From Deltaproteobacteria bacterium (GTDB lineage: Bacteria > Desulfobacterota > Deferrisomatia > Deferrisomatales > BM512): DNA of 64,000 bases. The stretch lies in the NCBI GenBank assembly GCA_002869015.1, contig PKTT01000062.1, forward strand, positions 26,257 to 90,256, written 5' to 3'. This document shows, in pieces, positions 1-64,000 of this stretch (within the stretch, counting starts at the first letter, position 1; every line of letters begins with the position of its first letter). The position numbers and the translations under genes were made by a program. The notes beneath the pieces are model-generated. The model was not told the origin of the DNA. It did not search any database and saw nothing but the letters and a program-made list of their open reading frames with translations.

Positions 1-286
1 CGCCAGCGACTCCCGTAAAGAGCCGCATTGCCGCCTGCCCCTTCTTGCCGAGAAGCATATAGAGTATCTCTACGCCAACGTGGGCTCCCTGCCTGTGTGC
101 ATAAGGCAGGGAAAAACCCAGCGCCAGCGCCGCCAAGAGGACGCCCAGCTCGACAGCGCCGAGGATGGGGTGACCGAAGAAACGCCCAATTACATCGGCG
201 CAGGTTATCGACATTGTCCCGCCGATGCAGACTGCGCTTAAAACTTTGAGAATACCAACCATCCGGTCGATAAGCTGGTCTAACAT
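1..286 (-). CDS. TRAP transporter small permease (DctQ family), N-terminal part only; continues past window start
   Basis: Not in the ORF track because it is open at the window edge. Own translation from ATG at 286: MLDQLIDRMVGILKVLSAVCIGGTMSITCADVIGRFFGHPILGAVELGVLLAALALGFSLPYAHRQGAHVGVEILY..., hydrophobic and DctQ-like. RBS AAGAGGA at 294-300. Lies 39 nt downstream of the TRAP binding-protein gene on the same strand. Confidence 0.6.
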   Translation of the reverse strand, partial: MLDQLIDRMVGILKVLSAVCIGGTMSITCADVIGRFFGHPILGAVELGVLLAALALGFSLPYAHRQGAHVGVEILYMLLGKKGQAAMRLFTGVAG

Positions 287-325
287 TTGCGAATCCTCTT
301 ATCTGTTAAATAATCTTAAGTTTCT

Positions 326-1339
326 TTACATGCTGCTGTATTTCTTGATTGCATTGCGGGCGAGATCGACGATCTTCTTGCCGTCAAAACCCTTGGCATC
401 CATATCCTTTATGTACTCGTCAACGACGGGGGCAACCGCTTTTTTCCAACGCGCAATCTCCTCATCGCTAAGAGTAATGGACTCGACGCCTTTCTCCTTG
501 GCGAACTCTCTGCCGATAACGTCGATCTTGTCCCAGGTCTCGGCTGTCATCTCAAACCATTCGTTGTTGATCTCTTCGATGATCTTCTGGTCAGCAGCGT
601 CGATGGAGTTCCAGCGGTCCTTGTTCATAACAACGTAAAAGCCACTTGCATACGCTACAGCCTGACTTTCAGTGGTGTACTTAATTGTATCGAAGAGCCT
701 GAAGCCTTTACCTGCCTCATAGGGGAAGGTGGCGCCGTCGACTACACCCTTGCTTAGCGCCTGATAGGTTTCGGGCATCGGCATAGCGACCGGTGTACCG
801 CCGAGGGCTGAGACGAGCTTTGCGGAGAAACCTGTGGCGCGCAGCTTAAGGCCCTTAAGGTCCTCAAGGGAGCGAACGGGCTTCTCTTTGGTGTGGACAA
901 GGCCGGGGCCGTGGGCGGTGATGTACATTACCTTGACGCCATCAAGCTCTTTTGGCTGTAAAGTATCGAAGACCTCTTTAATCATTTTGGAGGAGACTAC
1001 GCCATTTGGTGAACCGAGGGGCAGGTCTGCTACCTCCATAATCGGGAAACGGCCACGGGTGTAGGCGAAGAGCGACATGCCGATGTCCGTGATACCGTTC
1101 AAGACGCCGTCATACATCTGTGAGCCTTTGACAAGTGTCTGACCGGGGAACATCTGAATCATAATCCTCCCATCGGTACGCTTCTCGACCTCTTGGGCCC
1201 AGTCAGCCATCAGCTTGCTGTGTACATGCGTGGGAGGGAACATGTGGCTGTAAGTAAGTTGAAGAGCCGCGAATGACTGGGCGGCGAAGAAGGTTGTCAC
1301 AAAGAGTGCGAAGGTAATTGTTAAAAAACGTTTTGACAT
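326..1339 (-). CDS. TRAP transporter substrate-binding protein (DctP family)
   Basis: ORF 326..1432. Start moved to ATG 1339 (MSKRFLTITFALFVTTFFAAQSFA signal peptide, AGGAG RBS at 1349-1353). Sequence is typical of DctP-type periplasmic binding proteins. Confidence 0.85.
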   Translation of the reverse strand: MSKRFLTITFALFVTTFFAAQSFAALQLTYSHMFPPTHVHSKLMADWAQEVEKRTDGRIMIQMFPGQTLVKGSQMYDGVLNGITDIGMSLFAYTRGRFPIMEVADLPLGSPNGVVSSKMIKEVFDTLQPKELDGVKVMYITAHGPGLVHTKEKPVRSLEDLKGLKLRATGFSAKLVSALGGTPVAMPMPETYQALSKGVVDGATFPYEAGKGFRLFDTIKYTTESQAVAYASGFYVVMNKDRWNSIDAADQKIIEEINNEWFEMTAETWDKIDVIGREFAKEKGVESITLSDEEIARWKKAVAPVVDEYIKDMDAKGFDGKKIVDLARNAIKKYSSM

Positions 1340-1546
1340 TTCATAATCTCCTTTGGCTATGAATGAACGGGATGAACGTGCCATGGTATAAGCAACTGCA
1401 ACCCTTGTGCCTCCCTTATAATCAAACAGCATATTTTTTCAAAAAGCTTAATTTATGGGGATTCCGGAGCTCTTTGAGCAAAGTCCCTCGCTCGAACGTT
1501 TAAGCTAATAAAAACGAATGTAAAAAAGGCAAAGGACACCCCGAGC

Positions 1547-1569
1547 AAATGTAAAAGTTCTTTACATTT
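1547..1569. promoter_or_regulatory. Perfect 9-bp inverted repeat AAATGTAAA-N5-TTTACATTT, candidate operator in the TRAP/usp divergent intergenic region
   Basis: Read directly from the sequence. A half-site-like copy AATGTAAAA lies at about 1518-1526. The stem is too AT-rich to be a convincing terminator. Confidence 0.3.
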
Positions 1570-1698
1570 TTCCGCCACTCTCCCATGGGGCTGATTTAGC
1601 GCTGATCTATCTTGAGAATTTTTTTACGCCCCTCTCCCATAAGTAGTGTTGGGTGAATCGCAGCAAAAGCTCCTTCTCTTCGCGAACGGCATAATAAT

Positions 1699-1707
1699 TG
1701 CTATAAT
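1699..1707 (+). promoter_or_regulatory. Candidate extended -10 promoter (TGcTATAAT) for the usp gene
   Basis: TGCTATAAT lies 60 nt upstream of ATG 1767. The -35 region is poor (TTCGCG). Confidence 0.4.
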
Positions 1708-1766
1708 TTATCAATTGAGCGCATACTCAAAACCTAAAAACCAAGCTAGACCGACAGGAGTCAGAG

Positions 1767-2171
1767 ATGGACATAATGGCATGCTATGTAGATTCAGAGC
1801 TGGGCAATAAAGTGATTGAGGTGGCTACCTCCTATGCGAAAACTCTTGGAGCAAACCTCCACGTCGTCACCTCTCTTCCACAGAAGATTGAGCGGAACCT
1901 GCACGACCTCTCGGACCGAGAAGCCGCCCAGAAAAAGCTCTTGGAGGTCCAGGAAAAGGTAAAGGCCCAGGGTGTGGATTGCGTTGTCTCGCTACAGACT
2001 GATGACCTGTCAGATGGCGAAAATCTGGTTTCCTACGCTGAGCAGAACCCTATGGAGATGGTGGTTGTAGGCGTCCACCGGGTATCGAAGGTAGGCAAGC
2101 TAATTTTCGGCTCGACCGCTCAGCATGTAATTTTGAGCGCTCCCAGCTACGTGCTCTCCGTTAAGGTATAA
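1767..2171 (+). CDS. Universal stress protein (UspA family)
   Basis: 134 aa with the C-terminal Usp signature ...VVVGVHRVSKVGKLIFGSTAQHVILSAPSYVLSV. Confidence 0.8.
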   Translation: MDIMACYVDSELGNKVIEVATSYAKTLGANLHVVTSLPQKIERNLHDLSDREAAQKKLLEVQEKVKAQGVDCVVSLQTDDLSDGENLVSYAEQNPMEMVVVGVHRVSKVGKLIFGSTAQHVILSAPSYVLSVKV

Positions 2172-2288
2172 CAGGGGCATACTCCCACATCGAACCAAAC
2201 TCGGCTTTGCGGGAAACATTTGGATAAAAGGAGGCGTTCAAGCGCATCCTTTTCATATTCACAATCACATTAAAACTTCACAGGCTAA

Positions 2289-2819
2289 ATGATGCTTATA
2301 GAGTTTGAGGGCCGTAAACCGAAGATAGGGAAAAACGTTTTCATCGCTCCAACGGCGGTACTAATAGGTGACGTTGAGGTAGATGATGATTCATCCATAT
2401 GGTTCGGCGCGGTGCTTAGGGGAGACCTCGGGCCTATTCGGGTGGGTAAAAGATGCTCCATTCAGGATAATGTCTCAATACACGTCTTCGACACATCTCC
2501 CACGATCCTCCACGATGACGTAACAGTTGGTCACAACTGTGTTCTTGAGGGCTGCGAACTGGGCAGGGGCACGCTGATAGGGATGAACTCTACGGTGCTC
2601 CCATTCGCCAAGACCGGAGAAGAGCTTATGCTTGCCGCGGGGAGCGTCATCTCCGAAGGGGCAAACTTCGGCGATCGCCTACTGCTGGCTGGAGCTCCAG
2701 CGCGTGTAAAAAAAGAGCTCACCGGCAACGCGCTTGAGTGGACGAAGAGAGCCGCTAAAGATTATGTCTCTTTAAAGGGGAGATATTTGGCCCAAGGGAT
2801 AGGCAAAAAAGATATCTGA
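2289..2819 (+). CDS. Gamma-carbonic-anhydrase-like / hexapeptide-repeat (YrdA/PaaY-like) protein
   Basis: 176 aa. The left-handed beta-helix pattern (IGKNVFIAPTAVLIGDVEVDDDSSIWFGAVLRGD...IRVGKRCSIQDNVSIH) is typical of the gamma-CA family. Confidence 0.8.
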   Translation: MMLIEFEGRKPKIGKNVFIAPTAVLIGDVEVDDDSSIWFGAVLRGDLGPIRVGKRCSIQDNVSIHVFDTSPTILHDDVTVGHNCVLEGCELGRGTLIGMNSTVLPFAKTGEELMLAAGSVISEGANFGDRLLLAGAPARVKKELTGNALEWTKRAAKDYVSLKGRYLAQGIGKKDI

Positions 2820-2826
2820 TAAAGCT

Positions 2827-3468
2827 TCATCTGCCTACACAAGACAGCTCAAAATTCATTGCGGCAGCTTGATTTCTAGCCTCTGAAAGATCTCCCGGGT
2901 CATTTATATTGGTGAATGAGGTTAGCTCGGGGTCTATCTTGCGAAGCTCATCTAAATCGAGTATTTCAGCCCTTACCTTTTGGAATAGATGCTGTATCTT
3001 GAGGTCACCCAAAGATATCTGCCCAAGCATTGCCTGAAGGCATCCTACTCCGTAGAGGGCACAGAGGGGCTCATACCCCTTTTGCGTCTTTGGAACAACT
3101 ACATCACAACCAACGCGAAGCTCCCACAACCTCATCAAAAGCGCCTCTTTTATAAAGGGCATGTCACAGGCGATGCAGAGGACATGCCCCTCATCCCCCA
3201 ACTTTCTCCGGCAATAATCAAGCGCAGTTGCGATTCCACCCAGCGAGCCAGCGTTAACGTAAGCATCCCCTATGGTTTTAACACCTTTATAATCGAGCTT
3301 GGGGGTGCCTCCGACAACGACAACCTCCTTCGCAATCTTTGAAACTCTACCCCAAACGCGTTCAATAATTGGGATACCGGAGATCAGGAGTTCCGCTTTA
3401 TCCTCCCCCATCCTGCTTGATTTGCCCCCGGCCAGTATGGCTACAAGGGGAATTAATCCGTCACGCAT
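2827..3468 (-). CDS. mobA: Molybdenum cofactor guanylyltransferase
   Basis: 213 aa with the N-terminal nucleotide-binding motif LVAILAGGKSSRMGEDKAEL typical of MobA. Confidence 0.8.
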   Translation of the reverse strand: MRDGLIPLVAILAGGKSSRMGEDKAELLISGIPIIERVWGRVSKIAKEVVVVGGTPKLDYKGVKTIGDAYVNAGSLGGIATALDYCRRKLGDEGHVLCIACDMPFIKEALLMRLWELRVGCDVVVPKTQKGYEPLCALYGVGCLQAMLGQISLGDLKIQHLFQKVRAEILDLDELRKIDPELTSFTNINDPGDLSEARNQAAAMNFELSCVGR

Positions 3469-3609
3469 AAGTTACCCATGGCATAAAAAAGGGGGTGACA
3501 ATAGATAGCGGCATAGATATGGACTGTTGCGCCATGAAGAAGGTTAGCTTTCATGTATTTAGGTTATCTATTTAAATTTCAAGCTAGCCAGGTGTTTTAA
3601 GCCCCAACA

Positions 3610-3639
3610 AAAGAGCCCCCCATTAATGGAGGGCTCTTT
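3610..3639 (-). terminator. Rho-independent terminator after the ligase/molybdoenzyme operon (hairpin usable on both strands)
   Basis: AAAGAGCCC-CCCATTAATGGA-GGGCTCTTT hairpin with flanking A/T runs, 36 nt downstream of the stop at 3675. Confidence 0.55.
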
Positions 3640-3674
3640 TTGATCTTTAGTACTGTATGAACTTTTAAATATTT

Positions 3675-5729
3675 CTAGGCCCTGGCAACGTTGCACATAA
3701 GGGACTTCATGTCAGGGTATCCTAGAATTTTCTCTCGACAATCGGTGTCGGTCAGGAGGTTTGCGTTTTTCTCTCCCTCCCAGCCGTGCGGCACGAAGAC
3801 GATACCCTCACTAACACGCTCATCGATCCGCACCTTCATCTTAACCTGACCGCGATTCGTTGAGATAAGGGCGGTATCTCCGGTGGAGAGTCCATATTTT
3901 GCCCCAGTCTCCACGCCAAGCTCCGCAAAGGGCTCGGGGCTCTCGGTCACCAGCGCGTCTACGGCGCGGAACTGGCTATGTGTATAGTAATAATCCCTGT
4001 GCCCTGTAGAGAGGATAAGGGGGTATTTCTCCAAAAACTCAGGCTTCGAGCTTCTTGGGCTCCGCTCGGGCTCTATGTACTCCGGCAAGGGGTTTGCGCC
4101 GACATCGGCGAGCGCCTGGCTGTAAATTTCGATCTTGCCGGAAGGGGTCTTGAAGTAACGCCCGTTATCGGGGACTTCATACGCCTTATGGTTGTAGTAA
4201 GTGCCCTCGGGGGTCTCTGCCAAGAGCCCCTCGAAGGTCAAACCGGAGGGGTCGAGCTCGAAGCGAATGAGGTCTTCCTCTGTCTCCCAGGGGAAGTCCG
4301 CGCCAATGCCGAGGCGTTTTGCAAGCTCTGTGAAAACCCACCACTCCGAGCGCGACTCACCGATGGGCTCAATGCACTTCTTCCTTAACATGAGGTACGG
4401 CAAGCAGTGGCAGACGTTGTAAGTATAGGCAAGGCCCCACTTTTCAAGGTGTGAACAAGCAGGAAGGACGTAATGCGCTTCCTTCGCCGTTTCAGTAAGG
4501 AACATATCGTGGACGACGAGGAGCTCAAGTCGACGGAACGCCTCGCGGAAGGCGTTTGAGTCCGCCATTGATACAAGGGGGTTGCCGCCGACGACCCAGA
4601 ATGCCTTGATCTTGTCCGGGATTGACTCCGGCACTTTGGTGATGACGCCATACGGGCTCTTCCTGCCCCAAACTTCAATGAATAGGGGGTAATCGTCCAT
4701 GCCGAGGGGCTCGCCCTCCACATTCATGCCGACATTGCCAAAGAATGGGCGCGGGCTTATGACCCAGCCCCCGGGAACGTTGATATTACCCGTAATTATC
4801 TGAAGCACCGAGAAAGCGCGGCTGTTTTGCGTGCCGCCAGCTGTCTGGTCCTGCGTGCATGTACCCTGATAAATGCTTGCGCCCTTGGTTGTGGCGAACA
4901 TGCGGGCAAGCTCACGAATTTTTTCAGCTGGCACCCAGGTAATCTCTTCCGCCCACTCAGGGGTGAAGGGGCCGACGCTTTTGGCAAGCTCATCGTAGCC
5001 AATGGTATGCTTTTCAACGAACTCATGGTCTACGAGATCCTCATTTATAATGACGTTGATCATCGCCATCGCCATCGCGCCGTCGGTGCCGGGCCTTATC
5101 TTGAGATACATCTCGGCGTTGTCCGCCAGCGGTATACGGCGGGGGTCAATTACGACCAGCTTGGAGCCCTTGGCAAGGTTCTCCTCCAGGCGGAGCTTTA
5201 AGGGGAAGTCGCTTGCATCGGGGTTATGGCCCCAGAGGATATAGAGCTTTGAGTCAAGCTCCTCTGTGGGGTACTTGCCGAAGGTGATCTGGCGCGTACG
5301 GATACGCATGCGATAACAGACGCTCTCGACGGAGAAGAAGTTGGGGGAACCGAAGGCCGCCTTAAAGCGCTGGGTAAGCCCGGCCATCTCAAGATTTTCA
5401 ACTCCTATGGAGCCGCTGAAAACGCCCAGGGTCTGGGGGCCGAAGTCAGCTTTTAGCTGGAGAAGCTTTTCGGCGATCTCATCGAGAGCCTGTTCCCACG
5501 AGATCGGCACCAGCTCCCCATCCACCCGCTTCAGCGGTGTTTTCAACCGCTTGGGGCTGTAAATATGTGGCAACATCGCCTCGCCCTTTGGGCAAAGCTC
5601 GCCATTATTGATTGGATGGGCCTCAAGCCCCTCAACTTTTACCGCTACGCCGTCCTCAACGGTTACTCTTGTCCCGCAGCTGTGGTAGCAGAGGGTGCAG
5701 TCGGTGAGGATCTCTTTGACGTTGGACAT
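3675..5729 (-). CDS. Molybdopterin (bis-MGD, DMSO-reductase superfamily) oxidoreductase, cytoplasmic, single subunit
   Basis: 684 aa. N-terminal 4Fe-4S motif DCTLCYHSCGT...CPKG. MopB-type core and a C-terminal MGD-binding barrel (GDTALISTNRGQVKMKVRIDERVSEGIVFVPHGW). No twin-arginine signal peptide. Confidence 0.85.
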   Translation of the reverse strand: MSNVKEILTDCTLCYHSCGTRVTVEDGVAVKVEGLEAHPINNGELCPKGEAMLPHIYSPKRLKTPLKRVDGELVPISWEQALDEIAEKLLQLKADFGPQTLGVFSGSIGVENLEMAGLTQRFKAAFGSPNFFSVESVCYRMRIRTRQITFGKYPTEELDSKLYILWGHNPDASDFPLKLRLEENLAKGSKLVVIDPRRIPLADNAEMYLKIRPGTDGAMAMAMINVIINEDLVDHEFVEKHTIGYDELAKSVGPFTPEWAEEITWVPAEKIRELARMFATTKGASIYQGTCTQDQTAGGTQNSRAFSVLQIITGNINVPGGWVISPRPFFGNVGMNVEGEPLGMDDYPLFIEVWGRKSPYGVITKVPESIPDKIKAFWVVGGNPLVSMADSNAFREAFRRLELLVVHDMFLTETAKEAHYVLPACSHLEKWGLAYTYNVCHCLPYLMLRKKCIEPIGESRSEWWVFTELAKRLGIGADFPWETEEDLIRFELDPSGLTFEGLLAETPEGTYYNHKAYEVPDNGRYFKTPSGKIEIYSQALADVGANPLPEYIEPERSPRSSKPEFLEKYPLILSTGHRDYYYTHSQFRAVDALVTESPEPFAELGVETGAKYGLSTGDTALISTNRGQVKMKVRIDERVSEGIVFVPHGWEGEKNANLLTDTDCREKILGYPDMKSLMCNVARA

Positions 5730-5752
5730 TTCGGTTCTCCGTATACTCTTTT

Positions 5753-7381
5753 TTAATGAAGGCTTTCTTTAGCCGGGTTGTCTGTTGCTATCTCCACGAG
5801 GCCACCCTTACTGAAGCGGTTTATCTTTATTCCGCCGGGCATCCTCGGAAAATCATCAAGTATAAGCAATTCATCAGGCAGCTTGAATTTTGCGACCTTC
5901 CCCTTCATGAACTCACGTACCTCCGCCAGGGTCAACCCCTTATCCTTGTCGCGCAGCTTTGCGCAAACGCAGATTGACTCTCCTAGGACGGGGTTTGGGG
6001 TGCTCACTACGCTTACCTCTGCGATATTGCCCTGATCTACAAGGATAGCTTCAAGCTCGGAGGGAATAATCTTGAAACCGCCGCGGTTAATCCAATCCTT
6101 GAGGCGTCCCAGGATTTTGAAATTGCCGCTGGGTGACTTCACCCCCAGGTCTCCTGTATGGAGCCATCCATTAACCAACTGCTTTGTGGTCTCCTCAGGT
6201 TTATTCCAGTATCCCTTCATAACATGCCAGCCGGAGAGGATAATCTCGCCCTCCTCATTATCTCCCATCTCTTTTCCGGTTACGGGGTCAACTATCTTTA
6301 CGTCCGTACCGGGGATGGGCTTGCCAATGAAGTTCTCCCTAATCTCAAGGGGGGAACCATAGGGAAGTAGAATAGAGTTTCCGGGGCCGACCTCTGATGA
6401 GCCCAGGAAGGATGAGAGATAGACACCCATCTTCTCCTCTACATCTTTTATCAAACCTGCGGGAGCTATCTGACCCGCGATCATACCGGCGCGCAGGGTT
6501 GAGAGGTCATAATCCTCCCTATCCTTAGCGGCAAGCTCCATTAGGTAGTGCGCCGGAGCGCCCGGCTGAAGGGTTATCTTCTCACGCTCGATTAGCTTAA
6601 AAGCTTCGGTTGGGTTAAAGGCGTCCATCATTACCACGGTAGCGCCCAAGACAAGAGGCTGCACGAGCAAGGCGCCGCAGCCGTAGGAGTGGCCCATCGG
6701 CAGAAAACCAAGGAAGATATCTTCCTCGGTGGCGTCAACGCAAAGAGAGTAGGAGAGGCCGGCGCATAGCACCTGCGACTGTCCAATCATCGCGCCCTTG
6801 GGTTTACCCGTCGTACCGGAGGTATAGAGCAGCATCGAGAGATCGTCCGGCTTTACATCCTGCTCCTCATGGGGAACTGAAGCTGCATCTGATGATGCCA
6901 ATTCCCCGAATGACCTTACTCCATCCACACCACCAAAAGTGTCATCGGAGACTACTATCACATGCTCAAGGTCTGGCAGAGAACCTTTTAGGCTAAGGAG
7001 AGAGTCTTTATAATTGAATTTCTGCCAACTTTCGAATGCGAAAACGACCTTGGCCTTGGAGTCGCCCAGGATAAAGGAGGACTCCTTCTCCCTGTAGGCA
7101 GGGTTAATCCACGCCACGGCAACTCCCAGCTTCTGCAAAGCATAGAAGGCCAGGTTGAGCTCCAGCGAGTTAGGCATATAGATCGCCGCCATATCACCTT
7201 TTTTGAAACCGAGAGCATAAAGAGCGTTTGCGAGCTTGCCGGCCCGCTCCTTAAGGTCACTGAAGGTCATACGTTCATCACTCAGGATGAAAACTTCTTT
7301 TTCGGGGAGTCTTTCGGCGGTTTTTGTAACTTGGTCCCAGATGTTTAAGGACGCTAATGGTGCGTATGGTGTGTTATCCAT
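5753..7381 (-). CDS. AMP-forming acyl-CoA (aryl-CoA?) ligase
   Basis: 542 aa. AMP-binding signature LLYTSGTTGKPKGA, and later GWLHTGDLG and GRLKDWINRGGFKI motifs. Confidence 0.85.
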   Translation of the reverse strand: MDNTPYAPLASLNIWDQVTKTAERLPEKEVFILSDERMTFSDLKERAGKLANALYALGFKKGDMAAIYMPNSLELNLAFYALQKLGVAVAWINPAYREKESSFILGDSKAKVVFAFESWQKFNYKDSLLSLKGSLPDLEHVIVVSDDTFGGVDGVRSFGELASSDAASVPHEEQDVKPDDLSMLLYTSGTTGKPKGAMIGQSQVLCAGLSYSLCVDATEEDIFLGFLPMGHSYGCGALLVQPLVLGATVVMMDAFNPTEAFKLIEREKITLQPGAPAHYLMELAAKDREDYDLSTLRAGMIAGQIAPAGLIKDVEEKMGVYLSSFLGSSEVGPGNSILLPYGSPLEIRENFIGKPIPGTDVKIVDPVTGKEMGDNEEGEIILSGWHVMKGYWNKPEETTKQLVNGWLHTGDLGVKSPSGNFKILGRLKDWINRGGFKIIPSELEAILVDQGNIAEVSVVSTPNPVLGESICVCAKLRDKDKGLTLAEVREFMKGKVAKFKLPDELLILDDFPRMPGGIKINRFSKGGLVEIATDNPAKESLH

Positions 7382-7608
7382 TGGGGGCCTCGTCTCATCT
7401 AGTAAAACATTATTTCATTTATGTATTTTCGAATTCTACCATCACCCCCTCCCCTGTCAAGGGAAAAGTATCCTTTCTCATCATGGGCCAAAATTCGATT
7501 GCCTCACAAATTATTTGCTTACAATACGCTTTTTTACTTGTTTTCACATGTGTCGGCCTATGCTGGGGCTGCTCTTTGGCCAATTATCTCTCCACTTACA
7601 CTTACATG

Positions 7609-7637
7609 TTGACAGCTAATAATTGAATGGGTAGTTT
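7609..7637 (+). promoter_or_regulatory. Candidate sigma-70 promoter of the IclR-family gene (TTGACA-17 nt-TAGTTT)
   Basis: TTGACA at 7609-7614, 17-nt spacer, TAGTTT at 7632-7637, 55 nt upstream of ATG 7693. Confidence 0.35.
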
Positions 7638-7646
7638 AGAAATAAA

Positions 7647-7663
7647 GTTTCATTTAATGAAAC
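7647..7663. promoter_or_regulatory. Palindrome GTTTCAT-TTA-ATGAAAC, candidate IclR-type operator (site 1)
   Basis: Perfect 7-bp arms just downstream of the candidate iclR promoter, in the ligase/iclR divergent region. A near-identical site lies at 19149-19163. Confidence 0.45.
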
Positions 7664-7692
7664 GCTCTTCTTCTTAAGGAGCTTATTCATAC

Positions 7693-8505
7693 ATGGATTC
7701 GCAGTCAAAACAACGAAGCGTGACAAACGGTAGGTACAACATAAGGGCGATAGAGCGCGCAATTGCGATACTCAATCTTTTTTCGCGAGAGCGCAGCCTC
7801 ATGACCCTTGACGAGATAACACGCGACACGGGGCTCTCAAAATCCACAGCCTTCAGGGTTCTAGCGACCCTTGAGCAGCACGGCTACGTAGTAATTGATG
7901 AAAGCACGGGCAAGTACCGCCTGGGGGCGATCTTCCTCTCCCTTGGCGCGGCCGTGCTGACCTCAACGAATCTGCGTAAAATAGCAAGTCCTTTTCTAAA
8001 CAGGCTAAAAAACAAATTAAACGTTACGGTCCTACTTGGCGCACCAGTCGATGGCTCCCTTGTCTACATTGACAGGAAGGAAGCGCCGGGCCCCTTGCAC
8101 ATCTCATCGGACATCAGCTGGCGGCGTGACCCGATACATTACGGCATGCTTGGCATGGTGCTCCTCTCCTCCTGGGATGACGAAGAGATATCAGAATATC
8201 TAAAGGAAAATAAGCTAATCGCGTATACCAAAAACAGCCTTACAAAAGTCGATCAGTGGCTTCAAAGGGTAAAGGAGATACGCGAGGCGGGCTACGTAGT
8301 TGAATTTGAAGAGGCGATAGAGGGCGTGTGGGGAGTTGCAGCTCCGGTAAAGAACTCCAACGGTGAAGTGGTAGCCGCAGTTGGTGTTGCACAGCCAATC
8401 TCTGCCAAGAACTCCGTATTGGTATCAGAGACAATCGGCTCCGTCACCCGCTGCGCAGAGGCTATATCATCCGAGCTCGGATACCGCTCCGCTAGCAACT
8501 TCTAA
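7693..8505 (+). CDS. IclR family transcriptional regulator
   Basis: 270 aa. N-terminal wHTH (AIERAIAILNLFSRERSLMTLDEITRDTGLSKSTAFRVLATLEQHGYV) and an IclR effector domain. Confidence 0.85.
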   Translation: MDSQSKQRSVTNGRYNIRAIERAIAILNLFSRERSLMTLDEITRDTGLSKSTAFRVLATLEQHGYVVIDESTGKYRLGAIFLSLGAAVLTSTNLRKIASPFLNRLKNKLNVTVLLGAPVDGSLVYIDRKEAPGPLHISSDISWRRDPIHYGMLGMVLLSSWDDEEISEYLKENKLIAYTKNSLTKVDQWLQRVKEIREAGYVVEFEEAIEGVWGVAAPVKNSNGEVVAAVGVAQPISAKNSVLVSETIGSVTRCAEAISSELGYRSASNF

Positions 8506-8529
8506 AGCCCTTTCCTAAAGCGTAAGTTA

Positions 8530-8572
8530 AAAAAAGCCCCGGATCGCAATTTACGATGGCGGGGCTTTTTTT
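8530..8572. terminator. Bidirectional rho-independent terminator between convergent iclR and bamI
   Basis: AAAAAAGCCCCG...CGGGGCTTTTTTT hairpin with an A-run upstream and a T-run downstream. Confidence 0.7.
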
Positions 8573-8593
8573 ACATTTTTATTCCTGCTGGCT

Positions 8594-9181
8594 TCAGCCG
8601 ACATCCTCAAAGGAGCGGGCAAGCACATAAGCTGCCTGCAGCGCCGAGGTTGGGCAGAGCGGGAAACATTCCTTACAATCCCAGCACTCTTTGGCTGCTA
8701 TCTCAGGGATAAAGCTTATCTCCCGGCTGGCACCCTGATCAACGAAGGTGACCGCATTTTTCCCCTTTATCTCATCGCAGTAGCGCACACAGAGTCCACA
8801 ATGAATACAAAAGGATGACTCTCTGCGATATTTCTCGGGGTCTGCTTTGTACTCCTTTGCCATCTCAGCAAGGTCATGGGAGTCGGGGGCATGTGCCAGC
8901 ATCAACTCCAATATTGTCTTTCTGATCTGGTCAATCTTCTCGGAGCGTGTGCGTACAACAATATCTGCTTCCACCGGGTAAACGCAGCCCACAACGTACT
9001 TGGTGCGGCCCCACGCCTCAACCTCCACCGTGCAGACGCGGCAACCGCCGTAAGGCTCCAGCTTGTCATGGTGACAAAGGGTGGGTATCTCAACCCCCAC
9101 TGTGCGGGCGGCTTCCAGGAGCGTCATGCCTTCTGTGGCTGCGACTTCTTTGCCATCTATCGTTAAGCGGACTTCACTCAT
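8594..9181 (-). CDS. bamI: Class II benzoyl-CoA reductase subunit BamI-like (NuoG N-terminal type 2Fe-2S/4Fe-4S protein)
   Basis: 195 aa. The N-terminus (RLTIDGKEVAATEGMTLLEAARTVGVEIPTLCHHDKLEPYGGCRVCTVEV) is typical of the NuoG/HydC N-terminus. Last gene of the bamB-I syntenic block. Confidence 0.75.
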   Translation of the reverse strand: MSEVRLTIDGKEVAATEGMTLLEAARTVGVEIPTLCHHDKLEPYGGCRVCTVEVEAWGRTKYVVGCVYPVEADIVVRTRSEKIDQIRKTILELMLAHAPDSHDLAEMAKEYKADPEKYRRESSFCIHCGLCVRYCDEIKGKNAVTFVDQGASREISFIPEIAAKECWDCKECFPLCPTSALQAAYVLARSFEDVG

Positions 9182-9217
9182 CTTAAATGCTTTCTCTTGT
9201 CAGGCCCTCTACAGGGC

Positions 9218-10903
9218 TCAGTTTGCCTCAATAGCGCAGTCGCCTGCGGGGCACTTCTTCTCATTGATATGCGCTTCGTACTCGGCTTTGAAATACCTTA
9301 GCGCGCTCCGCAATGGGTCCGGCGCCGTCTTCCCCAAGGAACAGAGAGAAGCCACAGACATGGTGTCTGCAATCTCCTCCAGCCGCTCTATGTCTCCCGG
9401 CCTGCCCTCGCCGCTGCAAATATCATTTAAGATATTCAGCATCTGGCGCATACCCTCTCGGCATGGTGTGCATTTGCCGCAGGACTCCTTGGTGAGGAAT
9501 TCGACGAAGTAGCGGGTAAGGGACACCATGCAAGTCTCATCGTCGATAACGAGCAGTGCGCCTGCGCCCATTGGCGCCCCAAGCTTACCAAGCTCATCGA
9601 AATCGAGGGGGGTGTCTATCATGTCGCCGGGTATAGAGCCGCCCATCGGCCCGCCAAAGTGGACCGCTTTTAACTTCTTACCGTTAGCGACGCCGCCGCC
9701 GATGGTCTCCACCACCGTTTTGAGCGATGTGCCCATCTCAACCTCGACAACGCCTATATTTCGCGCACTGCCTGAGAGGGAGATAAGCTTGCTCCCATTT
9801 GACTTCTCGGTGCCCATGCCGGCGAACCACTCTACGCCGTTATTTATTATGTAGGGTACATTGGCCCAGGTCTCTACGTTGTTTAAATTGCTGGGCATGT
9901 CGTTTACGCCGCTGACCGAGGTGCGCACATACTTGGGGCGCGGCTCCGGCATGTTTCCTTCCAGCGACCGCATCAGCGCGCTCGATTCTCCGGATACGAA
10001 GATGCCGACATCGAAATGCACCTCTACATCAAAGTCAAATCCAGAGCCGAGGATGTCATTGCCAAGCAGCCCCGCCTCACGCGCCTGTTCAAGGGCTCTA
10101 TTGAGGTTAGCCAGAAGCATCGGGCTGTCATGACGGGTATAGATGAAGCCCTTGGTTGCGCCTATAGCGCGAGCTCCGATAATCAGCCCCTCAAGAACGA
10201 GGTGTGGGTTGCCGGTGAAAAGTGCCCTGTCCATGAAAGCACCTGGTTCGCCCTCATGCCCGTTTACTATCACGTACTTCTCTTCGCCGGGGGCATTGCG
10301 TGTTGTCTCCCACTTCCGGCCCGCCGGGAAACCGCCACCCCCCCTGCCCCTCAAATTGGACTCTTTAACTTCATCCAATATAGCTTCAGGGGTCATGGCG
10401 AAGAGCGCCTTTGAAAGAGCAGCGTACCCACCTATAGCCAGATAGTCCTCAAGGCTCGTGGGGTCGATGCGTGCGTTGTCACCTATGAGAATTCTCGATT
10501 GCTCACGGTAGAAGGGAATTTTATCAAGGGCCTCTACGCGCTCACCCGTATCGGGGTCGGCGTAGAGAAGTCGCTCAATTGGTTTTTCGCCATTGGCAAC
10601 CTGAGAGACAATCTCGGCCGCGTCATCAGCGCCTACCTGGACGTAACATATATTTGAGGGGTTTACGATTACCACAGGCCCCATTTCACAAAAGCCGAGG
10701 CAGCCTGTTGCCATAACCCTTACCTTGCCTTCAAGCCCCTGCGCCTTCACCTCTTTTTCAAAGGCGTCAACTACCGCCCCGTTACCCAGAGCGTGGCAGT
10801 TGGGAGCAGCGCATATGGCAATTGAGGACGCTTTGGGGTCGCGAGCCTCTAAAATGGCTTTACGAATCTCTTCAAGTTTCTCGGGCGAGCCGATCCTTTG
10901 CAT
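9218..10903 (-). CDS. bamH: BamH-like NAD(P)H-binding flavoprotein (NuoF/HydB family)
   Basis: 561 aa. NuoF motifs (GRGGGGFPAGRKWE, ESCGKCTPCREG) plus an N-terminal thioredoxin-like Fe-S domain. Confidence 0.85.
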   Translation of the reverse strand: MQRIGSPEKLEEIRKAILEARDPKASSIAICAAPNCHALGNGAVVDAFEKEVKAQGLEGKVRVMATGCLGFCEMGPVVIVNPSNICYVQVGADDAAEIVSQVANGEKPIERLLYADPDTGERVEALDKIPFYREQSRILIGDNARIDPTSLEDYLAIGGYAALSKALFAMTPEAILDEVKESNLRGRGGGGFPAGRKWETTRNAPGEEKYVIVNGHEGEPGAFMDRALFTGNPHLVLEGLIIGARAIGATKGFIYTRHDSPMLLANLNRALEQAREAGLLGNDILGSGFDFDVEVHFDVGIFVSGESSALMRSLEGNMPEPRPKYVRTSVSGVNDMPSNLNNVETWANVPYIINNGVEWFAGMGTEKSNGSKLISLSGSARNIGVVEVEMGTSLKTVVETIGGGVANGKKLKAVHFGGPMGGSIPGDMIDTPLDFDELGKLGAPMGAGALLVIDDETCMVSLTRYFVEFLTKESCGKCTPCREGMRQMLNILNDICSGEGRPGDIERLEEIADTMSVASLCSLGKTAPDPLRSALRYFKAEYEAHINEKKCPAGDCAIEAN

Positions 10904-10912
10904 ATTCTGTCC

Positions 10913-11365
10913 TTACTTGACGTTTTTCAGCACGTCTTCGGTTTTACTCGGAGCAAGCCGTCCATGATATTGGCCGTCCACCATCATCACGGGACCAAGC
11001 GAGCAAGCGCCCATACAGTTGACCGCAGTTAAACTGAATTTTGATTCGCTGTCTGTCTCTCCGGGGCGAATACCGGCAACCTCATACACAGTGTCGAGCA
11101 CCTTCTGCGCGCCGCGAAGGTGGCAGGAAGTTCCGGTGCAGACATGGAGCTCATGGTCACCCTTTGGCACAAGGCTGAAAGTCTTATAAAAAGCGGCTAT
11201 CTGTTGAACTTTGGCCAATGGAACCCCCAGCCGCTCGCTGACCCTCTCCAATGCCTCCTTCGGCAGCCAGCGGTTGTGATGCTGGATGTCCATGAGGATC
11301 ATAATGAGCGCCCTTGGCTTGGCCTCAAATTTATCAATGATCTGGTCGATCTTATCCTGAGTCAT
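10913..11365 (-). CDS. bamG: BamG-like 2Fe-2S protein (NuoE/HoxE family)
   Basis: 150 aa. NuoE pattern HELHVCTGTSCHLRGA...CMGACSLGPVMMVDG. Confidence 0.85.
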   Translation of the reverse strand: MTQDKIDQIIDKFEAKPRALIMILMDIQHHNRWLPKEALERVSERLGVPLAKVQQIAAFYKTFSLVPKGDHELHVCTGTSCHLRGAQKVLDTVYEVAGIRPGETDSESKFSLTAVNCMGACSLGPVMMVDGQYHGRLAPSKTEDVLKNVK

Positions 11366-11382
11366 ATCCTGAACCTCGTCGC

Positions 11383-12159
11383 CTAAACCGCTTTGGCCAA
11401 GCGGAACCGCTTATCGTCTTCGTTGTAACGGACAAGCCCGTGTTTAGCCGAGTTACCTATGTGCCGGGCAACCTCTGAAGTGCTCATACCCAAAGCTTCG
11501 GCCAACTCGGCTGCGTTGCTGGCTGATTTAGCCAACTGAGTGAGGATGAGGCTTACAGCAAGCTTGTCGCCAACCAAATCCTTGAGCAGCCGCTCAACGT
11601 CAGGAGAGTTGAAATACTCGGCATACTTCTCCGCCGTATCGAAGCGCACTCTAAGCCGTTCGCGCTCAACGAGGCGCACATTGGGCAGAAGCCTGTTTAA
11701 AGCCTCGAAACGCTCGGTGAGCTGTTCGGGTGTTATTCCTTCACCCTCCCCGAGGGGGCCAAGCTCTTTAATCTGCGAGCTGAAATCATTTACGGTCTGA
11801 ACAAAGCGGAGTCCCTCACCCGCTGACATCTGCGCTATACGCAAACGCCTTGGGTCAATTCCAACGAAACCTAGCAGCTTTTTGCAAAGCTCGACCATGT
11901 GAGCCGCATGGTAATTGCCGCCGGTGTCGTAATGGCAATCCCCGAGATGGCAACCGCCAATCAGGACGCCGTCCTTGCCGTTTGTAAATGCCCGTATCAC
12001 ATGAGAGAGGTCGACTCTCCCGGTACACATGATGCGGATAAGCTTTATATCTGTTGCATATTGGAGTCTGGACACGCCAGCCAGGTCAGCAGACCCGTAC
12101 GCTCACCAATTGCAGACAAAGCCCAGAATGTCGGGCCGGTGTGAGAAGCTGGTTCCCAT
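11383..12159 (-). CDS. bamF: BamF-like MvhD-type protein, predicted selenoprotein (in-frame TGA at 12103-12105) with a C-terminal wHTH-like extension
   Basis: The ORF track starts at GTG 12075. The same frame continues upstream through one TGA to ATG 12159 (AAGGAG RBS at 12166-12171): MGTSFSHRPDILGFVCNW-TGA-AYGSADLAGVSRLQY.... This aligns with the MvhD N-terminal motif FCCNWC(T/S)YGGADxAG, with the TGA at the second Cys. Confidence 0.75.
12064..12096 (-). promoter_or_regulatory. Candidate SECIS hairpin downstream of the bamF UGA
   Basis: The mRNA from 7 nt after the UGA reads GGGUCUG-CUGACCUGGCUGGCGUGUC-CAGACUC. It forms a 7-bp lower stem (one G-U pair) with further GAC/GUC pairing possible. 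Hand-folded only. Confidence 0.35.
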
Positions 12160-12216
12160 TTTTATCTCCTTAAAAATTAAACTGCACTTACCTGAAACTG
12201 TTACCGGGATGCGCTA

Positions 12217-15200
12217 CTACGCAGCATCTATCTGCGAGGCTATCTCGCACTCGGTATAATGCTTTAGATCTACTGCTCCCGTGGGGCACTTAGTGTTGCA
12301 AAGGCCATCGCCCTTACAGAGGACCGGATTTACCCTCGCCTTCTTGCCTGCCGGGGTATCGTGGAACTCAATGGCGTTGTAGCTGCAAGCTGTTATACAC
12401 GCGCCGCATGAGATGCAGTCTGACTCTGCGACCTGGGCTACCGCGCCGGAGGCGCTCACCGCGTCTTTCGCCAAAACGTTTACCGCACGTCCTGCAGCGC
12501 CGAAGGCCTGGCTTATAGCTTCTGGAATTCGCTTCGGGTAATGGGCGCTGCCACAAAGGAAGACTCCATCGGCGGCAAAATCCACCGGGCGAAGCTTTAC
12601 GTGAGCCTCCTGGAAAAAACCGTCTGGATTGAGCGACACCTTGAACTGGCGCGCAGCCTCCTGGCTTCCCTCTGAGGGGACCACCGCCGCAGCCAGCGTA
12701 ACCAGGTCAACATCAATTTCGAGCATCTTCCCAAGGATCGGGTCCGGCACCCTCAGCTTAAGCGCCGAGCCGCCCTCCTCAACTTGAGGCTTTGCATCGG
12801 GCTCATAGCGGATGAATTTGACGTCCATACCGGCGGCTTCGCGGTACGCCTGCTCCGCCATGCCATAGGTGCGCATATCCCTGTAAATGACATAGACCTC
12901 TCTCTTGGGGTCGGATTTTTTGAGGGCTATTGCGTTTTTAACGGACTGGGTGCAGCAGAGGCGGCTACAGTAATTGCGCTCCTCATTACGACATCCTACG
13001 CACTGGATCATAGCCACGCTCTTAGCGCTATCAACCAGCTCGGAGCCCCCGTCCATCGCAGCTTCCAGCTCAAGGGAAGTTAGCACCCTCTCGCTCTCTC
13101 CGTACAGGTACTCGGTAGGCTTGTGCTCATCTGCGCCTGTAGCGAGAACCGCTACGCCGTGGGCTATGTTTCTAGTCCTGCTGCCTGTACGTACAGTCGT
13201 ATTGAAGTCACCGATGTAGCCTGTGACCTGGGTTATTCTGGAGTCAGTCCATACATGTATTAATGGGTTTTTATAGACCGCATTGATTAGACCATCTATG
13301 TGGGACTGAACATCCATCCCCTCAAGCGTTGTGGGCACCCTTCGCGCCATACCGCCAAGGTCCTTATCCTTTTCAACCAGATAAACCTCAAACCCCTGGC
13401 TCGCCATGCTTAGCGCAGTGGTCATGCCTGAAAGGCCACCGCCCACTACCAGCCCGGCTTTGTTCACAGGCAGCTCATACTCAGGCAATGGCTCCAAAAG
13501 CGCGGCGCGAGAGACAGACATGCGCACTATCTCTTTGGCTTTGGCAGTTGCGGCCTCTTTCTCTCTCGAATGGACCCAGGAGCAATGCTCGCGTATGTTC
13601 GCCATCTCATAGAAGTAGGGGTTTATTCCGCCCTCCCGGCAGGTATCGCGGAAGAGGGGCTCGTGGGTACGAGGAGTGCATGCCGCGACGACGACTCTGT
13701 TAAGGTCCTTATCTCGAATCTGGTCGGAGATATCCTTTGCATTCTCCGTCGAACAGGCAAAGAGGCTCTCCTGCGCATGGACGACATTGCCAAGCGTGGA
13801 TGCATACTCTACGACCGAGGGCACATCGACCACGCGGCCTATGTTCGCGCCGCAATGGCATACGAACACGCCAATCTTTAGCTCCTCGCCTGAGGTATCC
13901 TTCTCTTCAGGATATACTCGCTCACGGGAGAGTTTGCCTCTGCGGTAGGAGAGCAACTGGCTGCAAAGAGCGTCCGCTCCGCTGGCGGCTACAACGGACT
14001 CCGGTATATCGAGAGGGCCGGTGAAAGCGCCGCTGACGAAGATGCCCGGGCGGCTTGTTTCAATGGGGTTCTCCGGCTTGGTCTTGCAAAAACCATATTC
14101 GTTGAGCTCTACTCCAAAGGTATCCGCCAGCTCTTTGACGTTCTCGGTGGGGTTTATACCAACCGAGAGCACTACCAGATCAAACTCCGCCTCTTTGACC
14201 CCATCATCTGGAGTTGAGTAGCGGATGGTAAGATTTTTTGTTTCAGGATCTTCGCCCGCCATTGAAACGTAGCTGCGAATGAACTCGACGTCGGAGAGGT
14301 TCTCTGCGCGCTGGTAGTAGCGCTCGAAGTCCTTGCCGAAGGCGCGGATATCATTGTGAAAGACAGTGGCTTTGATTTCGGCGTCGTGGTCTTTTGCCAA
14401 GATCACCTGCTTTTGAGTGTAAGCACAGCAAACCGCCGAGCAGTAGCTGTTGCCTCCGGGGCGAACTTGGCGGGAGCCAACGCACTGAATCCAACCTATT
14501 TTCTCGGGGTGCTTTCCATCTGAAGGGCGGCGGATGTGTCCGTCATAGGGGCCAGTGGAGCAGAGTATACGCTCAAAGTCGAGGCTCGTTACCACGTTCT
14601 CCATGGTTCCATAGCCATAATCGCCTCGAAGCGAGGGGTCGAACACCTCATACCCCGGCGATAGCAGCACTGCTCCCACGCTAAGCTGCTCCAGCTTGAC
14701 GCTCTGGTGGAGGTCAATGGCGTTGTGTTTGCAAACTCCGCTGCAAATTGTGCACTTCTCCCCCTGGAGATACAGGCATTTATCAGGATCGACGTAAGTG
14801 ACCAGCGGAACAGCCTGGGAGAAGTATATGTGAACAGCCTTGTTTTCAGAGAGGTTCTGGTTGTAGGGGTCCGGCACCTTCGCGGGGCAGTACTCCACGC
14901 AGACACCGCAGCCGGTGCACTTGTTTTCGATTATGTAGCGTGGCTTTCTCGCCAAGGTGATTTTGAAATCACCGGCGTGGCCGCTCACATCGCGCACCTC
15001 TGTGTAGGTCAGAATCTCTATATTTGGGTGACGGCTGCACTCAATGAACTTCGGCGACTCAATGCACATCGAACAGTCATTGGTGGGGAAGGTCTTGTCC
15101 AACTGCGCCATCTTGCCGCCGATGGAGGGGGCCTTGTCCACCAGCACCACCCTGAACCCCGCGTCACCGAGGTCAAGGGCAGCCTGTATGCCGCTGATAC

Positions 15201-15282
15201 CCCCACCGACTATCAACACGTCGGCGTGGTCGCTCTCAAGAGAGTGTTCGAGCCGTAGGTCGTCTAACGGTAAATTTTCCAC
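12217..15282 (-). CDS. bamE: BamE-like HdrA-type FAD/Fe-S oxidoreductase (large fused form)
   Basis: 1021 aa. GTG start with AAGGAAG RBS. HdrA signatures (VLIVGGGISGIQAALDL, KTFPTNDCSMCI), several CxxCxxCxxxCP ferredoxin motifs and a second FAD-binding domain (VVGGGLSGMTTAL). No in-frame stop. Confidence 0.85.
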   Translation of the reverse strand: MENLPLDDLRLEHSLESDHADVLIVGGGISGIQAALDLGDAGFRVVLVDKAPSIGGKMAQLDKTFPTNDCSMCIESPKFIECSRHPNIEILTYTEVRDVSGHAGDFKITLARKPRYIIENKCTGCGVCVEYCPAKVPDPYNQNLSENKAVHIYFSQAVPLVTYVDPDKCLYLQGEKCTICSGVCKHNAIDLHQSVKLEQLSVGAVLLSPGYEVFDPSLRGDYGYGTMENVVTSLDFERILCSTGPYDGHIRRPSDGKHPEKIGWIQCVGSRQVRPGGNSYCSAVCCAYTQKQVILAKDHDAEIKATVFHNDIRAFGKDFERYYQRAENLSDVEFIRSYVSMAGEDPETKNLTIRYSTPDDGVKEAEFDLVVLSVGINPTENVKELADTFGVELNEYGFCKTKPENPIETSRPGIFVSGAFTGPLDIPESVVAASGADALCSQLLSYRRGKLSRERVYPEEKDTSGEELKIGVFVCHCGANIGRVVDVPSVVEYASTLGNVVHAQESLFACSTENAKDISDQIRDKDLNRVVVAACTPRTHEPLFRDTCREGGINPYFYEMANIREHCSWVHSREKEAATAKAKEIVRMSVSRAALLEPLPEYELPVNKAGLVVGGGLSGMTTALSMASQGFEVYLVEKDKDLGGMARRVPTTLEGMDVQSHIDGLINAVYKNPLIHVWTDSRITQVTGYIGDFNTTVRTGSRTRNIAHGVAVLATGADEHKPTEYLYGESERVLTSLELEAAMDGGSELVDSAKSVAMIQCVGCRNEERNYCSRLCCTQSVKNAIALKKSDPKREVYVIYRDMRTYGMAEQAYREAAGMDVKFIRYEPDAKPQVEEGGSALKLRVPDPILGKMLEIDVDLVTLAAAVVPSEGSQEAARQFKVSLNPDGFFQEAHVKLRPVDFAADGVFLCGSAHYPKRIPEAISQAFGAAGRAVNVLAKDAVSASGAVAQVAESDCISCGACITACSYNAIEFHDTPAGKKARVNPVLCKGDGLCNTKCPTGAVDLKHYTECEIASQIDAA

Positions 15283-15343
15283 GTCTATTCTTCCTTTAGC
15301 GGGACGAATCCCTAAGGGTTACTGCTAAAACGCATAGCCTCAT

Positions 15344-16507
15344 CTATAGAGACTCGTACAACAGCTCCATTACATCTTTTATCTGGAGACTTTCGCTATC
15401 CTCAAGCCCCAGCCGGCTATCTTCAAAGTTTGCTATGCAATAAGGGCAGGCGGTGGCGAGCACCGCAGCCCCAGCCTCTGCGGCCTGATTGACTCTGATC
15501 GTAGAGAAGCGCTCCTCCTTGGGGGTATCAACCCAAATGCGCCCTCCGCCCCCTCCGCAGCAGAGGCTCTTCTCCCTTGAATCCGGGAGCTCGACCAAAT
15601 CAACTCCGGGGATGCTTTTCAAAAGGTCGCGCGGCTCCTCGTAGACCCCATTGTGGCGGCCAAGGTAGCAGGGGTCGTGGTAGGCAACAACAGCGGGCAT
15701 CTCCTTTGTCGGGGTGATACGCCCCTCTGCTATAAGCTCTGAGATATACTGGGTTACGTGCACTACCTCGAAGTTGACCATAAATTCAGGGTATTCATTT
15801 TTAAAGGTGTGGTAGCAGTGCGGTGAATTGACCAACACCTTTTTGACCCCATGTTCGATGAAGTTTTTGATGTTCTCTTTGGCAAGCCTGACGAAGGTCT
15901 CCTCATCGCCGGCTTTTCTGATTGACTCACCACAGCAATTTTCCTTGGTCCCGAGAATGCCAAAGGATACGCCGGCCTTGTCCAGCAACTTGGTAGTTGC
16001 GGCAGCCACCTTCCTGAGTCGCCTGTCATAACTTAGGTAGCAGCCGGAGAAGTAGAGCACCTCCATATCATCGGTAAATGGCTTTACCGGCAAATCCTTC
16101 GCCCAATCGGCGCGCTTATCACGTGGCTCTCCCAGCGGGTTGCCCTCTATTGACAGATTGCCGCTGGCAGCTCTCAGCGGTTTGACCTTTTCAGGGAAGA
16201 CATCGTATTCAGTGGCAATTCGCCTGAGCGCTACACCGGAGTCTATCTGGCGAACATCTCTAGGGCACTGAGTAGGGCAAGTGCCGCAGGTGGTGCAACG
16301 CCAAATCTCCTCATTTTCGATTTCAGTCAAACCGAAGACAGCCTGGCGTACTATCTTTCTCATGCTGAAGGGGCGCACCCTGTTCCAGGGGCATACTGTG
16401 TCGCATAGCCCGCACTGGTAGCAGTATTTAAAGGCGTCGCCGCCTTTTTCCTTAATTATTTCAACAATGTCTTCAAAGGGCGCAACTGTTTCCACGGCAA
16501 TCCCCAA
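15344..16507 (-). CDS. bamD: BamD-like HdrD-type Fe-S/CCG-domain protein
   Basis: 387 aa. CYQCGLCDTVCPW and CTTCGTCPTQCPR motifs plus two CCG motifs (ENCCGES, SLCCGGGGG). TTG start, uncertain by a few codons. Confidence 0.8.
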   Translation of the reverse strand: MGIAVETVAPFEDIVEIIKEKGGDAFKYCYQCGLCDTVCPWNRVRPFSMRKIVRQAVFGLTEIENEEIWRCTTCGTCPTQCPRDVRQIDSGVALRRIATEYDVFPEKVKPLRAASGNLSIEGNPLGEPRDKRADWAKDLPVKPFTDDMEVLYFSGCYLSYDRRLRKVAAATTKLLDKAGVSFGILGTKENCCGESIRKAGDEETFVRLAKENIKNFIEHGVKKVLVNSPHCYHTFKNEYPEFMVNFEVVHVTQYISELIAEGRITPTKEMPAVVAYHDPCYLGRHNGVYEEPRDLLKSIPGVDLVELPDSREKSLCCGGGGGRIWVDTPKEERFSTIRVNQAAEAGAAVLATACPYCIANFEDSRLGLEDSESLQIKDVMELLYESL

Positions 16508-16522
16508 TCGTTTCTTAAGTGG

Positions 16523-17074
16523 TTAAGCGGATTTCTTGGCCATGGTGGCGACCGATTTCACCACTTCTTCAAGCCCGTATCGTTTAACCAGATATTCGAG
16601 CCCAATCTCTTTTTCTCCGCGTTCTGGTGTTATGGAGTCCTCGGCCTCAACCTGGTATTCGTGGTAGGTAAGCGCGCCCGGGTGGCAGACCTGTACGCAC
16701 ATCGGCTCACCGATGTCCAGGCTCTCGCACATATCACACTTTAGAGGAAGGCCTGAATCCGGCTCCGTAAAACGGGAGCGTGACGGGCACGAGGCGGGGC
16801 AGAGAAGACAAGACTCATACTCTTTGCCATCTATTGTGTATTTGTTTCGCCCAGCACATTCAGCCTCGGCGTAATCTCCCGCCCTGATGGGTATATAAGC
16901 GTCGGTGGACTCATCAATGACCACGGTGATACGGGAGCGGGCCGGGTTAACGCTTGTATAGGGAGGCATTGCGTGGGCTGCGGAGCAGCTCATCTCGCAG
17001 CTGAGACACCCATTACATTTATTTACGTCGACACGGATCTCTTTGATCGTCTTCATCTTCTTATTTTCTTTCAT
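16523..17074 (-). CDS. bamC: BamC-like 4Fe-4S cluster protein
   Basis: 183 aa. CNGCLSCEMSCSAAH and further Cys clusters. GGAGA RBS. Lies immediately downstream of the AOR-type subunit. Confidence 0.8.
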   Translation of the reverse strand: MKENKKMKTIKEIRVDVNKCNGCLSCEMSCSAAHAMPPYTSVNPARSRITVVIDESTDAYIPIRAGDYAEAECAGRNKYTIDGKEYESCLLCPASCPSRSRFTEPDSGLPLKCDMCESLDIGEPMCVQVCHPGALTYHEYQVEAEDSITPERGEKEIGLEYLVKRYGLEEVVKSVATMAKKSA

Positions 17075-17132
17075 TTAACTTTCTCCATAACCACCGGCGC
17101 TTCTTTGGCGCGCAGCGTCAGGGTGCGAACGA

Positions 17133-19049
17133 TTATTCAGCGGCTGAGTAAATACCACGTTTTTCAAAGTCCTCGCGCACATCGCCAAGAGCCAGCTCTT
17201 CCAGCGTCTCGGGCGTCGGGATACCATCCTGCGTCCAGCCTTTGAATTCGTAATAGGCGCTAAGGAGGCTCTGCTCAAACTCCTCATCTCGAACCGCCCA
17301 ATGGTCTTCCGGCGGACGCTCATCCGCCCTCCTCATGCCGCGCCTGACGTTTATTGCGCGAACGAGATTTCTGTTGCGGCGAAAAACCTTCCACAGGTCT
17401 TCCTTACTGAGGTCGAGGCCGGCCGCCATACGGATAAGGTCTGGTATATTGTGGATGTTGTATTGGGTCTTGCCGCCGAACTGGCCCCTGAATGACGATA
17501 CAAAGGCGCACAGGCCAATGGCGTCGTCGATGTAGTGCATCGCCTCATTCCAATCTACGATGTCACACACTGCGCCTGAAGGCATCTCGTTACGCCTCTC
17601 CCACTCCATGAAATACTTCTTGAATTTCTCATCGGGAACCGCCTCCCAGGCATCGACGAACGCCTGGCGCTCCTCTATGGTAGGTAGCGGATCCTGCGGG
17701 AAGGAGCCCTCGATCTGGGTGATGTTCATCTTCTCGCCGGTGGCGATCATTAAAAAGAACATCGGGTTGACCTTGCCGAGCTTGATCGGCACCTGCTCGA
17801 ATTTCTTCGTGGTGTTGTGGTCAAACTTCTCAGCGCCGTTGCCAATCTGGCGCGCGGCCCAGTAAACGCCGTTCGCCAACTTGTCGCCTATACCTCTGCG
17901 ATTGACTATCATATCGAGGATATAGAAGAAGCGGCCGCGTATATCTTCGGGCATGCCGGGGAAATCATCCAGGGTTAGAATGCCCTCCTCAAGGAGCTCA
18001 AGGGCGAAGGCAATTACCTGCGGAGTTGAGTAGGAGTCGAGTCCATACTCCTGCGCGACGCCGAGAATTTCGTAGGAAAAATCAAGCTCCTGGAAGGAAG
18101 CCATGTGGTAGGTGTCTTTACCAAAGCACTTGTAACTAAAGCGCTTTCGGCCGGGCCATGATATTACGTTGTGGCATTTTTTGGGACAATTATAGCAGCC
18201 TGTCTGGCGGTCCATGTGGTCATACTTGATATCCGTCCAGCGCTGCTGAAGCTCCTCGCTCCAATAATTCTTCTGGCGGACGCGAGCGTTACCCCAGGAG
18301 AAGTTGTCATGGTGGAAGCCGTCATCCTCATCAACCGCCATCCAGTCGCCAGCGCCGGGGTTATCAGCGAGGTCTTTCCTTAAATCCTTACATATATGAA
18401 AGAGCTTCTCCGGCTCCGCCATCTGAAGGTCTTTGGTGCCGCGTACAACTATTGCCTTTACCCGCTTGTCGCCCATCACCGGGCCAACTCCACGAGAAGC
18501 GCTGCAATGGCTGTGCTCGATAGAGGCTGTGTAGACGCGATTCTCACCGGCAAGGCCGATAGCAGCAATTTGAAGTTTGTCGTCGCCCAAGTCTTTTTTC
18601 AGGAAATCCTGGACCTCAGTGGTGCCCATACCCGCCAAATGAGCAGCGTCTCTTATTTCGACGTTGTCATTGTTTATGTAGATGTATACGAGCTTAGGGG
18701 CTTTGCCGCTTAATATTATCTTATCGTACCCGGCGTGCTTCATCTCCACGCCGAAGTAGCCGCCCATCATGGAGTGTGCGTGCAGATTGGTCTGCGGCGA
18801 GAAGGTATTCACAATTGTCCGGTTAGCGCCGGGGACGAAGGTGCCGTTAAGGAGGCCGCTGCTGAAGATAAGCAGGTTCTCCTCGGAGAAGGGCTCTACT
18901 TCAGGCCCAACACGGTCCCAGAGTATTTTGTCCGCCGTACCCTGCCCGCCAAGGTAAAGCTTTGTCAGCTCAGGGTCGGTTGCAACTCTTTCGATATTGC
19001 CGCGCGTGAGGTCGATTTCAAGGTTAAACCCTGTTTCTGCGTACCGCAT
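17133..19049 (-). CDS. bamB: BamB-like tungsten-pterin active-site subunit of class II benzoyl-CoA reductase (AOR family)
   Basis: 638 aa. The N-terminus MRYAETGFNLEIDLTRGNIERVATDPELTKLYLGGQGTADKILWDRVGPEVEPFSEENLLIF closely follows the Geobacter metallireducens BamB N-terminus as I recall it. AOR-family domains throughout. Confidence 0.9.
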   Translation of the reverse strand: MRYAETGFNLEIDLTRGNIERVATDPELTKLYLGGQGTADKILWDRVGPEVEPFSEENLLIFSSGLLNGTFVPGANRTIVNTFSPQTNLHAHSMMGGYFGVEMKHAGYDKIILSGKAPKLVYIYINNDNVEIRDAAHLAGMGTTEVQDFLKKDLGDDKLQIAAIGLAGENRVYTASIEHSHCSASRGVGPVMGDKRVKAIVVRGTKDLQMAEPEKLFHICKDLRKDLADNPGAGDWMAVDEDDGFHHDNFSWGNARVRQKNYWSEELQQRWTDIKYDHMDRQTGCYNCPKKCHNVISWPGRKRFSYKCFGKDTYHMASFQELDFSYEILGVAQEYGLDSYSTPQVIAFALELLEEGILTLDDFPGMPEDIRGRFFYILDMIVNRRGIGDKLANGVYWAARQIGNGAEKFDHNTTKKFEQVPIKLGKVNPMFFLMIATGEKMNITQIEGSFPQDPLPTIEERQAFVDAWEAVPDEKFKKYFMEWERRNEMPSGAVCDIVDWNEAMHYIDDAIGLCAFVSSFRGQFGGKTQYNIHNIPDLIRMAAGLDLSKEDLWKVFRRNRNLVRAINVRRGMRRADERPPEDHWAVRDEEFEQSLLSAYYEFKGWTQDGIPTPETLEELALGDVREDFEKRGIYSAAE

Positions 19050-19148
19050 ATTATTCGCCTTTTTAAAATCTTAACGTCTTTGTGTTTTATTAGCGTTCCA
19101 TAGGTGACCTCTTGAGACAAAAATATGGGCCACCTGAGGCAATCAATA

Positions 19149-19163
19149 TTTCATTCTATGAAA
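19149..19163. promoter_or_regulatory. Palindrome TTTCAT-TCT-ATGAAA, candidate IclR-type operator (site 2) upstream of bamB
   Basis: Lies 100-114 nt upstream of the bamB ATG (19049) and abuts a TTGATT -35-like hexamer on the bam strand. Matches site 1 in 15 of 17 positions. Confidence 0.4.
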
Positions 19164-19441
19164 CTGCATTTCAGCTGTTGGCATAAGATTATCTCGACAA
19201 CACTTTCGCCGCAAGGGTAAAAATCTATTTTTTACTCAATTTTTTTAAGATATCCCCTCAAAAACCTCATCACTGAGCTTTTTCAATGGGGATGCGCGAC
19301 AATTTGTTTATTGGGAAAATTATGCAGCAAAGCACAGGGGGAAGCTTAACTGGCTTTTAAGATGCCTCAGGCGAGGAAAATTGTGGGTACATATTCGTCA
19401 AATGAACTAAGCAGGTTTCCAAGGCAAGCACTAAAAAGACA

Positions 19442-20347
19442 TCATAAAAGACCCTTTCTTGCCGCCAGACATCTCACACGCGCTTCGGTGTTTAATAGAT
19501 AGCCGTCAAGGGGTTGCTTGGGCTCCGATAGTTTCTCCCACTCAGCTACCCTTATCCGCTCGACTACGCGGACCAAATCACCATCCTCTTCGGCAAGAAG
19601 CTCTTCAACCCAAGATTTATAATCCTCTGTGGCACTTATAGAGTCCGAAAAGTGCCGGCCGACATCTTCACCAGTAAATACTTTGTTGTGCCCCTGGCAT
19701 AGGAGATCGACATCCAACTTGCTTAAACGGCGGAGAGAAGTAAGGTATGAGTCATAATCCGCCACGAACTCAACCATCATGTGGTCACTAACCTCGGAAC
19801 AGCCAACCGCCTCCGATGCAATCAGGATTTTTTCATGGGGCAAGTAGTAGCTCAAAAAATCCCTGGTATGACCCGGCGTCTCCATTACCCGTATGAAGCT
19901 CTCTTTACCGAGGTCTATCTCCTCCCCCTCAGACAAAACGATATCTACATTAAAGGGCTTAAAATCATCCTCCAGCACAAGCTCCAAGCCGATTGCTTCC
20001 GCGTGGGGTCTGGCGCTGCGGTTAAGCTTTTTAATAAGATCCAAAGCCTTTGGTTTGGCTAATATCTCCGCCGCCCTTGCCGATGCTGCAACTTTAAGTT
20101 TGGGGAACGCCTCTTTGAGGTGCCCAACGGTGCCGCAGTGGTCGAAATGTGCGTGGGTTAGAAAGAGGATATCCGGCGTGCGTTCCCCCAAAACAGCCAG
20201 AAGGGCCTCAACGTAAGTCTGGCCAAGGAAGGTGAAGCCGGCGTCAAAGAGCACCGATCGTTCACCAACCTTGAGATAAATTGGGGTATTGGGGTGTCCT
20301 AAAACATAAAATCCAGGGGCAACCTCACCCGTTTTTCTGATTACCAA
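19442..20347 (-). CDS. MBL-fold metallo-hydrolase
   Basis: 301 aa with the THAHFDHCG metal-binding motif. TTG start. Confidence 0.8.
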   Translation of the reverse strand: MVIRKTGEVAPGFYVLGHPNTPIYLKVGERSVLFDAGFTFLGQTYVEALLAVLGERTPDILFLTHAHFDHCGTVGHLKEAFPKLKVAASARAAEILAKPKALDLIKKLNRSARPHAEAIGLELVLEDDFKPFNVDIVLSEGEEIDLGKESFIRVMETPGHTRDFLSYYLPHEKILIASEAVGCSEVSDHMMVEFVADYDSYLTSLRRLSKLDVDLLCQGHNKVFTGEDVGRHFSDSISATEDYKSWVEELLAEEDGDLVRVVERIRVAEWEKLSEPKQPLDGYLLNTEARVRCLAARKGLL

Positions 20348-20635
20348 AATCTGACTCCCTTTGCGACCGCTTTACGAATAATCTCTCTAATGGGAACCTG
20401 CCACATCGTCCTGTGTAACAAATCTCCACGCAAAGGCACCAGAGAAACTTTTCCATTTCCAGCGGTTTAAGAATTAATCCCAACTCAAAAGAGCAGGCAA
20501 CATAGCCTTAAGGGCTTATTTTTTTAGGTTAAAATGAAACATACAATGAATGCTGCAACTTTTCTTTAGCACCACACTTGACTTTTATATTTTTAATCAA
20601 TACCTTTTGTGTAAAGTAACTACACAGGAGTTTTC

Positions 20636-21079
20636 ATGAGGCGCAGCAGGTTTCTGCTATTATTTTTAACTGCGTGGCTAGCTTTCGGAGGTGAGGGTTT
20701 TGCTCTTACACTTTGCGAGATAGCGTGCGCCGGGGGTTCACATCACGAATCCGCCCCTTCATGCTCAAATGAAATGGGAAGAGTAATGGGTGGGGTGCAC
20801 TCAACCTCTGAGGACAACTCCAACTCCTTTTCCAATTGCTGTGACAACTCCAATAAAGACAGCGCTGCCTGTCTTATGCAATCGCATACCTCACATGAAA
20901 TGCTGAGCGAAGGGGCAAACCTTGAAAAGCTTGATCTGTCAGCTTTTGCGTCCCTTATACCGATAGGTTTTATAACCTACGAAACCGCCGGCACATATCC
21001 CAATCTTTTACATACTGATGGGCCTATAAGCCCTCATACGCCACCGATCTATCTAAACACCTCCTCATTTCTCTGTTAA
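20636..21079 (+). CDS. Exported Cys/His-rich hypothetical protein at the head of the metal-efflux operon
   Basis: 147 aa. AGGAG RBS. Signal peptide MRRSRFLLLFLTAWLAFGGEGFA. Cys/His-containing segments (CEIACAGGSHHESAPSC, CCDNSNKDSAAC). Confidence 0.55.
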   Translation: MRRSRFLLLFLTAWLAFGGEGFALTLCEIACAGGSHHESAPSCSNEMGRVMGGVHSTSEDNSNSFSNCCDNSNKDSAACLMQSHTSHEMLSEGANLEKLDLSAFASLIPIGFITYETAGTYPNLLHTDGPISPHTPPIYLNTSSFLC

Positions 21080-21206
21080 GCCCCCCTCTTCGGAAGGCGC
21101 ACGAGTAGCGCAATCGGGAATGGGATAGATCCGCCCGATTCGCCAGCCTACCGATCCGGTTGTACCCTTAGCCAATAAACATACAGCCCCTTGCTGGAGA
21201 AATAAC

Positions 21207-22499
21207 ATGAAGAGGACTGCCTTAACGCTGACTCTAGCCCTCATTGCTTTGAATGCAGCTATCGCGTCGGATGACACATATCTTGAAGGTGACCTGAACT
21301 CAGTCATCGAGTACGCCCAAGAGCATAGTCCCGCGATAATTGCAGCTAAAGGCGAGTGGCTGGCGACGCTTGAGTCATACCGCGTGACCACAGCATATCC
21401 AGACCCCGAGATGATGGTCACCTGGTTTCCAGAGCCTATAGAGACAAGGCTTGGGCCTCAGGAGTGGAACGCCACCATATCTCAGCAGATACCCTACCCC
21501 GGTGAGCTTGAAAGCGCAGGCGAGATAGTCGAGGCAAAGAGCGATGTCGCCAAAGCCGGTTTTGAGAAAGTTGCACGCGGCGTTACCACAAACGTCACCA
21601 AATCGTTACACGAGCTTTGGTATATCAGGGGCGCTGAAGAGGTTGTCCGTGAGCAGCTAAAACTCGTTAAACACATACTCCTCATAGCCACAACAACCTA
21701 TGGAGAGGGAGATTCAACCCTCTTGGAGCTAACTAAAGTCAAATCTCAGGAGGCGCAGCTCGGCTATGACCTTACCCTCCTTGAGGAGCTGGAAATTGCA
21801 GAGACTGCTACGCTCAACTCATTGATTGGGCGGGATGCCAACCTCCCCATAGGAGAGACAGTCATACCGCCCATCCCAGAAAATCTGCCGCCGGTGGAAA
21901 AGCTGGTCGATGCAGCAAAGGAGCACCGCGACGAGATAGCTATGGCCCGTGGGGCTGTTGCGGTGGCCGATGCTTCATTTAAAAAGGCCAACTTGGAGAA
22001 CCGCCCTGATTTCAAGGTCGGACTCTTTTACGCAGGGATAGGAGAACCCGACGTCCCCTCCCCTCCGCCAGACGCAGGACGGGATGCTTACGGCATACAG
22101 TTCGGAATAAAGATCCCAATATGGGGTAGCAAGCGTGACGGCCGGGTAGCTTCCGCCACGGCAAAACGTGACGCTGCGTCGGCGCAACTTGACAATGTCA
22201 AAAACTCCACAGCTGCCGCTGTCTACTCAAAATACTTCAACCTCCTCAACTCAAAGAGGCTCGTCAATCTTTATTCGGAAGAGCTTATACCGCAGGGACG
22301 CGCCGCCCTTGAGAACGCTGAAAATTGGCTGAACAACGGCGAGGGGTCACTGGGTGATCTTTTGGAGGCACGGGCGGCTTATCACAATTTTCAACTAAGC
22401 ATGCTGCGCGCCCGCGCAGATTTCGGAAAGAACCGCGCCGACATGGAGAGGCTTACCGGAGTCAGCATCGCAGCAGCGGGAGGTGGTGAGAATGAGTAA
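21207..22499 (+). CDS. TolC/CusC-family outer-membrane efflux protein
   Basis: 430 aa. Signal peptide and the coiled-coil/beta-barrel OEP repeat pattern. First structural gene of the RND operon. Confidence 0.8.
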   Translation: MKRTALTLTLALIALNAAIASDDTYLEGDLNSVIEYAQEHSPAIIAAKGEWLATLESYRVTTAYPDPEMMVTWFPEPIETRLGPQEWNATISQQIPYPGELESAGEIVEAKSDVAKAGFEKVARGVTTNVTKSLHELWYIRGAEEVVREQLKLVKHILLIATTTYGEGDSTLLELTKVKSQEAQLGYDLTLLEELEIAETATLNSLIGRDANLPIGETVIPPIPENLPPVEKLVDAAKEHRDEIAMARGAVAVADASFKKANLENRPDFKVGLFYAGIGEPDVPSPPPDAGRDAYGIQFGIKIPIWGSKRDGRVASATAKRDAASAQLDNVKNSTAAAVYSKYFNLLNSKRLVNLYSEELIPQGRAALENAENWLNNGEGSLGDLLEARAAYHNFQLSMLRARADFGKNRADMERLTGVSIAAAGGGENE

Positions 22500-24006
22500 A
22501 CATTTATTATCCACCATCTTAACGTTACTGGTTTCAACCCATACTTTTGCGGGTTACGAGGAGCTCAAGGCGGATTACGATTCTTTCAGCATTACGCCGC
22601 CCACCCATTTGGAAGAAGGCCTAAAGGAGTTCAGCAGCTCCTCCTGGGGTGATGACAGCACTAGAGGCCTAATAGAGGGACTCAAGGCTGAAAGCATAAA
22701 AGCGCTGGACGATCAAAGCATGGCGCCCAAGTTCGAAGAAAACCTTCTGAAGCGAAGTGAAGCGGAGAGCTTCTTAGCTAAGGGCGGCACAGTTGATGAA
22801 CTCAGGGCCCTTGTTGCATCGAGGAACAGATCCGTAAGGAGCCAAAGAGAGCGGGCGCTAGCGGCCATTGAGTCCATAAGCCAGGTAGCGCTCCTTGATG
22901 AAATTCTAAGCTCCTACTCTGTCCTTACAGAGTCTTTGATGAATAAGGTCGGCCCGATGAAGGGTAGCTCTCCGGTCGAGATGACATACCCGTCACCCTC
23001 AGTTACTTCACTTAAGGTGAGCGTTGCTAAGAACGAAGCCTCCATAGAGAGGGAAAATTACTTCGCGACGTTGAGAGACAAACTCTTCGAGCTTGAAGCT
23101 CTTCATAATGAGCTTACCCTCGTGCGCGAGGATAAAAGGCTGAAGGAGGAGCTCCTTGAGCTCCTTGGCTCTGTTGAAAGCGTCGCTACAGCTCTTTATG
23201 AGACCGGAAAAAGCGACTTTCAGGATGTCATCTCCGTAAGGGTAAAGAGGCTCTCACTCGGGGAGATGGTGAGATCATTGGAGGAACGGGATTTAGCCCT
23301 TACCACCTCAATTCTACAGCTTGTGGACCTTACCGATAGCAGCGTCGCTATAAATACACCCGATAAAGGGGCACTCTCAGCGTCCCCTGACAGCTGGAAA
23401 AATCTCCTCCCTGACGCCCTTATCAGCCGTCAGGAACTACGCCTTATACGCGCGAAGATAGCGAAGATGGAGGCGATGATTGAGATGGGCGAGAGCATGC
23501 TTACCCCATCAATCGACCATGGCTTCTCACGCTTTCAGGACAGGCCGCTCGCACAGGTTGGAAGCGGTGCGATGGCTGAGACCTTCCCGACAAAAGAAAA
23601 CGCCGCGATGGGTTACGCATCACCCAAAAAGCCATGGTACGGCGCTTCCGATTCATACCTGACGGAACTGCGCATAAAGCTCTCTGCGGCTAAAAGCTCC
23701 CTGGCGGAGGCGGAGAGCAAGACTGCGTCAATGCTACATGAAAAGTGGAGCGTTCTGGATGCCGCTAAAAGGGACTTTACACTCTATGACAATGAGGTTG
23801 TAGCACTAAGGCGTAGCGCGCTGGACGCAGGTGGCGCGGCTTACGAGTCGGGCTCACTGCCATTTCCAAAGCTAATAGCGCTTTACGACGCATACCTCGA
23901 CGCCGCTCTTTCACGGGCGAAGAGCTACTCGAAATATGAAACAACCCTAGCGGCGATTGAAAAAATTGTCGGCGCGCCCATATCGGCGATCTCAAGGGAG
24001 AGATAG
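22492..24006 (+). CDS. Second, divergent TolC-like outer-membrane efflux protein
   Basis: ORF 22483..24006. Start moved to ATG 22492 (GGAGG RBS, 8-nt overlap with the upstream gene). Signal peptide MSKHLLSTILTLLVSTHTFAG. Long helical OEP-like repeats. Family call is tentative. Confidence 0.5.
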   Translation: MSKHLLSTILTLLVSTHTFAGYEELKADYDSFSITPPTHLEEGLKEFSSSSWGDDSTRGLIEGLKAESIKALDDQSMAPKFEENLLKRSEAESFLAKGGTVDELRALVASRNRSVRSQRERALAAIESISQVALLDEILSSYSVLTESLMNKVGPMKGSSPVEMTYPSPSVTSLKVSVAKNEASIERENYFATLRDKLFELEALHNELTLVREDKRLKEELLELLGSVESVATALYETGKSDFQDVISVRVKRLSLGEMVRSLEERDLALTTSILQLVDLTDSSVAINTPDKGALSASPDSWKNLLPDALISRQELRLIRAKIAKMEAMIEMGESMLTPSIDHGFSRFQDRPLAQVGSGAMAETFPTKENAAMGYASPKKPWYGASDSYLTELRIKLSAAKSSLAEAESKTASMLHEKWSVLDAAKRDFTLYDNEVVALRRSALDAGGAAYESGSLPFPKLIALYDAYLDAALSRAKSYSKYETTLAAIEKIVGAPISAISRER

Positions 24007-24008
24007 AG

Positions 24009-25508
24009 ATGTCAACGAAGAAGACCGGATTGATATTAACTGTTGTGATTATCACAGCTGCTACAACGATGGCGCTAACCTGGGCCACCATACATACACT
24101 TTATGACAAGCCTGCGAGAACTGTTCTGGACGCCGAAAAGGTGCTAGGCCCGGACCATACAGCCGAAGACCATGAGCCGGGGCAGCTTTACTCCTGCGGG
24201 ATGCACCCATGGATCATCTCCGAGGAGCCGGGAGATTGTCCCATCTGCGGAATGGAGCTGACGCCGAAGCGCGACGACACCACTACATCCTCAGCTCCAA
24301 CAGAGCGGAAAGTTGTCTACTGGCGCGCTCCGATGGACCCGACAGAGATATACGAGGAACCCGGCAAATCAAAGATGGGAATGGACCTCGTGCCGGTCTA
24401 CTCCGATGAGCTGATAGGTGGCGTAGAGGTCTCCATTGACCCGGTAACCCAGCAGAATATGGGTGTCAGGACAGCTATTGCCGAGCGAAACCCCCTTGAG
24501 ATGACATTACGCACCTATGGCCGCGTTACCTACGACGTAACTAAAAATACGAAGGTAAGCCCGCGCTTTGACGGGTGGGTGGAGCGCCTATACGTCGAAT
24601 ATCCAGGCCAAAAGATAAAGCGCGGTGAGCAGCTCTTCGATATCTACTCCCCGGAGCTTGTTGGCGCCCAGGAGGAGTACCTGGCAGCGCTAAGGGGCGG
24701 TGAAGAGAGCCCCCTTGCAATAGCGACTAAGAAAAAGCTACTGAACCTCGGAGTCGCAGAGCGTGAAATCACAGCTATCAAAAAACGGGGCGAAGTTACC
24801 CGCACAATCACTATTCGCGCGCCATCCGCCGGAGTGGTCCTTGACACCCCCCTCGCTGAAGGAGCGTTCGTCAAAAAGGGTCAGGCCGTATACTCACTCG
24901 CCGACCTCTCCGACCTCTGGGTTGAGGCAACCATATATGAGCAGGATATTCCCTGGGTGAGAGAGGGCCAGCGCGCTCTTATTGACTTCCCTTACCTGCC
25001 GGGAGCGCCGGTCGAGGCTACCGTGTCATTTATCTACCCTTACCTCCGTGGCAAAACTCGTGATGTCGTGGCCCGTCTGGAGATCGATAACGGCGGAGGG
25101 AAGCTAAAGCCAGAGATGTTTGGAGAGGTCACGCTAAATAGCACCTTAGGATATGAGGGCACAACGATACCATCCGAAGCGGTGATTCGTACCGGTACGC
25201 GGAACATAGTCTTCGTCACCCGAGGTGAAGGCAAGTTCACCCCCCGCGAGGTCACCCTGGGCCATGCCCTCTCCGGAGGAAATGTAGAAGTGCTCCAAGG
25301 AATCGCACCAGGTGAAGAGGTCGTAACTTCCGGTCAATTTCTGCTGGACTCCGAATCGAACCTCAAAGAGGCGGTTCAGAAGATGCTTGAGGCCCGCAAA
25401 TCGGGTTCGGCAAAGAGTCAGAAGAATGATGACGATTTCTTCGATGATATGGAGTCCGACGACGGCTTCTTTGACGACATGGAAGAGGGTTCACAGGGCG
25501 GGAACTAG
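24009..25508 (+). CDS. cusB: RND efflux periplasmic adaptor (CusB-like) with an N-terminal heavy-metal-binding motif
   Basis: 499 aa. TM anchor, YSCGMHPWIISEEPGDCPICGMEL motif (24189-24260), and HlyD/MFP barrel-sandwich and beta-barrel regions. Confidence 0.8.
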   Translation: MSTKKTGLILTVVIITAATTMALTWATIHTLYDKPARTVLDAEKVLGPDHTAEDHEPGQLYSCGMHPWIISEEPGDCPICGMELTPKRDDTTTSSAPTERKVVYWRAPMDPTEIYEEPGKSKMGMDLVPVYSDELIGGVEVSIDPVTQQNMGVRTAIAERNPLEMTLRTYGRVTYDVTKNTKVSPRFDGWVERLYVEYPGQKIKRGEQLFDIYSPELVGAQEEYLAALRGGEESPLAIATKKKLLNLGVAEREITAIKKRGEVTRTITIRAPSAGVVLDTPLAEGAFVKKGQAVYSLADLSDLWVEATIYEQDIPWVREGQRALIDFPYLPGAPVEATVSFIYPYLRGKTRDVVARLEIDNGGGKLKPEMFGEVTLNSTLGYEGTTIPSEAVIRTGTRNIVFVTRGEGKFTPREVTLGHALSGGNVEVLQGIAPGEEVVTSGQFLLDSESNLKEAVQKMLEARKSGSAKSQKNDDDFFDDMESDDGFFDDMEEGSQGGN

Positions 25509-25532
25509 CCGTCTCAAGAGAGGAAACTCACC

Positions 25533-28500
25533 ATGATTGAAAAAATAATCGAGTGGTCGATTAATAATAAATTGATGATTGTCCTAGCGACTTTACTTGC
25601 CATCATTGGCGGTATCGTCGCAATGAGGTCGACCCCGCTTGACGCTATTCCCGACCTCTCCGACGTGCAGGTCATCGTATACACGGACTACGCCGGACAA
25701 GCGCCGCAGGTTGTAGAGGATCAGGTAACCTACCCACTCACCACCGCGATGCTCTCGGTACCACACGCCAAGGTGGTGCGCGGCTACTCCTTCTTCGGGA
25801 CTAGCTTCGTATACATAATCTTCGAGGACGGCACCGATCTCTACTGGGCTCGTTCGAGGGTCCTTGAATACTTGAACTTCGTCTCCGGGCGTCTACCGGC
25901 AGGGGTTACCCCCTCACTGGGCCCCGATGGAACTGGTGTCGGCTGGATATATGAGTACGTTCTAAAAGACACCACCGGAAACCACGATCTCCAGGAGCTT
26001 CGCTCCATTCAGGATTGGTACCTGCGCTATGAGCTCACCGCAGTCCCGGGAGTCGCTGAAGTTGCCTCCATGGGCGGCTTCGTCAAGCAGTACCAGATTG
26101 AGGTGGACCCGGTAAAGCTACTCGCCTATGGCCTGCCCCTGCAAAAGGTCCGCATGGCTATCGGGCGCTCCAACAACGACGTTGGAGGTAAATTGGTCGA
26201 AATGGGGGAGAGCGAGTTCATGGTGCGTGGGCTTGGCTACCTCTCCTCCATTGAGGATATCGAAAACATCGCAGTTGGTGTCGATGGCGAGGGCACCCCG
26301 TTACTTCTGAAATCAGTAGCTAACGTCACCGTGGGGCCAGAGCTTAGGCGTGGCGTAGCAGAGTGGAATGGTGAGGGCGAAGTAGCCGGCGGAGTTGTTG
26401 TCATGCGCTACGGAGAAAACGCCCTTGAGGTCATCGAAAACGTCAAGGCCAAGCTAAAATCTCTGGAGAGCGGCCTCCCTGAAGGGGTAAAGATTGAGAC
26501 CGGCTACGACCGCTCTCTGCTCATCGAACGTGCTGTGGACACCTTAAAGGGCAAGCTGGTGGAGGAGATGCTTGTCGTAGCCTTTATCTGCATCATCTTT
26601 TTGCTGCACTTTCGCTCTGCCTTTGTTGCAATTTTCACCCTGCCGGTAGGCATAGTCCTCGCAATCCTGGCAATGAGGGCATTAGGGATCAACGCCAACA
26701 TTATGAGCCTAGGGGGCATCGCCATCGCCATCGGGGTAATGGTTGACGCCTCTGTTGTGCTAGTTGAGAACGCGCATAAACATCTGGAGCGGGAGCGCGG
26801 CAAAAAGAGCCACCTTGAGATCATGGTGGCCGCCTCGAAGGAGGTAGGTCCGGCGCTTTTCTACAGCCTCCTCATCATAACTGTATCCTTCCTGCCGGTC
26901 TTCGCCCTTGAGGAGCAGTCAGGGCGGCTCTTTAAGCCGCTGGCCTACACAAAGACCTTCGCCATGGCGGCGAGCTCCATCCTCGCAATAACGATAATCC
27001 CCGTGCTTATGACCTTCTTCGTCAGGGAGCACACCCTGCCGAAAGATATGCCGAAAAACAAGCGCATCCTGAGCTGGGCTCTCTCTATAGCAGGGCCTCC
27101 GGCGCTGGTGATAATCGGTGGCATATCTGGGCTGCCAATCCCCGACTGGGGGCTTGTAGCGGCGCTCGGGGTATCAATATTCGCGGCTGTATGCCTCATC
27201 CCCCAGAAGATGATGAAGGAGGAGAAAAATCCACTATCCCGTTTCTTCGTATGGCTATACCTGCCGCTCATCAGGGTAGTCCTTAAGTGGCGCAAAGTTA
27301 CTGTGCTAGTAGCCCTTATCGCGGTTTGCGTGACTTGGGTTCCACTATCAAGGCTGGGTAGCGAGTTCATGCCCCCACTAAACGAGGGAGACCTCCTCTA
27401 CATGCCGACTACGCTTCCCGGCGTCTCTATAACAAAGGCAAAGGAGCTGCTGCAACAAACGGACAAAATCATACAGTCATTCCCTGAGGTTAAGCATACG
27501 CTAGGCAAGGTGGGCCGCGCCGAAACGGCTACCGACCCCGCGCCCCTCTCCATGCTTGAGACTACAATAGTCCTGCGTGATGTGGTCGAGCGTGAAATCA
27601 TCCCGGCAAAGCGCTTCTTCTCCGGCTGGCCCGGTTGGCTGAAGGAGCCCTTGACCTGGCTTTGGCCCGAGGAGCTTGAGGGCAAAATCACACACGAGTG
27701 GAGAAAAAAACATGTCGACCGATTCTTTTCAGGTTGGCCTGAGATACTTAAAGCACCGCTGGCTGCCATCTGGCCTGAAGAGCGCTATATAACCACGGAT
27801 GAGCTGGTCGACGACCTTGACCGAGCGATCCAATTCCCGGGGCTTACAAACGCTTGGACGATGCCCATCAAGACCCGCATCGACATGCTCTCCACGGGGA
27901 TTAAGACCCCCGTGGGCATAAAGCTCATGGGTCCGGACCTTGAGGTGCTCTCTGACCTTGGGGCCAGGGTCGAGGCGATCATCTCAGAGATCCCCGGCAC
28001 CCTCTCCGCATATTCGGAGCGAGTTACGGGCGGCAACTACCTCGATTTCGATATCAGGCGTGAAGAGATAGCCCGCTATGGCCTCACCGTAGGAGACGTG
28101 CAGGATATAATCATGAGCGCCATCGGCGGTATGAACATATCCCACAGCGTCGAAGGGCTTGAACGCTACCCCATCAACTTGCGCTACGGCAGGGAGCTGA
28201 GAAACGACATAGACTCTCTAAAAAGGGTGCTGGTCCCGACGCCTACCGGGGCACAGGTACCCCTAGGGCAGCTGGCGGACCTTTCGGTACACAAGGGCCC
28301 CGCAGGAATTAAGAGCGAGAACTCTCGCCGAACAGCGTGGGTTTACGTTGACCTCAAAGGCGTTGATGTAGGCTCCTACGTAAAAGACGCGAAGATGGTT
28401 CTTGAGCATGAGCTAGATGTTCCTCCCGGCTACTCTATTGTTTGGTCGGGTCAGTACGAGTATATGGAGCGCGCACGGGCGACCCTCGACATCATAGTAC

Positions 28501-29042
28501 CCCTGACCCTGGCGATGATCTTTATCCTCCTCTTCGTACACTTCGGCTCCGTGATGGAGGCAGGCATAGTCATGGCTTCTTTGCCCTTCGCCTTAGTCGG
28601 CGGGGTCTGGCTCCTCTACATCCTTGGCTACAACATATCCGTGGCGGTAGTAGTCGGCTTCATAGCGCTGGCGGGGCTCGCGGCGGAGACGGGAGTTGTG
28701 ATGCTCGTCTACCTGGATGAGTCTTTTGAACGCCGCCTAAATGACGGACAGATGAATGAAATTTCAGACCTTCACGGTGCAATCATAGAAGGCGCGGCGG
28801 ATAGGGTGAGACCCAAGATTATGACGGTGGCGACCACCCTTATCGGCCTCTTGCCTGTTATGAGCGGCACTGAGACCGGCAGCGAGATCATGAAGAGAAT
28901 CGCCGCTCCTATGGTCGGCGGGCTCATAAGCTCCACGATACTAACCCTGCTCATAATTCCAGCCGTCTATGAGTTGTGGAAACGCTGGCAGTTAAGGGAT
29001 GTTTTTTCTAAAAACGCCAACCCGGAAATCATCGGGGAGTGA
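25533..29042 (+). CDS. cusA: CusA-type heavy-metal RND efflux pump (enlarged, 1169 aa)
   Basis: Strong resemblance to E. coli CusA as recalled (NAWTMPIKTRIDMLSTGIKTPVGIKL; ERYPINLRYGRE; RVRPKIMTVATTLIGLLPV). Contains two extra segments, described in the findings. Confidence 0.9.
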   Translation: MIEKIIEWSINNKLMIVLATLLAIIGGIVAMRSTPLDAIPDLSDVQVIVYTDYAGQAPQVVEDQVTYPLTTAMLSVPHAKVVRGYSFFGTSFVYIIFEDGTDLYWARSRVLEYLNFVSGRLPAGVTPSLGPDGTGVGWIYEYVLKDTTGNHDLQELRSIQDWYLRYELTAVPGVAEVASMGGFVKQYQIEVDPVKLLAYGLPLQKVRMAIGRSNNDVGGKLVEMGESEFMVRGLGYLSSIEDIENIAVGVDGEGTPLLLKSVANVTVGPELRRGVAEWNGEGEVAGGVVVMRYGENALEVIENVKAKLKSLESGLPEGVKIETGYDRSLLIERAVDTLKGKLVEEMLVVAFICIIFLLHFRSAFVAIFTLPVGIVLAILAMRALGINANIMSLGGIAIAIGVMVDASVVLVENAHKHLERERGKKSHLEIMVAASKEVGPALFYSLLIITVSFLPVFALEEQSGRLFKPLAYTKTFAMAASSILAITIIPVLMTFFVREHTLPKDMPKNKRILSWALSIAGPPALVIIGGISGLPIPDWGLVAALGVSIFAAVCLIPQKMMKEEKNPLSRFFVWLYLPLIRVVLKWRKVTVLVALIAVCVTWVPLSRLGSEFMPPLNEGDLLYMPTTLPGVSITKAKELLQQTDKIIQSFPEVKHTLGKVGRAETATDPAPLSMLETTIVLRDVVEREIIPAKRFFSGWPGWLKEPLTWLWPEELEGKITHEWRKKHVDRFFSGWPEILKAPLAAIWPEERYITTDELVDDLDRAIQFPGLTNAWTMPIKTRIDMLSTGIKTPVGIKLMGPDLEVLSDLGARVEAIISEIPGTLSAYSERVTGGNYLDFDIRREEIARYGLTVGDVQDIIMSAIGGMNISHSVEGLERYPINLRYGRELRNDIDSLKRVLVPTPTGAQVPLGQLADLSVHKGPAGIKSENSRRTAWVYVDLKGVDVGSYVKDAKMVLEHELDVPPGYSIVWSGQYEYMERARATLDIIVPLTLAMIFILLFVHFGSVMEAGIVMASLPFALVGGVWLLYILGYNISVAVVVGFIALAGLAAETGVVMLVYLDESFERRLNDGQMNEISDLHGAIIEGAADRVRPKIMTVATTLIGLLPVMSGTETGSEIMKRIAAPMVGGLISSTILTLLIIPAVYELWKRWQLRDVFSKNANPEIIGE

Positions 29043-29047
29043 TGAAA

Positions 29048-29380
29048 ATGAAAAAAATAACCGCAGTAATTAGAGAGGAAGCTGCGCAGACGATTTTGGA
29101 CCTCCTAGCGCAAATCGGCATGCAAAATGCGACTGTAAGTGAGGTAACCGCCGTCGGCCCGCAAGCTAACGACCCCGATTCGTCCAAATTGGACATAACC
29201 CTTGGCAGGCTTTCAAAGAAGATGCTTAAGCTGGAGTTCTTCACCCCTGAAGAATACCTGCAACGCGTAGTGGCAATCGTCCTCTCCGGTGCGGATACAA
29301 ACCGTGCCGGAGACGGAGTTCTCTCCGTCACAGAGGTGACGGACCTATACAGAATAAATAAACGTCAAAAACTGACCTGA
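29048..29380 (+). CDS. P-II-like protein, translationally coupled to cusA
   Basis: ORF 29039..29380. Likely start is ATG 29048 (GGGGAG RBS; MKKITAVIREE... like GlnB MKKIEAIIRP; C-terminal GDGVLSVTEVTDLYRI like GDGKIFVxxVxxxxRI). Alternative starts at 29039 and 29042 overlap the cusA stop. Confidence 0.65.
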   Translation: MKKITAVIREEAAQTILDLLAQIGMQNATVSEVTAVGPQANDPDSSKLDITLGRLSKKMLKLEFFTPEEYLQRVVAIVLSGADTNRAGDGVLSVTEVTDLYRINKRQKLT

Positions 29381-29426
29381 TAAGCAGGCAAAAGCTGCCC
29401 TTTAAGAGGGCTAAAGGAGAAGGAAA

Positions 29427-30017
29427 ATGAATAGATTTTTCAAAGTAGCAATGATTGGCGCAATAGCTCTGATGCTGGCTGGCACCGGATTCGCTAAAGG
29501 CGGCAGCGGCGGAGGTGATATGGGCGGCTCAAGTATGGGCGGCGGCATGTCCCATGGGGAACAGTCCATGGACATGGCTAAAGACCACGCGATGGAGATG
29601 GATCGGGACATGAAGATGGACCACGATATGGATCACTCCGACCACAAGGGTGAGATGATCCACCAATCTATGGCTAACCACCACCAGCTTGCCTACCACC
29701 TAATCAACAATAAGGAGCAGATGGAGGCAATGAAGGATATGAAGGGGATGAGCATGTCTGGGGGAGCGGCTCAGATGAAGTCTCATCACCTCATGGTGTA
29801 TCCGGTTGACGATGCAGGGAATCCGCTTACCGGAAGCAAAACCGGATACCTAGTAACCTCTCCCTCCGGGGCCAAACAGAAGGCCATGGCTATGGAGATG
29901 AAAGGCGGCTATGGTGCCGACGTAGACTTCTCAGAGAAGGGCACCTACAAAGTCACCGTTAAGATCGTAAAAGGCGACACGCAGATAGTGGACAACTTCG
30001 ATTACGATGTTAAGTAA
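29427..30017 (+). CDS. Periplasmic Met/His-rich metal-binding protein (Cu/Ag-type motifs) with a C-terminal beta-rich domain
   Basis: 196 aa. AGGAGAAGG RBS and a signal peptide. Low-complexity region MGGSSMGGGMSHGEQSMDMAKDHAMEMDRDMKMDHDMDHSDHKGEM. Confidence 0.65.
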   Translation: MNRFFKVAMIGAIALMLAGTGFAKGGSGGGDMGGSSMGGGMSHGEQSMDMAKDHAMEMDRDMKMDHDMDHSDHKGEMIHQSMANHHQLAYHLINNKEQMEAMKDMKGMSMSGGAAQMKSHHLMVYPVDDAGNPLTGSKTGYLVTSPSGAKQKAMAMEMKGGYGADVDFSEKGTYKVTVKIVKGDTQIVDNFDYDVK

Positions 30018-30039
30018 TAGGTAACTTTGGCTTAGCCAA

Positions 30040-30070
30040 AAGCCCCGGAATAAATCCGGGGCTTTTTCTT
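30040..30070 (+). terminator. Rho-independent terminator of the cus-type operon
   Basis: AGCCCCGGA-ATAAA-TCCGGGGCT hairpin followed by TTTTTCTTTTCTT. Confidence 0.75.
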
Positions 30071-30238
30071 TTCTTCGGTATTAAGCGGTGAACTTTTCTC
30101 CTGCCGCGAATCTACTTACCAAGACAACGCTAAGCCCCCTTCATTTCCTGAGGGGCAGGGTATATGATGTGGCTTTACAAAACTGCCTCCATTTTCGGAG
30201 GCTCTTCTTTTATAAAAGTTTTCCCTGCAGAGATTCCA

Positions 30239-31927
30239 ATGAGCAAAATAACAATAATGCCCATCGGCAAAGAAATTGAAGTAGCCGAGGGCGAAAACCT
30301 TTTAAGCGCTGTAAGAAGGGCGGGTGCAGCGATCCAGAGCCCTTGCAATGGGGAGGGCAGCTGCGGCAAATGCCTGGTCAGAGTCGAGGGCGACAAAGCC
30401 CCGGAAACACCCCACAAAAATCTGTCACGCAAGAAATCCGAGGAGGGCTGGCGCCTTGCTTGTAGGGTCGCACCGGATTTGGATATGACTATTCATCTGG
30501 CGGAAGATTTTTCACTTGATGCCAGGATTCTGGAGGGCGACAGGATTTCAGGGATTCCCCTGACTCCAGCACCAAAGGTTACGCAGGAGGGGGGCCGCTT
30601 CAAGCTCTCTTACGGTAAGGAGCCAGAGCGTGTCGTACTGACCGATTGGGAGGAGGGCTATTCACCAAAGGGGCTCGCCATCGACATAGGCACAACCACC
30701 CTCGTAGCTACCCTCTTCTCTCTAGAGACAGGCGATGAGCTTGGGACGGCATCCGCGATAAATCCTCAAGTTGATTTCGGTCATGATGTTCTCACCCGCA
30801 TACAAAAAGGTTCGACCCCCGAGGGGCTCGCCGAGCTCATGGATGTTCTATCAAAGGGTTTTGAGAAAATGATTGAGGAGCTTTTGTCGGAGTCCGGGGC
30901 AAAGCGCGGGGAAATTCTGGATGTTGTCATAGGCGGCAATACGACGATGCTTCAGATAGCCGGTGGATTCGACCCTGCGCCACTTGGCAGGTTCCCCTTC
31001 ACAGTCGGCATAAGCGGCGGTCAGACCTACCCCGCCACACGCTTCGGCCTAAAACTCAACTCTTTAGCGCGCGTATATATACCGCCGGTTGCCCACGCTT
31101 TTGTAGGGTCGGATATTACAGTCGGCCTAATCGCAACCAATTTTTTCCACAGAGATGGAAATATCCTATTTGTAGATATTGGGACAAATGGTGAGATGGG
31201 ACTTAGCACAGCTGGAAAAAAGCTTGTCACCTCGGCTGCTGCGGGTCCCGCTTTTGAGGGGATGGGCATAGCGGCGGGAATGCGCGCAGCTAAGGGCGCC
31301 ATTGAGGAGGTTTCCGCAAAGGGTGGCGAGCTTTCGATTAAGGTGATTGGCGGCGGCGAGGCCAAGGGGATATGCGGCAGCGGGATAATAGACGCTACCG
31401 CTGCGCTTCTCTCGCTGGGCGTAATTGACGCGACCGGGAAGATGCGGGCCCCTGAGGAGGCGGAGGATGTTGCCCCCAAAGTAAGGGACCGCCTTGAGGT
31501 AATTGAGGGTAAGCCGGTCTTCCGGCTCGCAGAGGGGGTATATTTTACACAAAATGATGTGCGCCAGATCCAGCTGGCAAAATCGGCGGTGAGAACGGCG
31601 ATCGAGTCAATGCTAAGTGAGGGTGGTGTCAGGCCTGAGGAGCTTGACGCTCTTATACTGGCGGGAGCTTTTGGCTACCATCTTAAGCCGGAGAGCCTTG
31701 AAACTATAGGGCTAATACCCTCTGGTCTCATCAAGAGGATAACCTTCGCTGGAAACACAAGCCGTACGGGAAGCGCTATGCTGCTCCTAGATCTGAATCT
31801 AAGGGCTGAGCTTGAGGAGAAGATGTCAACGGTAAAGCACATAGGACTCGCCGAGGGCAAGGAGTTTCAAAAACGTTTCATTGAGCATATAGGCTTCACA
31901 GACCTAACGGCGGGAAAAGAAAGCTAG
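30239..31927 (+). CDS. RACo-like reductive activator (2Fe-2S ferredoxin domain + ASKHA ATPase, DUF4445 family)
   Basis: ORF 30164..31927. Start moved to ATG 30239 (MSKITIMPIGKEIEV...). Plant-type ferredoxin motif CNGEGSCGKCLVRV. ASKHA phosphate-1 motif GLAIDIGTTTLVATL. Confidence 0.75.
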   Translation: MSKITIMPIGKEIEVAEGENLLSAVRRAGAAIQSPCNGEGSCGKCLVRVEGDKAPETPHKNLSRKKSEEGWRLACRVAPDLDMTIHLAEDFSLDARILEGDRISGIPLTPAPKVTQEGGRFKLSYGKEPERVVLTDWEEGYSPKGLAIDIGTTTLVATLFSLETGDELGTASAINPQVDFGHDVLTRIQKGSTPEGLAELMDVLSKGFEKMIEELLSESGAKRGEILDVVIGGNTTMLQIAGGFDPAPLGRFPFTVGISGGQTYPATRFGLKLNSLARVYIPPVAHAFVGSDITVGLIATNFFHRDGNILFVDIGTNGEMGLSTAGKKLVTSAAAGPAFEGMGIAAGMRAAKGAIEEVSAKGGELSIKVIGGGEAKGICGSGIIDATAALLSLGVIDATGKMRAPEEAEDVAPKVRDRLEVIEGKPVFRLAEGVYFTQNDVRQIQLAKSAVRTAIESMLSEGGVRPEELDALILAGAFGYHLKPESLETIGLIPSGLIKRITFAGNTSRTGSAMLLLDLNLRAELEEKMSTVKHIGLAEGKEFQKRFIEHIGFTDLTAGKES

Positions 31928-31941
31928 CAAGAGATATTGTT

Positions 31942-32631
31942 ATGACAAAATCATCCAAAGCAAAAAGAGCTGTAATCGCCTGTGGAATTTTCGAGGTGGA
32001 AGTTGAGAGGCTCCTTAAAGGCCACGATTATATCTCAGTGACCTATTTGGAGCAGGGGCTACATGTAAAACCTGAGAAAATAGCTCCGCACATTCAGGAG
32101 ATAGTGGATGAAGCTGCCAAGTGGGCTGATGAAATAGTCCTCGGCTACGGCCTCTGCTCCAACGGTGTTGCAGGTGTAGTAGCGCCGGCGCAGGGGCTCA
32201 TAGTGCCTAAGGCACACGACTGCATCCCCCTCTTCTTAGGCTCTCTTGAGAAATACAAGGAGTCATCAACCGCCCACCCCGGCACTTACTACCTCAACTC
32301 TGGGTGGATAAAGGGCGAATTGGACCCCTTGGGAACCCTGGAAAAATATAAAGAGAGGCTCGACCCGGAGATAGCGGAGTGGGGCATTCAGGAGGAGATG
32401 AAACACTATACTCGTATAGCTTACATAGACGGCAACAATGGCAAAAGCGCCAAGGAGATCGAGCGCGCAAAGGAGAACGCTGAGTTTCTAGGCAAAGAGT
32501 TTCAGATCATAGAGGGTAGCGGCGACTACCTTGAAAAGCTGCTTTTCGGCCCCTACGATAGCGAGGAGTTTTTCCACATCGCACCGGGCGAGACTATAAC
32601 TCAGGATATCTATCTGGCTCAGCCTGATTAA
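31942..32631 (+). CDS. DUF1638 domain protein
   Basis: 229 aa. AVIACGIFEVEVE...VLGYGLCSNG...PKAHDCIPLFLGS pattern characteristic of DUF1638. Confidence 0.7.
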   Translation: MTKSSKAKRAVIACGIFEVEVERLLKGHDYISVTYLEQGLHVKPEKIAPHIQEIVDEAAKWADEIVLGYGLCSNGVAGVVAPAQGLIVPKAHDCIPLFLGSLEKYKESSTAHPGTYYLNSGWIKGELDPLGTLEKYKERLDPEIAEWGIQEEMKHYTRIAYIDGNNGKSAKEIERAKENAEFLGKEFQIIEGSGDYLEKLLFGPYDSEEFFHIAPGETITQDIYLAQPD

Positions 32632-32993
32632 GCCTTTACACTCTTTCGAGCCTTATACTTTGTTGCCTTGGATACCTTCTCCTCATCAAAATCATCATCC
32701 GATGAAGGGAGCGCCCCCTGGACTATTGAGCTAAGCGAATCAAATAATCTAGAGTTCTCGCCAAAAAGCCTCTTGAGGGAATGCAATGCCCTGCCAAGGG
32801 TGCGGTTTATTGCCGGCTGAAGAGCCTCTTTAAGGTCAGGCGAAAGGTCATCATATTGAGCCCGTAAATTGCTCACCCAATCTTCAAGGTACCTTTCCTC
32901 CACCCCATCTCGCTTGTATATAAAACCTTCCAGCGCTCCAGCAGCGGAAGCAAACTCATAGATGGCACCTTCTGAACCTTCATTTTTCATCAT
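32628..32993 (-). CDS. Hypothetical protein (121 aa), last gene of the sigma-54 regulator operon
   Basis: ORF in an operon context, 20 nt after the HAD gene. No recognised family. Basic C-terminal tail. Confidence 0.45.
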   Translation of the reverse strand: MMKNEGSEGAIYEFASAAGALEGFIYKRDGVEERYLEDWVSNLRAQYDDLSPDLKEALQPAINRTLGRALHSLKRLFGENSRLFDSLSSIVQGALPSSDDDFDEEKVSKATKYKARKSVKA

Positions 32994-33013
32994 CCAGCCT
33001 CCCCGGCGACATG

Positions 33014-33682
33014 TTAATTAAAATGTTTTGTAAGTTCTGAAATACTCTCAACGATGAGGTTTGCTCCCTCTTTTTCCAGCGTTCCCCTGGAATCTATCCC
33101 AGTCAGTACTCCAATAGTTTTCATACCGGCGGCATGACCCGCGCGAATATCGACATGCGAATCGCCAACGTAAACGCATACACTTGGTGGCATCCCAATC
33201 CTCCTGGCACCCTCAAGCAAAGGGTCCGGCGCCGGTTTCACGCGTGGCGCATCTTCGGTTGCCACCATAACCTTGAAGAAATCCGCCAACCCTTCACGCC
33301 TTAAGGCAAATAATTTTTTCTCCAAATATTTTCGCTGCGTCGTTGTGACAATGCCAAGCGCGATACCCAAATCGCGCAGATGCTTCAGGGATTTATCCGC
33401 CCCTGGTACCACCTTCACTTCATCCTTAAAGATATCGAGGGACTTGGCCCTTCCTACAGAGAGCAGCTCCTTAATCAACTCATCCTTACGGTACATTTCC
33501 CTTTCGGGGATCATCTTTTCCAGTATGGATGTGCCGGAGGCCATGAACTCGGCAACCTTCTCCCGTGGCGCCTGCGGAAGCCCGACAGCATCAAGCATTG
33601 AAGCCATCAGATCAAAGTAAGCCGGTATAGAATCAAGGAGGGTGCCGTCAAGGTCAAAGAGGACTGCGCGCACACCATCCAT
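33014..33682 (-). CDS. HAD-superfamily phosphatase (phosphoglycolate-phosphatase-like)
   Basis: 222 aa. Motif I VLFDLDGTLLDS, motif III K...., motif IV YVGDSHVDIRAG. Confidence 0.85.
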   Translation of the reverse strand: MDGVRAVLFDLDGTLLDSIPAYFDLMASMLDAVGLPQAPREKVAEFMASGTSILEKMIPEREMYRKDELIKELLSVGRAKSLDIFKDEVKVVPGADKSLKHLRDLGIALGIVTTTQRKYLEKKLFALRREGLADFFKVMVATEDAPRVKPAPDPLLEGARRIGMPPSVCVYVGDSHVDIRAGHAAGMKTIGVLTGIDSRGTLEKEGANLIVESISELTKHFN

Positions 33683-33687
33683 CTCCC

Positions 33688-34290
33688 CTACCCCTCAGCC
33701 TCATCGATCAAAGCCGCCGCCATCTCCTTTGCCCGCTCAGTAAAAAACCAGGGCTCGATTTTACCCTTTAACCATTTAAGGCAGGTTGAAGGCTCCATCC
33801 CTGCCCATCTGCGCATGAAATCGACGCCTGTGGAAGTGAAACGGTAAAGCTTGTCAGCATCCTTTACTATCTCATCCTCACTTGAGATTGAAGTCATCCG
33901 GCTATCATGGCCATTAATTATCTTTGAGACATGCTTGACCTCTTGGTCGCCAAAACCAAGCTCATCAAGGATTTTAGCGGCGATGCGTGCCCCCTCCTCT
34001 TCATGCTTTATCCTGAAAACATTGCCCTCAGGGTCGGCCATGAGAGATTGGGACATCTCTTCTGCTGTAAGCTCACTATAGCCTGTATCATGGAGAATCA
34101 CCGCAGCAAGGACTACACGCTCATCAACTTTAGCCCCCTCCAGCAGTTTAACTGCCAATGAGTATGCGATGAGCGTATGGACATCATTTTCGCGAACCAT
34201 AAGGTAGGGTTTTGCCCGTTCAAAAATATCTTTGAATACCCCCTTCGGGAGTGAAAGGGAGTTGCAACCATCTATTCTTTGCGTCGTCAT
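33688..34290 (-). CDS. HD-domain phosphohydrolase
   Basis: 200 aa. H...HD signature (HTLIAY...AVILHDTGY) and later DADKL. Paralog of 55554..56153. Confidence 0.75.
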   Translation of the reverse strand: MTTQRIDGCNSLSLPKGVFKDIFERAKPYLMVRENDVHTLIAYSLAVKLLEGAKVDERVVLAAVILHDTGYSELTAEEMSQSLMADPEGNVFRIKHEEEGARIAAKILDELGFGDQEVKHVSKIINGHDSRMTSISSEDEIVKDADKLYRFTSTGVDFMRRWAGMEPSTCLKWLKGKIEPWFFTERAKEMAAALIDEAEG

Positions 34291-34323
34291 AATATTTCCA
34301 AAAATAAAATTCAGATATACACG

Positions 34324-35718
34324 CTATCTGAAATCAGACCTTTCAAAGCCGTATTTCTTCATCTTCCGCTCAATGGTGCGACGTGACATCTGCATGGATT
34401 TAGCTACTTCTTTAATCTTTCCGTTGTGGCGCTCAAGCATGCGCAGGAGATAGCGTTGTTCATACTTCTCAACCACCCGCTCCAGCCCAAATCCGAAGGG
34501 CTCATCGGGCTCATCCACCTGCGTAATGACATTCTCAAAGATATTTTCACCAAGGGCCTCTTTTAAATGTGCAGGGCGTATCGTCCTACCCCTGCCCGTC
34601 GCGATAACGCTTTCAATGATATTCTCAAGTTCCCTGACGTTTCCTGGAAAATCGTGAAGCTGGAGGATTCGGGCCGCCTTCGGGCCTATTTTGGTGAAAT
34701 TTTTCCCATACTTCTCTGAGTACCGCCGCATAAACAGGTGCGCCAAAAGAGGAATATCGCTCTTTCTCTCACGCAATGGCGGCAAAACCACATGAACGAC
34801 TTTCAATCTGTAATAAAGGTCATTTCTGAAATTGCCTTTATTGACCTCTTCAAGGAGGTTCATGTTGGTCGCGGCGACAAACCTGACGTCGATCTCTCTT
34901 TCGACGGTCTCGCCTACACGCGTAACGCGTCTTTCCTGTAAAACTCTGAGAAGTTTTACTTGAAGGTGCAGCTCAAGCTCACCAATCTCATCTAGAAAAA
35001 GAGTCCCCCCATTTGCCGCTTCAAAATACCCTACGTGTTCACGCTCCGCCCCGGTAAAGGCCCCTTTAACGTGGCCAAAAAGCTCACTCTCTATAAGGTT
35101 TGGGGGAATTGCACCTAGATTTACAGCGATGAAGGGGCCTTTACTTCTAGGAGACTCGTCATGAAGTGCGTGAGCTAGAAGCTCCTTGCCCGTACCGGAC
35201 TCCCCCTCAATAAGCACTATTGCCTGCGTCTGGGCGGCGCGTGAGACTCTCTTTAAGAGCTTTGTCATTGAGGGGCTTCGGCCAAAGATACGGTGGCTAG
35301 AGTTGCCTACACGTTCGCGAAGCGCCTTTACCTCATCTCTTAGCTCCTTCATCTCCAAAGCTTTTTTTACCGCGTGGATTATCTCTTCAGGGAGCAAGGG
35401 CTTTCTCAGATAGTCAAAGGCCCCTATCTTCATAAGCTCAATTGCCGACTCAACAGATGCATGGGCCGTTATAACAATGACCTCTGTATCTGTATGGTCC
35501 TCCTTGACCTTACGCACCACATGCTCTCCGCCTATAGCGCCCAGCACCAAGTCAGTTACCACCAGGCCGAAGCTCTCCTTTTCAAGCTTTGTCATAGCAG
35601 CTTCAGCGGAGTCCACTGCCGTTACCTCGTAGCCCTCCGCAGAGAGGAGACGCTCCATAAGCGCGGACATTCCCGAATCATCTTCAACTATCAGAATTTT
35701 ATTGATATTACTCAGCAT
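34324..35718 (-). CDS. Sigma-54-dependent response regulator (NtrC family: REC + AAA+ + Fis HTH)
   Basis: 464 aa. REC domain (ILIVEDDSG...VVTDLVLG), Walker [15 protein letters not shown] motif and a C-terminal HTH. Confidence 0.9.
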
Positions 35719-35736
35719 CTCACTTCCATCTCATTG

Positions 35737-36894
35737 CTAATCCCACCAAGCCTCGTGCTGGTAATTTACGGGAACGCCATCAAGGCGCACTCTTACCCCG
35801 GTATTGTCCACTGGCAACATGTGCAGCTGACTGCTCAGACCCTTTTCTTCAATCCACTCTTTTAGAGGTTCCGGTTTCGAGCATATTGCAAATGTACCGG
35901 GACCAATTGAACTCATCGAAACAATCTCAGCGCCCAATCCACGGAAGCCATCAAGAATACCCGCTATATCCACTCCATCGCTCTCATGAAAATTGCATTC
36001 GGCTAACTTTGAACCCATTTTGGAGAGCCGGTAAATGCTCTCGCCAACAGCTTTGTAGTCGCCTCTTTTCATCGCCGGGAGCAGGTCCATCAAAACTATA
36101 TATGCCTTCTCTTTTCTAGTCTCGAGGTCAAGCTCCCTTGCCTGTCCAAGGAGTTTTTCAGCCTCATTCTCACCAGAGAAAAAACTTTTTGCGGTTTTTG
36201 GCACTACCAACAGCACCTTCATATTGTTTGGCAGTGGGGACCTCATAACTATATTGCAATCATCGGAGGCAACGACCATCCCGCCGTGTATTCCAACCAT
36301 TGCGCCGACGTTAGTCTCAAAACCTGGCACCAGGAGATTGTCGCCGTATGTGGCCTCCTCGCAGTAGTTGTAGGCTATGGACTTTCTTAGGTCGCTTAAA
36401 GTTAAAGGCCTACCGAAAAGTTCGTTCAAAGCCACCATAGTAGCGGTTATCACGCTTATGGAGGAACCTAGGCCAATGTGTTTATAGCCATGGTCCTCAA
36501 TCACCACTTTCATACCGACGTACTCCCCCACCATCGTTTGGAACATCTCGACCAGATGGCACCCGATGGATGCCCTCGAACCTGTGGCTGAGACTCCGAG
36601 GGCTTGGGTGAAGGCAATCTTTGCGCGGCTGTAGGTACCGACAGCAAAGCCGATACCTCCGCCACCCGGTATCCCAACATCGAACCGGTTCATGTCTATT
36701 ACGGAGGCATGGAGGCGCGCTGGCACCTCCACTTCGCAAACTGTGCCGACTCCATATGGCACCGTCTTCCTGACTGCGCCGCCCCAATGAGATGGGAATA
36801 TGAATTTTGATGGATCACCCGGCTTGAAGTGGGATACCCCTTGCGATTTTCGAGAGCCAGCGTCAGTCATGTTCCGCCCTTTTAAAGCACCCAT
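35737..36894 (-). CDS. GHMP-kinase-superfamily protein resembling beta-ribofuranosylaminobenzene-5'-phosphate synthase (COG1907-like)
   Basis: 385 aa. GHMP motif HIGLGSSISVITA. The N-terminal RLHASVIDMNRFDVGIPGGGGIGFAV resembles the beta-RFAP synthase signature. Family call is from motif memory only, and the start is uncertain (M1 or M9). Confidence 0.5.
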   Translation of the reverse strand: MGALKGRNMTDAGSRKSQGVSHFKPGDPSKFIFPSHWGGAVRKTVPYGVGTVCEVEVPARLHASVIDMNRFDVGIPGGGGIGFAVGTYSRAKIAFTQALGVSATGSRASIGCHLVEMFQTMVGEYVGMKVVIEDHGYKHIGLGSSISVITATMVALNELFGRPLTLSDLRKSIAYNYCEEATYGDNLLVPGFETNVGAMVGIHGGMVVASDDCNIVMRSPLPNNMKVLLVVPKTAKSFFSGENEAEKLLGQARELDLETRKEKAYIVLMDLLPAMKRGDYKAVGESIYRLSKMGSKLAECNFHESDGVDIAGILDGFRGLGAEIVSMSSIGPGTFAICSKPEPLKEWIEEKGLSSQLHMLPVDNTGVRVRLDGVPVNYQHEAWWD

Positions 36895-36977
36895 CGATTC
36901 ACATAAACCGTTAATAAGCCTAGCATATTTCTCTGTATTGTTTTAGGATTAATCGAACCCCTCCCACGGAAACAACC

Positions 36978-38132
36978 ATGGAAAAAAACACTCAGGGGAG
37001 TGCCTCATGTTCACTCTCCGACATAATCAACAATGACATTTTCAATGCCATTTTAGAGGGAAGCGCAGAGGGAATTTGCATTACCGATTCCCAAGACAAT
37101 GTCATAGCGTTTAACAAAGCCGCCGAAATTTTAACAGGTAGAAACGCCGGCGAAGTTTTGGGGTCAAGCTGCGAAAACGCCTTTCAGTGCTCTTCAACCG
37201 CCGGATGCTGCCTAAAACCTGGCGCACGCTCAGGGTTGTGGCCGGAACTTTCATGTAATGCGCTGCGCGCCGATGGCAAAGCGGTAACCTTTAGGCGCAG
37301 GTCACGGGTGATTCGCGACTCTGTTGGAAGGTTTATCGGCAACATCTCCTATTTCGCCGACATGTCCCTCAAAGAAACCCTCCAGAAGAAGATGGTTGTA
37401 TATGAAAGGATGGCGAGCCTCGGAGAGCTCTCCGCATCCATGGTCCATGAAATTGGCAACCCGGTATCCGTGATTCTCGGCTTTAGCAGAATCCTCGTCC
37501 AACAAGAGGGTGAAGACCCCGGCGGCGATATCCGCTCCAGAATTTTCAAAGAGGCAGAGCGTTGCAGGGAGGTCGTTGACCATTTATTGGATTATGCCCG
37601 CTCTGCATCAAGAGAACCCCAGAGGACGCCACTAGTATTAAAGTCAGTGGTTGACGAAACCCTGGATTTGCTTAGCTACAGGATGAAGCGCCAAGCCGTA
37701 AGCTGGGAAGTTCTCTGGGATGTCGAAAACGCAATCGTTAGCGCCGACAGGGGTGAGCTAAAGCAAGTCTTCCTCAACGTCCTTTTGAATGCTCTTAACG
37801 CCATGGATGAGGGGGGGGTCATCAGCATAAAGGGTGAAACCAAACGCAACCTGATAACGGTGGGGGGAGACTCCTTATCAAACCCACGGCGCAAAACAAA
37901 AGTTATCGAGAGCATAGCCGTATTCATAGAAGACGAGGGAAGCGGGTTGGGTGGTCTTGACCCTGAACGTTTTTTTGCGCCCTTCTTTTCCACAAAGGAG
38001 ACCGGCGGTGGCCTTGGGCTGCCCACATGCCGCAAGCTCCTTGACAAATTCGGCGGCACCATCCGCCTTGAGGAGAGGGCCAGCGGTGGCGCAAGGGTTA
38101 TAATCGAAATACCCGCTTGTCTGGATGGATAG
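36978..38132 (+). CDS. Cytoplasmic PAS-domain sensor histidine kinase
   Basis: 384 aa. PAS domain (ICITDSQDNVIAFNKAAEILTGRNAGEVLG), H-box SASMVHEIGNP and HATPase_c G-boxes (DEGSGLG, GGGLGL). Confidence 0.85.
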   Translation: MEKNTQGSASCSLSDIINNDIFNAILEGSAEGICITDSQDNVIAFNKAAEILTGRNAGEVLGSSCENAFQCSSTAGCCLKPGARSGLWPELSCNALRADGKAVTFRRRSRVIRDSVGRFIGNISYFADMSLKETLQKKMVVYERMASLGELSASMVHEIGNPVSVILGFSRILVQQEGEDPGGDIRSRIFKEAERCREVVDHLLDYARSASREPQRTPLVLKSVVDETLDLLSYRMKRQAVSWEVLWDVENAIVSADRGELKQVFLNVLLNALNAMDEGGVISIKGETKRNLITVGGDSLSNPRRKTKVIESIAVFIEDEGSGLGGLDPERFFAPFFSTKETGGGLGLPTCRKLLDKFGGTIRLEERASGGARVIIEIPACLDG

Positions 38133-38140
38133 AATCTCCA

Positions 38141-38686
38141 TCAGGCCCTGAAAAGGCTTTTGCGAAGGGACCTTTTTACATCATTTACTATCTCTGGGTT
38201 GATGATTGGGGAGTCTTCACACCAACCCTGCCATGGGCCTAGCAGCTGCTCATAAGGTATTCCGCAACCTCTTGAATAAACCGCCCCAACGCCTGGAAAG
38301 TTCTCTTCGTTGACTCTCTTGGCGAGTGCCATAAGCTCGTCGCGCCTAGCTTTTGACTCAGTGTGGAAGATTACCGCAAATGTTTTATGCCCCCCGGCGC
38401 CCTTGCCGAATTTTCCGTAGACCTCCTCCCCGGGGAAGGTCTTGCTAAATAGGGTCAGCCAATCATAGCAATCGTTATAACTCTCAAGCGCAACCGTAAC
38501 TTTCCAACATTCAAGGGCTTCTTTTAGATGTATTCTCTTCACATCACCCCTGAGCTGCTCCCAAAGCCCCGTCATACAGGGGAGGCACCTTTTATTTAGC
38601 CTATCTTTTGTGCGCCGCATCAGGGGGTCGCTTTCAAAGCTGGTCCACCCCTCAAGTGAAGCGCGCCTTCCTAAATGGATTTCCAC
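38141..38686 (-). CDS. Hypothetical protein (start uncertain)
   Basis: 181-aa ORF from GTG. Internal ATG alternatives exist (MRRTKDRL, MTGLWEQL). No recognised family. Confidence 0.4.
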   Translation of the reverse strand: MEIHLGRRASLEGWTSFESDPLMRRTKDRLNKRCLPCMTGLWEQLRGDVKRIHLKEALECWKVTVALESYNDCYDWLTLFSKTFPGEEVYGKFGKGAGGHKTFAVIFHTESKARRDELMALAKRVNEENFPGVGAVYSRGCGIPYEQLLGPWQGWCEDSPIINPEIVNDVKRSLRKSLFRA

Positions 38687-38901
38687 TTGATTGAGTTAAT
38701 CCTACTTAACGAAGTTGAACTGAACTTTGAGCGCGTTAAGGGTTCCCTTCATCCTTATCATATTTTTCTCAATCGCGGGGTTCCCTCTGCCTACCTCAGC
38801 TAACGCGTCTATTTTGGCTGACACTTCGGCAATTGCTTCCCTTATCTTCTCTGCCTGCTCCTGAACCTTCATTTTATCAGCTCCGCATTAGTTCAAATTT
38901 T

Positions 38902-40236
38902 TTATTTTTTCCTAAGGTCTTTGAACCTCTTTGACTTGACCTCATATCGCGGGAGGGACCCATAGGGAACGACCTCTATCCCTATATTCAGCTGAGTCTT
39001 CAGCCTTAAAGTGGAGGAGAGCTTCCGCAAGAGCTCGTCACGCCCCTTACCTGTAAGCTCATCTTTCAATTCAACCCTCAGATCGATTCTGTCAAGGTCC
39101 CCCTTCTTGTCTATGGTCAGTTCAAATTCGCCGTCAATTTCATTGAAAGAGCGCACTACCTCTTCCACCGTCACCGGGGAGAAAAGAACCCCCTTGACCT
39201 TTGTAATATGATCTACGCGCCCGTGAACTCCCTTTTCAAGGACTCTCCAGGTACGTCCGCATCCACACTTCTCCTCGGACCATGCGGATACGTCTTTCGT
39301 GTCGAACCGTATGCACGGCTGTGCCCTCCGGTCAAAAGCACTGATCACTATGCGGCCAGGCACGCCGCTTTCAGTAACTGGCTTGTCGGAATCAAGCTCA
39401 AGAAGCTCGACAAGGAACATGGACTCAATTACGTGTAGTCCTTCCGGCTTATGGCGGCATTCAAATGACCATGCGCCAACTTCGGTCGCGCCTACATGGT
39501 CATGAACCGGGCAATTCCAGGCCTCCTCCATCCGCTTCTTCGTGGAAGGCACCAAGGCTCCAGGCTCACCGGCACAGAGAATTTTCTTTATGCCCCAGTC
39601 ATGGGGGTCTCCCTCAAGCTCTTTTTTTACCGTCTCCGCCATGCCAAGGACATAAGTAGGGGTCGCCATAAAGGCAGTAGCCTTAAGCTCTTTCATTTTG
39701 AGCAAGCGCTCCCTTGTAGCCAGCACGCCGCCAGGGACTACCTCACACCCTATCTTCTCACAGGCATAATGGCCCGCCCAATAAGCGACGAAGATATTGT
39801 AGCCAAATGGTATGAAAACCCGGTCCTCCGGCCTGAAGCCTTGCGCCCAGAGCACCGTCGCCCAACACTCGCTCCACCATTCCCAATCAGCCCATGTATC
39901 CGGCTGATATACAGGAGTGCCGGTAGTTCCGCTGGTTTGGTGAAATACCGTAACCTCATCTAACGGAACGCATAGGGTGTCGCCATAGGGGAAGGGCTCC
40001 ACATTCTGGCAGCGGTAGTCATCTTTTGTAAGCAGCGGAACTTTTGAGATATCCTCCCAGCTCTTCAGGTCCTCCGGGTGAAATGATGCCTCTTCAAATT
40101 TTCTCCGATAGAGGGGGCTTTTCTCATAGCCCCATTTTACAAGCTCCTTCATCTTTTCGAGCTGCATTTGACGGATAGCCCCCATATCCATCACTTCTAC
40201 CAGTGGGTTCCAATACTCGTCCGTTGATATTTTCAC
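38902..40236 (-). CDS. PaaK-type (phenylacetate-CoA ligase / F390 synthetase family) aryl-CoA ligase
   Basis: 444 aa. The FHQTSGTTGTPV motif and overall layout are those of the PaaK family. Last enzyme gene of the ppc/ubiDX operon. Confidence 0.8.
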   Translation of the reverse strand: MKISTDEYWNPLVEVMDMGAIRQMQLEKMKELVKWGYEKSPLYRRKFEEASFHPEDLKSWEDISKVPLLTKDDYRCQNVEPFPYGDTLCVPLDEVTVFHQTSGTTGTPVYQPDTWADWEWWSECWATVLWAQGFRPEDRVFIPFGYNIFVAYWAGHYACEKIGCEVVPGGVLATRERLLKMKELKATAFMATPTYVLGMAETVKKELEGDPHDWGIKKILCAGEPGALVPSTKKRMEEAWNCPVHDHVGATEVGAWSFECRHKPEGLHVIESMFLVELLELDSDKPVTESGVPGRIVISAFDRRAQPCIRFDTKDVSAWSEEKCGCGRTWRVLEKGVHGRVDHITKVKGVLFSPVTVEEVVRSFNEIDGEFELTIDKKGDLDRIDLRVELKDELTGKGRDELLRKLSSTLRLKTQLNIGIEVVPYGSLPRYEVKSKRFKDLRKK

Positions 40237-40282
40237 TAGATACTCCTGTCATGAAAAATTCCACACGGTTTTGCCGGGGTCT

Positions 40283-40879
40283 TTACCGCGCCTCGGCAGC
40301 AACGGATATATCGCTTCCCACCCAGCGACGGAAAAGGTTGTGCTCGATCTTCAGCGCGTCCAAAGCTTTGCCGACACTCTGATCGATTATGTCTTGCACC
40401 GTCTTTGGACGGTGATACATAGAGATCATAGGGGGCATGAGAATCGCGCCGTTGTCTGCGCAGCGGTTTAGTATCTCAAGGTGTCCTTTGTGCAGCGGCG
40501 TCTCCCTGAACATTATGACCAGATTTCTTCGCTCTTTCAGGGTCACGTCAGCAGCGCGCACGAGGAGGTTCTCATTGTAACAGTGAGCTATAGCTGAAGC
40601 GGTCTTCACCGAGCAGGGTGCGATAACCATCCCCTCAGTTATAAATGAACCGCTGGCGATCGAAGCCCCGACGTCATTAAAATCGTATGTGACGTCTGCC
40701 AAATCCATTACATCATCGACCTTCCAATCGGTCTCAAGGACTATGTTGCGCTTACTGGAATCTGAGATGACGAGGTGGGTCTCTACATCTTCTACGTCTT
40801 TTAACACCTCAAGAATTCTAATCCCGTATTGGGGACCTGTTGCGCCTGAGATGCCTACTACTATTCGTTTCTTTTTCAT
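40283..40879 (-). CDS. ubiX: UbiX-family flavin prenyltransferase
   Basis: 198 aa. MKKKRIVVGISGATGPQYGIRILEVL... is typical of UbiX/Pad1. ATGA overlap with the upstream UbiD gene. Confidence 0.9.
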   Translation of the reverse strand: MKKKRIVVGISGATGPQYGIRILEVLKDVEDVETHLVISDSSKRNIVLETDWKVDDVMDLADVTYDFNDVGASIASGSFITEGMVIAPCSVKTASAIAHCYNENLLVRAADVTLKERRNLVIMFRETPLHKGHLEILNRCADNGAILMPPMISMYHRPKTVQDIIDQSVGKALDALKIEHNLFRRWVGSDISVAAEAR

Positions 40880-42240
40880 GACCGGCCTCCAGAAATGATT
40901 GCGGCAGCCAAGTCAGCTGCATCGGGCTGGATTTTCACCCTTAGATGTTCATGGTTGTGTCCGTAGCCGGTTGCATCAATGCCCAGCTTGGAAGATGTAA
41001 AATCTTCCCCGGTAGATGGGTCTATCGGCGAACCTTTAAGCCCGGATAGTATGATAGTGTCTTCATCGGGACGATATCGCGTTGCCATAGACCATTCAAC
41101 TTCACGCGTCCTTGTGGGGTCTATATCTGAAGCAACCGCGACAGCTTTTTTTACCACTCCGGTATTTAGGAGCCGCTCTAGGAGAGCTCGTATCTGACTA
41201 CTCTCAGCCTTCGACAAGCTAACGACAACCGAGGAGCCAAAAGTGCCTCGTATTAAATGGAGGGTTTCGAAGAATTCAAACTCTCCCTCTACCTGAGAGG
41301 CGATAAATGTCTGCGCCACCTCCCTCAGGAGCACATCTCCCTCCGGGCCATCTGGAAGAAGTGCGTGGTAGATAGGGTTTTTGCGGTGGGTTATACGTGT
41401 AACAAATAAGCTCGGCGTGGTGGTAAAAAGCTGGCTGTAGCCACCTATCTCGCCAAGCGGCCCATCCTGCCTTTCGGTAGCGGGGTCTACATATCCTTCG
41501 AGCAAAAATTCAGCCTCTGCGGGCACCAATATCCCAGTCTCTTTAGCTCTGCCGACCTCTACCGCTTCCCCCCTTAAGCCGCCGGCTACTGAAAGTTTGT
41601 CTGCTCCGGCGGCCCCCTTGAAGGCGAAGGAGGCGAATATGAGCGGGGTCATGCCTATGACGACCGCCACTGGCATCCGCTCCCCACGCTCCTTGTATTT
41701 TGCGTATATCGACGAAAGCGGCGGGTTCAGGAGGGCGGCGCCAAGCTCTCGATCCCCCCTGAGTTCCATCCTGTGTATACCGCGCGCGGTCTCTCCCGTG
41801 TCAGGGTCGATTGTCTGGAGCAGCCCGGTGGTCACGAAGGGACCAGAGTCACCCTCGTAGTAGGTGAAAATTGGCATAACCTCCGAGAGGCTGGCCTCCG
41901 GCTCCAGCACTTCCTCCACGGGCATATTCTCAACTTCTTTTGGTTTAACAGGGCTCTTTAGGCGCTCCCTTAAAGCCCTGGTATATTCGCCACCCGGTGA
42001 TACCCCCATCTCCAAGGCTAGAACATCTTCGGAATAGACAAGGTTGCCCACCGCTGATACTTCATGCCCTTTGAGCGAGGTAAAGAGGACTGCTCCCTTA
42101 TCGAGAGCAGCCGCCCTTGAGAGGCACGCCGCGCATTCGAAGCGGGGGGCGAGAGTTTGTTCAATCTCGACCAACCGCTCCGTTAGCCGAAGTGCCTTTA
42201 ATGCCTCATTCAGGTTGCGAAAGGCCACCCCTACCTCCAC
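40876..42240 (-). CDS. UbiD-family (prFMN-dependent) decarboxylase/carboxylase, short type
   Basis: 454 aa with a UbiD core (ARGIHRMELRG..., EAEFLLEGYVDPATERQDGPLGEIGGY). The GTG start overlaps the ppcD-like stop by 10 nt. Confidence 0.85.
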   Translation of the reverse strand: MEVGVAFRNLNEALKALRLTERLVEIEQTLAPRFECAACLSRAAALDKGAVLFTSLKGHEVSAVGNLVYSEDVLALEMGVSPGGEYTRALRERLKSPVKPKEVENMPVEEVLEPEASLSEVMPIFTYYEGDSGPFVTTGLLQTIDPDTGETARGIHRMELRGDRELGAALLNPPLSSIYAKYKERGERMPVAVVIGMTPLIFASFAFKGAAGADKLSVAGGLRGEAVEVGRAKETGILVPAEAEFLLEGYVDPATERQDGPLGEIGGYSQLFTTTPSLFVTRITHRKNPIYHALLPDGPEGDVLLREVAQTFIASQVEGEFEFFETLHLIRGTFGSSVVVSLSKAESSQIRALLERLLNTGVVKKAVAVASDIDPTRTREVEWSMATRYRPDEDTIILSGLKGSPIDPSTGEDFTSSKLGIDATGYGHNHEHLRVKIQPDAADLAAAIISGGRS

Positions 42241-42488
42241 TCTTCGGGTATGGGATTAATCCACTCAATTATCTCTATAGACCACGGCTTGCCAACCCAC
42301 TGCCCGCGACCTAAACGGGGCCAGAGGCGATCGCCATACTTGTCCGGGTCGGAGGATGCGCGGGCCTTAACAACCTTGCAGCAGTACTTGGCCTTGGTTG
42401 AAGCCAGATCGCGAATTATCATGTCCTGCGCCTGGTCCTGAGTGAATTCATTCAAATCGGTTAAGATAAAAGTGTCGTATTCAGCCAT
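42231..42488 (-). CDS. ppcD: Small (about 10 kDa) subunit, PpcD-like by size and position
   Basis: 85 aa with no recognisable domain. Occupies the position of the 10-kDa delta subunit of phenylphosphate carboxylase between UbiD-like genes. Confidence 0.55.
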   Translation of the reverse strand: MAEYDTFILTDLNEFTQDQAQDMIIRDLASTKAKYCCKVVKARASSDPDKYGDRLWPRLGRGQWVGKPWSIEIIEWINPIPEEWR

Positions 42489-42511
42489 CTTTGGCCTCCA
42501 TTTCCTTTTAA

Positions 42512-43960
42512 TTAGTCCTTAAAGCCGTAGTTGGTCCAGTTACTGAGGACCTTCTCCTTCACGTCCTCGGGATAGACCTTGTTGAAGGAGACCATGATCG
42601 GCTTGTCGGACTCCTTCCAATGGCGCGGGAAGAGGCAATCGAAGAGCACCTTCGAGCCCTTTGACTTTTTCCGCTCCTCCGGGGATGCGAATGGGTTGAG
42701 CGGTGTACCAAGGTGGTTTTCGTAAAGATGAATACCATCAATTGGGTGGCACCTTGTTGAAATGGCGTGAATGACCTCATCCTTGTTGTAGATATCGGTC
42801 TCCTCATCGACGACCACCGCCATGTGGAACCAGGGCCCCAGCTTTGAGCCGAAGATAAGGTTTGCGATCTGCTGCGCTATGCCTGTGTAAACATGCGCCG
42901 TTCCAATTACCACCAAATGATGAGTTGATTCGGGCCACATGTAGACGCCGGTAATCGGAATGCCCTGGCTCTTTAAGAGCTTCTCCATCTCAAGACCAAG
43001 GGAGAAGGACCTGAGGAGCTGCCCCTCATCTGTAGGTACACCCATATTAGAGAGCGGCATGATGGGCTTTTTGCGGTAAGTTATGCAGCGAACCCTGTAG
43101 ACCGTGCGGGGCTCTCTCGGGGAGGTGCGGTAACCTGTGTACTCACCAAAGGGAGCTTCCTCAAGCTCGATCCCTGGGAGGATATCGCCTTCGATGATAA
43201 TCTCTGCGTGGGCAGGCACATAGAGGTCGCTGGTCTCGCACTTGACCATCTCGACGCCCTCACCCATAAGCATTCCGCAGAACTCGTCTTCGGGGATTGA
43301 CGCAGGCGCGCAAGCCGCGATGCCCGCGAGCGGGTCCATTCCGATAACCGTCGCAAAGGGCATCGGCTCGTTCCTCGGCACATGCTTGTAGTGGAACATT
43401 TTGCCCATATCGGAGAATGGCAGCACGGGGCCGACCATCGTCTTCTCGTCAAAGACCATTTGGCGGTACATACCCCAATTTATGTCCTGGGTATCGGGGT
43501 CTTTACCGACTATCATATGCCAGGTGCTTAGATAGCGGCCGCCGTCACCGCCATGAACCATGGGGGCGGGCAGGTCGAAGAGATTGACGTCATCGCCGGT
43601 GATTACTACCTCTTTACAGGGAGCATCTGCGCGGTCAACGATGACGGGAGGATAGGATTTGCCGCTCTCTGTACGCTCAAGGTAAGCAGCGCATATTTCC
43701 GGAATAGGCGTATCGGGGGGAAGCCCGAGTGAAATGGCAAGCTTACGATAGGTTGCCAGTGGCGCGCCAAAAGCCTCGAAGCCTTCGTAATCCTTGATAT
43801 TCTTAAAGTAGGGCGAGGGGCCCTTTATCTCGCATACGCGGCGCACGATGGCGCCCATCTCCATGTCCCAGTCGACCTCCTGCTCCACGGTGACCAGGTC
43901 ACCAGCTTCGTCAAGTGCTTTAATGAACTCTCGGTTGTCTTTGTAATATTTGTAAGGCAT
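42512..43960 (-). CDS. ppcA: UbiD-family large subunit of phenylphosphate-carboxylase-type enzyme (alpha/beta assignment tentative)
   Basis: 482 aa with a UbiD fold (GGRYLSTWHMIVGKDPDT..., AEIIIEGDILPGIELEEAPFGEYTGY). Synteny matches ppcBCAD. Confidence 0.75.
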   Translation of the reverse strand: MPYKYYKDNREFIKALDEAGDLVTVEQEVDWDMEMGAIVRRVCEIKGPSPYFKNIKDYEGFEAFGAPLATYRKLAISLGLPPDTPIPEICAAYLERTESGKSYPPVIVDRADAPCKEVVITGDDVNLFDLPAPMVHGGDGGRYLSTWHMIVGKDPDTQDINWGMYRQMVFDEKTMVGPVLPFSDMGKMFHYKHVPRNEPMPFATVIGMDPLAGIAACAPASIPEDEFCGMLMGEGVEMVKCETSDLYVPAHAEIIIEGDILPGIELEEAPFGEYTGYRTSPREPRTVYRVRCITYRKKPIMPLSNMGVPTDEGQLLRSFSLGLEMEKLLKSQGIPITGVYMWPESTHHLVVIGTAHVYTGIAQQIANLIFGSKLGPWFHMAVVVDEETDIYNKDEVIHAISTRCHPIDGIHLYENHLGTPLNPFASPEERKKSKGSKVLFDCLFPRHWKESDKPIMVSFNKVYPEDVKEKVLSNWTNYGFKD

Positions 43961-43978
43961 TCGTCGCTCCTTTTTCCT

Positions 43979-44521
43979 CTAGCCCCAGCCCTTGTTTCCG
44001 ACCTTGTCTACCAGCGGTTTCCATTTGCCCTGCGCGCGCAAGATAAACTCGCCAAGCTCTCGCAGGACGCCCTCTCCACCCTTACGGGTAGTCACGTAAT
44101 GGGATATCTCTTTGACCTCGGGGACTGCGTTGGCGGGAGCAACCGCAAAACCGACAAGCCGCATCACTCCCATATCGATAATTTCGTCGCCAACAAAGCA
44201 GACCTCTTCGGCGGTTATTCCCATCTCTTCCATAATCTCTTTACACTTCGCGGCTTTGTCCTTGGCCTGGTAAAAGCGCTTTACGCCTATCTCCTCACAA
44301 CGAACCGCGACTGTCTTGGATTTACGGGTGATCATCGAGACCTCTATACCCATCATCATGAGCATGTTGGCTCCGAAACCGTCGTCGTGGCTGAAGGTCT
44401 GGAACTTTACGCCTTCGTCGTTGTAGAGGATGTGTCCGCTTGTCAAGACGCCGTGCACATCCAGGATGACAATTTTTATTTTTGATGCCTTTTCAATCGC
44501 TTCATTCTGGTCGTAAACCAT
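43979..44521 (-). CDS. ppcC: KdsC-like HAD phosphatase subunit (PpcC-like, gamma)
   Basis: 180 aa with close KdsC-type layout (IKIVILDVHGVLTSG..., VCFVGDEIIDMGVMRLVGFAVAPANA, GGEGVLRELGEFILRAQGK). Motif I reads DVH rather than DVD. Confidence 0.75.
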   Translation of the reverse strand: MVYDQNEAIEKASKIKIVILDVHGVLTSGHILYNDEGVKFQTFSHDDGFGANMLMMMGIEVSMITRKSKTVAVRCEEIGVKRFYQAKDKAAKCKEIMEEMGITAEEVCFVGDEIIDMGVMRLVGFAVAPANAVPEVKEISHYVTTRKGGEGVLRELGEFILRAQGKWKPLVDKVGNKGWG

Positions 44522-44544
44522 CTTTATCTCCTCTTGCCGGCGGC

Positions 44545-45957
44545 TTAATCCAGGCCAAGCTCTTCCCAGCGGCTTTTTATGTTCTCAAGAACCTCTTGGC
44601 TCATCTCAACCTTGACCGGCTTGTCCTCCCACTCGAAGGGGATCGTTGCGTCCATGATGATTCTAGAGGTGATGAATTTGTTCTCTTTATCGTGCAGGGC
44701 TGGGTCAAGAGGTGTAGAACGGCCCCTGTTGATTATCTGGGTGGAGCGCTCTGGGTCATAACGCGTTGCCAACGCCCACCAGACGCGCGGCAGGTCATCG
44801 GCGGCGATGTCATCATCGACGATGATGAGACCTTTGAGACCATAAGTGCAGGTATTTGAGGCTATAACCGCAGCGGCAACTTGGTTGGAGTGGCCCGGAT
44901 ACATCTGCTTAAGTGAAACAATCGCCCAGAAGCGTCCGCAAGCTTCGGGGGGCATGTAAACTGACTGTATGCCCTTGATCCCCATGCGAGTGAGTTCCGT
45001 CCACAGAGTTGCGTTGCGAACGAATGCAAGCATCATGTGGTTGTCGTTGACGGGGCGGCCGACCGAGGCGGCGAGCAGGATAGGGTCATTTCGGTGGTAA
45101 ATGCGCTTAACCTCAATGGCTGGCTTATCTACCTGCTTATAAATCTCCTCGGTGTAGTAACCGGTGTATTCGCCGAAGGGACCTTCGCTGCGGAGGTTGT
45201 CGCCGTCAATGTATCCCTCGAGGACGAATTCCGCGGTGGCGGGTATCGGCAATCCGGTAAGAGGGGCTGTGACTACTTCGACCGGCTCGCCGCGCAAAGT
45301 ACCGACGACATCGTACTCATCGGCGTTCTCAACCATTGCGCTGCCTGCGAGCATAAGGAGAGGATCACACCCGACTACCAGGCAGATGGGCATCTTCTCG
45401 CCTTTTTTCCGATACTTCTGAAGGATGCGGTCTCCGCGCTTGCCCTTCAGTATCTGGGCGCCAACGGTCTTTGCGTCGAGGACCTGGCTTCTGTAGGTGC
45501 CCAGGTTGATCTCACCGGTTTCAGGATCCTTGACCACCATGAAGCAAGCAGTACCGATATACCTTCCGCCATCCTTCTCATAGAACTTGGGGGCGGGGAG
45601 CTTATAGATATCAATATCCTGCTCTTCAATCACATTCTCAAAAATGGGGCCGGTCTCGACCTGTTTTTTGGGGATAATCTCGCCAATGGAAAGCTTCATC
45701 CATTCGTAGCTTATCTCAGTCATGGTCATGTCGGCGGGTTTACCGAGACACATGGCAAGGCGCTTAGTGTTTGAATACGCGCCAAACATCACGCTGCCGA
45801 TACAGCCCTTTACATTCTCAAAGAGCATGGATGGGCCATCTCGCTCCTCAACCAACTTGGCTATGTGGGACATCTCGAGGTCCCAATCGACCTCTGCCGT
45901 CACCCTCTTCAAGTCACCTTTCGATTCACACAAACCGATAAAATCCCTAAGGTCCAT
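44545..45957 (-). CDS. ppcB: UbiD-family large subunit of phenylphosphate-carboxylase-type enzyme (alpha/beta assignment tentative)
   Basis: 470 aa with a UbiD fold (GGRYIGTACFMVVKDPETGEINLGTYR, AEFVLEGYIDGDNLRSEGPFGEYTGYY). First gene of the operon. Confidence 0.75.
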   Translation of the reverse strand: MDLRDFIGLCESKGDLKRVTAEVDWDLEMSHIAKLVEERDGPSMLFENVKGCIGSVMFGAYSNTKRLAMCLGKPADMTMTEISYEWMKLSIGEIIPKKQVETGPIFENVIEEQDIDIYKLPAPKFYEKDGGRYIGTACFMVVKDPETGEINLGTYRSQVLDAKTVGAQILKGKRGDRILQKYRKKGEKMPICLVVGCDPLLMLAGSAMVENADEYDVVGTLRGEPVEVVTAPLTGLPIPATAEFVLEGYIDGDNLRSEGPFGEYTGYYTEEIYKQVDKPAIEVKRIYHRNDPILLAASVGRPVNDNHMMLAFVRNATLWTELTRMGIKGIQSVYMPPEACGRFWAIVSLKQMYPGHSNQVAAAVIASNTCTYGLKGLIIVDDDIAADDLPRVWWALATRYDPERSTQIINRGRSTPLDPALHDKENKFITSRIIMDATIPFEWEDKPVKVEMSQEVLENIKSRWEELGLD

Positions 45958-45997
45958 TGATTCCTCCTAACACCACTTCGGGTTTATGAAATAACGT

Positions 45998-46033
45998 TAT
46001 AGAAACTATAAATAAGGATTCATATATAGACAA
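45998..46033 (-). promoter_or_regulatory. Candidate sigma-70 promoter of the ppc operon (TTGTCT-17 nt-TATAGT) overlapping a LysR-type T-N11-A box
   Basis: On the minus strand the -35 TTGTCT is at 46033-46028 and the -10 TATAGT at 46010-46005. Palindromes TATAGAAACTATA (45998-46010) and ATAACGTTAT (45991-46000) lie in the ppc/lysR divergent region. Confidence 0.4.
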
Positions 46034-46092
46034 TTCAGAAGATTTAATGCTATATATAAGTATATCTTTGGTTTTGAAACACTGTTTGGAGA

Positions 46093-46992
46093 TTGCTTAT
46101 GATAAACCTCAACCAACTGCGAGTCTTCCACGAAGCAGCCAAGTGCCAGAACTTCTCTGAGGCTGCCAGGAATCTATGCGTAACCCAGCCCGCCGTCACA
46201 GGCCAGATACGCTCTTTGGAAGAATCTTTGGAGATAAGGTTATTCAAAAAACGCGGGAGAAAGATGCTCCTCTCCGAAGCAGGAGCGGTTCTCTTTAGCC
46301 TTGCAACAAAAGTTTTCGACCTTGAGCAGGAGATGGAGCAGGTTATCGCAGAGATGCACGAGTTAAAACGAGGCATCCTAAAGGTTGGAACCACAAAGAC
46401 CTACGCCCGCTACCTTATGCCCTCTTTGATCTCAAAGTTCAGAAAAAAACACCCGGATATTAAAGTTATCCTGGATGAAGGCAGCTCGATGGAGATAACG
46501 TCCAGTCTCTTGGACCTTCGTAATGAGCTGGCGGTGGTAGCGGCGCACGAGGAGATTCCCGGCATATCGACCATACCCTTTCGAGAGGAGCCGGTAAGGT
46601 TGGTTGTAGCCAATGAGCACCCTTTCGCAAAGAAGGGTACTATCGAGTTTAGCGAGCTGGCTGGGCAATTCATAATTCTAAAAGAGCAGCAATCGAGTAC
46701 GCACCAAATTGTTCAGGAAGCTTTTACCGAGCATGGCTTGACCCCTAACGTGCTGGTTGAGACCAGTAACGTCGAGTTTATCAAGGAGACAGTTGAACGC
46801 GGAGAGGGGGTTGCCTTTCTGGTCTGGTCATCCATAGAGAAAGAGATCAACGCGCAGAAGCTGAAGGCCATAGAGATAAAGGGGTGTCACCTTTCGCTCC
46901 AGGTCGTAATATGCTTTCTGGAGGAGGGCGGACTCTCACCGGCGGCCAAGGCCTTCCTCAATATTTTGAAGGAGGCTTGCGAGACCGCTTAG
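46093..46992 (+). CDS. LysR family transcriptional regulator
   Basis: 299 aa. N-terminal HTH (LNQLRVFHEAAKCQNFSEAARNLCVTQPAVTGQIRSLEESL). Divergent from the ppc operon. Confidence 0.9.
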   Translation: MLMINLNQLRVFHEAAKCQNFSEAARNLCVTQPAVTGQIRSLEESLEIRLFKKRGRKMLLSEAGAVLFSLATKVFDLEQEMEQVIAEMHELKRGILKVGTTKTYARYLMPSLISKFRKKHPDIKVILDEGSSMEITSSLLDLRNELAVVAAHEEIPGISTIPFREEPVRLVVANEHPFAKKGTIEFSELAGQFIILKEQQSSTHQIVQEAFTEHGLTPNVLVETSNVEFIKETVERGEGVAFLVWSSIEKEINAQKLKAIEIKGCHLSLQVVICFLEEGGLSPAAKAFLNILKEACETA

Positions 46993-48041
46993 GGCGAAAT
47001 AAACATCCCTTCAAGGTCCAGCAGGCTTTCAAGGTAGAGGTCTGGCTTCTCGCCTTTGAGCGGCCTGTGCTCCTTCTCTCCACCTTTTATTATCGCGCAC
47101 TTAACTGATGAAGCGCGGGCGGCCTTCAAGTCGCTCATCGAATCCCCAACCATAATGGCCTTATCCGGAGATAGTGACATCAGCTCCAAAGCCTTTTGGA
47201 TACCCTCCCCATCCGGCTTCATCAGAGCTACATCGTTTCTAGTTATAATTACATCAAAGAGGCCCCGCCACTGGAAGCGGTCCAAAATTTTATCACCGAC
47301 CTCTCTGCCTATATTACTCACCATAGCGATAGGGAATTTATTTTCCTTGAGCTTCCTCAACAGCTCTTCTGCTCCGCTGCTTTCGCTCCATCTATCCAGA
47401 GCGTCATGGTCATATTTGTCATAGATGGGGCCTAAAGCAGCATCAATCCTTGATATTGCTTCACGGTCGAAACCCTCTTTAACGTAGGCGGCTTTACGGA
47501 TACCTGCGTAATCCACGTCTTTTAAGATTGCTTCATCGAAACCAAGCCCAAGGAGCGCACCTTTAAGCTCAGCCTCGGCCTCAAGAAGGTTCCATTGAAA
47601 ATCGACCAGCGTCCCTTCGAGGTCAAATATTACACCTTCAAGGTGACGATCACCCCCCCTCATCTCTAGTGAAACGGAGATCTCATCGCCATTTGAGAGC
47701 GATAGAAGATCGCGGAGGCGGTAGGGTGAGACAAGTTCAATTTTATCTGCGGGGTAATCATCGACCTCAGGTAAAACTATAACCGCCGGAACCAATCCAT
47801 TGACCCTGACCGGATAGCAGATTGCACTGCAAAAACCCGGCGCTGGTTTTACGGTGCTTGAAGAAGATACTTTGTCCCAATGATCTTTTATTGAGAGGCG
47901 ATCTTTCGAGAGAGTGAGGTTGAGAGTTCCCGGATAGGGCTCCCTTCCCAGCGCGGAAGTAAGCTGCGGCTTGACCCAGTCAAGTTCAGTAAAAAAATTC
48001 GCTTCGTTTAGCCCCTCCGACACTCTCGCCCTGAATTCCAT
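46989..48041 (-). CDS. Fusion protein: archaeal-type CTP-dependent riboflavin kinase domain (DUF120) + HAD hydrolase domain
   Basis: ORF 46989..48104. Start moved to ATG 48041 (GGGAG RBS). The N-terminal ...LGREPYPGTLNLTL... and ...KIELVSPYRLRDLLSLSNGDEISV match MJ0056-type RibK as recalled. The C-terminal HAD has motifs VIFDLEGTLVDF and MVGDSMSDLKAA. Confidence 0.7.
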   Translation of the reverse strand: MEFRARVSEGLNEANFFTELDWVKPQLTSALGREPYPGTLNLTLSKDRLSIKDHWDKVSSSSTVKPAPGFCSAICYPVRVNGLVPAVIVLPEVDDYPADKIELVSPYRLRDLLSLSNGDEISVSLEMRGGDRHLEGVIFDLEGTLVDFQWNLLEAEAELKGALLGLGFDEAILKDVDYAGIRKAAYVKEGFDREAISRIDAALGPIYDKYDHDALDRWSESSGAEELLRKLKENKFPIAMVSNIGREVGDKILDRFQWRGLFDVIITRNDVALMKPDGEGIQKALELMSLSPDKAIMVGDSMSDLKAARASSVKCAIIKGGEKEHRPLKGEKPDLYLESLLDLEGMFISP

Positions 48042-48066
48042 ATCTTTTTTCTCCCGAGAAAAACAA

Positions 48067-48090
48067 TCGGGCCCTCCAAAGAGGGCCCGA
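48067..48090 (-). terminator. Rho-independent terminator after the pps operon (hairpin usable on both strands)
   Basis: TCGGGCCCTC-CAAA-GAGGGCCCGA. On the minus strand it is followed by TTGTTTTTCT and then directly by the RBS of the ribK-HAD gene. Confidence 0.6.
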
Positions 48091-48122
48091 CTTTTTACGT
48101 GCAAACTAACGCATCAAAAACA

Positions 48123-48623
48123 TTACTCTTTCATCTCCGAGAAGACGGCATTCTCCATAGCCGCCATCTCCTCTTTCTCTCCTTCGAGCCACTCATAGGT
48201 AAAGGGCTTGGCGGTAACTCCAGGAAAGGATTGGTCCCTTGCACCCAAAAGCTCCATCTCGTAGACCATCATTTCACTTGGCTTTACAGCCTCAAGGCTA
48301 TCCTTGACTTTCTTGGCCTTGCCTTTTACCAGATAAGCAAGGTTACCATTGCCGATTATATGAACCCCTGCGAGGCCCGAGGCATTGATGTTGACAGCCG
48401 CGGTGCCTTTGGAGTCAACGGCAAACCTCAGACGCTTAGAGTCCATAGCAACTGCCCATGTATATGCTGAACTTGGGTAACCATCTGCGCCAGCAGTCAG
48501 AAGCAAGGCGGGTGCTCCAGGCTGAAGAAAACTGACTAAATTTTCGGGCATCTCTTTTAACACACCGCTCATTTCCTTACTCCTTCTATGCTTATCTATG
48601 CATTCATCGCTTAACCATCTCAT
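48123..48623 (-). CDS. Pyridoxamine-5'-phosphate-oxidase-like (FMN-binding split-barrel) protein in the ppsC position
   Basis: 166 aa. ATGA overlap with ppsB (alternative start MSGVLK at 48572). ...PALLLTAGADGYPSSAYTWAVAMDSKRLRFAVDSKGTAAVNINASGLAGVHIIG... looks like the PNPOx-like family. No CBS-domain pattern. Confidence 0.5.
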   Translation of the reverse strand: MRWLSDECIDKHRRSKEMSGVLKEMPENLVSFLQPGAPALLLTAGADGYPSSAYTWAVAMDSKRLRFAVDSKGTAAVNINASGLAGVHIIGNGNLAYLVKGKAKKVKDSLEAVKPSEMMVYEMELLGARDQSFPGVTAKPFTYEWLEGEKEEMAAMENAVFSEMKE

Positions 48624-49750
48624 TTAAAGCGTACCCCTGTGATGAGCTGGCCTACGATCCTGTCCATAGCATCCTTCTTCTTCTCCGTCTTGGCCTGGGC
48701 CTCTTTCTTGGACCAGACTGATTCAGGCCTGACCTGAAGGATAATTATGTTGGATGGGAAGGAGAGATCCCTGTCAATGCCAAACTCAATATCATAGGGC
48801 TTGCCATAATAACGATCGATGGTTTTAGAGACCTTGCACAGCTCAACGAGTTCGTCACGCTGGAGGCAGAAACGGTTGCGGTCTTCTTCGCAAACCGCCA
48901 CCTCTTTGATATCGCTACCGCCCTCGTTGTAGACGCACTGGATCTCCTTTGCCCCTTTAGTTGAGCTGATGACATCCAAGGTAACCTTGTCCAGGAGGTA
49001 GTTGTCCGGGGTCACAAGCCCGCTGACCACTGCCTCACCGAGCCCGTAGCTGACATCCACCGAGATCTTTGAGCGGTCGCCATTTAAGGGATTAAGGGTG
49101 AAGATGACACCGGATACCCTTGAATTAACCATTTTGGGCACGCCAACTCCGATGTTCAGGAGGAAGCCCATGTCTTTGTTCATCCGGTAGGTGATCGCCT
49201 CAACGTGGTATGCGCTGGCCCAGGTCTTTTTAACGTAATCGACCAGGTCTTTTTCGCCCATAATGTTGAGGTACGTTTCCATCTGACCCGGCATTGACAC
49301 TGCACCTGAAGAACGAACCGCCACCCTTAAATTCGGGACACCGGCCAAATCGCAGAGCTTTCCATACTGTGAACATATCTCGTCCACCAACACCTGCGGG
49401 ACGGTAGCGTCATTTATAAGGTCTAGGGTAAAGTCACTTGCAGCTTGACATTTTTCCACTGAAACCTCACCCAGGGAGTTTATATATTTCCCCAGCTCAT
49501 CAAGAATTCCAGTTTCACGGATAAAAATGTCATTCGCCTTAAGCGTGAGAGCGAAACCGGGGCTAATCGGAATACCAGCCTTTCGCATTTCGCCCAGATT
49601 GGCGTTTTTCTTACCAACCAGCGGGAAGTCGGAACCTTCAAGCTCCTCATACCAGAATGACAGGCTATTTTCTTTCTCAGACATGGCCATTCCCTGACTA
49701 TTTTGAAATTCATCTTCCATCATAAAAAATTTAACTTGAGCCGCTTCCAT
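48620..49750 (-). CDS. ppsB: Phenylphosphate synthase beta-like subunit (PEP synthase N-terminal ATP-binding part)
   Basis: 376 aa. DFPLVGKKNANLGEMRKAGIPISPGFALT is typical of the PEP/pyruvate-binding (PPDK_N) domain. Adjacent to ppsA. Confidence 0.8.
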   Translation of the reverse strand: MEAAQVKFFMMEDEFQNSQGMAMSEKENSLSFWYEELEGSDFPLVGKKNANLGEMRKAGIPISPGFALTLKANDIFIRETGILDELGKYINSLGEVSVEKCQAASDFTLDLINDATVPQVLVDEICSQYGKLCDLAGVPNLRVAVRSSGAVSMPGQMETYLNIMGEKDLVDYVKKTWASAYHVEAITYRMNKDMGFLLNIGVGVPKMVNSRVSGVIFTLNPLNGDRSKISVDVSYGLGEAVVSGLVTPDNYLLDKVTLDVISSTKGAKEIQCVYNEGGSDIKEVAVCEEDRNRFCLQRDELVELCKVSKTIDRYYGKPYDIEFGIDRDLSFPSNIIILQVRPESVWSKKEAQAKTEKKKDAMDRIVGQLITGVRFK

Positions 49751-49753
49751 TTC

Positions 49754-51610
49754 TTATGCCCTCTCTACGATGACTACGCTGCCCTGATCGCCATCAATCC
49801 TTATGGTGTCACCGGTCTTGATTACTGATGTTCCGTTGCCTGTGCCAACAACAGTGGGCAGGCCATACTCACGGCAAACAATAGCCGCATGGCACATTGC
49901 GCCGCCCACGTCGGTTATGCAGCCGGCAATCTTGGTGAAGGCAGGTGCCCAACTCGGCGAAGTAGTGGTTGCGACAAGTATCTCTCCTTCTTTGAGATCG
50001 GCGAGGCCCTCTACGGTCTTGATGACGCGAGCCTTACCCTCGACCAGCCCTGAGGAGCCGGGTGAGCCCATAAGCTCGTCGGATGGGGCGCCTACGGCTG
50101 CTTCCATGCCCTTAAGCCAGTTCTTCAACGTACCTGTGGTGACGCCCCAGAGCATAATGCTGAAGGGCTCTGTTACGACATCCGGGGGGGTACCAAGGGC
50201 TGGCGGGGGAGTCCACTCCTGGAATTTAGCGATAACGCCCTTGCGCCACTCCAACTCCTTGCCCCAATAGGAGGGACCAAGGGATTTCACGCCGGTAGCC
50301 CAAGCTGTTACGTAATCCCAAAGGGCTTCTTTGATCTCGCCGCGCTTCATAAGCCAAATCTCTTCACGGTCTTTAATGAAGCCGGCAGAAACGAGTATGT
50401 CTGCGACCTGGCGCATCTTGTTCCAGAAGACGGAGTGGAACCAGTTCTCTACGTAAAAGCAGTGGTCCTCGACGTAGGGGAAGACTTTTTTAGCCATGCC
50501 AAGGGCCTGCTCGAAGGCAACGCGATCCTCGTCGTTGTCGATAAGAGCCATGTACTCTTCAACGATCTTTTCGCTCTCTGCCAGCAGTTTCTCAGTGGGG
50601 CGACCGACCTCTTTGCCAGCATTGATCGCGTCAATGTGCATGCGAATGGAGGAGAAGGGAATGTTCAGGTCGTCATTCCAGGACTTATGGTGGTGATACC
50701 ACCCAGTGCCTGTTGAGACCCAGAACCAGGGATAGCGGGATTTTTCAAGCTCATCCAGCCAGTATTTTCCGGCGCTGCTTTTTTCAAGCGCCGCCATCAT
50801 TTCCGTTGCATCCCTCTCTATAAGGATCTCATCAGCAAGGTTCTCCTCAATTGCGAGCTTTGCCAGCCTGATTAGCTCAGCATCAGGACGGTAAAGAACG
50901 ACATCAATGCCGGAGACCATCTTTGTCAGTGTAGAAATCGGAATATCGGGGAAAATTGAGTTTGCCGTGTTGATGAAGGTAAGGTAAGCGGCATAGCCCA
51001 GATTCAAGAATTCAAAGTGGTACTGCCAAATAGTCAGCCCCATGTTGATGAGCTCGTCGTACTCGGTCAGCAGATGATATCCGCTGCCGGTGCCCTTATT
51101 CTCAAAGACAACGCTCTCATCCTCAACCTCGGGAAGAGGCTTGAAGGAGACTGCTTCAAGGTCCGAAAGGAGCTTGTTTACCTTCACCTTCCATTCGGCA
51201 TAAAGGGAATCCCAGTTTTCATAATAGTAACCTGCGCGCTTCATGAATACGGGGACACGCTCGCCGATCTCTTCAGGATCGGCCACGCCAACTGGAGTTA
51301 TGTAGACATAACCGTTAACGACTCTGTGGTCTATTCCATTTGCCGGGGGCATAAGAAACGTACGAGTGTTATTCTGCGAAAGCGCCAGGTACCATGCTTC
51401 ATCCCAAATAAGGTCGAAGGGATAATGGGGCTCCGGGTAATGGAGGCCATCATAGAACCAAAGCTGTTCATCCTCATACTTACCCCTTTCGGGGTCTTCT
51501 TTTGAGAATTGGTAGTTGTAGGGATACATGCGCTCCCAACCCTCGGTGCCAGGAATCGTCGGAATGTCATGGGGGCTCTTGAATTTTCCGCTCACTGTGT
51601 TCCTCCTCAT
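49754..51610 (-). CDS. ppsA: Phenylphosphate synthase alpha-like subunit (central/His-domain part of PEP synthase)
   Basis: 618 aa. C-terminal PEP-utilising mobile domain GEILVATTTSPSWAPAFTKIAGCITDVGGAMCHAAIVCREYGLPTVVG. Size is about 70 kDa, as for PpsA. Confidence 0.8.
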   Translation of the reverse strand: MRRNTVSGKFKSPHDIPTIPGTEGWERMYPYNYQFSKEDPERGKYEDEQLWFYDGLHYPEPHYPFDLIWDEAWYLALSQNNTRTFLMPPANGIDHRVVNGYVYITPVGVADPEEIGERVPVFMKRAGYYYENWDSLYAEWKVKVNKLLSDLEAVSFKPLPEVEDESVVFENKGTGSGYHLLTEYDELINMGLTIWQYHFEFLNLGYAAYLTFINTANSIFPDIPISTLTKMVSGIDVVLYRPDAELIRLAKLAIEENLADEILIERDATEMMAALEKSSAGKYWLDELEKSRYPWFWVSTGTGWYHHHKSWNDDLNIPFSSIRMHIDAINAGKEVGRPTEKLLAESEKIVEEYMALIDNDEDRVAFEQALGMAKKVFPYVEDHCFYVENWFHSVFWNKMRQVADILVSAGFIKDREEIWLMKRGEIKEALWDYVTAWATGVKSLGPSYWGKELEWRKGVIAKFQEWTPPPALGTPPDVVTEPFSIMLWGVTTGTLKNWLKGMEAAVGAPSDELMGSPGSSGLVEGKARVIKTVEGLADLKEGEILVATTTSPSWAPAFTKIAGCITDVGGAMCHAAIVCREYGLPTVVGTGNGTSVIKTGDTIRIDGDQGSVVIVERA

Positions 51611-51675
51611 AGGTTTTTAAGACTTAGTATGATTTAGCGTTTGGTAATGGTTTTAAAAAATAAGTATTAATAACG

Positions 51676-52323
51676 CTAAAGCCTGAACCAGCGAGGCTTA
51701 TCAAAGCGCTCGGTGGTCTTGAGTATTTTGCTGTTGAAGTTCTCTCCGCAGCTCTGGTTCATTTCATGGGTGAGTTCCTTGAAGACCTCGCTCCCGAGAA
51801 ACATCCCGATATCCACAGGATCCTTGAAGGTGAGCTCCAAGAGGACTTCGCTGAAACCGCCGATTAAGATGTTCCACTCTCTTGTGAAATCAACGTAATC
51901 GAGCTTGTCAATTGCAGGTATAAACTCGTTTTCCATGAAATCGTCGTAGCACTTTTCCTTACCTGGGCGGATATCGAAGTACTGGTTGAATTTCCAAACG
52001 CCCTCTTGGATTGAATACTTTTCAGGACCAAACTTGCGCTTTTGGACAAGCACTCTGGAGGTGTACTGGGAGACTAAAGCTTTGAGGTCTGACTTTATCT
52101 CCTCGAATTCCTTGGAAGCGAGGATGGTAAAAAGCTGCTGTATGGTATCGACGCTTTTTACGGAAATGATTCTTGGTCCCTGGCCTGACATGACATAAAA
52201 ACCGCCAACCGAGTTAAACCCCAACTCGTTGCTCCTCGGGATGTATGATTTTGAGATAAAATGCTCGTATTCATCCTCTGAACCTGGCAATACGTTCCAG
52301 CTCTGGGTGAACAACAGCGACAT
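51676..52323 (-). CDS. Hypothetical protein made of two homologous ~100-aa halves; first gene of the pps operon
   Basis: ORF 51676..52356. Start moved to ATG 52323 (AGGAG RBS). Internal duplication is visible by eye. No recognised family. Confidence 0.55.
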   Translation of the reverse strand: MSLLFTQSWNVLPGSEDEYEHFISKSYIPRSNELGFNSVGGFYVMSGQGPRIISVKSVDTIQQLFTILASKEFEEIKSDLKALVSQYTSRVLVQKRKFGPEKYSIQEGVWKFNQYFDIRPGKEKCYDDFMENEFIPAIDKLDYVDFTREWNILIGGFSEVLLELTFKDPVDIGMFLGSEVFKELTHEMNQSCGENFNSKILKTTERFDKPRWFRL

Positions 52324-52454
52324 CTCGTTCTCCTTTCGACCTTGGTGGCTTCTCAAAAGACCGGCTTAGCCTGATATAGAGAGCCAGTTAAACACTTTTC
52401 ATATCTCCCGCCTGAGCCACAAAGGTGCACTCAAGGGAATGGGAGTTTTCTAAA

Positions 52455-52469
52455 GCAAAAGGTGTGCCC
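52455..52469 (-). promoter_or_regulatory. Sigma-54-type promoter candidate for the pps operon (GGGCAC-N5-TTGCT)
   Basis: The minus strand reads gGGCACaccttTTGCTt, matching TGGCAC-N5-TTGCW except for the first T. Lies about 130 nt upstream of ATG 52323 and downstream of the OMP-gene terminator. Confidence 0.5.
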
Positions 52470-52585
52470 CTCTAGTGATAACAACGTTTGCGCAATAGTT
52501 TTTCCTATCCAGACAAGGTTTTTACGCATAAATGCGTCACCGGTGTCGCAGGTCGGCCTTTTATTTTAGAATGCTGTTTTATATT

Positions 52586-52617
52586 GAGAAAAACAGTGCG
52601 ACAGGGTTGTCGCACTG
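52586..52617 (-). terminator. Rho-independent terminator of the outer-membrane channel gene
   Basis: Perfect 10-bp stem CAGTGCGACA-GGGT-TGTCGCACTG, followed on the minus strand by TTTTTCTC. Confidence 0.65.
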
Positions 52618-52722
52618 CCATTTTGGGCAAAAAAAGAGCGCCGACAAGGACGGAAGACTATCCCTGTCGACGCTCCTGGCCAAAAACCACTATGTATTTA
52701 TGGCCCGCAGCTAATTAGTTTT

Positions 52723-53673
52723 TTAGAACGCTACTATGGCCTTAAGCCATGTCTGGCTACCTTCAGGCATATTCTCGGCGCCATATTCCTGCATATGCTT
52801 TAACACTACCGAGTAGCGCCCCTTATTGGGCCACCACTTGATAGCAGGGCCTATGCCGGCGATTTTGCACTTGGAGTCGTCAAGCTCCTGGCCCTCAAAC
52901 TCGTCGTCAGTTACCTGCTCATAGTAAAAGCCGTTGACGCCAAATTCCCAGTCGCCGTACATGTAGCCGATCGCGTAGTCGAAATGGAACTCATCGCCCG
53001 GATCTAGGGTGCCCTTCTCGCCGCCCATGACGTAGTCGTCGTTGTCAGTGTTGATGTCATACATAAGCTTTAAAGAGAAGTCCCAATTGCCGGCCAGGTA
53101 GGTCATTGCGACTACAGGCTCAAAGGTCCAGTGGTTGCGGCTGAGAAGCTGCGTTGACGGGTCATCCTCGTCATAATTTCCGGTTGGAACGTAGGTGTCG
53201 ACTGTCGCTACAAGATGAAACTGGGGGCTGAAATGCCAACCCAGGATAAATGGGCTGATTATGATATCCCCGAGTCCGGCTGAGTCTTCATTGACCAGGG
53301 TGTCACCGCCGGCCTTGACCTCGACATCGGCGCTATAGAGGGGCACAAAGATGTGCGCCGCCCATGAGGCGCCAAGGATCTCCTTGTCGCTGACGTAGAT
53401 GAAACGTGGAACCTCAGCGATTACGCCTGCGTCGAAATCGACCGGGACCTTGTCGCCATCGGCATCCCTAAGCTCGTCCTTACTAATGTATCCAAGGTAG
53501 TTGATAAAATAATTTCCCGGCGGAGGGAGGATGCCAACGACGAAGTCCTCTGCCCCATTGGGGTAGTGCTGCCCACCTATGGCGAACGCCTGCCCGGAGG
53601 CTATAAATGATACGACAACAAAGATTATTGCTCCCATCGTGGTACTAAAATTAAATGATAATTTTTTCCGCAT
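52723..53673 (-). CDS. Outer-membrane beta-barrel channel of the 'MetA-pathway of phenol degradation' transporter family
   Basis: ORF 52723..54078. Start moved to ATG 53673 (AAGGA RBS, signal peptide MRKKLSFNFSTTMGAIIFVVVSFIASGQAFA). N-terminal HYPNGAEDF...PPPGNY pattern, alternating beta-strand sequence and a C-terminal Phe. Confidence 0.7.
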   Translation of the reverse strand: MRKKLSFNFSTTMGAIIFVVVSFIASGQAFAIGGQHYPNGAEDFVVGILPPPGNYFINYLGYISKDELRDADGDKVPVDFDAGVIAEVPRFIYVSDKEILGASWAAHIFVPLYSADVEVKAGGDTLVNEDSAGLGDIIISPFILGWHFSPQFHLVATVDTYVPTGNYDEDDPSTQLLSRNHWTFEPVVAMTYLAGNWDFSLKLMYDINTDNDDYVMGGEKGTLDPGDEFHFDYAIGYMYGDWEFGVNGFYYEQVTDDEFEGQELDDSKCKIAGIGPAIKWWPNKGRYSVVLKHMQEYGAENMPEGSQTWLKAIVAF

Positions 53674-53765
53674 AACTCTGTCCTTTCGCTTGAAGAGTCT
53701 CGGCCGCAGCGGCCAAAATAATGAATGAAGATATAAATGCTTCTTGCGTATTTGATAATTAGTGA

Positions 53766-53780
53766 GCAAAAAGCAGGCCA
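53766..53780 (-). promoter_or_regulatory. Sigma-54-type promoter candidate for the outer-membrane channel gene (TGGCCT-N5-TTGCT)
   Basis: The minus strand reads TGGCCTgctttTTGCT with correct GG/GC spacing, about 93 nt upstream of ATG 53673. Confidence 0.4.
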
Positions 53781-54147
53781 ACACAGATAAAACATGATTT
53801 TCCGGGGATGTTATCTCTTTTGAATTATGCTTGGAGGGATTTACTGACAAAAACACGTCACTCTTGTCGCATAAAATCATCCGCCCTCCTCTGTGTGCGC
53901 AAAAAAATCCTTCTGCCAGGAAAAAGAAATTCTTAGCCCAGACAAAAAATTTCCAAAAAATAAAAGTAGCTAGCTTAAAAAAAGCGCCAGAGGCTACCTG
54001 CCCATGGCGCAAATTTTTTCGGCGGGAAAATGCTACCGAATTGGTAAAAGTCAAAAACAGCCCGCTAAGACCCATCAATGGTCCATATCAGGTCTTTCGA
54101 CCAGAGAGGATACTTGACATTAGTTCGCGTGCCTTTCCGCTGGCTGG

Positions 54148-55449
54148 CTATGGCGACTTTATCTTTTCAAATGCACTTCCGCCTCCTGATGTTGCGTCAA
54201 ACCCAACCTTTGAGCCCTCAGCGCTACCTGCCGACGACGTATCGATGACATACCCCTCAAGGCCAGTCATCATTACCATGTCTCTTTCAGGGTTAAAACG
54301 GGTTGCAAGGGCCCACGACACCTCACGGGCATCCCGCGGGTTCACATCGTCATCCACAACAGTGAGAACCTTTAAGCGGCGGTCGATACTTAGCGCGTGG
54401 TATATCAGACGGCGCACCTCAGTTGATTTCATACCTGAAACCGAACAAATTGCCTTGAAACCACAAGTTCCGGGCTCCATTTCGAGATCCACAACACCAT
54501 GGAATAGCGCCTGGAGTTGACTAAGGAGCTCCGTGCCCGCAGCAAGGGAGAGCAGATTGTCAACCTCGCGGGTCCACGGGCAGAGGCCGGGGTAGAGAAT
54601 CTCTTCACGGCGGGTTAACAGCCCAATCTCTATAACAGGGCTCACATTCGTGAAGTAATTGCCGCTGTTTTCACCAAAGGGGCCCTCACTTTCACGTATC
54701 CCGGGCAATATCCGTCCCTCCAGGATGACTTCGGCAAAAGCGGGCACTTTGAGATCAACGCTCTTACAGCGGCAAAGCTCCAGAGGAAGCCCCCTTAACG
54801 CGCCGGCAGTTTCAAACTTCTCCGGCCCACCGGGACCGACCTTCACAACGGAGGCCAAAATAGTCGCGGGGTCTGCGCCCAAAATAACCGCCACTTCAAG
54901 CGGGCGTTTTTCACGCTCTGCATTTGCAATAAAATGAGTCATCGGTGGAGTGGCCGCGAGCATTCCCAACCGGTTTGGCCCGTGCACCATCATTCTGTGA
55001 ATGCCCAGCGCACCCTTTGTACCATCAGGGTCTTTAGCTACAACCAACCCTGAAGTTATATAGGGGGCTGCATCACGCTCGTGGTGGGTAAGGATTGGGA
55101 GCTCTTTCAAAAGGTCTATATCCTCGCCAATTACAACCTGCTGCACCGGCGGGGCGCCCTTAAAGTCAACCGGTGGCAGCCCTTGGACCTTTCTCTCTAT
55201 ATACGTCTTTGCCAGATCCTTTTCAGTCGTCTCAAGGGCAACTGCTGCCAACTTACGGCTACCAAAAAGATTACCGGCGATCTTTGCACGGTCATAGCCC
55301 TTTACGTTCTCAAAGAGAACTGCACATCCGGTGTCCTGCGCTTCCCTGAGGAGGGCGGCTACCTCAAATTGCGGGTCTAACGGCTCTTCGACCCTTATGA
55401 GGTCATCATCAATCTTTTGGAGGTACCCGCGTAAATCCCTGTATGACAT
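54148..55449 (-). CDS. UbiD-family decarboxylase/carboxylase, short type (fourth paralog in the window)
   Basis: 433 aa with a UbiD core (GALGIHRMMVHGPNRLG, AEVILEGRILPGIRESEGPFGENSGNY). Confidence 0.85.
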   Translation of the reverse strand: MSYRDLRGYLQKIDDDLIRVEEPLDPQFEVAALLREAQDTGCAVLFENVKGYDRAKIAGNLFGSRKLAAVALETTEKDLAKTYIERKVQGLPPVDFKGAPPVQQVVIGEDIDLLKELPILTHHERDAAPYITSGLVVAKDPDGTKGALGIHRMMVHGPNRLGMLAATPPMTHFIANAEREKRPLEVAVILGADPATILASVVKVGPGGPEKFETAGALRGLPLELCRCKSVDLKVPAFAEVILEGRILPGIRESEGPFGENSGNYFTNVSPVIEIGLLTRREEILYPGLCPWTREVDNLLSLAAGTELLSQLQALFHGVVDLEMEPGTCGFKAICSVSGMKSTEVRRLIYHALSIDRRLKVLTVVDDDVNPRDAREVSWALATRFNPERDMVMMTGLEGYVIDTSSAGSAEGSKVGFDATSGGGSAFEKIKSP

Positions 55450-55553
55450 CTAAAAACCTTTCACCTGAAGCTGTAGAACTCCGGGCTTAAAATCAATTGA
55501 ACCAAATATTTTTTTGTCATCACATTAAGCAGTAAAATAATTCTATGTATAAA

Positions 55554-56153
55554 TCACCCGGCAGAAACTTTAAGAGCAGCCTTTCTTGCCTCAAGCTCAT
55601 CAAGCGCCAATCTTTTACCGGAGGCCGTGAGAAACCAGCCCTTCAGCTCCTCGCTCAGCCTGGTGATATTTTCCTCAACGGAAATTGAAAAACGTTTTGG
55701 GTCTACCTCTTGCGCATCAGCGGAATATCGCCAAAGCTTATCAGCATCTTTAATTACAGCCTCCTCGATGGATTCGGCAAAGGCACCCGAATCGTGCCTG
55801 GAGATGATTTTCACAATTGCCGCTGTCTTTGCTTCGGGATAACCCAAATTCGAGAGTATAAGCTTCGCTATCTTTGCGCCTTCTTCTTCATGCAGGTCCC
55901 TCAGCTCGGGCCTCGTTGCCTTGGGGCCGAAGGCCGATGTTTGCAGATCCTCTGGCACAGCACTCCATCCGGTATCATGCAAAATAACCCCGGGAATTAT
56001 TACTTCTTCATCGCCACCCTCAAGCTTAATTAGCTTAAAAGAAAACTCCAATGCTATCTTGGTGTGTATTTCATTGTGCCTCGTCATCAAATATGGCTGG
56101 GCAACACGGTAAATGTTTTTGTAGATATCTTTAACAAACAAATTGTTATCCAC
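55554..56153 (-). CDS. HD-domain phosphohydrolase (paralog of 33688..34290)
   Basis: 199 aa. H...HD (HTKIALE...GVILHDTGW) and DADKL motifs. Collinear similarity to the other HD protein. Confidence 0.75.
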   Translation of the reverse strand: MDNNLFVKDIYKNIYRVAQPYLMTRHNEIHTKIALEFSFKLIKLEGGDEEVIIPGVILHDTGWSAVPEDLQTSAFGPKATRPELRDLHEEEGAKIAKLILSNLGYPEAKTAAIVKIISRHDSGAFAESIEEAVIKDADKLWRYSADAQEVDPKRFSISVEENITRLSEELKGWFLTASGKRLALDELEARKAALKVSAG

Positions 56154-56319
56154 TTTCTAAATTTTATCTAAACAGCTTTAGCTAAGATATTCGCACCAGA
56201 AATGAACAGGCAACTATGATGGCTTTAATGTGGAGGAAAGGAGGTCATTCTCCTACACAGTTAAAACCACCACAGTTGCCTTTGTTAAACTACTTCAATA
56301 AACGCCGGATGTATATCGG

Positions 56320-56940
56320 TTATTTAAAAAGCGGCGCCCCCAATGGTAAAACAGGCTTCTGGAAGTGTTCGCCAAGCAGAATCGCCGAACCGGCATAAGC
56401 GCAAAAGAAGGCAAACCCTAACTCCAGATACCCGGCAACGTTGGCGAGCTGTAGAGTTATGAAACCATTGGGTCCAATGGGGGCACCCTGCAAGGAGTAA
56501 AGTCCTTCAAGCAAAAAAACCACCCCTACCTCCGCAATACCAAGCAACAAAAACCAGCTTAACCGCCCAAATCCAATAGCTAAAACCATCGTAAGGACTG
56601 CCATGGTAATCCAGAAAAAACCCATGAGTTCAGGCGTAAAGGCTCCTGGTGCAGGGGCCTCGAAAACTTGAATCCAGAGTGTGAGGGCTGCGCCCAACGT
56701 TACAGTGGTACCAAAGAGACAAGAGATGGTGCCAAGCAGGATCTCTTCCCGGCGGTAAGCGATTATGCCACCGACAATTTGAGGAAGAGAGCATGCGACG
56801 AGCACTCCAACCATCAAGGGGGCAGAACTTATCGGGACGAATCCCGCCCTGAAACCTCCCAGGCAAGCAACTAGGACTGCCACCGAGAACATTACCAACG
56901 GCCCACCATTTGCCCAGCTCTGACTACTTCTGTTTTCCAT
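56320..56940 (-). CDS. GPR1/FUN34/YaaH (SatP-like) carboxylate channel family membrane protein
   Basis: 206 aa with six hydrophobic segments. The C-terminus ...AILLGEHFQKPVLPLGAP resembles the E. coli SatP ...AMGEVLNEQFGRTVLPIGE as recalled. Confidence 0.6.
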   Translation of the reverse strand: MENRSSQSWANGGPLVMFSVAVLVACLGGFRAGFVPISSAPLMVGVLVACSLPQIVGGIIAYRREEILLGTISCLFGTTVTLGAALTLWIQVFEAPAPGAFTPELMGFFWITMAVLTMVLAIGFGRLSWFLLLGIAEVGVVFLLEGLYSLQGAPIGPNGFITLQLANVAGYLELGFAFFCAYAGSAILLGEHFQKPVLPLGAPLFK

Positions 56941-57321
56941 AGCTTTTGCCTCCGCTTCTGATTCACCTCTCTTTTAGAGCAATTTCTAAAAGAATGTCGC
57001 TGAATCAAGGTTGTTAAAGCATGGCCGGCAAATAGCGCAAAACCATACTTTAAGTTATGACAGGTATAATTTATTGTTATTGATATTTATTTATTGACAT
57101 CTCTAAATATCTTCATGTTAGCCTTCTATTACTTGGTGAAATTTATTCCCATATTAAACATGACGATGCGTCAACAGTGTCCAACGCTCAAGATATTTAT
57201 TTTTATGGTTTTCATAAATTATTTTATTTTTACAATTTTACTTGCAATTAAAAGCACTTAGCATATCTACACTTGAGTTAAATTATTATTCACCGAAAGA
57301 TTATTCCTACGAACTGGTAAA

Positions 57322-58206
57322 ATGAATTTTCATCAGCTCAAAGTATTTTATGAAGCGGCTAAACTTCTAAGCTTTACTAAAGCGGCAGAAGTCCTTTGCG
57401 TCTCCCAGCCAGCGGTAACCGCCCAGATTCGTGCTCTTGAAGAAGCATCCGGAACTAAATTATTCAACAAAAGAGGGTCGCGATTAACCCTGTCCGAGGC
57501 GGGGGTGATTTTGATTCAATATGCCCACAAAGTATTTGAGCTCGAGTTTGAGATGGAGATGGCATTAGATGACTTTCTAAGCCTTAAGCGCGGTCTGCTA
57601 AGGGTTGCGTCGACAAAAACTTATGCACGGTACGTTATGCCCTCGGTCATCTCAAAATTTCGCGAGCGCTATCCCTCAATCAAGGTTGTCTTAGACGAGG
57701 GAAGCTCACGCTACGTTTGCCGCACACTTTTAGAGATGTTCAATGAAATTGGGGTATTGGGAGTTTCTGGTGAGGTCGAAGGCCTTCAATTTACGCCCTT
57801 TAAAGAGGAAGAGGTATGCCTCTTTGCATCGCCTTGTCATCCCCTTTGCAGAGATGAGCCCATCCACCTTGAAGAGCTGACAGATGAGCTGATTATAATG
57901 CGCGAGGAGGGCTCTACCCTACACTCTATAGTCATGGACTGCTTCAAAAAGAGCGGCCTCTCGCCGACGGTTTTGCTCCAAACAAGCAACTCCGACCTCA
58001 TAAAGGAGATGGTGGCAAAAGGTGAAAGCGTCGCCTTCCTTGTAAAAAGCGCCCTTGAGGAAGAGCTGTCCTCTGGAAAACTCGTACTTATTCCAATTAA
58101 AGATCAAACCATGAAGATAAAGGTGTGTAGCGCAAATCTTTCGGAGGCCAACTTATCACCAGCAGCTCAAGCATTTTTGGAAATTCTACATTTAGAAGCC
58201 AACTGA
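57322..58206 (+). CDS. LysR family transcriptional regulator (paralog of 46093..46992)
   Basis: 294 aa. HTH FHQLKVFYEAAKLLSFTKAAEVLCVSQPAVTAQIRALEEA. Divergent from the SatP-like/HD/UbiD genes across a 380-nt AT-rich spacer. Confidence 0.9.
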   Translation: MNFHQLKVFYEAAKLLSFTKAAEVLCVSQPAVTAQIRALEEASGTKLFNKRGSRLTLSEAGVILIQYAHKVFELEFEMEMALDDFLSLKRGLLRVASTKTYARYVMPSVISKFRERYPSIKVVLDEGSSRYVCRTLLEMFNEIGVLGVSGEVEGLQFTPFKEEEVCLFASPCHPLCRDEPIHLEELTDELIIMREEGSTLHSIVMDCFKKSGLSPTVLLQTSNSDLIKEMVAKGESVAFLVKSALEEELSSGKLVLIPIKDQTMKIKVCSANLSEANLSPAAQAFLEILHLEAN

Positions 58207-58385
58207 CGGAGCCTAACTCCTAACCACCCTAAATCAAAGACTCAGCAAATAGCACCACTGCCCGCACGGAAAAGAATCCAACTTGACGTTACCTTAGCCT
58301 TCCTTTACTGCCGACACACCCTGTGCGTAATGATTAGTTCATGAACTATAATTTAAAAAAGCCAAAGGCAAAAAATAACTGCTTG

Positions 58386-58426
58386 GACAAAATAAAAAAC
58401 GCCTCGGACAAACTGTCCAAGGCGTT
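58386..58426 (-). terminator. Rho-independent terminator immediately 3' of the tRNA-Ala fragment
   Basis: AACGCCT-C-GGACA-AAC-TGTCC-A-AGGCGTT hairpin, followed on the minus strand by GTTTTTTATTTT. Confidence 0.65.
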
Positions 58427-58434
58427 GATTTTAT

Positions 58435-58484
58435 TGGTGGAGCTGATCGGGATCGAACCGACGACCTCTTGAATGCCATTCAAG
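58435..58484 (-). pseudogene. Truncated tRNA-Ala(GGC): 3' 50 nt only (anticodon arm, variable loop, T-arm, acceptor 3' strand, CCA)
   Basis: The minus strand reads CTTGAATGGCATTCAAGAGGTCGTCGGTTCGATCCCGATCAGCTCCACCA, nearly collinear with the 3' half of E. coli tRNA-Ala(GGC) as recalled. No D-arm or 5' acceptor strand lies upstream. Confidence 0.7.
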
Positions 58485-58691
58485 AATGCCAATTGTTATT
58501 TATTAATCTTTTCATTTACTTACAGAAACTATACCTTACTAGCCAAGCAAATAGCCAAGCAAAATCACACCGCCATTTACCTTAAGAGCATGGGTTATCC
58601 ATCCCACCAACCCAACTGAACTAAACTCACCTAACTCAATGATTCTAAATTTTTCTGAGATATGATCTGAAAAAGTTTTTTCATGCCCGTT

Positions 58692-58725
58692 AAAAAAAGG
58701 GGCCCGGCAGATATGCTGCCGGGCC
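58692..58725 (-). terminator. Rho-independent terminator of the giant repeat-protein gene
   Basis: GGCCCGGCAG-ATATG-CTGCCGGGCC hairpin, followed on the minus strand by CCTTTTTTTAAC, 25 nt after the stop at 58750. Confidence 0.65.
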
Positions 58726-58749
58726 ATATTTTAGATATTAGTTGTAATA

Positions 58750-61700
58750 TTAAGGTGTTGAGAGGTCATCTATTGTGTAATAGAGGGTCAAGTAACTATA
58801 TTTGCTGTTGTTACCCTGCCAAATGGTAAAGTCATGAGACTGCTGCCCCAAATCCCATCCAACTACCGAGTTCCAAGTCTCAGATATAGTTAATAATGCG
58901 ATGTCGTCATCGTTAGTCGGCTCACTGTCCCTGTCACTTATACTCAGCTCTAACTCCAGATTTGAGCTTACTGTCTGCCCAACCCAAAAATCTCTCGTCC
59001 ATGAAGGGCTTGGATACCACGAGTTACCGTTCTCCACGTTTACGTCGTCCCACGTATTCACGTAACCCACAGCCAGGTCAGCTTGCACATCGCACCACCC
59101 GAAAAACTCGATGCTGTTATCATCACCCCAAGCATCATCGTTTGCCGTACTTAGATAGACACGGTCCACGGTTATCCTAACCTGGGCAAAGCGGAATGGA
59201 ACCTTTACAAACTCGCAGAAGACTAGCTTCTCATCACCGTAAAAATCAACCTGGACGTAAGCGTAGTAGACGTAGTCAATGTCCGACATGGCCGGGTTGT
59301 CGGTGAAAGTCGTCGCCGTCGGCGCTACTGTTTGGGCAACCCTCGTCCACCCCGATCCGGGACCGGTCCAAGAGGGAAAGTCCGACACATCGGTGGGAGG
59401 CATCGGCGCCGGGGGCACCTCTCCCGCCGATTGTTGGTACCTCAGGAGTACAATATTGGTCACGTTAGCTGGGTCCACGATGCTCCAGGTCAGGTCGACG
59501 TCGTATATCTGAGAGCCTGTGGTATTGTCAACCGAGGTAGTGGCTGCCAGCCCGGTGATCAGGTAATCCGCGTCAGGAATCGTCGGATCTGGGTCAACGT
59601 CATCCTGAAGGAAGTCTAGGTCAGTGTCGAAGTGATAGGGGTCCGCTGCCTCCCTCTCCAAAGTGTCGCTTCTTACGTTGGCGTACTCGAAGTAATCAAA
59701 GAGGCCGTCGCCCTCGGAATCTGCGACGAGGGGGTTGGAGAAGTAGATGAACTTAAGCTCCTGCGGAGTGCCCGCAGGGTAGTCGTAGCGATCCCATCCA
59801 CGTACTTCGTCGAAATCGGAGAGTCCATCCGCATCGGTGTCAGGGTTAAAGGGATCCGTGCCCCAGAGGTACTCCTCACGTTCACCAAGGCCGTCGAGGT
59901 CGGTGTCAGCGCAGTATACCAGGGTTAAGACATCCCCCGCCCGGAGCTTAATCTGGTCGACAGTAAGCCCTTCAAAATCCGCCGAGGTGGAGAATCGCCA
60001 CGCCCCGTCGGTGGGAACGGGATTGCTTGCCCTACCGTCAACCAGTTCCACTGGGTAGTCGGGAGCCGGAACACCGTCAGTGACGGTGAAGGGAGTCGCA
60101 GTGGCGGTGAAGGGTATTTTAAGGAAATGCCCTGCAGTGTCGAAGACCTCGCCCACCGTCACACCGTAGAGGGAAGGGTCGACATAGTAGTCGAGGTTGG
60201 TGGCGACCCTGTAGCTCTCCATGGGCCTGTCAAAGCCGTAGTCGATAGAGACGAGCGCCGTCTTCGCCATTACGTCGGTGAGGTTGTGGTTGAAGGCGCG
60301 ACCCAGCGCGTCGGTGAGCTCGTAGCTCGATGGCTGGACTATGAGACTCCGCGAATCGGAGAGAAGGTCCAGGGTCGTACCTAGGTCAAGCTCTGCTGCG
60401 AAGACCCAGCCCTCTATCCTTTGGCCAGGGCCAAGGGTCGTTTGGGGAAAATCGCCTACACTAACGTCCAGTTCTAGGTTCGCCACCGGGAGGAACTCGC
60501 CCGGCGAGTTCTGCGAAGGTACGAAGGCAGATAGAATTAGGTTGTCAATGGTAAAGGCGATGTCCCCCCGATTCTCCACGTTCAACGTCACCTGTATCAG
60601 TCCACCGGAGTAGTCTTCCTGGTTTGCCCTGGCATTTTCGTACGCCTCGCGGTGTTCGTTTGTTTGCTCGTCGGTCCAGCTGTGGGATACGGAGCCCGTA
60701 ACTGAGCCGCCACTGGGGATATACCCTTCGAATTCGACCTCTACCTCCACCCCGACCTCGGTTGTCTCGGAATGTGTGTCGGAGGACGAGTCCTCAATGG
60801 TGGTACTTGTAGACTCTGTTGTCCCTGTGGTGTAGACGAGTAAGATCTGCGGAGAGCAGCCAAACTCGATCCCAATCTCCGGGAGGTCGGCTATGAGGGG
60901 ATTGAAGCGGTAGTTGTCCTGAAGAGGGTTGAAGCCCAACTCTATGATCTCCCGCCCGTCTGAAAGGCCGTCACCGTCAGTGTCCATGTGAGAGGGCGAT
61001 GTTGAGTAGTGGTTGACCTCCATGAAGTCGGTGAGGCCGTCACCGTCGCTGTCGACGTCAGCGGCGGCGTTTACGCTTATAGAGACCAGCGGGGTAGCGA
61101 CGCCCCCGCGCCCGTCCTCCACCGTCACGGTGAAGTAGTCCGGCCCAACGAAGTCAACATCGGGCTGGTAGGTGAAGGTGCCTTCTCCATGGTTTAAAAT
61201 CGAGCCGCCCTCCAGCGAGGCCAGCGGCGAGTTGAAGAGTAGGACGTCACCGTCACCATCGGTGGCGTAGACCTCGAAGGTTATTGAATCACCCTGCTCG
61301 ATGGAGAGGTTCACGTCGAGGGCCACCGGCACGTCGTTGACCGGAGATACGTAGACCGTAACCTCGCCGATGGCCTGTGCGCCGCCAGCGTCCTGAAGCG
61401 TGTATCCGAAGGTGTCGGTCCCGTAGAAATTTAGCGGCGGCGTATAGGTGACAAGTCCAGTGGCACCGTCCAGGGTCAGCACCGCCCCGGCCTCAGAGAT
61501 AAAGTCGACGTCTACCACACCAAAGATGTCGCCCTCCGGGTCGCTGTCGTTTGCAGCGAGGTTAAGGCCCGCCGCCGGGGTGTCTTCATTGGTTGATACC
61601 ATATCGGGGTTAGCGCTGGGCGCATCGTTCACCGGTGTTACCGTCACAGTGACGGTGGTGGTGGCGAAGCCGAGCCGCCCGTCGGTTATCGTGTAGGTGA

Positions 61701-64000
61701 AGGTGTCGACGCCGTTGAAGTCAGCGAGGGGAGCGTAGGTGAAGGTGCCGTCACCATTGTTTATTACCATAGCACCCACCGCGGAGTACGGGTCGGAGGT
61801 GAGGACGGAGACGAGGTCGCCGTCGGCGTCGGTGTCGTTAATGAGTACGTAGGGCACCAGGAGGGGGTTGTCCTCCGGCCCGGAGGTTGAATCGGGGTTG
61901 GCGACCGGCGGATCATTGACCTCGTTGACGGTGATGGTCACCGTCGCCGAGTCCGTGTTCCCGCCCGCATCCTCAATAGTGTAGGTGAAGGTGTCGATGC
62001 CAAAAAAGTTGCCCGCAGGCGTGTAGAGGAAGACACCCCCCAACTCCGTGACCGTTCCTCCACCCGCGCTGATTGGGTCGTGGGTGAGAAGGGAGACTGG
62101 GTCAATGTCGGGGTCGTAGTCATTGGAGAGTGCGGCAATGAGGACGGAGGTGTCCTCTGAGGCGAGGGCGGCGTCATCCACCGCCACCGGGTCGTCATCC
62201 ACGGGGGCAACATCTATAGTTACCTCCACCGAAGAGCTGAGCGCCCCGGTCTCGTCCACCAGGGTGTATCTGAAGAGGTCCGCGCCGAAAAAGTCATCCC
62301 CGGGGGTGTAGGTGAAGACCCCCGCACCGTGGTAAGTCAGGACCCCGCCGCCGAGGGTTGACGTGGGGAAGCCCACGACGGTGAGGGTGTCGCCATCAAC
62401 GTCGTAGTCGTTGGTGAGTACGGAGAAGACCACCGCCGTTTCCTCGTCGGTTGCAAAGACATCCGCTATTCCGACGGGCGCGTCGTTTGCAGGTGTCACC
62501 GTTACTGTAACAGTCCCGGAGGAGGAGCCTGTAGTACCGCCGTCCTCGCTGACGGTATAGGTAAAGGTGACCACGCCGCTGAAGTCAGCGTCGGGGACAA
62601 AGCTAAGGGAGTTGCCGCTCTGGCTCACCGTACCGCCCGCGGGGGCCGCGTCGAAGTAGTAGATGGTAAGTACGTCGCCGTCGCCGTCGAGATCGTTGGC
62701 GAGCACGTCAATGGTCACCCCTACTCCATCCTCGGCGACGCTCCCAAAGTCAGGGTTTGCTATTGCCGTGTCGGCCACCGGGAGGACTTCCACCGTGACA
62801 ATGGCGGAGCTCGTCCCCCCGTTGCCGTCTGTGATGATGTAAGAGAAGGTGTCTATGCCGTTCCAGTTCGCGGCAGGGGTATAGAGGAAAGAACCCCCAC
62901 CGCTGTGGGCCACTTTGCCGCCACCGAGGGTGAAGTTGTCGTAACCCCCGATGGTCAACGTGTCGCCATCGGCGTCGGAGTCGTTCATGAGGACGCTGGA
63001 AGTAACGACCGCCATGTCCTCATAAGTTGCCGACGCGTCAGGTGCCGCCACTGGGGCGTCGTTCACAGGGAGGACCGTCATAGTGACCAGTCCGTAGGCT
63101 GCAGCCCCGTGGGGGTCGGTCACCGTGGTGGTGAAGTAGTCTGTGCCGTGAAAGTTCTCCGCCGGAGTGTAGATATAGGTGCCGGCAGGAGACTCCACCA
63201 CCGAGCCGCCTGTGGCGGTCACCACGTCGGCTGCGAGGGTGAGGGTGGCGTAATCGTCGTCAACATCGCCTGCCCTTGGGAAGAGCTCTCCCTCAGTGAG
63301 GGTTATCGCGATGTCCTCGGGGGTGCGCCGGGATAGATCGCCGACTACAGGTGCGTCATTTACCGGGTTGACCGTAACGTGGGCCACCGCGTCGTCGAAG
63401 CCCCCGTTGCCGTCGCTCACCGTGTAGGCAAAGCTATCCGGACCGAAGAAGTCGACCGGCGGAGTATAGGTGAAAGTGCCGTCGCCCAGCCCCTCCACAA
63501 AGCCGCCCGCCGCGGAGACGCCGGAACAGCTCGAGACCGTGAGAGTGTCGCCGTCGATGTCAGTGTCATTGGCGAGGACGTTGCCGGTTACGGTGGGTTG
63601 TTCCTCCATCGTAACTGCTATCGCCAGATCGTCGGTCGCCACCGGCGAATCGTTCGCAGAAGTCACCGTAAGGTGGACCTCTACCTCCACAGAGCCACCC
63701 TGACCGTCGATGACGGTTACGGCGAACATATCCTCACCGTTGTAGTCGCCGAGAGAAGTGTAAAAGAGGTCAGGGCTTGCGATAGAGTACGCGCCGCCGA
63801 AAGCTGTGGTCCCCACCTTGTCCACCAACTCCAGGGTGCCGCCATCAAGGTCGGTGACATGGTCAAGGACATCATCTATCAGGTAGTCGACGGAGTCCTC
63901 TGGGAGCGTTACGTAGAGGGGGTCTGCGGTGGGCACGTCGTTGACGGAGATTACGTCGATGGTAACCGTCGCCATGTCAGTGAGCCCCGCGCCGTCGGAG
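58750..64000 (-). CDS. Giant extracellular repeat protein (tandem ~95-aa cadherin/Ig-like domains + thrombospondin-type-3 Ca-binding repeats), C-terminal 1749 codons; N-terminus beyond the window
   Basis: The ORF is open to the window edge, and the frame upstream of the annotated M at 63975 continues without a stop (..SDGAGLTDMATVTIDV). At least 10 units are delimited by (V/A)xD(A/V/S/P)P motifs. DxDxDGxxDxxE repeats (DSDGDGLTDFME, DTDGDGLSDGRE, DTDADGLSDFDE) are present. Confidence 0.85.
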   Translation of the reverse strand, partial: SDGAGLTDMATVTIDVISVNDVPTADPLYVTLPEDSVDYLIDDVLDHVTDLDGGTLELVDKVGTTAFGGAYSIASPDLFYTSLGDYNGEDMFAVTVIDGQGGSVEVEVHLTVTSANDSPVATDDLAIAVTMEEQPTVTGNVLANDTDIDGDTLTVSSCSGVSAAGGFVEGLGDGTFTYTPPVDFFGPDSFAYTVSDGNGGFDDAVAHVTVNPVNDAPVVGDLSRRTPEDIAITLTEGELFPRAGDVDDDYATLTLAADVVTATGGSVVESPAGTYIYTPAENFHGTDYFTTTVTDPHGAAAYGLVTMTVLPVNDAPVAAPDASATYEDMAVVTSSVLMNDSDADGDTLTIGGYDNFTLGGGKVAHSGGGSFLYTPAANWNGIDTFSYIITDGNGGTSSAIVTVEVLPVADTAIANPDFGSVAEDGVGVTIDVLANDLDGDGDVLTIYYFDAAPAGGTVSQSGNSLSFVPDADFSGVVTFTYTVSEDGGTTGSSSGTVTVTVTPANDAPVGIADVFATDEETAVVFSVLTNDYDVDGDTLTVVGFPTSTLGGGVLTYHGAGVFTYTPGDDFFGADLFRYTLVDETGALSSSVEVTIDVAPVDDDPVAVDDAALASEDTSVLIAALSNDYDPDIDPVSLLTHDPISAGGGTVTELGGVFLYTPAGNFFGIDTFTYTIEDAGGNTDSATVTITVNEVNDPPVANPDSTSGPEDNPLLVPYVLINDTDADGDLVSVLTSDPYSAVGAMVINNGDGTFTYAPLADFNGVDTFTYTITDGRLGFATTTVTVTVTPVNDAPSANPDMVSTNEDTPAAGLNLAANDSDPEGDIFGVVDVDFISEAGAVLTLDGATGLVTYTPPLNFYGTDTFGYTLQDAGGAQAIGEVTVYVSPVNDVPVALDVNLSIEQGDSITFEVYATDGDGDVLLFNSPLASLEGGSILNHGEGTFTYQPDVDFVGPDYFTVTVEDGRGGVATPLVSISVNAAADVDSDGDGLTDFMEVNHYSTSPSHMDTDGDGLSDGREIIELGFNPLQDNYRFNPLIADLPEIGIEFGCSPQILLVYTTGTTESTSTTIEDSSSDTHSETTEVGVEVEVEFEGYIPSGGSVTGSVSHSWTDEQTNEHREAYENARANQEDYSGGLIQVTLNVENRGDIAFTIDNLILSAFVPSQNSPGEFLPVANLELDVSVGDFPQTTLGPGQRIEGWVFAAELDLGTTLDLLSDSRSLIVQPSSYELTDALGRAFNHNLTDVMAKTALVSIDYGFDRPMESYRVATNLDYYVDPSLYGVTVGEVFDTAGHFLKIPFTATATPFTVTDGVPAPDYPVELVDGRASNPVPTDGAWRFSTSADFEGLTVDQIKLRAGDVLTLVYCADTDLDGLGEREEYLWGTDPFNPDTDADGLSDFDEVRGWDRYDYPAGTPQELKFIYFSNPLVADSEGDGLFDYFEYANVRSDTLEREAADPYHFDTDLDFLQDDVDPDPTIPDADYLITGLAATTSVDNTTGSQIYDVDLTWSIVDPANVTNIVLLRYQQSAGEVPPAPMPPTDVSDFPSWTGPGSGWTRVAQTVAPTATTFTDNPAMSDIDYVYYAYVQVDFYGDEKLVFCEFVKVPFRFAQVRITVDRVYLSTANDDAWGDDNSIEFFGWCDVQADLAVGYVNTWDDVNVENGNSWYPSPSWTRDFWVGQTVSSNLELELSISDRDSEPTNDDDIALLTISETWNSVVGWDLGQQSHDFTIWQGNNSKYSYLTLYYTIDDLSTP
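61070..64000 (-). repeat. Array of at least 10 tandem ~95-aa domain repeats within the giant gene
   Basis: Boundaries fall at VNDVP, ANDSP, VNDAP, VNDAP, VADTA, ANDAP, VDDDP, VNDPP, VNDAP and VNDVP. Each unit contains a D-x-D-G-D Ca-like motif and an F-x-Y-T-(V/I)-x-D core. The repeats are diverged at the DNA level. Confidence 0.7.

Follow-up and report, generated by a model that had tools for sequence, protein, structure and literature searches.

A CoA ligase and a molybdoenzyme encoded together near benzoyl-CoA reductase genes: a candidate unit for the dehydroxylation of aromatic acyl-CoA

What reaction is served by a cytoplasmic molybdoenzyme whose gene directly follows that of an acyl-CoA ligase? 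The question is raised by a locus near one end of the window, as we call the whole 64,000-nucleotide stretch of DNA analyzed here, in which an earlier note had seen a candidate aryl-CoA (de)hydroxylase. To our knowledge, several reductive dehydroxylations, among them those of 3-hydroxybenzoyl-, salicylyl-, gentisyl-, and protocatechuyl-CoA, were measured in cell extracts of strictly anaerobic organisms during the 1990s, and no genes have been assigned to them since. The relevant features of the window are as follows:

326 to 1432, minus strand: TRAP solute-binding protein DctP (Pfam); dctQM follow past the window start
2827 to 3468, minus strand: MobA-like molybdenum cofactor guanylyltransferase, 213 amino acids (aa) (Pfam NTP_transf_3, PF12804, 1.4e-33)
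3605 to 3640, minus strand: intrinsic-terminator-like hairpin and T-run at the end of the ligase-MopB unit, found in the sequence
3675 to 5729, minus strand: cytoplasmic bis-MGD-type (MopB) enzyme, 684 aa (Pfam domains, FS0 cysteines, and predicted Mo/W ligand C138)
5753 to 7381, minus strand: AMP-forming acyl/aryl-CoA ligase, 542 aa (Pfam AMP-binding, PF00501, 2.9e-83, and AMP-binding_C, PF13193, 8.6e-09)
7433 to 7460, minus strand: sigma-70-like promoter, TTGACA-16-TAGAAT with extended TG (11 of 12 consensus positions; a consensus match only)
7693 to 8505, plus strand: IclR-family regulator, divergent from the ligase-MopB operon (Pfam HTH_IclR and IclR_C)
8594 to 19049, minus strand: bamIHGFEDCB, class II (tungsten, ATP-independent) benzoyl-CoA reductase set (Pfam)
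38902 to 40236, minus strand: PaaK-like CoA ligase of the phenol-carboxylation cluster, whose orthologues (53 to 57% identity) adjoin MopB orthologues elsewhere

The ligase gene (7381-5753) and the MopB gene (5729-3675) form a bicistronic unit on the minus strand. Their open reading frames are exactly as the earlier note had claimed, with 23 nt, including a GGAG, between the ligase stop and the MopB start. The promoter-like site of the ligase gene sits inside a 311-nt divergent region that is common to the IclR gene. At the other end of the unit, the terminator claimed after MopB was found as a terminator-like hairpin, AGAGCCCTCC-ATTAAT-GGGGGGCTCT, followed by TTTTGTT, about 40 to 70 nt past the stop. 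The downstream gene, which had been called mobA, does encode a MobA-like NTP transferase, and the best NCBIfam matches of its product are all MobA models; all of them, however, score below cut-off (89.7 versus 151.85 for TIGR02665). This protein probably supplies the MGD form of the cofactor.

The surroundings agree with the description of the window as one that combines phenol-type carboxylation with benzoyl-CoA reduction. The bamBCDEFGHI set, in which bamF has an in-frame TGA (Sec codon), comes next after the divergent IclR gene, and phenylphosphate synthase-like genes, four UbiD paralogs, and UbiX are present as well. Several of the nearest solved relatives of the TRAP-binding protein presumably bind aromatic acids, which we do not count as support. 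HcrABC is absent from the window, as had been stated: Pfam detected no xanthine oxidase (XO)–family domain in any window open reading frame of at least 120 aa. An XO-type 4-hydroxybenzoyl-CoA reductase was accordingly rejected as an identity for MopB, since neither MopB nor the window contains XO Mo-pterin, FAD, or [2Fe-2S] subunit domains. In the phenol cluster of Desulfatiglans anilini, a PaaK-like ligase encoded beside XO-type reductase genes was taken as a 4-hydroxybenzoyl-CoA ligase (PMC6114531).

The two Pfam domains of the ligase place it among the acyl/aryl-CoA ligases of the ANL superfamily, and its top PDB matches are a salicylate-AMP ligase and 4-coumarate-CoA ligases. No NCBIfam model reached its cut-off; the benzoate-CoA ligase family TIGR02262 scored 200.5 versus 375.25. 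The window ligase represents a diverged subgroup of its own family, with 51 to 54% identity to the remainder, and ligase orthologues at 51 to 63% identity adjoin MopB orthologues. The most constant neighbor of the ligase family is an IclR gene. One ligase homologue is named “LbuL” by NCBI; a literature search for this name returned nothing relevant.

MopB carries the Pfam domains Molybdop_Fe4S4, Molybdopterin (PF00384, 6e-48), and Molydop_binding (PF01568, 4.4e-19), the latter two above gathering scores, and its fold model matches MopB structures with TM scores of 0.8 to 0.87. Judged by its sequence, it is a member of the MopB/DMSO-reductase superfamily. The FS0 cysteines are C11, C14, C18, and C46, and the predicted metal ligand is C138, located within the family-invariant motif C138-Y139-R140-x-R142. 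All five cysteines are invariant (39 of 39 family members) and align with the cysteines that bind the cluster and the metal in FdhF, acetylene hydratase, and PsrA. The N-terminal sequence, MSNVKEILTDCTLCYHSCG, bears out both the CxxCxxxC Fe-S motif and the lack of a twin-arginine signal: the motif already begins at residue 11, which leaves no room for such a signal. MobA-like and FdhD genes adjoin MopB orthologues in several loci, an indirect observation on the predicted Mo/W and MGD cofactor.

The enzyme had also been described as lone. This holds at the window locus, where no DmsB/PsrB-type Fe-S subunit or membrane-anchor gene flanks the pair, in line with the claim that partner electron-transfer and membrane genes are missing; it does not hold more widely, since MopB is one of many members of a conserved family, and Bam Fe-S proteins are encoded 3 kb away. 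No dedicated Fe-S or membrane partner was found among the neighbors of MopB orthologues, and because of this, a soluble enzyme reduced by ferredoxin would fit.

The nearest genome matches of MopB constitute an orthologue family with 57 to 85% identity, beyond which lie a further group at 41 to 48% and other MopBs at ~31 to 36%. The core family collapses to one representative upon clustering at 50% identity. Its hosts are found in Geobacter, Syntrophus, Desulfobacterales, Deferrisomatales, Actinomycetota, and Dehalococcoidia, and the named ones include aromatic degraders (Geotalea toluenoxydans, Desulfocastanea catecholica, Desulfobacula, and Syntrophus). As far as sequence comparison can tell, this is one discrete, conserved, widely spread, and unstudied family. 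A full-text literature search found no paper on the family or on a ligase-coupled MopB. The word “undescribed” used in the earlier note has to be tempered because phenylacetyl-CoA:acceptor oxidoreductase (PadBCD), a Mo-Fe-S enzyme of the same superfamily, already acts on an aryl-alkyl-CoA substrate downstream of a PaaK-type ligase. PadBCD is membrane-bound, oxidative, and composed of three subunits; genes resembling PadC or PadD are missing from the window locus.

Cytoplasmic formate dehydrogenases (FdhF of HDCR, 7qv7, 2.2e-85; E. coli FdhH; FdsA) are the best sequence-profile matches of MopB and share with it the FS0 cluster, a Lys/Arg after the fourth cysteine, a Cys at the ligand position, and FdhD genes that recur nearby. 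Formate dehydrogenase was nevertheless rejected as the identity of MopB. TIGR01591 gave 363 bits versus a cut-off of 666.25; Tyr139 follows Cys138 in 38 of 39 members in place of the catalytic His; and the catalytic Arg is not conserved, as the candidate Arg327 occurs in only 24 of 39 members and its alignment with the Arg of formate dehydrogenases is unstable. In structure, MopB most resembles acetylene hydratase of Pelobacter acetylenicus (2e7z; TM 0.87, E 5.5e-52, 34% sequence identity). Both are cytoplasmic single-subunit proteins of comparable size, and each has a single N-terminal [4Fe-4S] cluster and a cysteine as metal ligand. A strict acetylene hydratase was rejected, too: the position of its catalytic Asp13 is occupied by Tyr15 in 36 of 39 members (Val in 3), alongside an invariant His16, and its clade placement is apart, with acetylene hydratase nearer to other paralogs (40 to 42% identity) than to the MopB family. 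The genomic context of MopB consists of CoA ligases and Bam genes, in contrast to the acetylene use of acetylene hydratase.

Phylogeny, which the earlier note had proposed as a check, placed MopB outside the FdhF and PsrA branches, in its own clade that is sister to the acetylene hydratase–containing radiation (distance tree, no support values). A Psr/Phs-type reductase was rejected on the basis of this position of PsrA, the lack of a Tat signal and of PsrB/PsrC partners, and the PhsA model score (281 versus 694). MopB is roughly equidistant from the FdhF, PsrA/PhsA, DmsA, and NasC models, and no equivalog model comes anywhere near its cut-off.

The reaction type proposed for MopB, a ferredoxin-dependent aryl-CoA dehydroxylation feeding benzoyl-CoA, is known from HcrABC/PcmRST, which differs from MopB in its fold, cofactors (Mo-MCD, FAD, and [2Fe-2S]), and three-subunit composition. 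Catechol dehydroxylases (Dadh and others) and pyrogallol-phloroglucinol transhydroxylase are bis-MGD enzymes that take hydroxyl groups off aromatic rings or shift them. Their substrates are free catechols and polyphenols; most are exported by the Tat system and have Fe-S and membrane partners, and we know of no linkage of these enzymes to CoA ligases. The traits of the catechol dehydroxylases of gut Actinobacteria (Tat signal and Fe-S/membrane partner genes) are absent from MopB and its loci, and the transhydroxylase is a weak match to MopB (72 bits). Catechol dehydroxylases form expanded paralog sets, and the same was seen for MopBs around the ligase. The gut-bacterial catechol dehydroxylases are reported to be relatives of acetylene hydratase (eLife 2020, PMC7028382).

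Does the ligase accompany MopB in other genomes? Within ±2 genes of 33 MopB orthologue loci, the neighbors include the AMP-binding ligase at 12 loci, SDR at 8, IclR at 5, FdhD at 4, and a BamB-type AFOR at 3. TRAP and MobA genes likewise recur near MopB orthologues, and TRAP genes are also found around ligase orthologues. In loci L019, L033, L089, and L124, an orthologue of the PaaK-like ligase is encoded in the vicinity of MopB. The family of the window's AMP-forming ligase adjoins three different MopB clades, and a second, divergent ligase-MopB pair shares one operon with bamB-bamC; for the ligase of this pair, the top-scoring model is that of 2,3-dihydroxybenzoate-AMP ligase (365 bits, cut-off 723.55). 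The Geobacter and Geotalea loci are without the ligase. There, butyrate kinase–like and phosphotransacylase-like genes, a non-homologous path to acyl-CoA, lie beside MopB, and a MobA-like gene comes directly after it. Ligase and MopB divergence correlated with r of 0.43 in the core set and about 0 overall; this coevolution is weak and is therefore not used as support.

The recurrent pairing argues against a MopB that is unrelated to aromatics and stands beside the ligase by chance or through shared regulation, for example, as an unusual reductase that uses ferredoxin to reduce an inorganic oxyanion or a sulfur compound, or as a divergent formate dehydrogenase. We regard such an enzyme as very improbable: ligase adjacency at 12 of 33 loci is far above our estimate of what would be expected for a family making up less than 1% of genes, and equivalent pairings are seen for paralogous MopB clades and for activation genes not homologous to the ligase. 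Nitrite reductase, sulfur-metabolism, and formate-transport genes were not among the recurrent MopB neighbors, and the low equivalog scores point in the same direction. The equidistance from known models would, in turn, suit an unrelated enzyme, as would the very high conservation (70 to 85% across phyla), typical of central enzymes, and the MopB orthologues that are solitary, in Deferrisoma camini and in one complete 6.5-Mb genome, with housekeeping neighbors such as aconitase and a metallo-beta-lactamase-fold gene.

Bam genes were found within 8 kb of MopB in 10 of 46 places. In locus L165 (one contig), MopB opens a complete bamBCDEFGHI operon; in loci L020 and L022, where no bamGHI were seen, it directly follows bamF. 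Such arrangements are consistent with MopB being a redox module of class II benzoyl-CoA reductase docked to BamF (MvhD-like) or BamI. BamI and MopB would then resemble FdsA of NAD-dependent formate dehydrogenases and provide the bifurcating Bam complex with an extra electron entry or exit via a small molecule, and the ligase would be a plain benzoate-type enzyme of the same regulon. MopB indeed aligns over its full length to the catalytic part of FdsA-type enzymes (e.g., residues 252 to 927 of 6tg9), and FdhD, a formate dehydrogenase sulfurtransferase, recurs nearby. We consider this reading quite unlikely. Descriptions of the purified Bam complexes of Geobacter metallireducens and Desulfosarcina cetonica reportedly mention no MopB subunit. 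Bam genes are missing from the neighborhood of many orthologues, and the best 120 BamB relatives include none from D. camini. The replacement of the formate dehydrogenase His and the unconserved Arg position also speak against it, and the window MopB lies in a separate operon with its own promoter-like site and terminator. The active-site subunit BamB holds tungsten, not molybdenum. A molybdenum requirement of Desulfococcus multivorans for growth on benzoate, as cited in Butler et al. (PMC1924859), would favor a Bam-associated module. If MopB is such a module, the view of how ATP-independent ring reduction is energised would change.

The SDR genes, the second commonest neighbors, usually lie directly downstream of MopB, with gene orders such as MopB-SDR-acyl-CoA dehydrogenase-ligase (L017) and PaaK-like ligase-MopB-SDR (L124). 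MopB may thus hydrate or hydroxylate an acyl-CoA (one with an alicyclic ring, or with an aryl-alkyl side chain such as that of phenylacetyl-CoA), after which the SDR would oxidize the alcohol or reduce the product; alternatively, MopB may shift a hydroxyl like the transhydroxylase. MopB enzymes are paired with SDRs in ethylbenzene dehydrogenase/1-phenylethanol dehydrogenase and pyrogallol transhydroxylase/phloroglucinol reductase. The closest fold being that of a non-redox hydratase and the linkage to a PaaK-like, nominally phenylacetate-CoA, ligase are in keeping with these reactions. We nevertheless judge them unlikely, given that no SDR adjoins MopB in the window, that the neighboring SDRs match generic models only, and that the catalytic Asp13 of acetylene hydratase is a Tyr in MopB. 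Hydration of enoyl-CoA normally needs no Mo/W enzyme, and an oxidative hydroxylase fits poorly because a high-potential acceptor would be needed; none is encoded as a partner.

Our preferred explanation, held tentatively and with less than even confidence, is that the ligase and MopB are a catabolic unit in which an aromatic acyl-CoA is transformed at the expense of ferredoxin, probably by reductive dehydroxylation. The divergent IclR regulator would control both genes as a single unit. The substrate taken up, maybe via the adjacent TRAP system, would be an aromatic carboxylate (most probably a benzoate with a hydroxyl group), which the ligase would convert to its CoA thioester. MopB, a soluble Mo- or W-bis(MGD) enzyme with a single [4Fe-4S] cluster, would then use low-potential electrons of ferredoxin to remove a ring hydroxyl, and the resulting benzoyl-CoA, or a less substituted benzoyl-CoA, would pass to the neighboring class II benzoyl-CoA reductase. 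We infer the CoA-ester substrate, the ferredoxin donor, the direction and type of the reaction, and the choice of a hydroxybenzoyl-CoA.

The (de)hydroxylase proposal gains from the ligase-MopB pairing across genomes and three MopB clades, from the ties to Bam and PaaK-like ligase genes, and from the placement of MopB outside the FdhF and PsrA branches, but SDRs are not explained by it, and the solitary orthologues do not support it. Dehydroxylation as such has several observations against it. SDR, which has no role in a simple dehydroxylation, adjoins in about a quarter of loci; neither ligase nor Bam genes lie within 8 kb in 9 of 21 well-flanked MopB places; and the solitary orthologues, the weak divergence correlation, and the diverged window ligase count in the same direction. 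A further point against it is that the bis-MGD dehydroxylases known to us use catechols as substrates and that XO-family enzymes deal with isolated phenols. The one expression change that may bear on the family is a 2-fold rise on benzoate of Gmet_1810 in G. metallireducens; this “Molybdopterin oxidoreductase Fe4S4 region” protein, only a possible MopB orthologue, is encoded in the bamB2 cluster with a radical-SAM gene.

Overall, the ligase-MopB unit is a credible but unproven candidate for a missing step from substituted benzoates to benzoyl-CoA. It is doubtful that the family represents the first bis-MGD enzyme acting on a benzoyl-CoA-type thioester, i.e., the missing anaerobe dehydroxylase for 3-hydroxy-, 2-hydroxy-, gentisyl-, protocatechuyl-, or 4-hydroxybenzoyl-CoA and a soluble, ferredoxin-driven, ligase-coupled alternative to HcrABC. 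For the unassigned activities mentioned at the outset, MopB is a concrete gene candidate with cultured hosts (G. toluenoxydans, D. catecholica, and D. camini). If the assignment is true, CoA thioesters would be a new substrate class, possibly with a new mechanism, for acetylene hydratase–like Mo/W enzymes, and a bis-MGD dehydroxylase could explain the molybdenum need of D. multivorans, given a ring reductase that contains tungsten. The annotation of anaerobic aromatic degradation in metagenomes would also improve. At present, genes of the MopB family are labeled “formate dehydrogenase” or “selenocysteine-containing dehydrogenase.”

The ligase and MopB genes lie in tandem:

7381-5753, minus strand: AMP-forming CoA ligase, 542 aa, with the Pfam domains AMP-binding and AMP-binding_C
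5729-3675, minus strand: MopB, 684 aa, with Molybdop_Fe4S4, Molybdopterin and Molydop_binding, the three domains of bis-MGD enzymes

These two ORFs and that of mobA were found where the earlier note had placed them, and the gap between ligase and MopB measures 23 nt, as claimed, and has GGAG inside. MopB starts with MSNVKEILTDCTLCYHSCG; since the first cluster cysteine is already residue 11, the protein carries no twin-arginine leader, in agreement with the earlier description. A GC-rich hairpin and then TTTTGTT are located ~40 to 70 nt past the MopB stop, and 206 nt beyond this stop a MobA-like gene begins, which bears out the proposed order of terminator and mobA. The MobA-like gene has a clear Pfam match, and its top NCBIfam matches are all MobA models, each below cut-off. 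Upstream of the ligase, a sigma-70-like promoter (11/12 match, extended TG) is found within a 311-nt region common to the ligase and a divergent IclR gene. Past the IclR gene is the class II benzoyl-CoA reductase set, bamI-H-G-F-E-D-C-B, and the rest of the window encodes phenylphosphate-synthase-like proteins, four UbiD paralogs with UbiX, a HAD protein, and a PaaK-like ligase; the window thus holds genes for both phenol-type carboxylation and benzoyl-CoA reduction, as had been noted. No xanthine-oxidase-family domain was detected in any window ORF of at least 120 aa, so the reported lack of HcrABC in the window also stands.

None of the curated NCBIfam models reached its cut-off with MopB, the best being formate dehydrogenase alpha (363 bits versus 666). 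Among solved structures, MopB is about equally close to FdhF of the hydrogen-dependent CO2 reductase (2.2e-85), acetylene hydratase (8e-82), and the polysulfide reductase PsrA (7e-77), and residue-level alignments place the Mo/W-ligand cysteines of all three at MopB Cys138. The active site differs from that of formate dehydrogenase, whose ligand-following His corresponds to Tyr139, and from that of acetylene hydratase, whose Asp13 corresponds to Tyr15. C138, R140, and R142 are invariant in 39/39 family members, and Y139 (38/39), H16 (38/39), and Y15 (36/39) are nearly so; at the position that may match the Arg of formate dehydrogenase, only 24/39 have Arg. The best structural match of the AlphaFold model of MopB (pLDDT 82.6, pTM 0.87) was acetylene hydratase (TM 0.87), followed by formate dehydrogenases, Nap, and PsrA. 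Alignment of the core family also revealed, besides the cluster and ligand cysteines, further conserved cysteines at residues 291, 425, 440, 442, and 452 of the window MopB, in the motifs GTCTQDQT, LPACSH, YNVCHC, and KKCIEP; a sister group of relatives at 46 to 48% identity lacks most of these cysteines. They may point to a further metal site, or to redox-active thiols close to the active-site loops.

The phylogeny suggested in the earlier note was approximated by a neighbor-joining distance tree without support values, built from 105 MopB-like sequences of the fetched loci plus acetylene hydratase, FdhF, and PsrA, the latter three rebuilt from printed alignments. In this tree, the family and the 46 to 48% sister group form their own clade; its sister is a large radiation that includes acetylene hydratase, with FdhF and PsrA placed outside. 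Cytoplasmic MopB paralogs stand in tandem, two or three to an array, in loci L046, L048, L051, L055, L065, L066, L070, and L078 from Dehalococcoidia, Desulfitobacterium, Desulfosporosinus, and Selenomonadales; most of these arrays, though not L065, fall in the acetylene-hydratase-containing radiation.

Hundreds of close relatives have 70 to 84% identity to MopB, and a metagenome-assembled contig, PKTU01000072, carries a 99% identical copy in the same gene order as the window. Among species-representative genomes, the close set (57 to 85%) spans Deferrisomatales (85%), Geobacter/Geotalea, Syntrophus, Desulfobacterales, Desulfatiglandales, Desulfohalobiaceae, Actinomycetota, Dehalococcoidales, and Bacillota; identity in a few Dehalococcoidia loci is 41 to 48%, and the remaining MopBs fall to 31 to 36%. 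Clustering at 50% collapsed the entire core family into one representative, the next being at 42%. In the source records, these proteins are annotated either in general terms ("molybdopterin oxidoreductase") or misleadingly, as "formate dehydrogenase (coenzyme F420) alpha subunit".

A full-text literature search returned no description of the MopB family. The nearest possible mention is Geobacter metallireducens Gmet_1810, a "Molybdopterin oxidoreductase Fe4S4 region" protein 2-fold induced on benzoate, whose gene is part of Gmet_1795-1810, a benzoate-induced bamB2/bamC2 cluster that also includes moeA-3 and a radical-SAM gene (PMC1924859). Its radical-SAM and Moco neighbors resemble those at locus L167, and Gmet_1810 is a possible orthologue at most. 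The fold and cofactor of MopB are known; the literature searched contains no description of the clade, its coupling to CoA ligases, or its link to Bam genes.

In 36 MopB-seeded loci, ORFs were called by simply taking the longest reading frame, and neighbors were clustered. In 33 of these loci, MopB is a close orthologue (at least 57% identity), and their ±2-gene neighbors were scanned against Pfam.

Gene families within ±2 genes of MopB (Pfam) in the 33 close-orthologue loci, drawn from MAG contigs of unequal length
AMP-binding ligase: 12 of 33
SDR: 8 of 33
IclR: 5 of 33
FdhD: 4 of 33
Metallo-beta-lactamase fold: 4 of 33
AFOR (BamB): 3 of 33
Phosphotransacylase and acetate/butyrate-kinase family: 3 of 33
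Sigma-54 activators: 3 of 33

TRAP transporter subunits, MFS transporters, AFOR, and additional ligases recur at ±3 to 5 genes; xanthine-oxidase-type and DmsB/NrfD-type genes are absent from the recurrent neighbors at this distance. Metallo-beta-lactamase-fold genes adjoin MopB orthologues in L013 (13030-13968), L081 (8820-9662), and L167 (14918-15643), and in the window one (19442-20347, minus strand) immediately precedes bamB.

The frequent direct adjacency of an SDR gene to MopB, an ACAD gene in L017, and the acetylene-hydratase-like fold would suit a hydratase or hydroxylase working with the SDR. Such pairings have parallels in ethylbenzene dehydrogenase with phenylethanol dehydrogenase and in transhydroxylase with phloroglucinol reductase. 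We consider this reading rather unlikely.

In a reciprocal scan of 80 metagenome loci seeded with the ligase, its most constant neighbors were IclR and TRAP DctP. MopB orthologues (46 to 73%) adjoin the ligase in 8 of the 80 loci, acetylene-hydratase-like MopBs (30 to 33%) in several more, and orthologues of the window PaaK-like ligase (53 to 57%) in 6, one of which is a PaaK-like ligase-MopB-SDR operon. The ligase family is flanked by acetylene-hydratase-like MopB paralogs, 30 to 32% identical to the window MopB, in L165 (1756-7270, −/+; the same as L097), L085, L118, and L119, with up to three MopB genes within 15 kb. In L166 (307-8027, minus strand; the same as L007), a single operon contains bamB, bamC, a hotdog-type thioesterase, IclR, a second ligase, and a second MopB (35% identical to the window MopB); the top model for this ligase is 2,3-dihydroxybenzoate-AMP ligase, with a score below cut-off. 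This operon, whose ligase-MopB pair is a diverged one, is oriented divergently from, and back-to-back with, the orthologous ligase-MopB-IclR genes. In L167, an MFS gene is followed by IclR-ligase divergent from SDR-MopB, with FdhD, radical-SAM, and TRAP genes close by. No ligase is present at the MopB loci of Geobacter and Geotalea toluenoxydans, where MopB has butyrate-kinase-like and phosphotransacylase-like genes upstream; downstream of it is a MobA-like gene or FdhD plus MobA.

In L165, IclR, MopB (73%), and bamB-C-D-E-F-G-H-I follow one another in a single direction, and MopB and bamB are 86 nt apart. The orthologous ligase in this locus is divergent; it has as neighbors a second IclR gene, an acetylene-hydratase-like MopB and, beside the latter, an Amidohydro_2 gene, of a family that includes hydroxybenzoate decarboxylases. 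In L020 and L022, bamF directly precedes MopB. This position at one or the other end of bam operons, the resemblance to FdsA of BamI and MopB taken together, the proximity of FdhD, and the reported need of D. multivorans for molybdenum during growth on benzoate (cited in PMC1924859) would fit a redox module of Bam. Against it speak the MopB active site, which does not resemble that of formate dehydrogenase, and the many MopB loci that contain no Bam genes. Published Bam complexes are not known to have a MopB-like subunit either, and we regard such a module as unlikely, somewhat more so than the partnership with SDR.

In a sample partly biased by ligase seeding, an acid-activating gene is present within 8 kb of MopB in 22/46 nonredundant places and Bam genes within the same distance in 10/46. 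Neither was found in 9/21 well-flanked places, and MopB is solitary in Deferrisoma camini and in one 6.5-Mb genome. A housekeeping role, with adjacency due to chance, is the least likely reading. The remaining probability goes to something outside the readings considered.

Taken together, four recurrences argue that MopB-type enzymes act downstream of carboxylate activation, on the acyl-CoA or in the immediate pathway: orthologous ligases adjoin MopB, nonhomologous activation genes take this place in Geobacter, paralogous ligase-MopB pairs exist, and a single ligase family occurs beside three MopB clades. Given the IclR regulators, the TRAP and MFS uptake systems, the Bam genes, and the (de)carboxylases of the UbiD and Amidohydro_2 families, we assign the pathway to anaerobic aromatic-acid catabolism. 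The single Fe-S cluster and the lack of a dedicated electron-transfer or membrane partner suit a soluble enzyme reduced by ferredoxin; we infer that an oxidative hydroxylase of a strict anaerobe would require a high-potential acceptor. In the phenol cluster of Desulfatiglans anilini, a PaaK-like ligase taken as 4-hydroxybenzoyl-CoA ligase is accompanied by xanthine-oxidase-type reductase genes (PMC6114531), whereas the window cluster has the PaaK-like ligase without such a reductase. From the genomic context, the ferredoxin argument, and this difference, we therefore rank first, though tentatively, the hypothesis that MopB is a reductive dehydroxylase. It would remove a hydroxyl group from a hydroxybenzoyl-CoA, with 4-, 3-, or 2-hydroxybenzoyl-, gentisyl-, or protocatechuyl-CoA as candidate substrates, and its product would feed Bam.

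Other features of the window were also recorded. In bamF (11383-12159, minus strand), a TGA is located at 12105-12103, and the ORF from a GTG start is truncated; from an ATG further upstream, at 12159, the frame runs MGTSFSHRPDILGFVCNW-TGA-AYGSADLAG and continues past the TGA into the FlpD/MvhD domain. The bamF product is a probable selenoprotein; Geobacter BamF also carries selenocysteine. Two flavin-related genes at 46989-48623 (minus strand), located between the genes for phenylphosphate synthase and those for UbiD, encode a CTP-dependent riboflavin-kinase domain fused to a HAD phosphatase and a PNPOx-like flavin protein; they may have a supporting role for the prenylated FMN that serves the four UbiD paralogs as cofactor. 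A RACo-type corrinoid-protein reductive activator and a DUF1638 gene (30164-32631, plus strand) have no evident methyltransferase alongside. An RND efflux system located between the bam and phenol genes (21207-29042, plus strand) comprises a pump of 1,169 aa, two genes for outer-membrane factors, and a CusB-like fusion protein that includes a heavy-metal-binding domain. At 58750-63975 (minus strand), a giant protein is encoded that exceeds 1,741 aa and consists of about ten Big_9/cadherin-like repeats; in this stretch, G+C is 0.60 to 0.62, compared to about 0.50 to 0.55 in other parts of the window.

Follow-up and report, generated by a model that had tools for sequence, protein, structure and literature searches.

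Does an inverted repeat that lies in front of a gene for an IclR-family regulator, and again in front of a benzoyl-CoA reductase operon, serve as the operator through which that regulator controls the aromatic-degradation genes on both sides of it? The question is raised by a 64,000-nt stretch of DNA (the window, below) from a MAG of an uncultured 'Deltaproteobacteria bacterium'. An initial annotation of this stretch had noted the repeat, TTTCAT-N3-ATGAAA, and had proposed that the encoded IclR protein co-regulates its own gene, a ligase/molybdoenzyme operon and a bam operon.

The regulator gene (7693-8505, + strand) encodes a 270-aa protein with both Pfam domains of the family, HTH_IclR (PF09339; residues 19-67, E = 1.9e-16) and IclR_C (PF01614; residues 87-259, E = 1.7e-30), each above its gathering score, and the closest solved structures to this protein are IclR-family proteins. 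It scored 140.4 bits against TIGR02431 (PcaR/PcaU/PobR), for which the cut-off is 284.75, and 128.6 bits against the KdgR equivalog NF011671, for which the cut-off is 275, and it also fell below the NCBIfam cut-off for BhcR. Because it lies well below all three thresholds, we regard it as an uncharacterised member of the IclR family. Divergent from iclR, on the - strand, is a putative target operon (2827-7381) that comprises genes for an AMP-forming CoA ligase (5753-7381), a cytoplasmic bis-molybdopterin oxidoreductase (3675-5729) and a MobA-like protein (2827-3468). Convergent with iclR is a second putative target, a complete bamBCDEFGHI-like operon for a class II benzoyl-CoA reductase (8594-19049, - strand). 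Domain and family searches supported these gene calls. Sequence searches of the PDB returned family-level names only, for the ligase (aryl-acid or 4-coumarate ligases) as well as for the Mo enzyme (FdhF or acetylene-hydratase-like).

The bis-molybdopterin enzyme is 79-80% identical to counterparts in Geobacter MAGs (L012, L013) and a Desulfuromonadaceae MAG (L020), a degree of conservation that none of the neighbouring proteins reaches. The enzyme is found again beside an IclR gene, a CoA ligase and BamB(C) paralogues in a series of loci (L012, L013, L020, L023, L026, L034, L060, L063 and L065), and could be part of an undescribed aryl-CoA pathway.

Further along, the window carries a gene set of the anaerobic phenol type (38141-55449). 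In this region are phenylphosphate-synthase-like genes (PPDK_N, 48620-49750; PEP-utilizers, 49754-51610), four UbiD paralogues (40876-42240, 42512-43960, 44545-45957 and 54148-55449), a HAD/CTP-dependent riboflavin-kinase fusion (46989-48104), a PaaK-like ligase (38902-40236), a MetA-pathway outer-membrane protein (52723-54078), as well as a LysR regulator (46093-46992). Just outside the set lies another LysR gene (57322-58206), and a sigma-54 response regulator and histidine kinase that belong to the set are encoded at 34324-38132. Since it has these genes in addition to the bam operon, the window can be described as an anaerobic phenol/benzoyl-CoA island. A scan with a position weight matrix (PWM) found no gene with an IclR site in the phenol-type set or among these regulator genes. 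Two other regions of the window may be mentioned here. An RND-type efflux operon (20636-29042), with an OEP outer-membrane factor, two unannotated proteins and an AcrB-like pump of 1,169 aa, diverges from a metallo-beta-lactamase-fold (MBL) gene (19442-20347) beside bamB, an order that is kept in L161 and L162. Also, a 1,741-aa protein with about 10 cadherin-like/Big_9 repeats is encoded in 58750-63975, where the G+C content is 0.60-0.62, compared with about 0.50-0.55 elsewhere.

Exact matches to TTTCAT-N3-ATGAAA were found at two places only when both strands of the 64-kb window were searched, 7648-7662 and 19149-19163, and the exact pattern TTTCATNNNATGAAA had no match in 100 dinucleotide-preserving shuffles. 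The two palindromes are thus where the initial annotation had placed them. Site 1 (core GTTTCATTTAATGAAAC), which was identified from the sequence and by the pattern scan, reads GTTTCAT-TTA-ATGAAAC over 7647-7663 and lies in the divergent intergenic region between iclR and the ligase gene (7382-7692), which is 311 nt long, as had been reported. Site 2 has the core TTTCATTCTATGAAA at 19149-19163, within the 17-mer ATTTCATTCTATGAAAC at 19148-19164, and this core precedes the start codon of the bamB-like gene (19049) by 100-114 nt, again in agreement with the earlier figure. The two 17-mers had been said to agree in 15 of 17 positions; we count 14. When up to 2 mismatches were allowed, one further match appeared, and the resulting number (3 observed versus 2.6 expected) is at chance level for the window; together, the PWM scan and the 2-mismatch scan gave no additional site above chance except one at 7393. 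In the locus with the closest regulator (L001, in which the IclR protein is 93% identical to that of the window), site 1 is kept as TTTCACTTAATGAAA.

The sites had first been described as simple palindromes of about 15 bp. The palindrome is present in each, but the sites extend beyond it to form three-box operators: a 26-nt pattern, ATGAAA-N5-TTTCAT-N3-ATGAAA, in which each palindrome would be the strong pair, had 3 matches in the window at 3 or fewer mismatches, where 0.06 would be expected, and each of them precedes iclR, the ligase gene or bamB. The operator at the iclR promoter, which contains site 1, is tAGAAA-N5-TTTCAT-N3-ATGAAA (7637-7662, + strand; 2 mismatches). The one that contains site 2 is cTGAAA-N5-TTTCAT-N3-ATGAAA (19149-19174, - strand; 1 mismatch), located 100-125 nt upstream of the bamB start. 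The third, ATGAAAtaatgTTTTACtagATGAGA, is a degenerate copy in the ligase leader, ATGAAA-N5-TTTtAc-N3-ATGAgA (7393-7418, - strand; 3 mismatches), located 12-37 nt upstream of the ligase ATG, and it is the same site that the PWM detected at 7393. That 3 of its 18 box positions are mismatched counts against reading it as an operator; it is 100% conserved in L001. The three-box form of both window sites and the third, degenerate copy are newly recognised here.

A similar architecture was seen when we surveyed the flanks of 105 sites, namely those from the loci of IclR orthologues (described below) that had enough flanking sequence, together with the two window sites. A third half-site (TTTCAT, with no more than 1 mismatch) occurred at a gap of exactly 5 nt in 29% of flanks, compared with about 1% at other gaps, and a fourth, at a gap of 14, in 14%. 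Among pairs of neighbouring sites, 12 were exactly 20 bp apart and 2 were at 19 bp. We also considered a rule that the third box points towards the regulated gene, which was true for all 3 window sites, but was inconsistent across the orthologues and was dropped.

The positions of the three operators relative to promoters were determined by inspection and by computer-assisted scans. A candidate iclR promoter can be read from the sequence on the + strand (7609-7637), with TTGACA at 7609-7614 and TAGTTT at 7632-7637, separated by a 17-nt spacer, and the three-box operator at 7637-7662 starts at the last base of this -10 hexamer. The promoter scan did not call this candidate because its -10 hexamer matches at only 3 of 6 positions. 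The overlap between site 1 and the candidate promoter suggests that iclR is autoregulated. For the ligase operon, the - strand has a strong sigma-70-type promoter (7433-7460) with TTGACA, a 16-nt spacer and a TG-extended TAGAAT, matching at 11 of 12 positions; counted from the transcription start predicted for it, the leader site 7393-7418 would span about +8 to +33. In an alignment with L001, the intergenic region retained only two conserved islands, each with a promoter and an operator: one includes the ligase start, the site at 7393-7418 and the ligase promoter, and the other includes the iclR promoter and site 1. The approximately 125 nt between the islands has diverged. Site 1 had been proposed as a control point shared by the two transcription units. 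Its assignment to iclR stands, but the ligase operon has its own promoter and degenerate operator about 230 bp away, and site 1 therefore appears to be placed mainly for autoregulation of iclR.

The arrangement at bamB is less straightforward. Site 2 had been said to abut a -35-like hexamer, TTGATT. The hexamer is present on the bamB strand, but 2 nt separate it from the palindrome, so that the site nearly abuts it. A sigma-70 scan of the region upstream of bamB placed no promoter there, a by-eye check revealed no convincing sigma-54 element, and a GATAAT upstream of site 2 lacks a good -35. Because the palindrome is 2 nt from TTGATT and no promoter could be placed, activation at bamB is as compatible with this region as repression is. 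The same regulator, acting through the same operator and repressing its own promoter, might thus be an effector-dependent activator at bamB, binding just ahead of the -35 element. The IclR family includes many activators, and PcaU, PobR, PcaR and MhpR bind just upstream of the -35; also, no promoter was found upstream of site 2, as an activator site would allow. Yet the hexamer that follows TTGATT is a poor -10, with a spacer of 15 nt at best, and the other two window operators sit where a repressor would bind, at the predicted start of transcription or beyond it. We consider activation at bamB an unlikely, though credible, alternative to repression at all three operators.

If the repeat is the operator of this regulator, it would be expected to accompany the regulator in other genomes. 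We collected the 80 best species-level genome loci with homologues of the window IclR (37-93% identity; 1.216 Mb), which represent Geobacterales, Desulfobacterales, Deferrisomatales and Syntrophorhabdus, among other groups; no locus of G. bemidjiensis is included. With no more than 1 mismatch, the motif occurred 104 times, in 64 of the 80 loci, against about 2.3 occurrences expected (0-6 in block-shuffled controls), an enrichment of 40-fold or more over shuffles. None of the sites was inside iclR, and 62 were within 500 nt upstream of the aligned iclR start. At several of the loci that lack the motif, a symmetric variant, TTTCAC-N3-GTGAAA, was present at the expected place, and overall the motif accompanies the IclR homologues in about 64-72 of the 80 loci, whatever the gene order. 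Four loci (L002, L003, L009 and L080) had no site even at 2 mismatches, including one from Deferrisomatales (L002) with an IclR protein 60% identical to that of the window. Consistent with a conserved motif, the recognition helix, LSK.T.FR.L.T, is invariant across 36 homologues.

The same repeat was recovered without reference to the pattern. When every perfect inverted repeat with 5-nt arms and a spacer of 0-9 was counted in the 400 nt upstream of the iclR homologues, TTTCA-N5-TGAAA ranked first (26 of 79 loci, compared with 1 in control segments), and the opposite arrangement, TGAAA-N5-TTTCA, was next (16 loci, compared with 0).

We labelled the genes of these loci by tblastn with the window proteins, and observed that, for 93 of the 104 sites, at least one labelled gene follows within 450 nt: iclR (65 sites), the orthologous CoA ligase (20), bamB-like genes (13), UbiD (9), the Mo enzyme (7), PaaK-like ligase (3) and TRAP transporter (3). 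Orthologues of the ligase and of the Mo enzyme adjoin the IclR homologues in 46 and 15 of the 80 loci, respectively. The order of these genes is not fixed. Geobacterales have bamB..I, iclR, the site, an AOR-like paralogue, bamB, bamC and so on; Desulfobacterales have two successive sites followed by iclR and the ligase gene; another arrangement has two sites between the Mo-enzyme gene (-) and the ligase (+) and iclR (+) genes; and in L026 and L060, two sites separate bamC(-) and bamB(-) from ligase(+), Mo-enzyme(+) and iclR(+). That the gene order varies while the site stays between the same genes is the pattern expected of a regulon with its regulator.

Several features of these loci were noted in passing. 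In Geobacterales (L005-L008, L010, L013-L016, L018 and L020), the IclR gene lies between two tandem bam clusters, the second of which opens with the extra AOR-like paralogue, whose identity to BamB is 48-56%, and a BamB of 60-62% identity comes next; in most of these loci the IclR site is upstream of the second cluster only. In many Desulfobacterales-type loci (L027, L029, L042, L043, L048, L050, L058 and L073), iclR diverges from a UbiD-family gene with the site between the two, often with TRAP transporter genes adjacent, which suggests that the same regulator group may control aryl-acid decarboxylase modules, for example of the phthalate type, via the same operator. For site 2 itself, the closest relatives are of little help. 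L001 ends about 0.7 kb short of the bamB upstream region, L161 ends inside the MBL gene, and in Deferrisomatales, the loci that have an MBL homologue do not show the order MBL-bamB. L162, which was found via the MBL gene, is 100% identical to the window across the bamB upstream region, and for this reason it provides no independent evidence that site 2 is conserved.

As a negative control we used 80 metagenomic loci anchored on bamB instead of iclR (61-77% identity to the window BamB; 0.577 Mb). Most of these have no IclR gene nearby, and three (L099, L101 and L107) have only a paralogue of 25-28% identity. The motif occurred 3 times in the 0.577 Mb, and a site was present in 1 of 73 bamB upstream regions, versus 10 of 29 when the loci were anchored on IclR (Fisher p = 8e-6). 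Since it is nearly absent where no IclR orthologue is nearby and occurs where this type of IclR is encoded, we conclude that the motif does not belong to bamB promoters in general. One of the 3 control matches (L101, 2279-2293) is directly upstream of a 25%-identical IclR paralogue that precedes bamB; remoter IclR relatives beside bam genes may use a similar box.

These observations also bear on the suggestion that some other transcription factor binds the palindrome and that iclR is close to it merely as a member of the same aromatic-degradation island. The window does encode other candidates, the two LysR regulators and the sigma-54 two-component pair, and the L101 match shows that a site can stand beside bamB next to an IclR relative as distant as 25% identity. 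However, iclR is the only gene common to all of the site-bearing loci, in which the surrounding order varies widely, and 65 sites are directly upstream of it, whereas the bamB loci without a nearby IclR orthologue almost lack the motif. Also, the motif conforms to the canonical consensus of the IclR family and not to a LysR T-N11-A box or an enhancer-binding-protein site. We therefore judge binding by another factor to be quite improbable. In the aggregate, the co-occurrence of motif and iclR, the positions of the genes, the bamB control and the family consensus support the original proposal that the IclR protein co-regulates iclR, the ligase/molybdoenzyme operon and the bam operon, and the TTTCAT-N3-ATGAAA repeat is very probably where the neighbouring IclR-type regulator binds the DNA, by which the three transcription units would be linked in a single small regulon.

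Inverted repeats of this kind could alternatively act in the RNA, as a leader hairpin or a terminator, or be functionless palindromes that arise by chance in AT-rich sequence. Site 1 can form a 7-bp hairpin in the iclR leader (-5.1 kcal/mol, z = -2.2), which would fit the former possibility, but the hairpins at the three sites are weak (-5.1, -5.0 and -2.3 kcal/mol) and none has a U-tract. Those at site 2 and 7393-7418 were indistinguishable from shuffles, and no terminator was called at either. An enrichment of at least 40-fold over shuffles argues against chance. From genome to genome, the arms keep their actual sequence, beyond mere complementarity, while the spacer is free to vary, and this indicates a protein site rather than an RNA structure. 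With weak folds, no U-tract and conservation of the arm sequence itself, we rejected the hairpin or terminator reading, and an origin in RNA structure or chance seems to us very improbable indeed.

How does the proposed operator compare with those of known IclR-family regulators? In a survey of 1,340 regulators of the family and 4,809 predicted sites (Suvorova & Gelfand 2021; PMC8222616), the group 1 consensus was GKTYCRYW3-4RYGRAMC, with a subgroup GTTYCRYW3RYGRAAC (GTT-11-AAC), and that of group 2 was TGRAACAN1-2TGTTYCA; 32 orthologous groups had predicted three-box sites with alternating directions, 94 had tandem sites at a distance of 18-22 nt, and most site centres were at -20 to -80 from the gene start. 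Delta- and Epsilonproteobacteria made up only about 2% of that data set, and the HTH of the present orthologous group (LSKSTAFR / LSKPTVFR) was not found in those of its supplementary tables that were available to us. Site 1 fits GTTYCRYW3RYGRAAC at every position, and site 2 fits except for one spacer base and its A/T end, in which it resembles the WTT-11-AAW subgroup. The sites described here are at about -38 from the iclR start, inside the -20 to -80 zone. Further traits of the family are the sites upstream of the regulator's own gene (65 of 104), the 12 tandem pairs at 20 bp and the three three-box sites of the window. As with these group 1 operators, the target genes belong to the metabolism or transport of aromatic compounds, but here the targets are anaerobic, namely class II benzoyl-CoA reductase, aryl-CoA ligase and UbiD enzymes.

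The layout resembles that of the three-box operators of PcaU, PobR and HmgR, which have a strong palindrome with a third box in alternating direction, as do all three sites of the window. In operators of the PcaU/PobR/HmgR type one pair is of group 1 and the other of group 2 (TGRAAC-N3-4-GTTYCA); in the window, a group 1 pair is combined with a group 2-like pair. PcaU and PobR differ in that they are activators of aerobic beta-ketoadipate pathway genes and recognize different box sequences. With KdgR, whose box is RWWGAAACGNCGTTTCAKKA, the half-site is nearly identical (TGAAAC / GTTTCA), and in JGI annotation several of the IclR homologues are named 'KDG regulon repressor'. However, KdgR uses the group 2 arrangement, in which the half-sites face the opposite way from those of the window motif, and it controls a pectin/KDG regulon as a repressor, whereas the neighbours of the IclR gene studied here are CoA ligase, bam, UbiD and TRAP genes rather than genes for sugar acids.

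Substrate-responsive control of benzoyl-CoA pathways is already attributed to BamVW and BgeR (the repressor of bamA in G. bemidjiensis) in Geobacter, BadM and BadR in Rhodopseudomonas, and BzdR/BoxR and MbdR in Azoarcus, all of which have the same job as that proposed for the present regulator. BamVW is a sigma-54 two-component system, BadM is of the Rrf2 type and BadR of the MarR type, BzdR and BoxR are XRE/shikimate-kinase-like proteins, and MbdR is of the TetR type, so that these families differ from IclR. No annotation source names any homologue of the window IclR as BgeR. In the literature that we searched, we found no paper that connects bam genes with either an IclR regulator or this motif. 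An IclR-type gene, Gmet_2064, was listed (13-fold) among the genes with changed expression during benzoate metabolism in G. metallireducens (Butler et al. 2007).

The explanation that we favor, and hold with good confidence, is that the three-box sites are operators of the IclR regulator encoded at 7693-8505, which probably acts by repression that is relieved by an aromatic effector. The assignment of the operator rests on the sequence and its statistics, on conservation, on the association of the motif with iclR and on its agreement with the family consensus; from it we infer protein binding, occupancy by a tetramer, repression and the nature of the effector. An IclR dimer of dimers would occupy such a site on one face of the DNA. 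The operator at the -10/+1 region of the iclR promoter would provide for autoregulation, the second would act in the CoA-ligase/Mo-enzyme leader, just downstream of the strong sigma-70-type promoter, and the third from 100-125 nt upstream of bamB. Most likely, the protein would repress these transcription units when substrate is lacking. An aromatic acid or its CoA thioester, that is, the substrate or product of the ligase, would bind to the C-terminal IclR domain and cause the protein to be released, whereupon the cell would turn on substrate activation and ring reduction along with the regulator itself. Such a mechanism would be that of a standard IclR-family operator and regulon, and it adds nothing new mechanistically.

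A broader reading, which we offer tentatively and with somewhat less than even confidence, is that this IclR orthologous group represents an undescribed regulator of Thermodesulfobacteriota, with a single shared operator, that switches aryl-acid modules and the Mo enzyme. The group spans Geobacterales, Desulfobacterales, Syntrophorhabdus and Deferrisomatales, and the modules would comprise CoA ligase, TRAP transporter, UbiD decarboxylase and BamB(C)-type ring reductases, along with the conserved cytoplasmic bis-molybdopterin enzyme. Few regulators of anaerobic aromatic-ring reduction are known in obligate anaerobes, BamVW and BgeR being those named in the literature surveyed, and the operator, if the broader reading is true, would be the first operator-level handle on the control of class II benzoyl-CoA reductases outside these two systems. 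The conserved operator gives a testable regulon and a candidate biosensor for an aromatic acid or an aryl-CoA. It also offers a cheap tag for co-regulated genes in uncultured Thermodesulfobacteriota, such as the module of ligase, bis-molybdopterin enzyme and BamBC paralogues, and, again if the broader reading holds, the motif would become a genome-mining handle for new anaerobic aromatic pathways.

Follow-up and report, generated by a model that had tools for sequence, protein, structure and literature searches.

Gene content of the locus

The window analyzed here, a 64,000-nucleotide stretch of contig PKTT01000062.1 from a deltaproteobacterium, carries eight adjacent genes on the minus strand whose order and Pfam domains match a complete bamBCDEFGHI cluster (Table 1). 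The domains found were of the aldehyde:ferredoxin oxidoreductase (AOR) family in bamB, ferredoxin in bamC, HdrC/CCG in bamD, and a double HdrA in bamE, with NuoE, NuoF, and 2Fe-2S plus 4Fe-4S domains in bamG, bamH, and bamI. The bamB product aligned over its full length with the benzoyl-CoA reductase of Geobacter metallireducens (chain 4z3w_A, E = 8e-240), as against only 1e-65 for AOR itself, and BamE matched HdrA chains with E = 1e-191. The gene considered in this report lies between bamE and bamG in this cluster, with a true BamB nearby, and judged by its sequence and context it is the bamF of a class II benzoyl-CoA reductase cluster. The gene order B-C-D-E-F-G-H-I is the same as in G. metallireducens.

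Table 1. Positions in the window of the bam genes and of the features of bamF
Feature	Position	Strand	Remarks
bamBCDEFGHI	8594..19049	-	cluster; Pfam domains of all eight ORFs
bamB	17133..19049	-	
bamC	16523..17074	-	
bamD	15344..16507	-	
bamE	12217..15282	-	fused double HdrA, 1021 aa; CxxC is C70/C73
bamF, full CDS	11383..12159	-	258 codons including UGA codon 19, plus stop
bamG	10913..11365	-	
bamH	9218..10903	-	
bamI	8594..9181	-	
Ribosome binding site AAGGAG	12166..12171	-	6 nt 5' of ATG 12159; AAGGAG/GGAGG equivalents in the closest relatives, L084-L086
In-frame TGA, predicted Sec19	12103..12105	-	aligns with Cys of CNWC; TGA/Cys alternation
MvhD/FlpD domain, residues 11-134	11758..12129	-	carries Cys16, Sec19 (predicted), Cys45, Cys70, Cys75
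C-terminal winged-helix-like segment, residues 203-251	11407..11553	-	MarR_2, E 2e-5, 25.1 bits
Candidate SECIS core hairpin CUGG-CGUGU-CCAG	12068..12080	-	invariant in 58 aligned TGA orthologues
Possible stem extension	12066..12082	-	G-C pair outside a G.A mismatch
Longer hairpin of the first-pass annotation	12064..12096	-	competing fold, mutually exclusive with the core; confined to the window's subclade

Other genes in the window were also assigned from their domains. Just downstream of bamI, an acyl-CoA ligase gene (5753-7381) adjoins an uninterrupted ORF on the minus strand (3675-5729) for a 684-aa molybdopterin oxidoreductase resembling the formate dehydrogenase alpha subunit, which scored 363 bits with TIGR01591 (cut-off 666). 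An anaerobic phenol/hydroxybenzoate module lies at 40876-55449, also on the minus strand. It includes four UbiD-family carboxylase/decarboxylase genes (40876-42240, 42512-43960, 44545-45957, and 54148-55449), phenylphosphate-synthase-like proteins with PPDK_N and PEP-utilizer domains (48620-49750 and 49754-51610), and a Phenol_MetA_deg outer-membrane protein (52723-54078), and is accompanied by a phenylacetate-CoA-ligase-like gene (38902-40236). A heavy-metal RND efflux system is encoded on the plus strand at 21207-29042; its components are an AcrB-family pump (1169 aa), two OEP proteins, and a CusB/HlyD protein that also has a heavy-metal-binding domain. The right end of the window cuts through the gene of a very large repeat protein of the cadherin/Big_9 type (58750-63975 and beyond), which has 2383 aa in the ENA contig (locus L087, 11429-18580). 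The window corresponds, in reversed orientation, to ENA ERZ794998 NODE_144 (92,181 bp), and it runs about 2 kb past the end of the JGI contig 3300007102 Ga0102541_1078781 (82,117 bp).

Reading frame and start of bamF

In the mechanical ORF list, bamF begins at a GTG and occupies 11383-12075, and the interval between this start and the end of bamE at 12217 (12076-12216) is unassigned. The JGI and ENA gene calls for the contig likewise begin bamF at GTG 12075, which opens a 230-aa ORF and corresponds to Val29 of the extended protein. A first-pass annotation of this DNA had pointed out the late start and the unexplained interval, and had followed the frame back through a single TGA to ATG 12159, with AAGGAG 6 nt upstream of it. 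The ORF list, the sequence, and its translation agree with that description. On the minus strand the ribosome binding site is followed by the spacer ATAAAA and by ATG (12159-12157). The 18 sense codons MGTSFSHRPDILGFVCNW then lead to the TGA, after which the frame continues with AYGSADLAGVSRLQY... until the stop at 11385-11383, giving a product of 258 aa with one internal TGA, at codon 19. No further in-frame start was seen between the two TAG stops that follow bamE and ATG 12159. There is no Shine-Dalgarno sequence ahead of GTG 12075; the AAGGAG stands ahead of ATG 12159.

Truncated forms of this gene are not limited to the present contig. About ten of the best 120 database relatives (212-231 aa in length) are cut short at the UGA, and these proteins begin at M45, at M or V29, or at L25. 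In each case this is the next start codon past the TGA, which suggests that the short entries are artefacts of gene calling. A start at Val29 would cost BamF the first 18 positions of the FlpD profile, including Cys16 and residue 19. We find support for a bamF gene that runs from 12159 to 11383 with Sec at residue 19, and for the truncated ORF being such an artefact.

The BamF protein and its relatives

The extended BamF matched the Pfam FlpD family (PF02662) with E = 4.5e-48, residues 11-134 aligning with profile positions 1-123 of 123; the full FlpD/MvhD domain is covered only when the extension is included. Residues C45, C70, and C75 were invariant in the BamF alignment, and the window protein has C16 and U19 as well. 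The peptide across residue 19 is MGTSFSHRPDILGFVCNW-U-AYGSADLAGVSR. The MvhD chains 5odc_D, 7bkb_F, and 8rvu_F aligned from residue 6-8 (E about 1e-41), with their (C)CNWC over the CNW-U of BamF, and full-length database relatives of 253-256 aa contained ...ILGF(V/L)CNWC(C/S/A)Y(A/G)GADL.... The first-pass annotation had placed the TGA at the second Cys of a CxxC motif and had proposed aligning the extended product with MvhD and BamF sequences. In that alignment the homologues have the CNWC segment, and the TGA falls over its second Cys both in the solved MvhD chains and in the Cys-type BamFs.

At 258 aa, BamF is considerably longer than MvhD (about 140 aa), as a result of a C-terminal extension that is typical of BamF and absent from MvhD. 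The winged-helix-like segment in this extension scored just under the Pfam cut-off for MarR_2 (25.1 vs 27 bits). BamF has been described as an MvhD adaptor that exceeds MvhD in length by more than 100 aa and has a wHTH motif (bioRxiv 10.64898/2026.04.10.717634). No BamF-specific model was found in NCBIfam, where the best matches were the MvhD-like tail of HdrA2 and VhuD (NF045873; 126 vs 215 bits), both below their cut-offs. The best named relatives in our genome scan were Acidobacteriota MAGs with about 60% identity.

The G. metallireducens BamF (Gmet_2083) has the same architecture, an MvhD domain followed by an extension of about 120 aa with a winged-helix-like segment, and it also has a UGA at residue 19 in a CxxU motif. 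Geobacter-type loci also share with the window a BamE whose CxxC motif contains Cys. The Geobacter-type BamFs are nevertheless only about 50-54% identical to the window BamF; they have CTW-U where the window has CNW-U, and the loop of the putative SECIS is GGA GUU in them, as opposed to the minor variant GGC GUG in the window. The MvhD and VhuD proteins (5odc_D, 7bkb_F, 8rvu_F, and NF045873) belong to the same fold family and share the (C)CNWC...C...CxxxxC cysteines. Like BamF as we propose it, MvhD of the methanogen Mvh/Hdr complex is a [2Fe-2S] adaptor that passes electrons to HdrA-type flavoproteins. The MvhD chains in the PDB differ in having about 130-140 aa, a Cys at the residue 19 position, and no C-terminal extension. 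Their partners are also different, being hydrogenase or formate dehydrogenase, whereas those of BamF are the BamGHI NADH/ferredoxin module.

The in-frame TGA as a probable selenocysteine codon

We scanned genomes, one per species, and obtained 80 BamF loci with 77 orthologous sites at the aligned codon. This codon is TGA at 59 of the 77 sites and TGT or TGC at the other 18. According to the titles of their records, the TGA loci come from Geobacter/Geomonas, Desulfosporosinus, Sporotomaculum, and Syntrophus, and from MAGs labelled Acidobacteriota, Chloroflexota, Actinomycetota, and Planctomycetota, among others. The arrangement of ribosome binding site, ATG, 18 codons, and TGA recurs in the three closest metagenomic relatives (83, 82, and 68% identity). 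Compared with one of these relatives (L085), the window has five synonymous differences and one conservative one over the 18 codons that precede the TGA. The predominance of synonymous differences suggests that this segment is under selection at the protein level and is translated. The ENA and JGI assemblies, possibly built from the same reads, do not differ in the 5' region of bamF.

TGA is the stop codon of 7 of the 32 main ORFs in the window, which argues for the standard code and leaves no room for a general reassignment of TGA. We also considered other TGA-interrupted ORFs in the window. These were short chance extensions or overlaps with known genes, and only bamF was convincing.

The residues around the codon also differ between the two forms of the protein. 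Among loci L001-L080, the Sec-type BamFs have U-(A/G)-Y-(G/A/S)-(A/S)-A-D at residues 19-24, and the Cys-type proteins have C-(C/S)-Y-(A/G)-G-A-D; the Cys forms usually continue with another Cys, which the Sec forms never have there. One locus, from a Thermoleophilia MAG (L055), has two BamF-like genes at 2811 and 3750, about 940 nt apart, and both of them contain the TGA and the same SECIS core that is described below.

A preprint reports from cryo-EM that the same residue of the G. metallireducens BamF is selenocysteine, Sec19, located near the [2Fe-2S] cluster and equivalent to the MvhD cysteine that forms a regulatory disulfide (bioRxiv 10.64898/2026.04.10.717634). UGA codons with SECIS elements have also been reported in BamE, an MvhD, and HdrA of Desulfococcus multivorans (PMC5109826). 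The statement in the first-pass annotation that Sec-containing homologues are known, including the Geobacter bam cluster, is borne out by Sec19 of the G. metallireducens BamF and by the D. multivorans BamE and MvhD. Its description of the site as part of a cluster-binding motif goes too far, since the preprint puts the residue close to the [2Fe-2S] cluster and does not state that it is a ligand. By analogy with that structure, we would call residue 19 a redox-active residue beside the cluster rather than a demonstrated ligand. From the codon alternation and the homology, the in-frame TGA of the window is almost certainly the selenocysteine codon of BamF. That BamF is a selenoprotein with Sec19, and that class II benzoyl-CoA reductases are tungsten/selenium enzymes, is already published, and we claim no new biology here.

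A conserved hairpin downstream of the TGA

The 58 aligned TGA orthologues share an invariant 13-nt hairpin, CUGG-NGUNU-CCAG, at +26 to +38 from the U of the UGA. The corresponding motif, CTGGNGTNTCCAG, was present at this position in 59 of 59 TGA genes and in 0 of 18 Cys genes (Fisher p = 6e-18, uncorrected for shared ancestry), and it occurs once in the window vs 0.05 expected. Most sequences have AGUUU as the loop; the window shares CGUGU with nine others. GTG 12073-12075, the start codon of the truncated calls, is a Val codon in this apical loop, and its GU is the GU of the loop (12075-12074).

The constraint on the element is visible in its codons. All 59 TGA genes encode Ala as xCT, Ser as TCC, and Arg as AGR across the element. 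Arg is CGN in 17 of the 18 Cys genes, and their Ala (GCC/GCT/GCG) and Ser (TCC/TCT/TCG) codons are mixed. The motif is missing from the Cys genes mainly because of the use of CGN rather than AGR for Arg. The codons of the window (GCT, TCC, and AGA) are the TGA-type signature. Third-position entropy falls to 0-0.8 bits in the TGA genes only, and in these it does so nowhere but across the element. Since the core stem never varies, it offers no compensatory changes, and the support for the core comes from the invariance of synonymous sites and from the contrast with the Cys genes. RNAalifold kept only the 4-bp core hairpin (-4.5 kcal/mol).

The loop of the hairpin begins 26 nt past the UGA. In bacterial SECIS elements the distance from the UGA to the loop is 16-37 nt (PMC10778597), so the geometry fits a bacterial SECIS. 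Judging from the sequence comparisons, the hairpin at 12080-12068 is likely the SECIS core. The SECIS of E. coli fdhF is a minihelix located 11 nt after its UGA, with the loop GGUC, in which G23 and U24 contact SelB. The window element is similar in being an in-ORF hairpin just past the UGA with GU at loop positions 2-3. It differs in that its conserved stem is short, 4 bp and a single G-C pair past a mismatch, and in the position of the GU, which is at +31/+32 in the window and at +23/+24 in fdhF. By analogy, the loop GU may parallel G23/U24 of fdhF, a parallel that we take as a resemblance only.

Beyond the core, pair 33-49 (12082/12066) is G-C in 53 of 58 sequences. The outer pair 31-51 shows an exchange of CG and UA (17 and 14 sequences) and is unpaired in 26 sequences, including the window. 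We also tried an extended helix of eight pairs and rejected it; its support was modest, the observed value being reached by 7 of 500 shuffles, and its outer pairs are absent in the window.

The first-pass annotation had suggested a longer hairpin, 12096-12064, as the SECIS. This hairpin exists, is the minimum free energy fold in the window, and spans 12080-12068. Its longer stem is not conserved, although the inner 13 nt are. Across the 58 TGA orthologues, only 57.8% of the cells are paired, four of its base pairs cannot form in 41-52 sequences, and its pairing was no better than that of shuffled or slid controls. Single-sequence folding of 12040-12110, 12064-12096, and 12060-12090 gave results no better than shuffled sequence; the folding check proposed for 12040-12110 came out at z = +0.36, and 12064-12096 gave z = -0.58. 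Neither a permissive Rfam scan of 11950-12250 nor one of the whole window at gathering thresholds matched any family.

BamE and the pattern of selenocysteine use

The CxxC motif of the window BamE reads FPTNDC70-S-M-C73, and Cys73 is encoded by TGC (15066-15064). At this position, the second Cys of TNDCxxC, 20 of 64 relatives have TGA (loci L006, L014, L016, L026, L034, L040-L042, L047, L049-L051, L062, L067, L069, L070, L072, L074, L077, and L080). It is the one position where relatives use TGA, and the first-pass annotation was correct that this BamE uses Cys. The TGA-containing BamE genes have a downstream hairpin of their own, CUGGUC-GAGGUC-GGCCGG, with compensatory changes such as U.G, U-A, and C-G at one pair. 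A SECIS-like hairpin is absent downstream of Cys73 in the window. BamE matches that carry TGA, listed at 65-67%, include records labelled Chloroflexia and delta proteobacterium. The D. multivorans BamE/HdrA (dmul_C24500/10) belongs to the same complex and has Sec for the second Cys of CxxC. Unlike these Sec-containing BamE/HdrA proteins, the window BamE has neither the TGA nor the hairpin.

The use of selenocysteine in the two subunits is nested. BamF and BamE are Sec/Sec at 20 loci, Sec/Cys at 27, and Cys/Cys at 12, and no locus is Cys/Sec. We consider it possible, though rather doubtful, that Sec19 of BamF and the CxxC/U of BamE form one selenol/thiol relay for which the BamF Sec is a prerequisite, and that the Sec-type cluster spread horizontally together with its SECIS. 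This reading is based on the 13-nt core being identical in 59 TGA loci of many labelled phyla and on the nested use of Sec. If it were true, the window would represent an intermediate state, with Sec in BamF and Cys in BamE.

Proposed decoding of the UGA codon and alternative explanations

It is very probable that BamF is translated from ATG 12159 and that UGA19 is recoded to Sec by means of a SECIS hairpin within the coding sequence. The sequence anatomy, homology, gene context, alternation of TGA and Cys, and an RNA constraint specific to the TGA genes were read from the data; we infer the insertion of Sec itself, the exact fold of the SECIS, and the redox role. In the proposed mechanism, SelB would be recruited by the core CUGG-CGUGU-CCAG, whose apical loop would present the GU, and SelB with Sec-tRNA(Sec) would recode codon 19. 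The product would be a 258-aa selenoprotein with C16-x-x-U19 beside the [2Fe-2S] cluster, serving as the MvhD-like adaptor subunit of the class II (tungsten/selenium, BamBCDEFGHI) benzoyl-CoA reductase. By analogy with the Geobacter enzyme, BamF would take electrons from BamGHI and pass them on to the bifurcating FAD of BamE, and selenol/thiol chemistry with the CxxC pair of BamE may be involved in this relay.

The UGA could instead be a genuine stop, with a shorter BamF made from GTG 12075 and the 18 upstream codons either untranslated or encoding a leader peptide. The 230-aa ORF is real, and the JGI and ENA callers annotated it in this way. However, such a protein would lack the start of its FlpD domain with Cys16 and residue 19, its GTG has no Shine-Dalgarno sequence and sits in the loop of the conserved hairpin, and the 18 upstream codons are conserved as protein. 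The scatter of starts among the short database entries, which begin at whatever start codon follows the TGA, also points to an artefact, and we regard a functional short BamF as highly improbable. Slightly less credible still is an error of sequencing or assembly, or an inactivating mutation of TGC or TGT to TGA that would make bamF a pseudogene. Only one base separates TGA from these Cys codons, and the contig is metagenomic. Against this explanation, 59 independent genomes and three close metagenomic relatives share this TGA, the two assemblies give the same sequence, and the rest of the gene and of the cluster is intact. The window also has the TGA-type synonymous signature, which the Cys-type genes do not.

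The UGA might also be read through without selenocysteine, by a near-cognate Cys-tRNA or Trp-tRNA, if the organism has no Sec machinery or has lost it. No tRNA was found in the window with ARAGORN, Pfam scans of 30 large window ORFs gave no SelA, SelB, or SelD, and no sel genes were present among the neighboring proteins in the contig flanks read (about 8 kb to the left of the window and about 4 kb to the right). Because such genes are usually located elsewhere in the genome, the lack of selA, selB, selD, or tRNA-Sec near bamF neither supports nor refutes Sec decoding. A SelB-type hairpin maintained at synonymous sites, on the other hand, makes sense only if SelB is used, and a lineage without Sec would be expected to fix TGC or TGT, as the 18 Cys-type loci have. 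Readthrough of this kind thus appears very unlikely, and Sec decoding from ATG 12159 is the reading that we adopt.

Implications

The practical value of this work is in annotation. Both public gene calls for the contig are cut short at the UGA, and the CxxU redox motif is missing from the short calls. BamF is a key subunit of the enzyme by which strict anaerobes dearomatize benzoyl-CoA. With the signature of a TGA plus CTGGNGTNTCCAG, bamF calls in metagenomes can be repaired by a simple rule. The analysis also yielded two modest by-products, the universal SECIS core and the nested pattern of Sec in BamF and BamE. For this uncultured organism, the Sec codon implies a need for selenium, beside tungsten, in the degradation of aromatic compounds.
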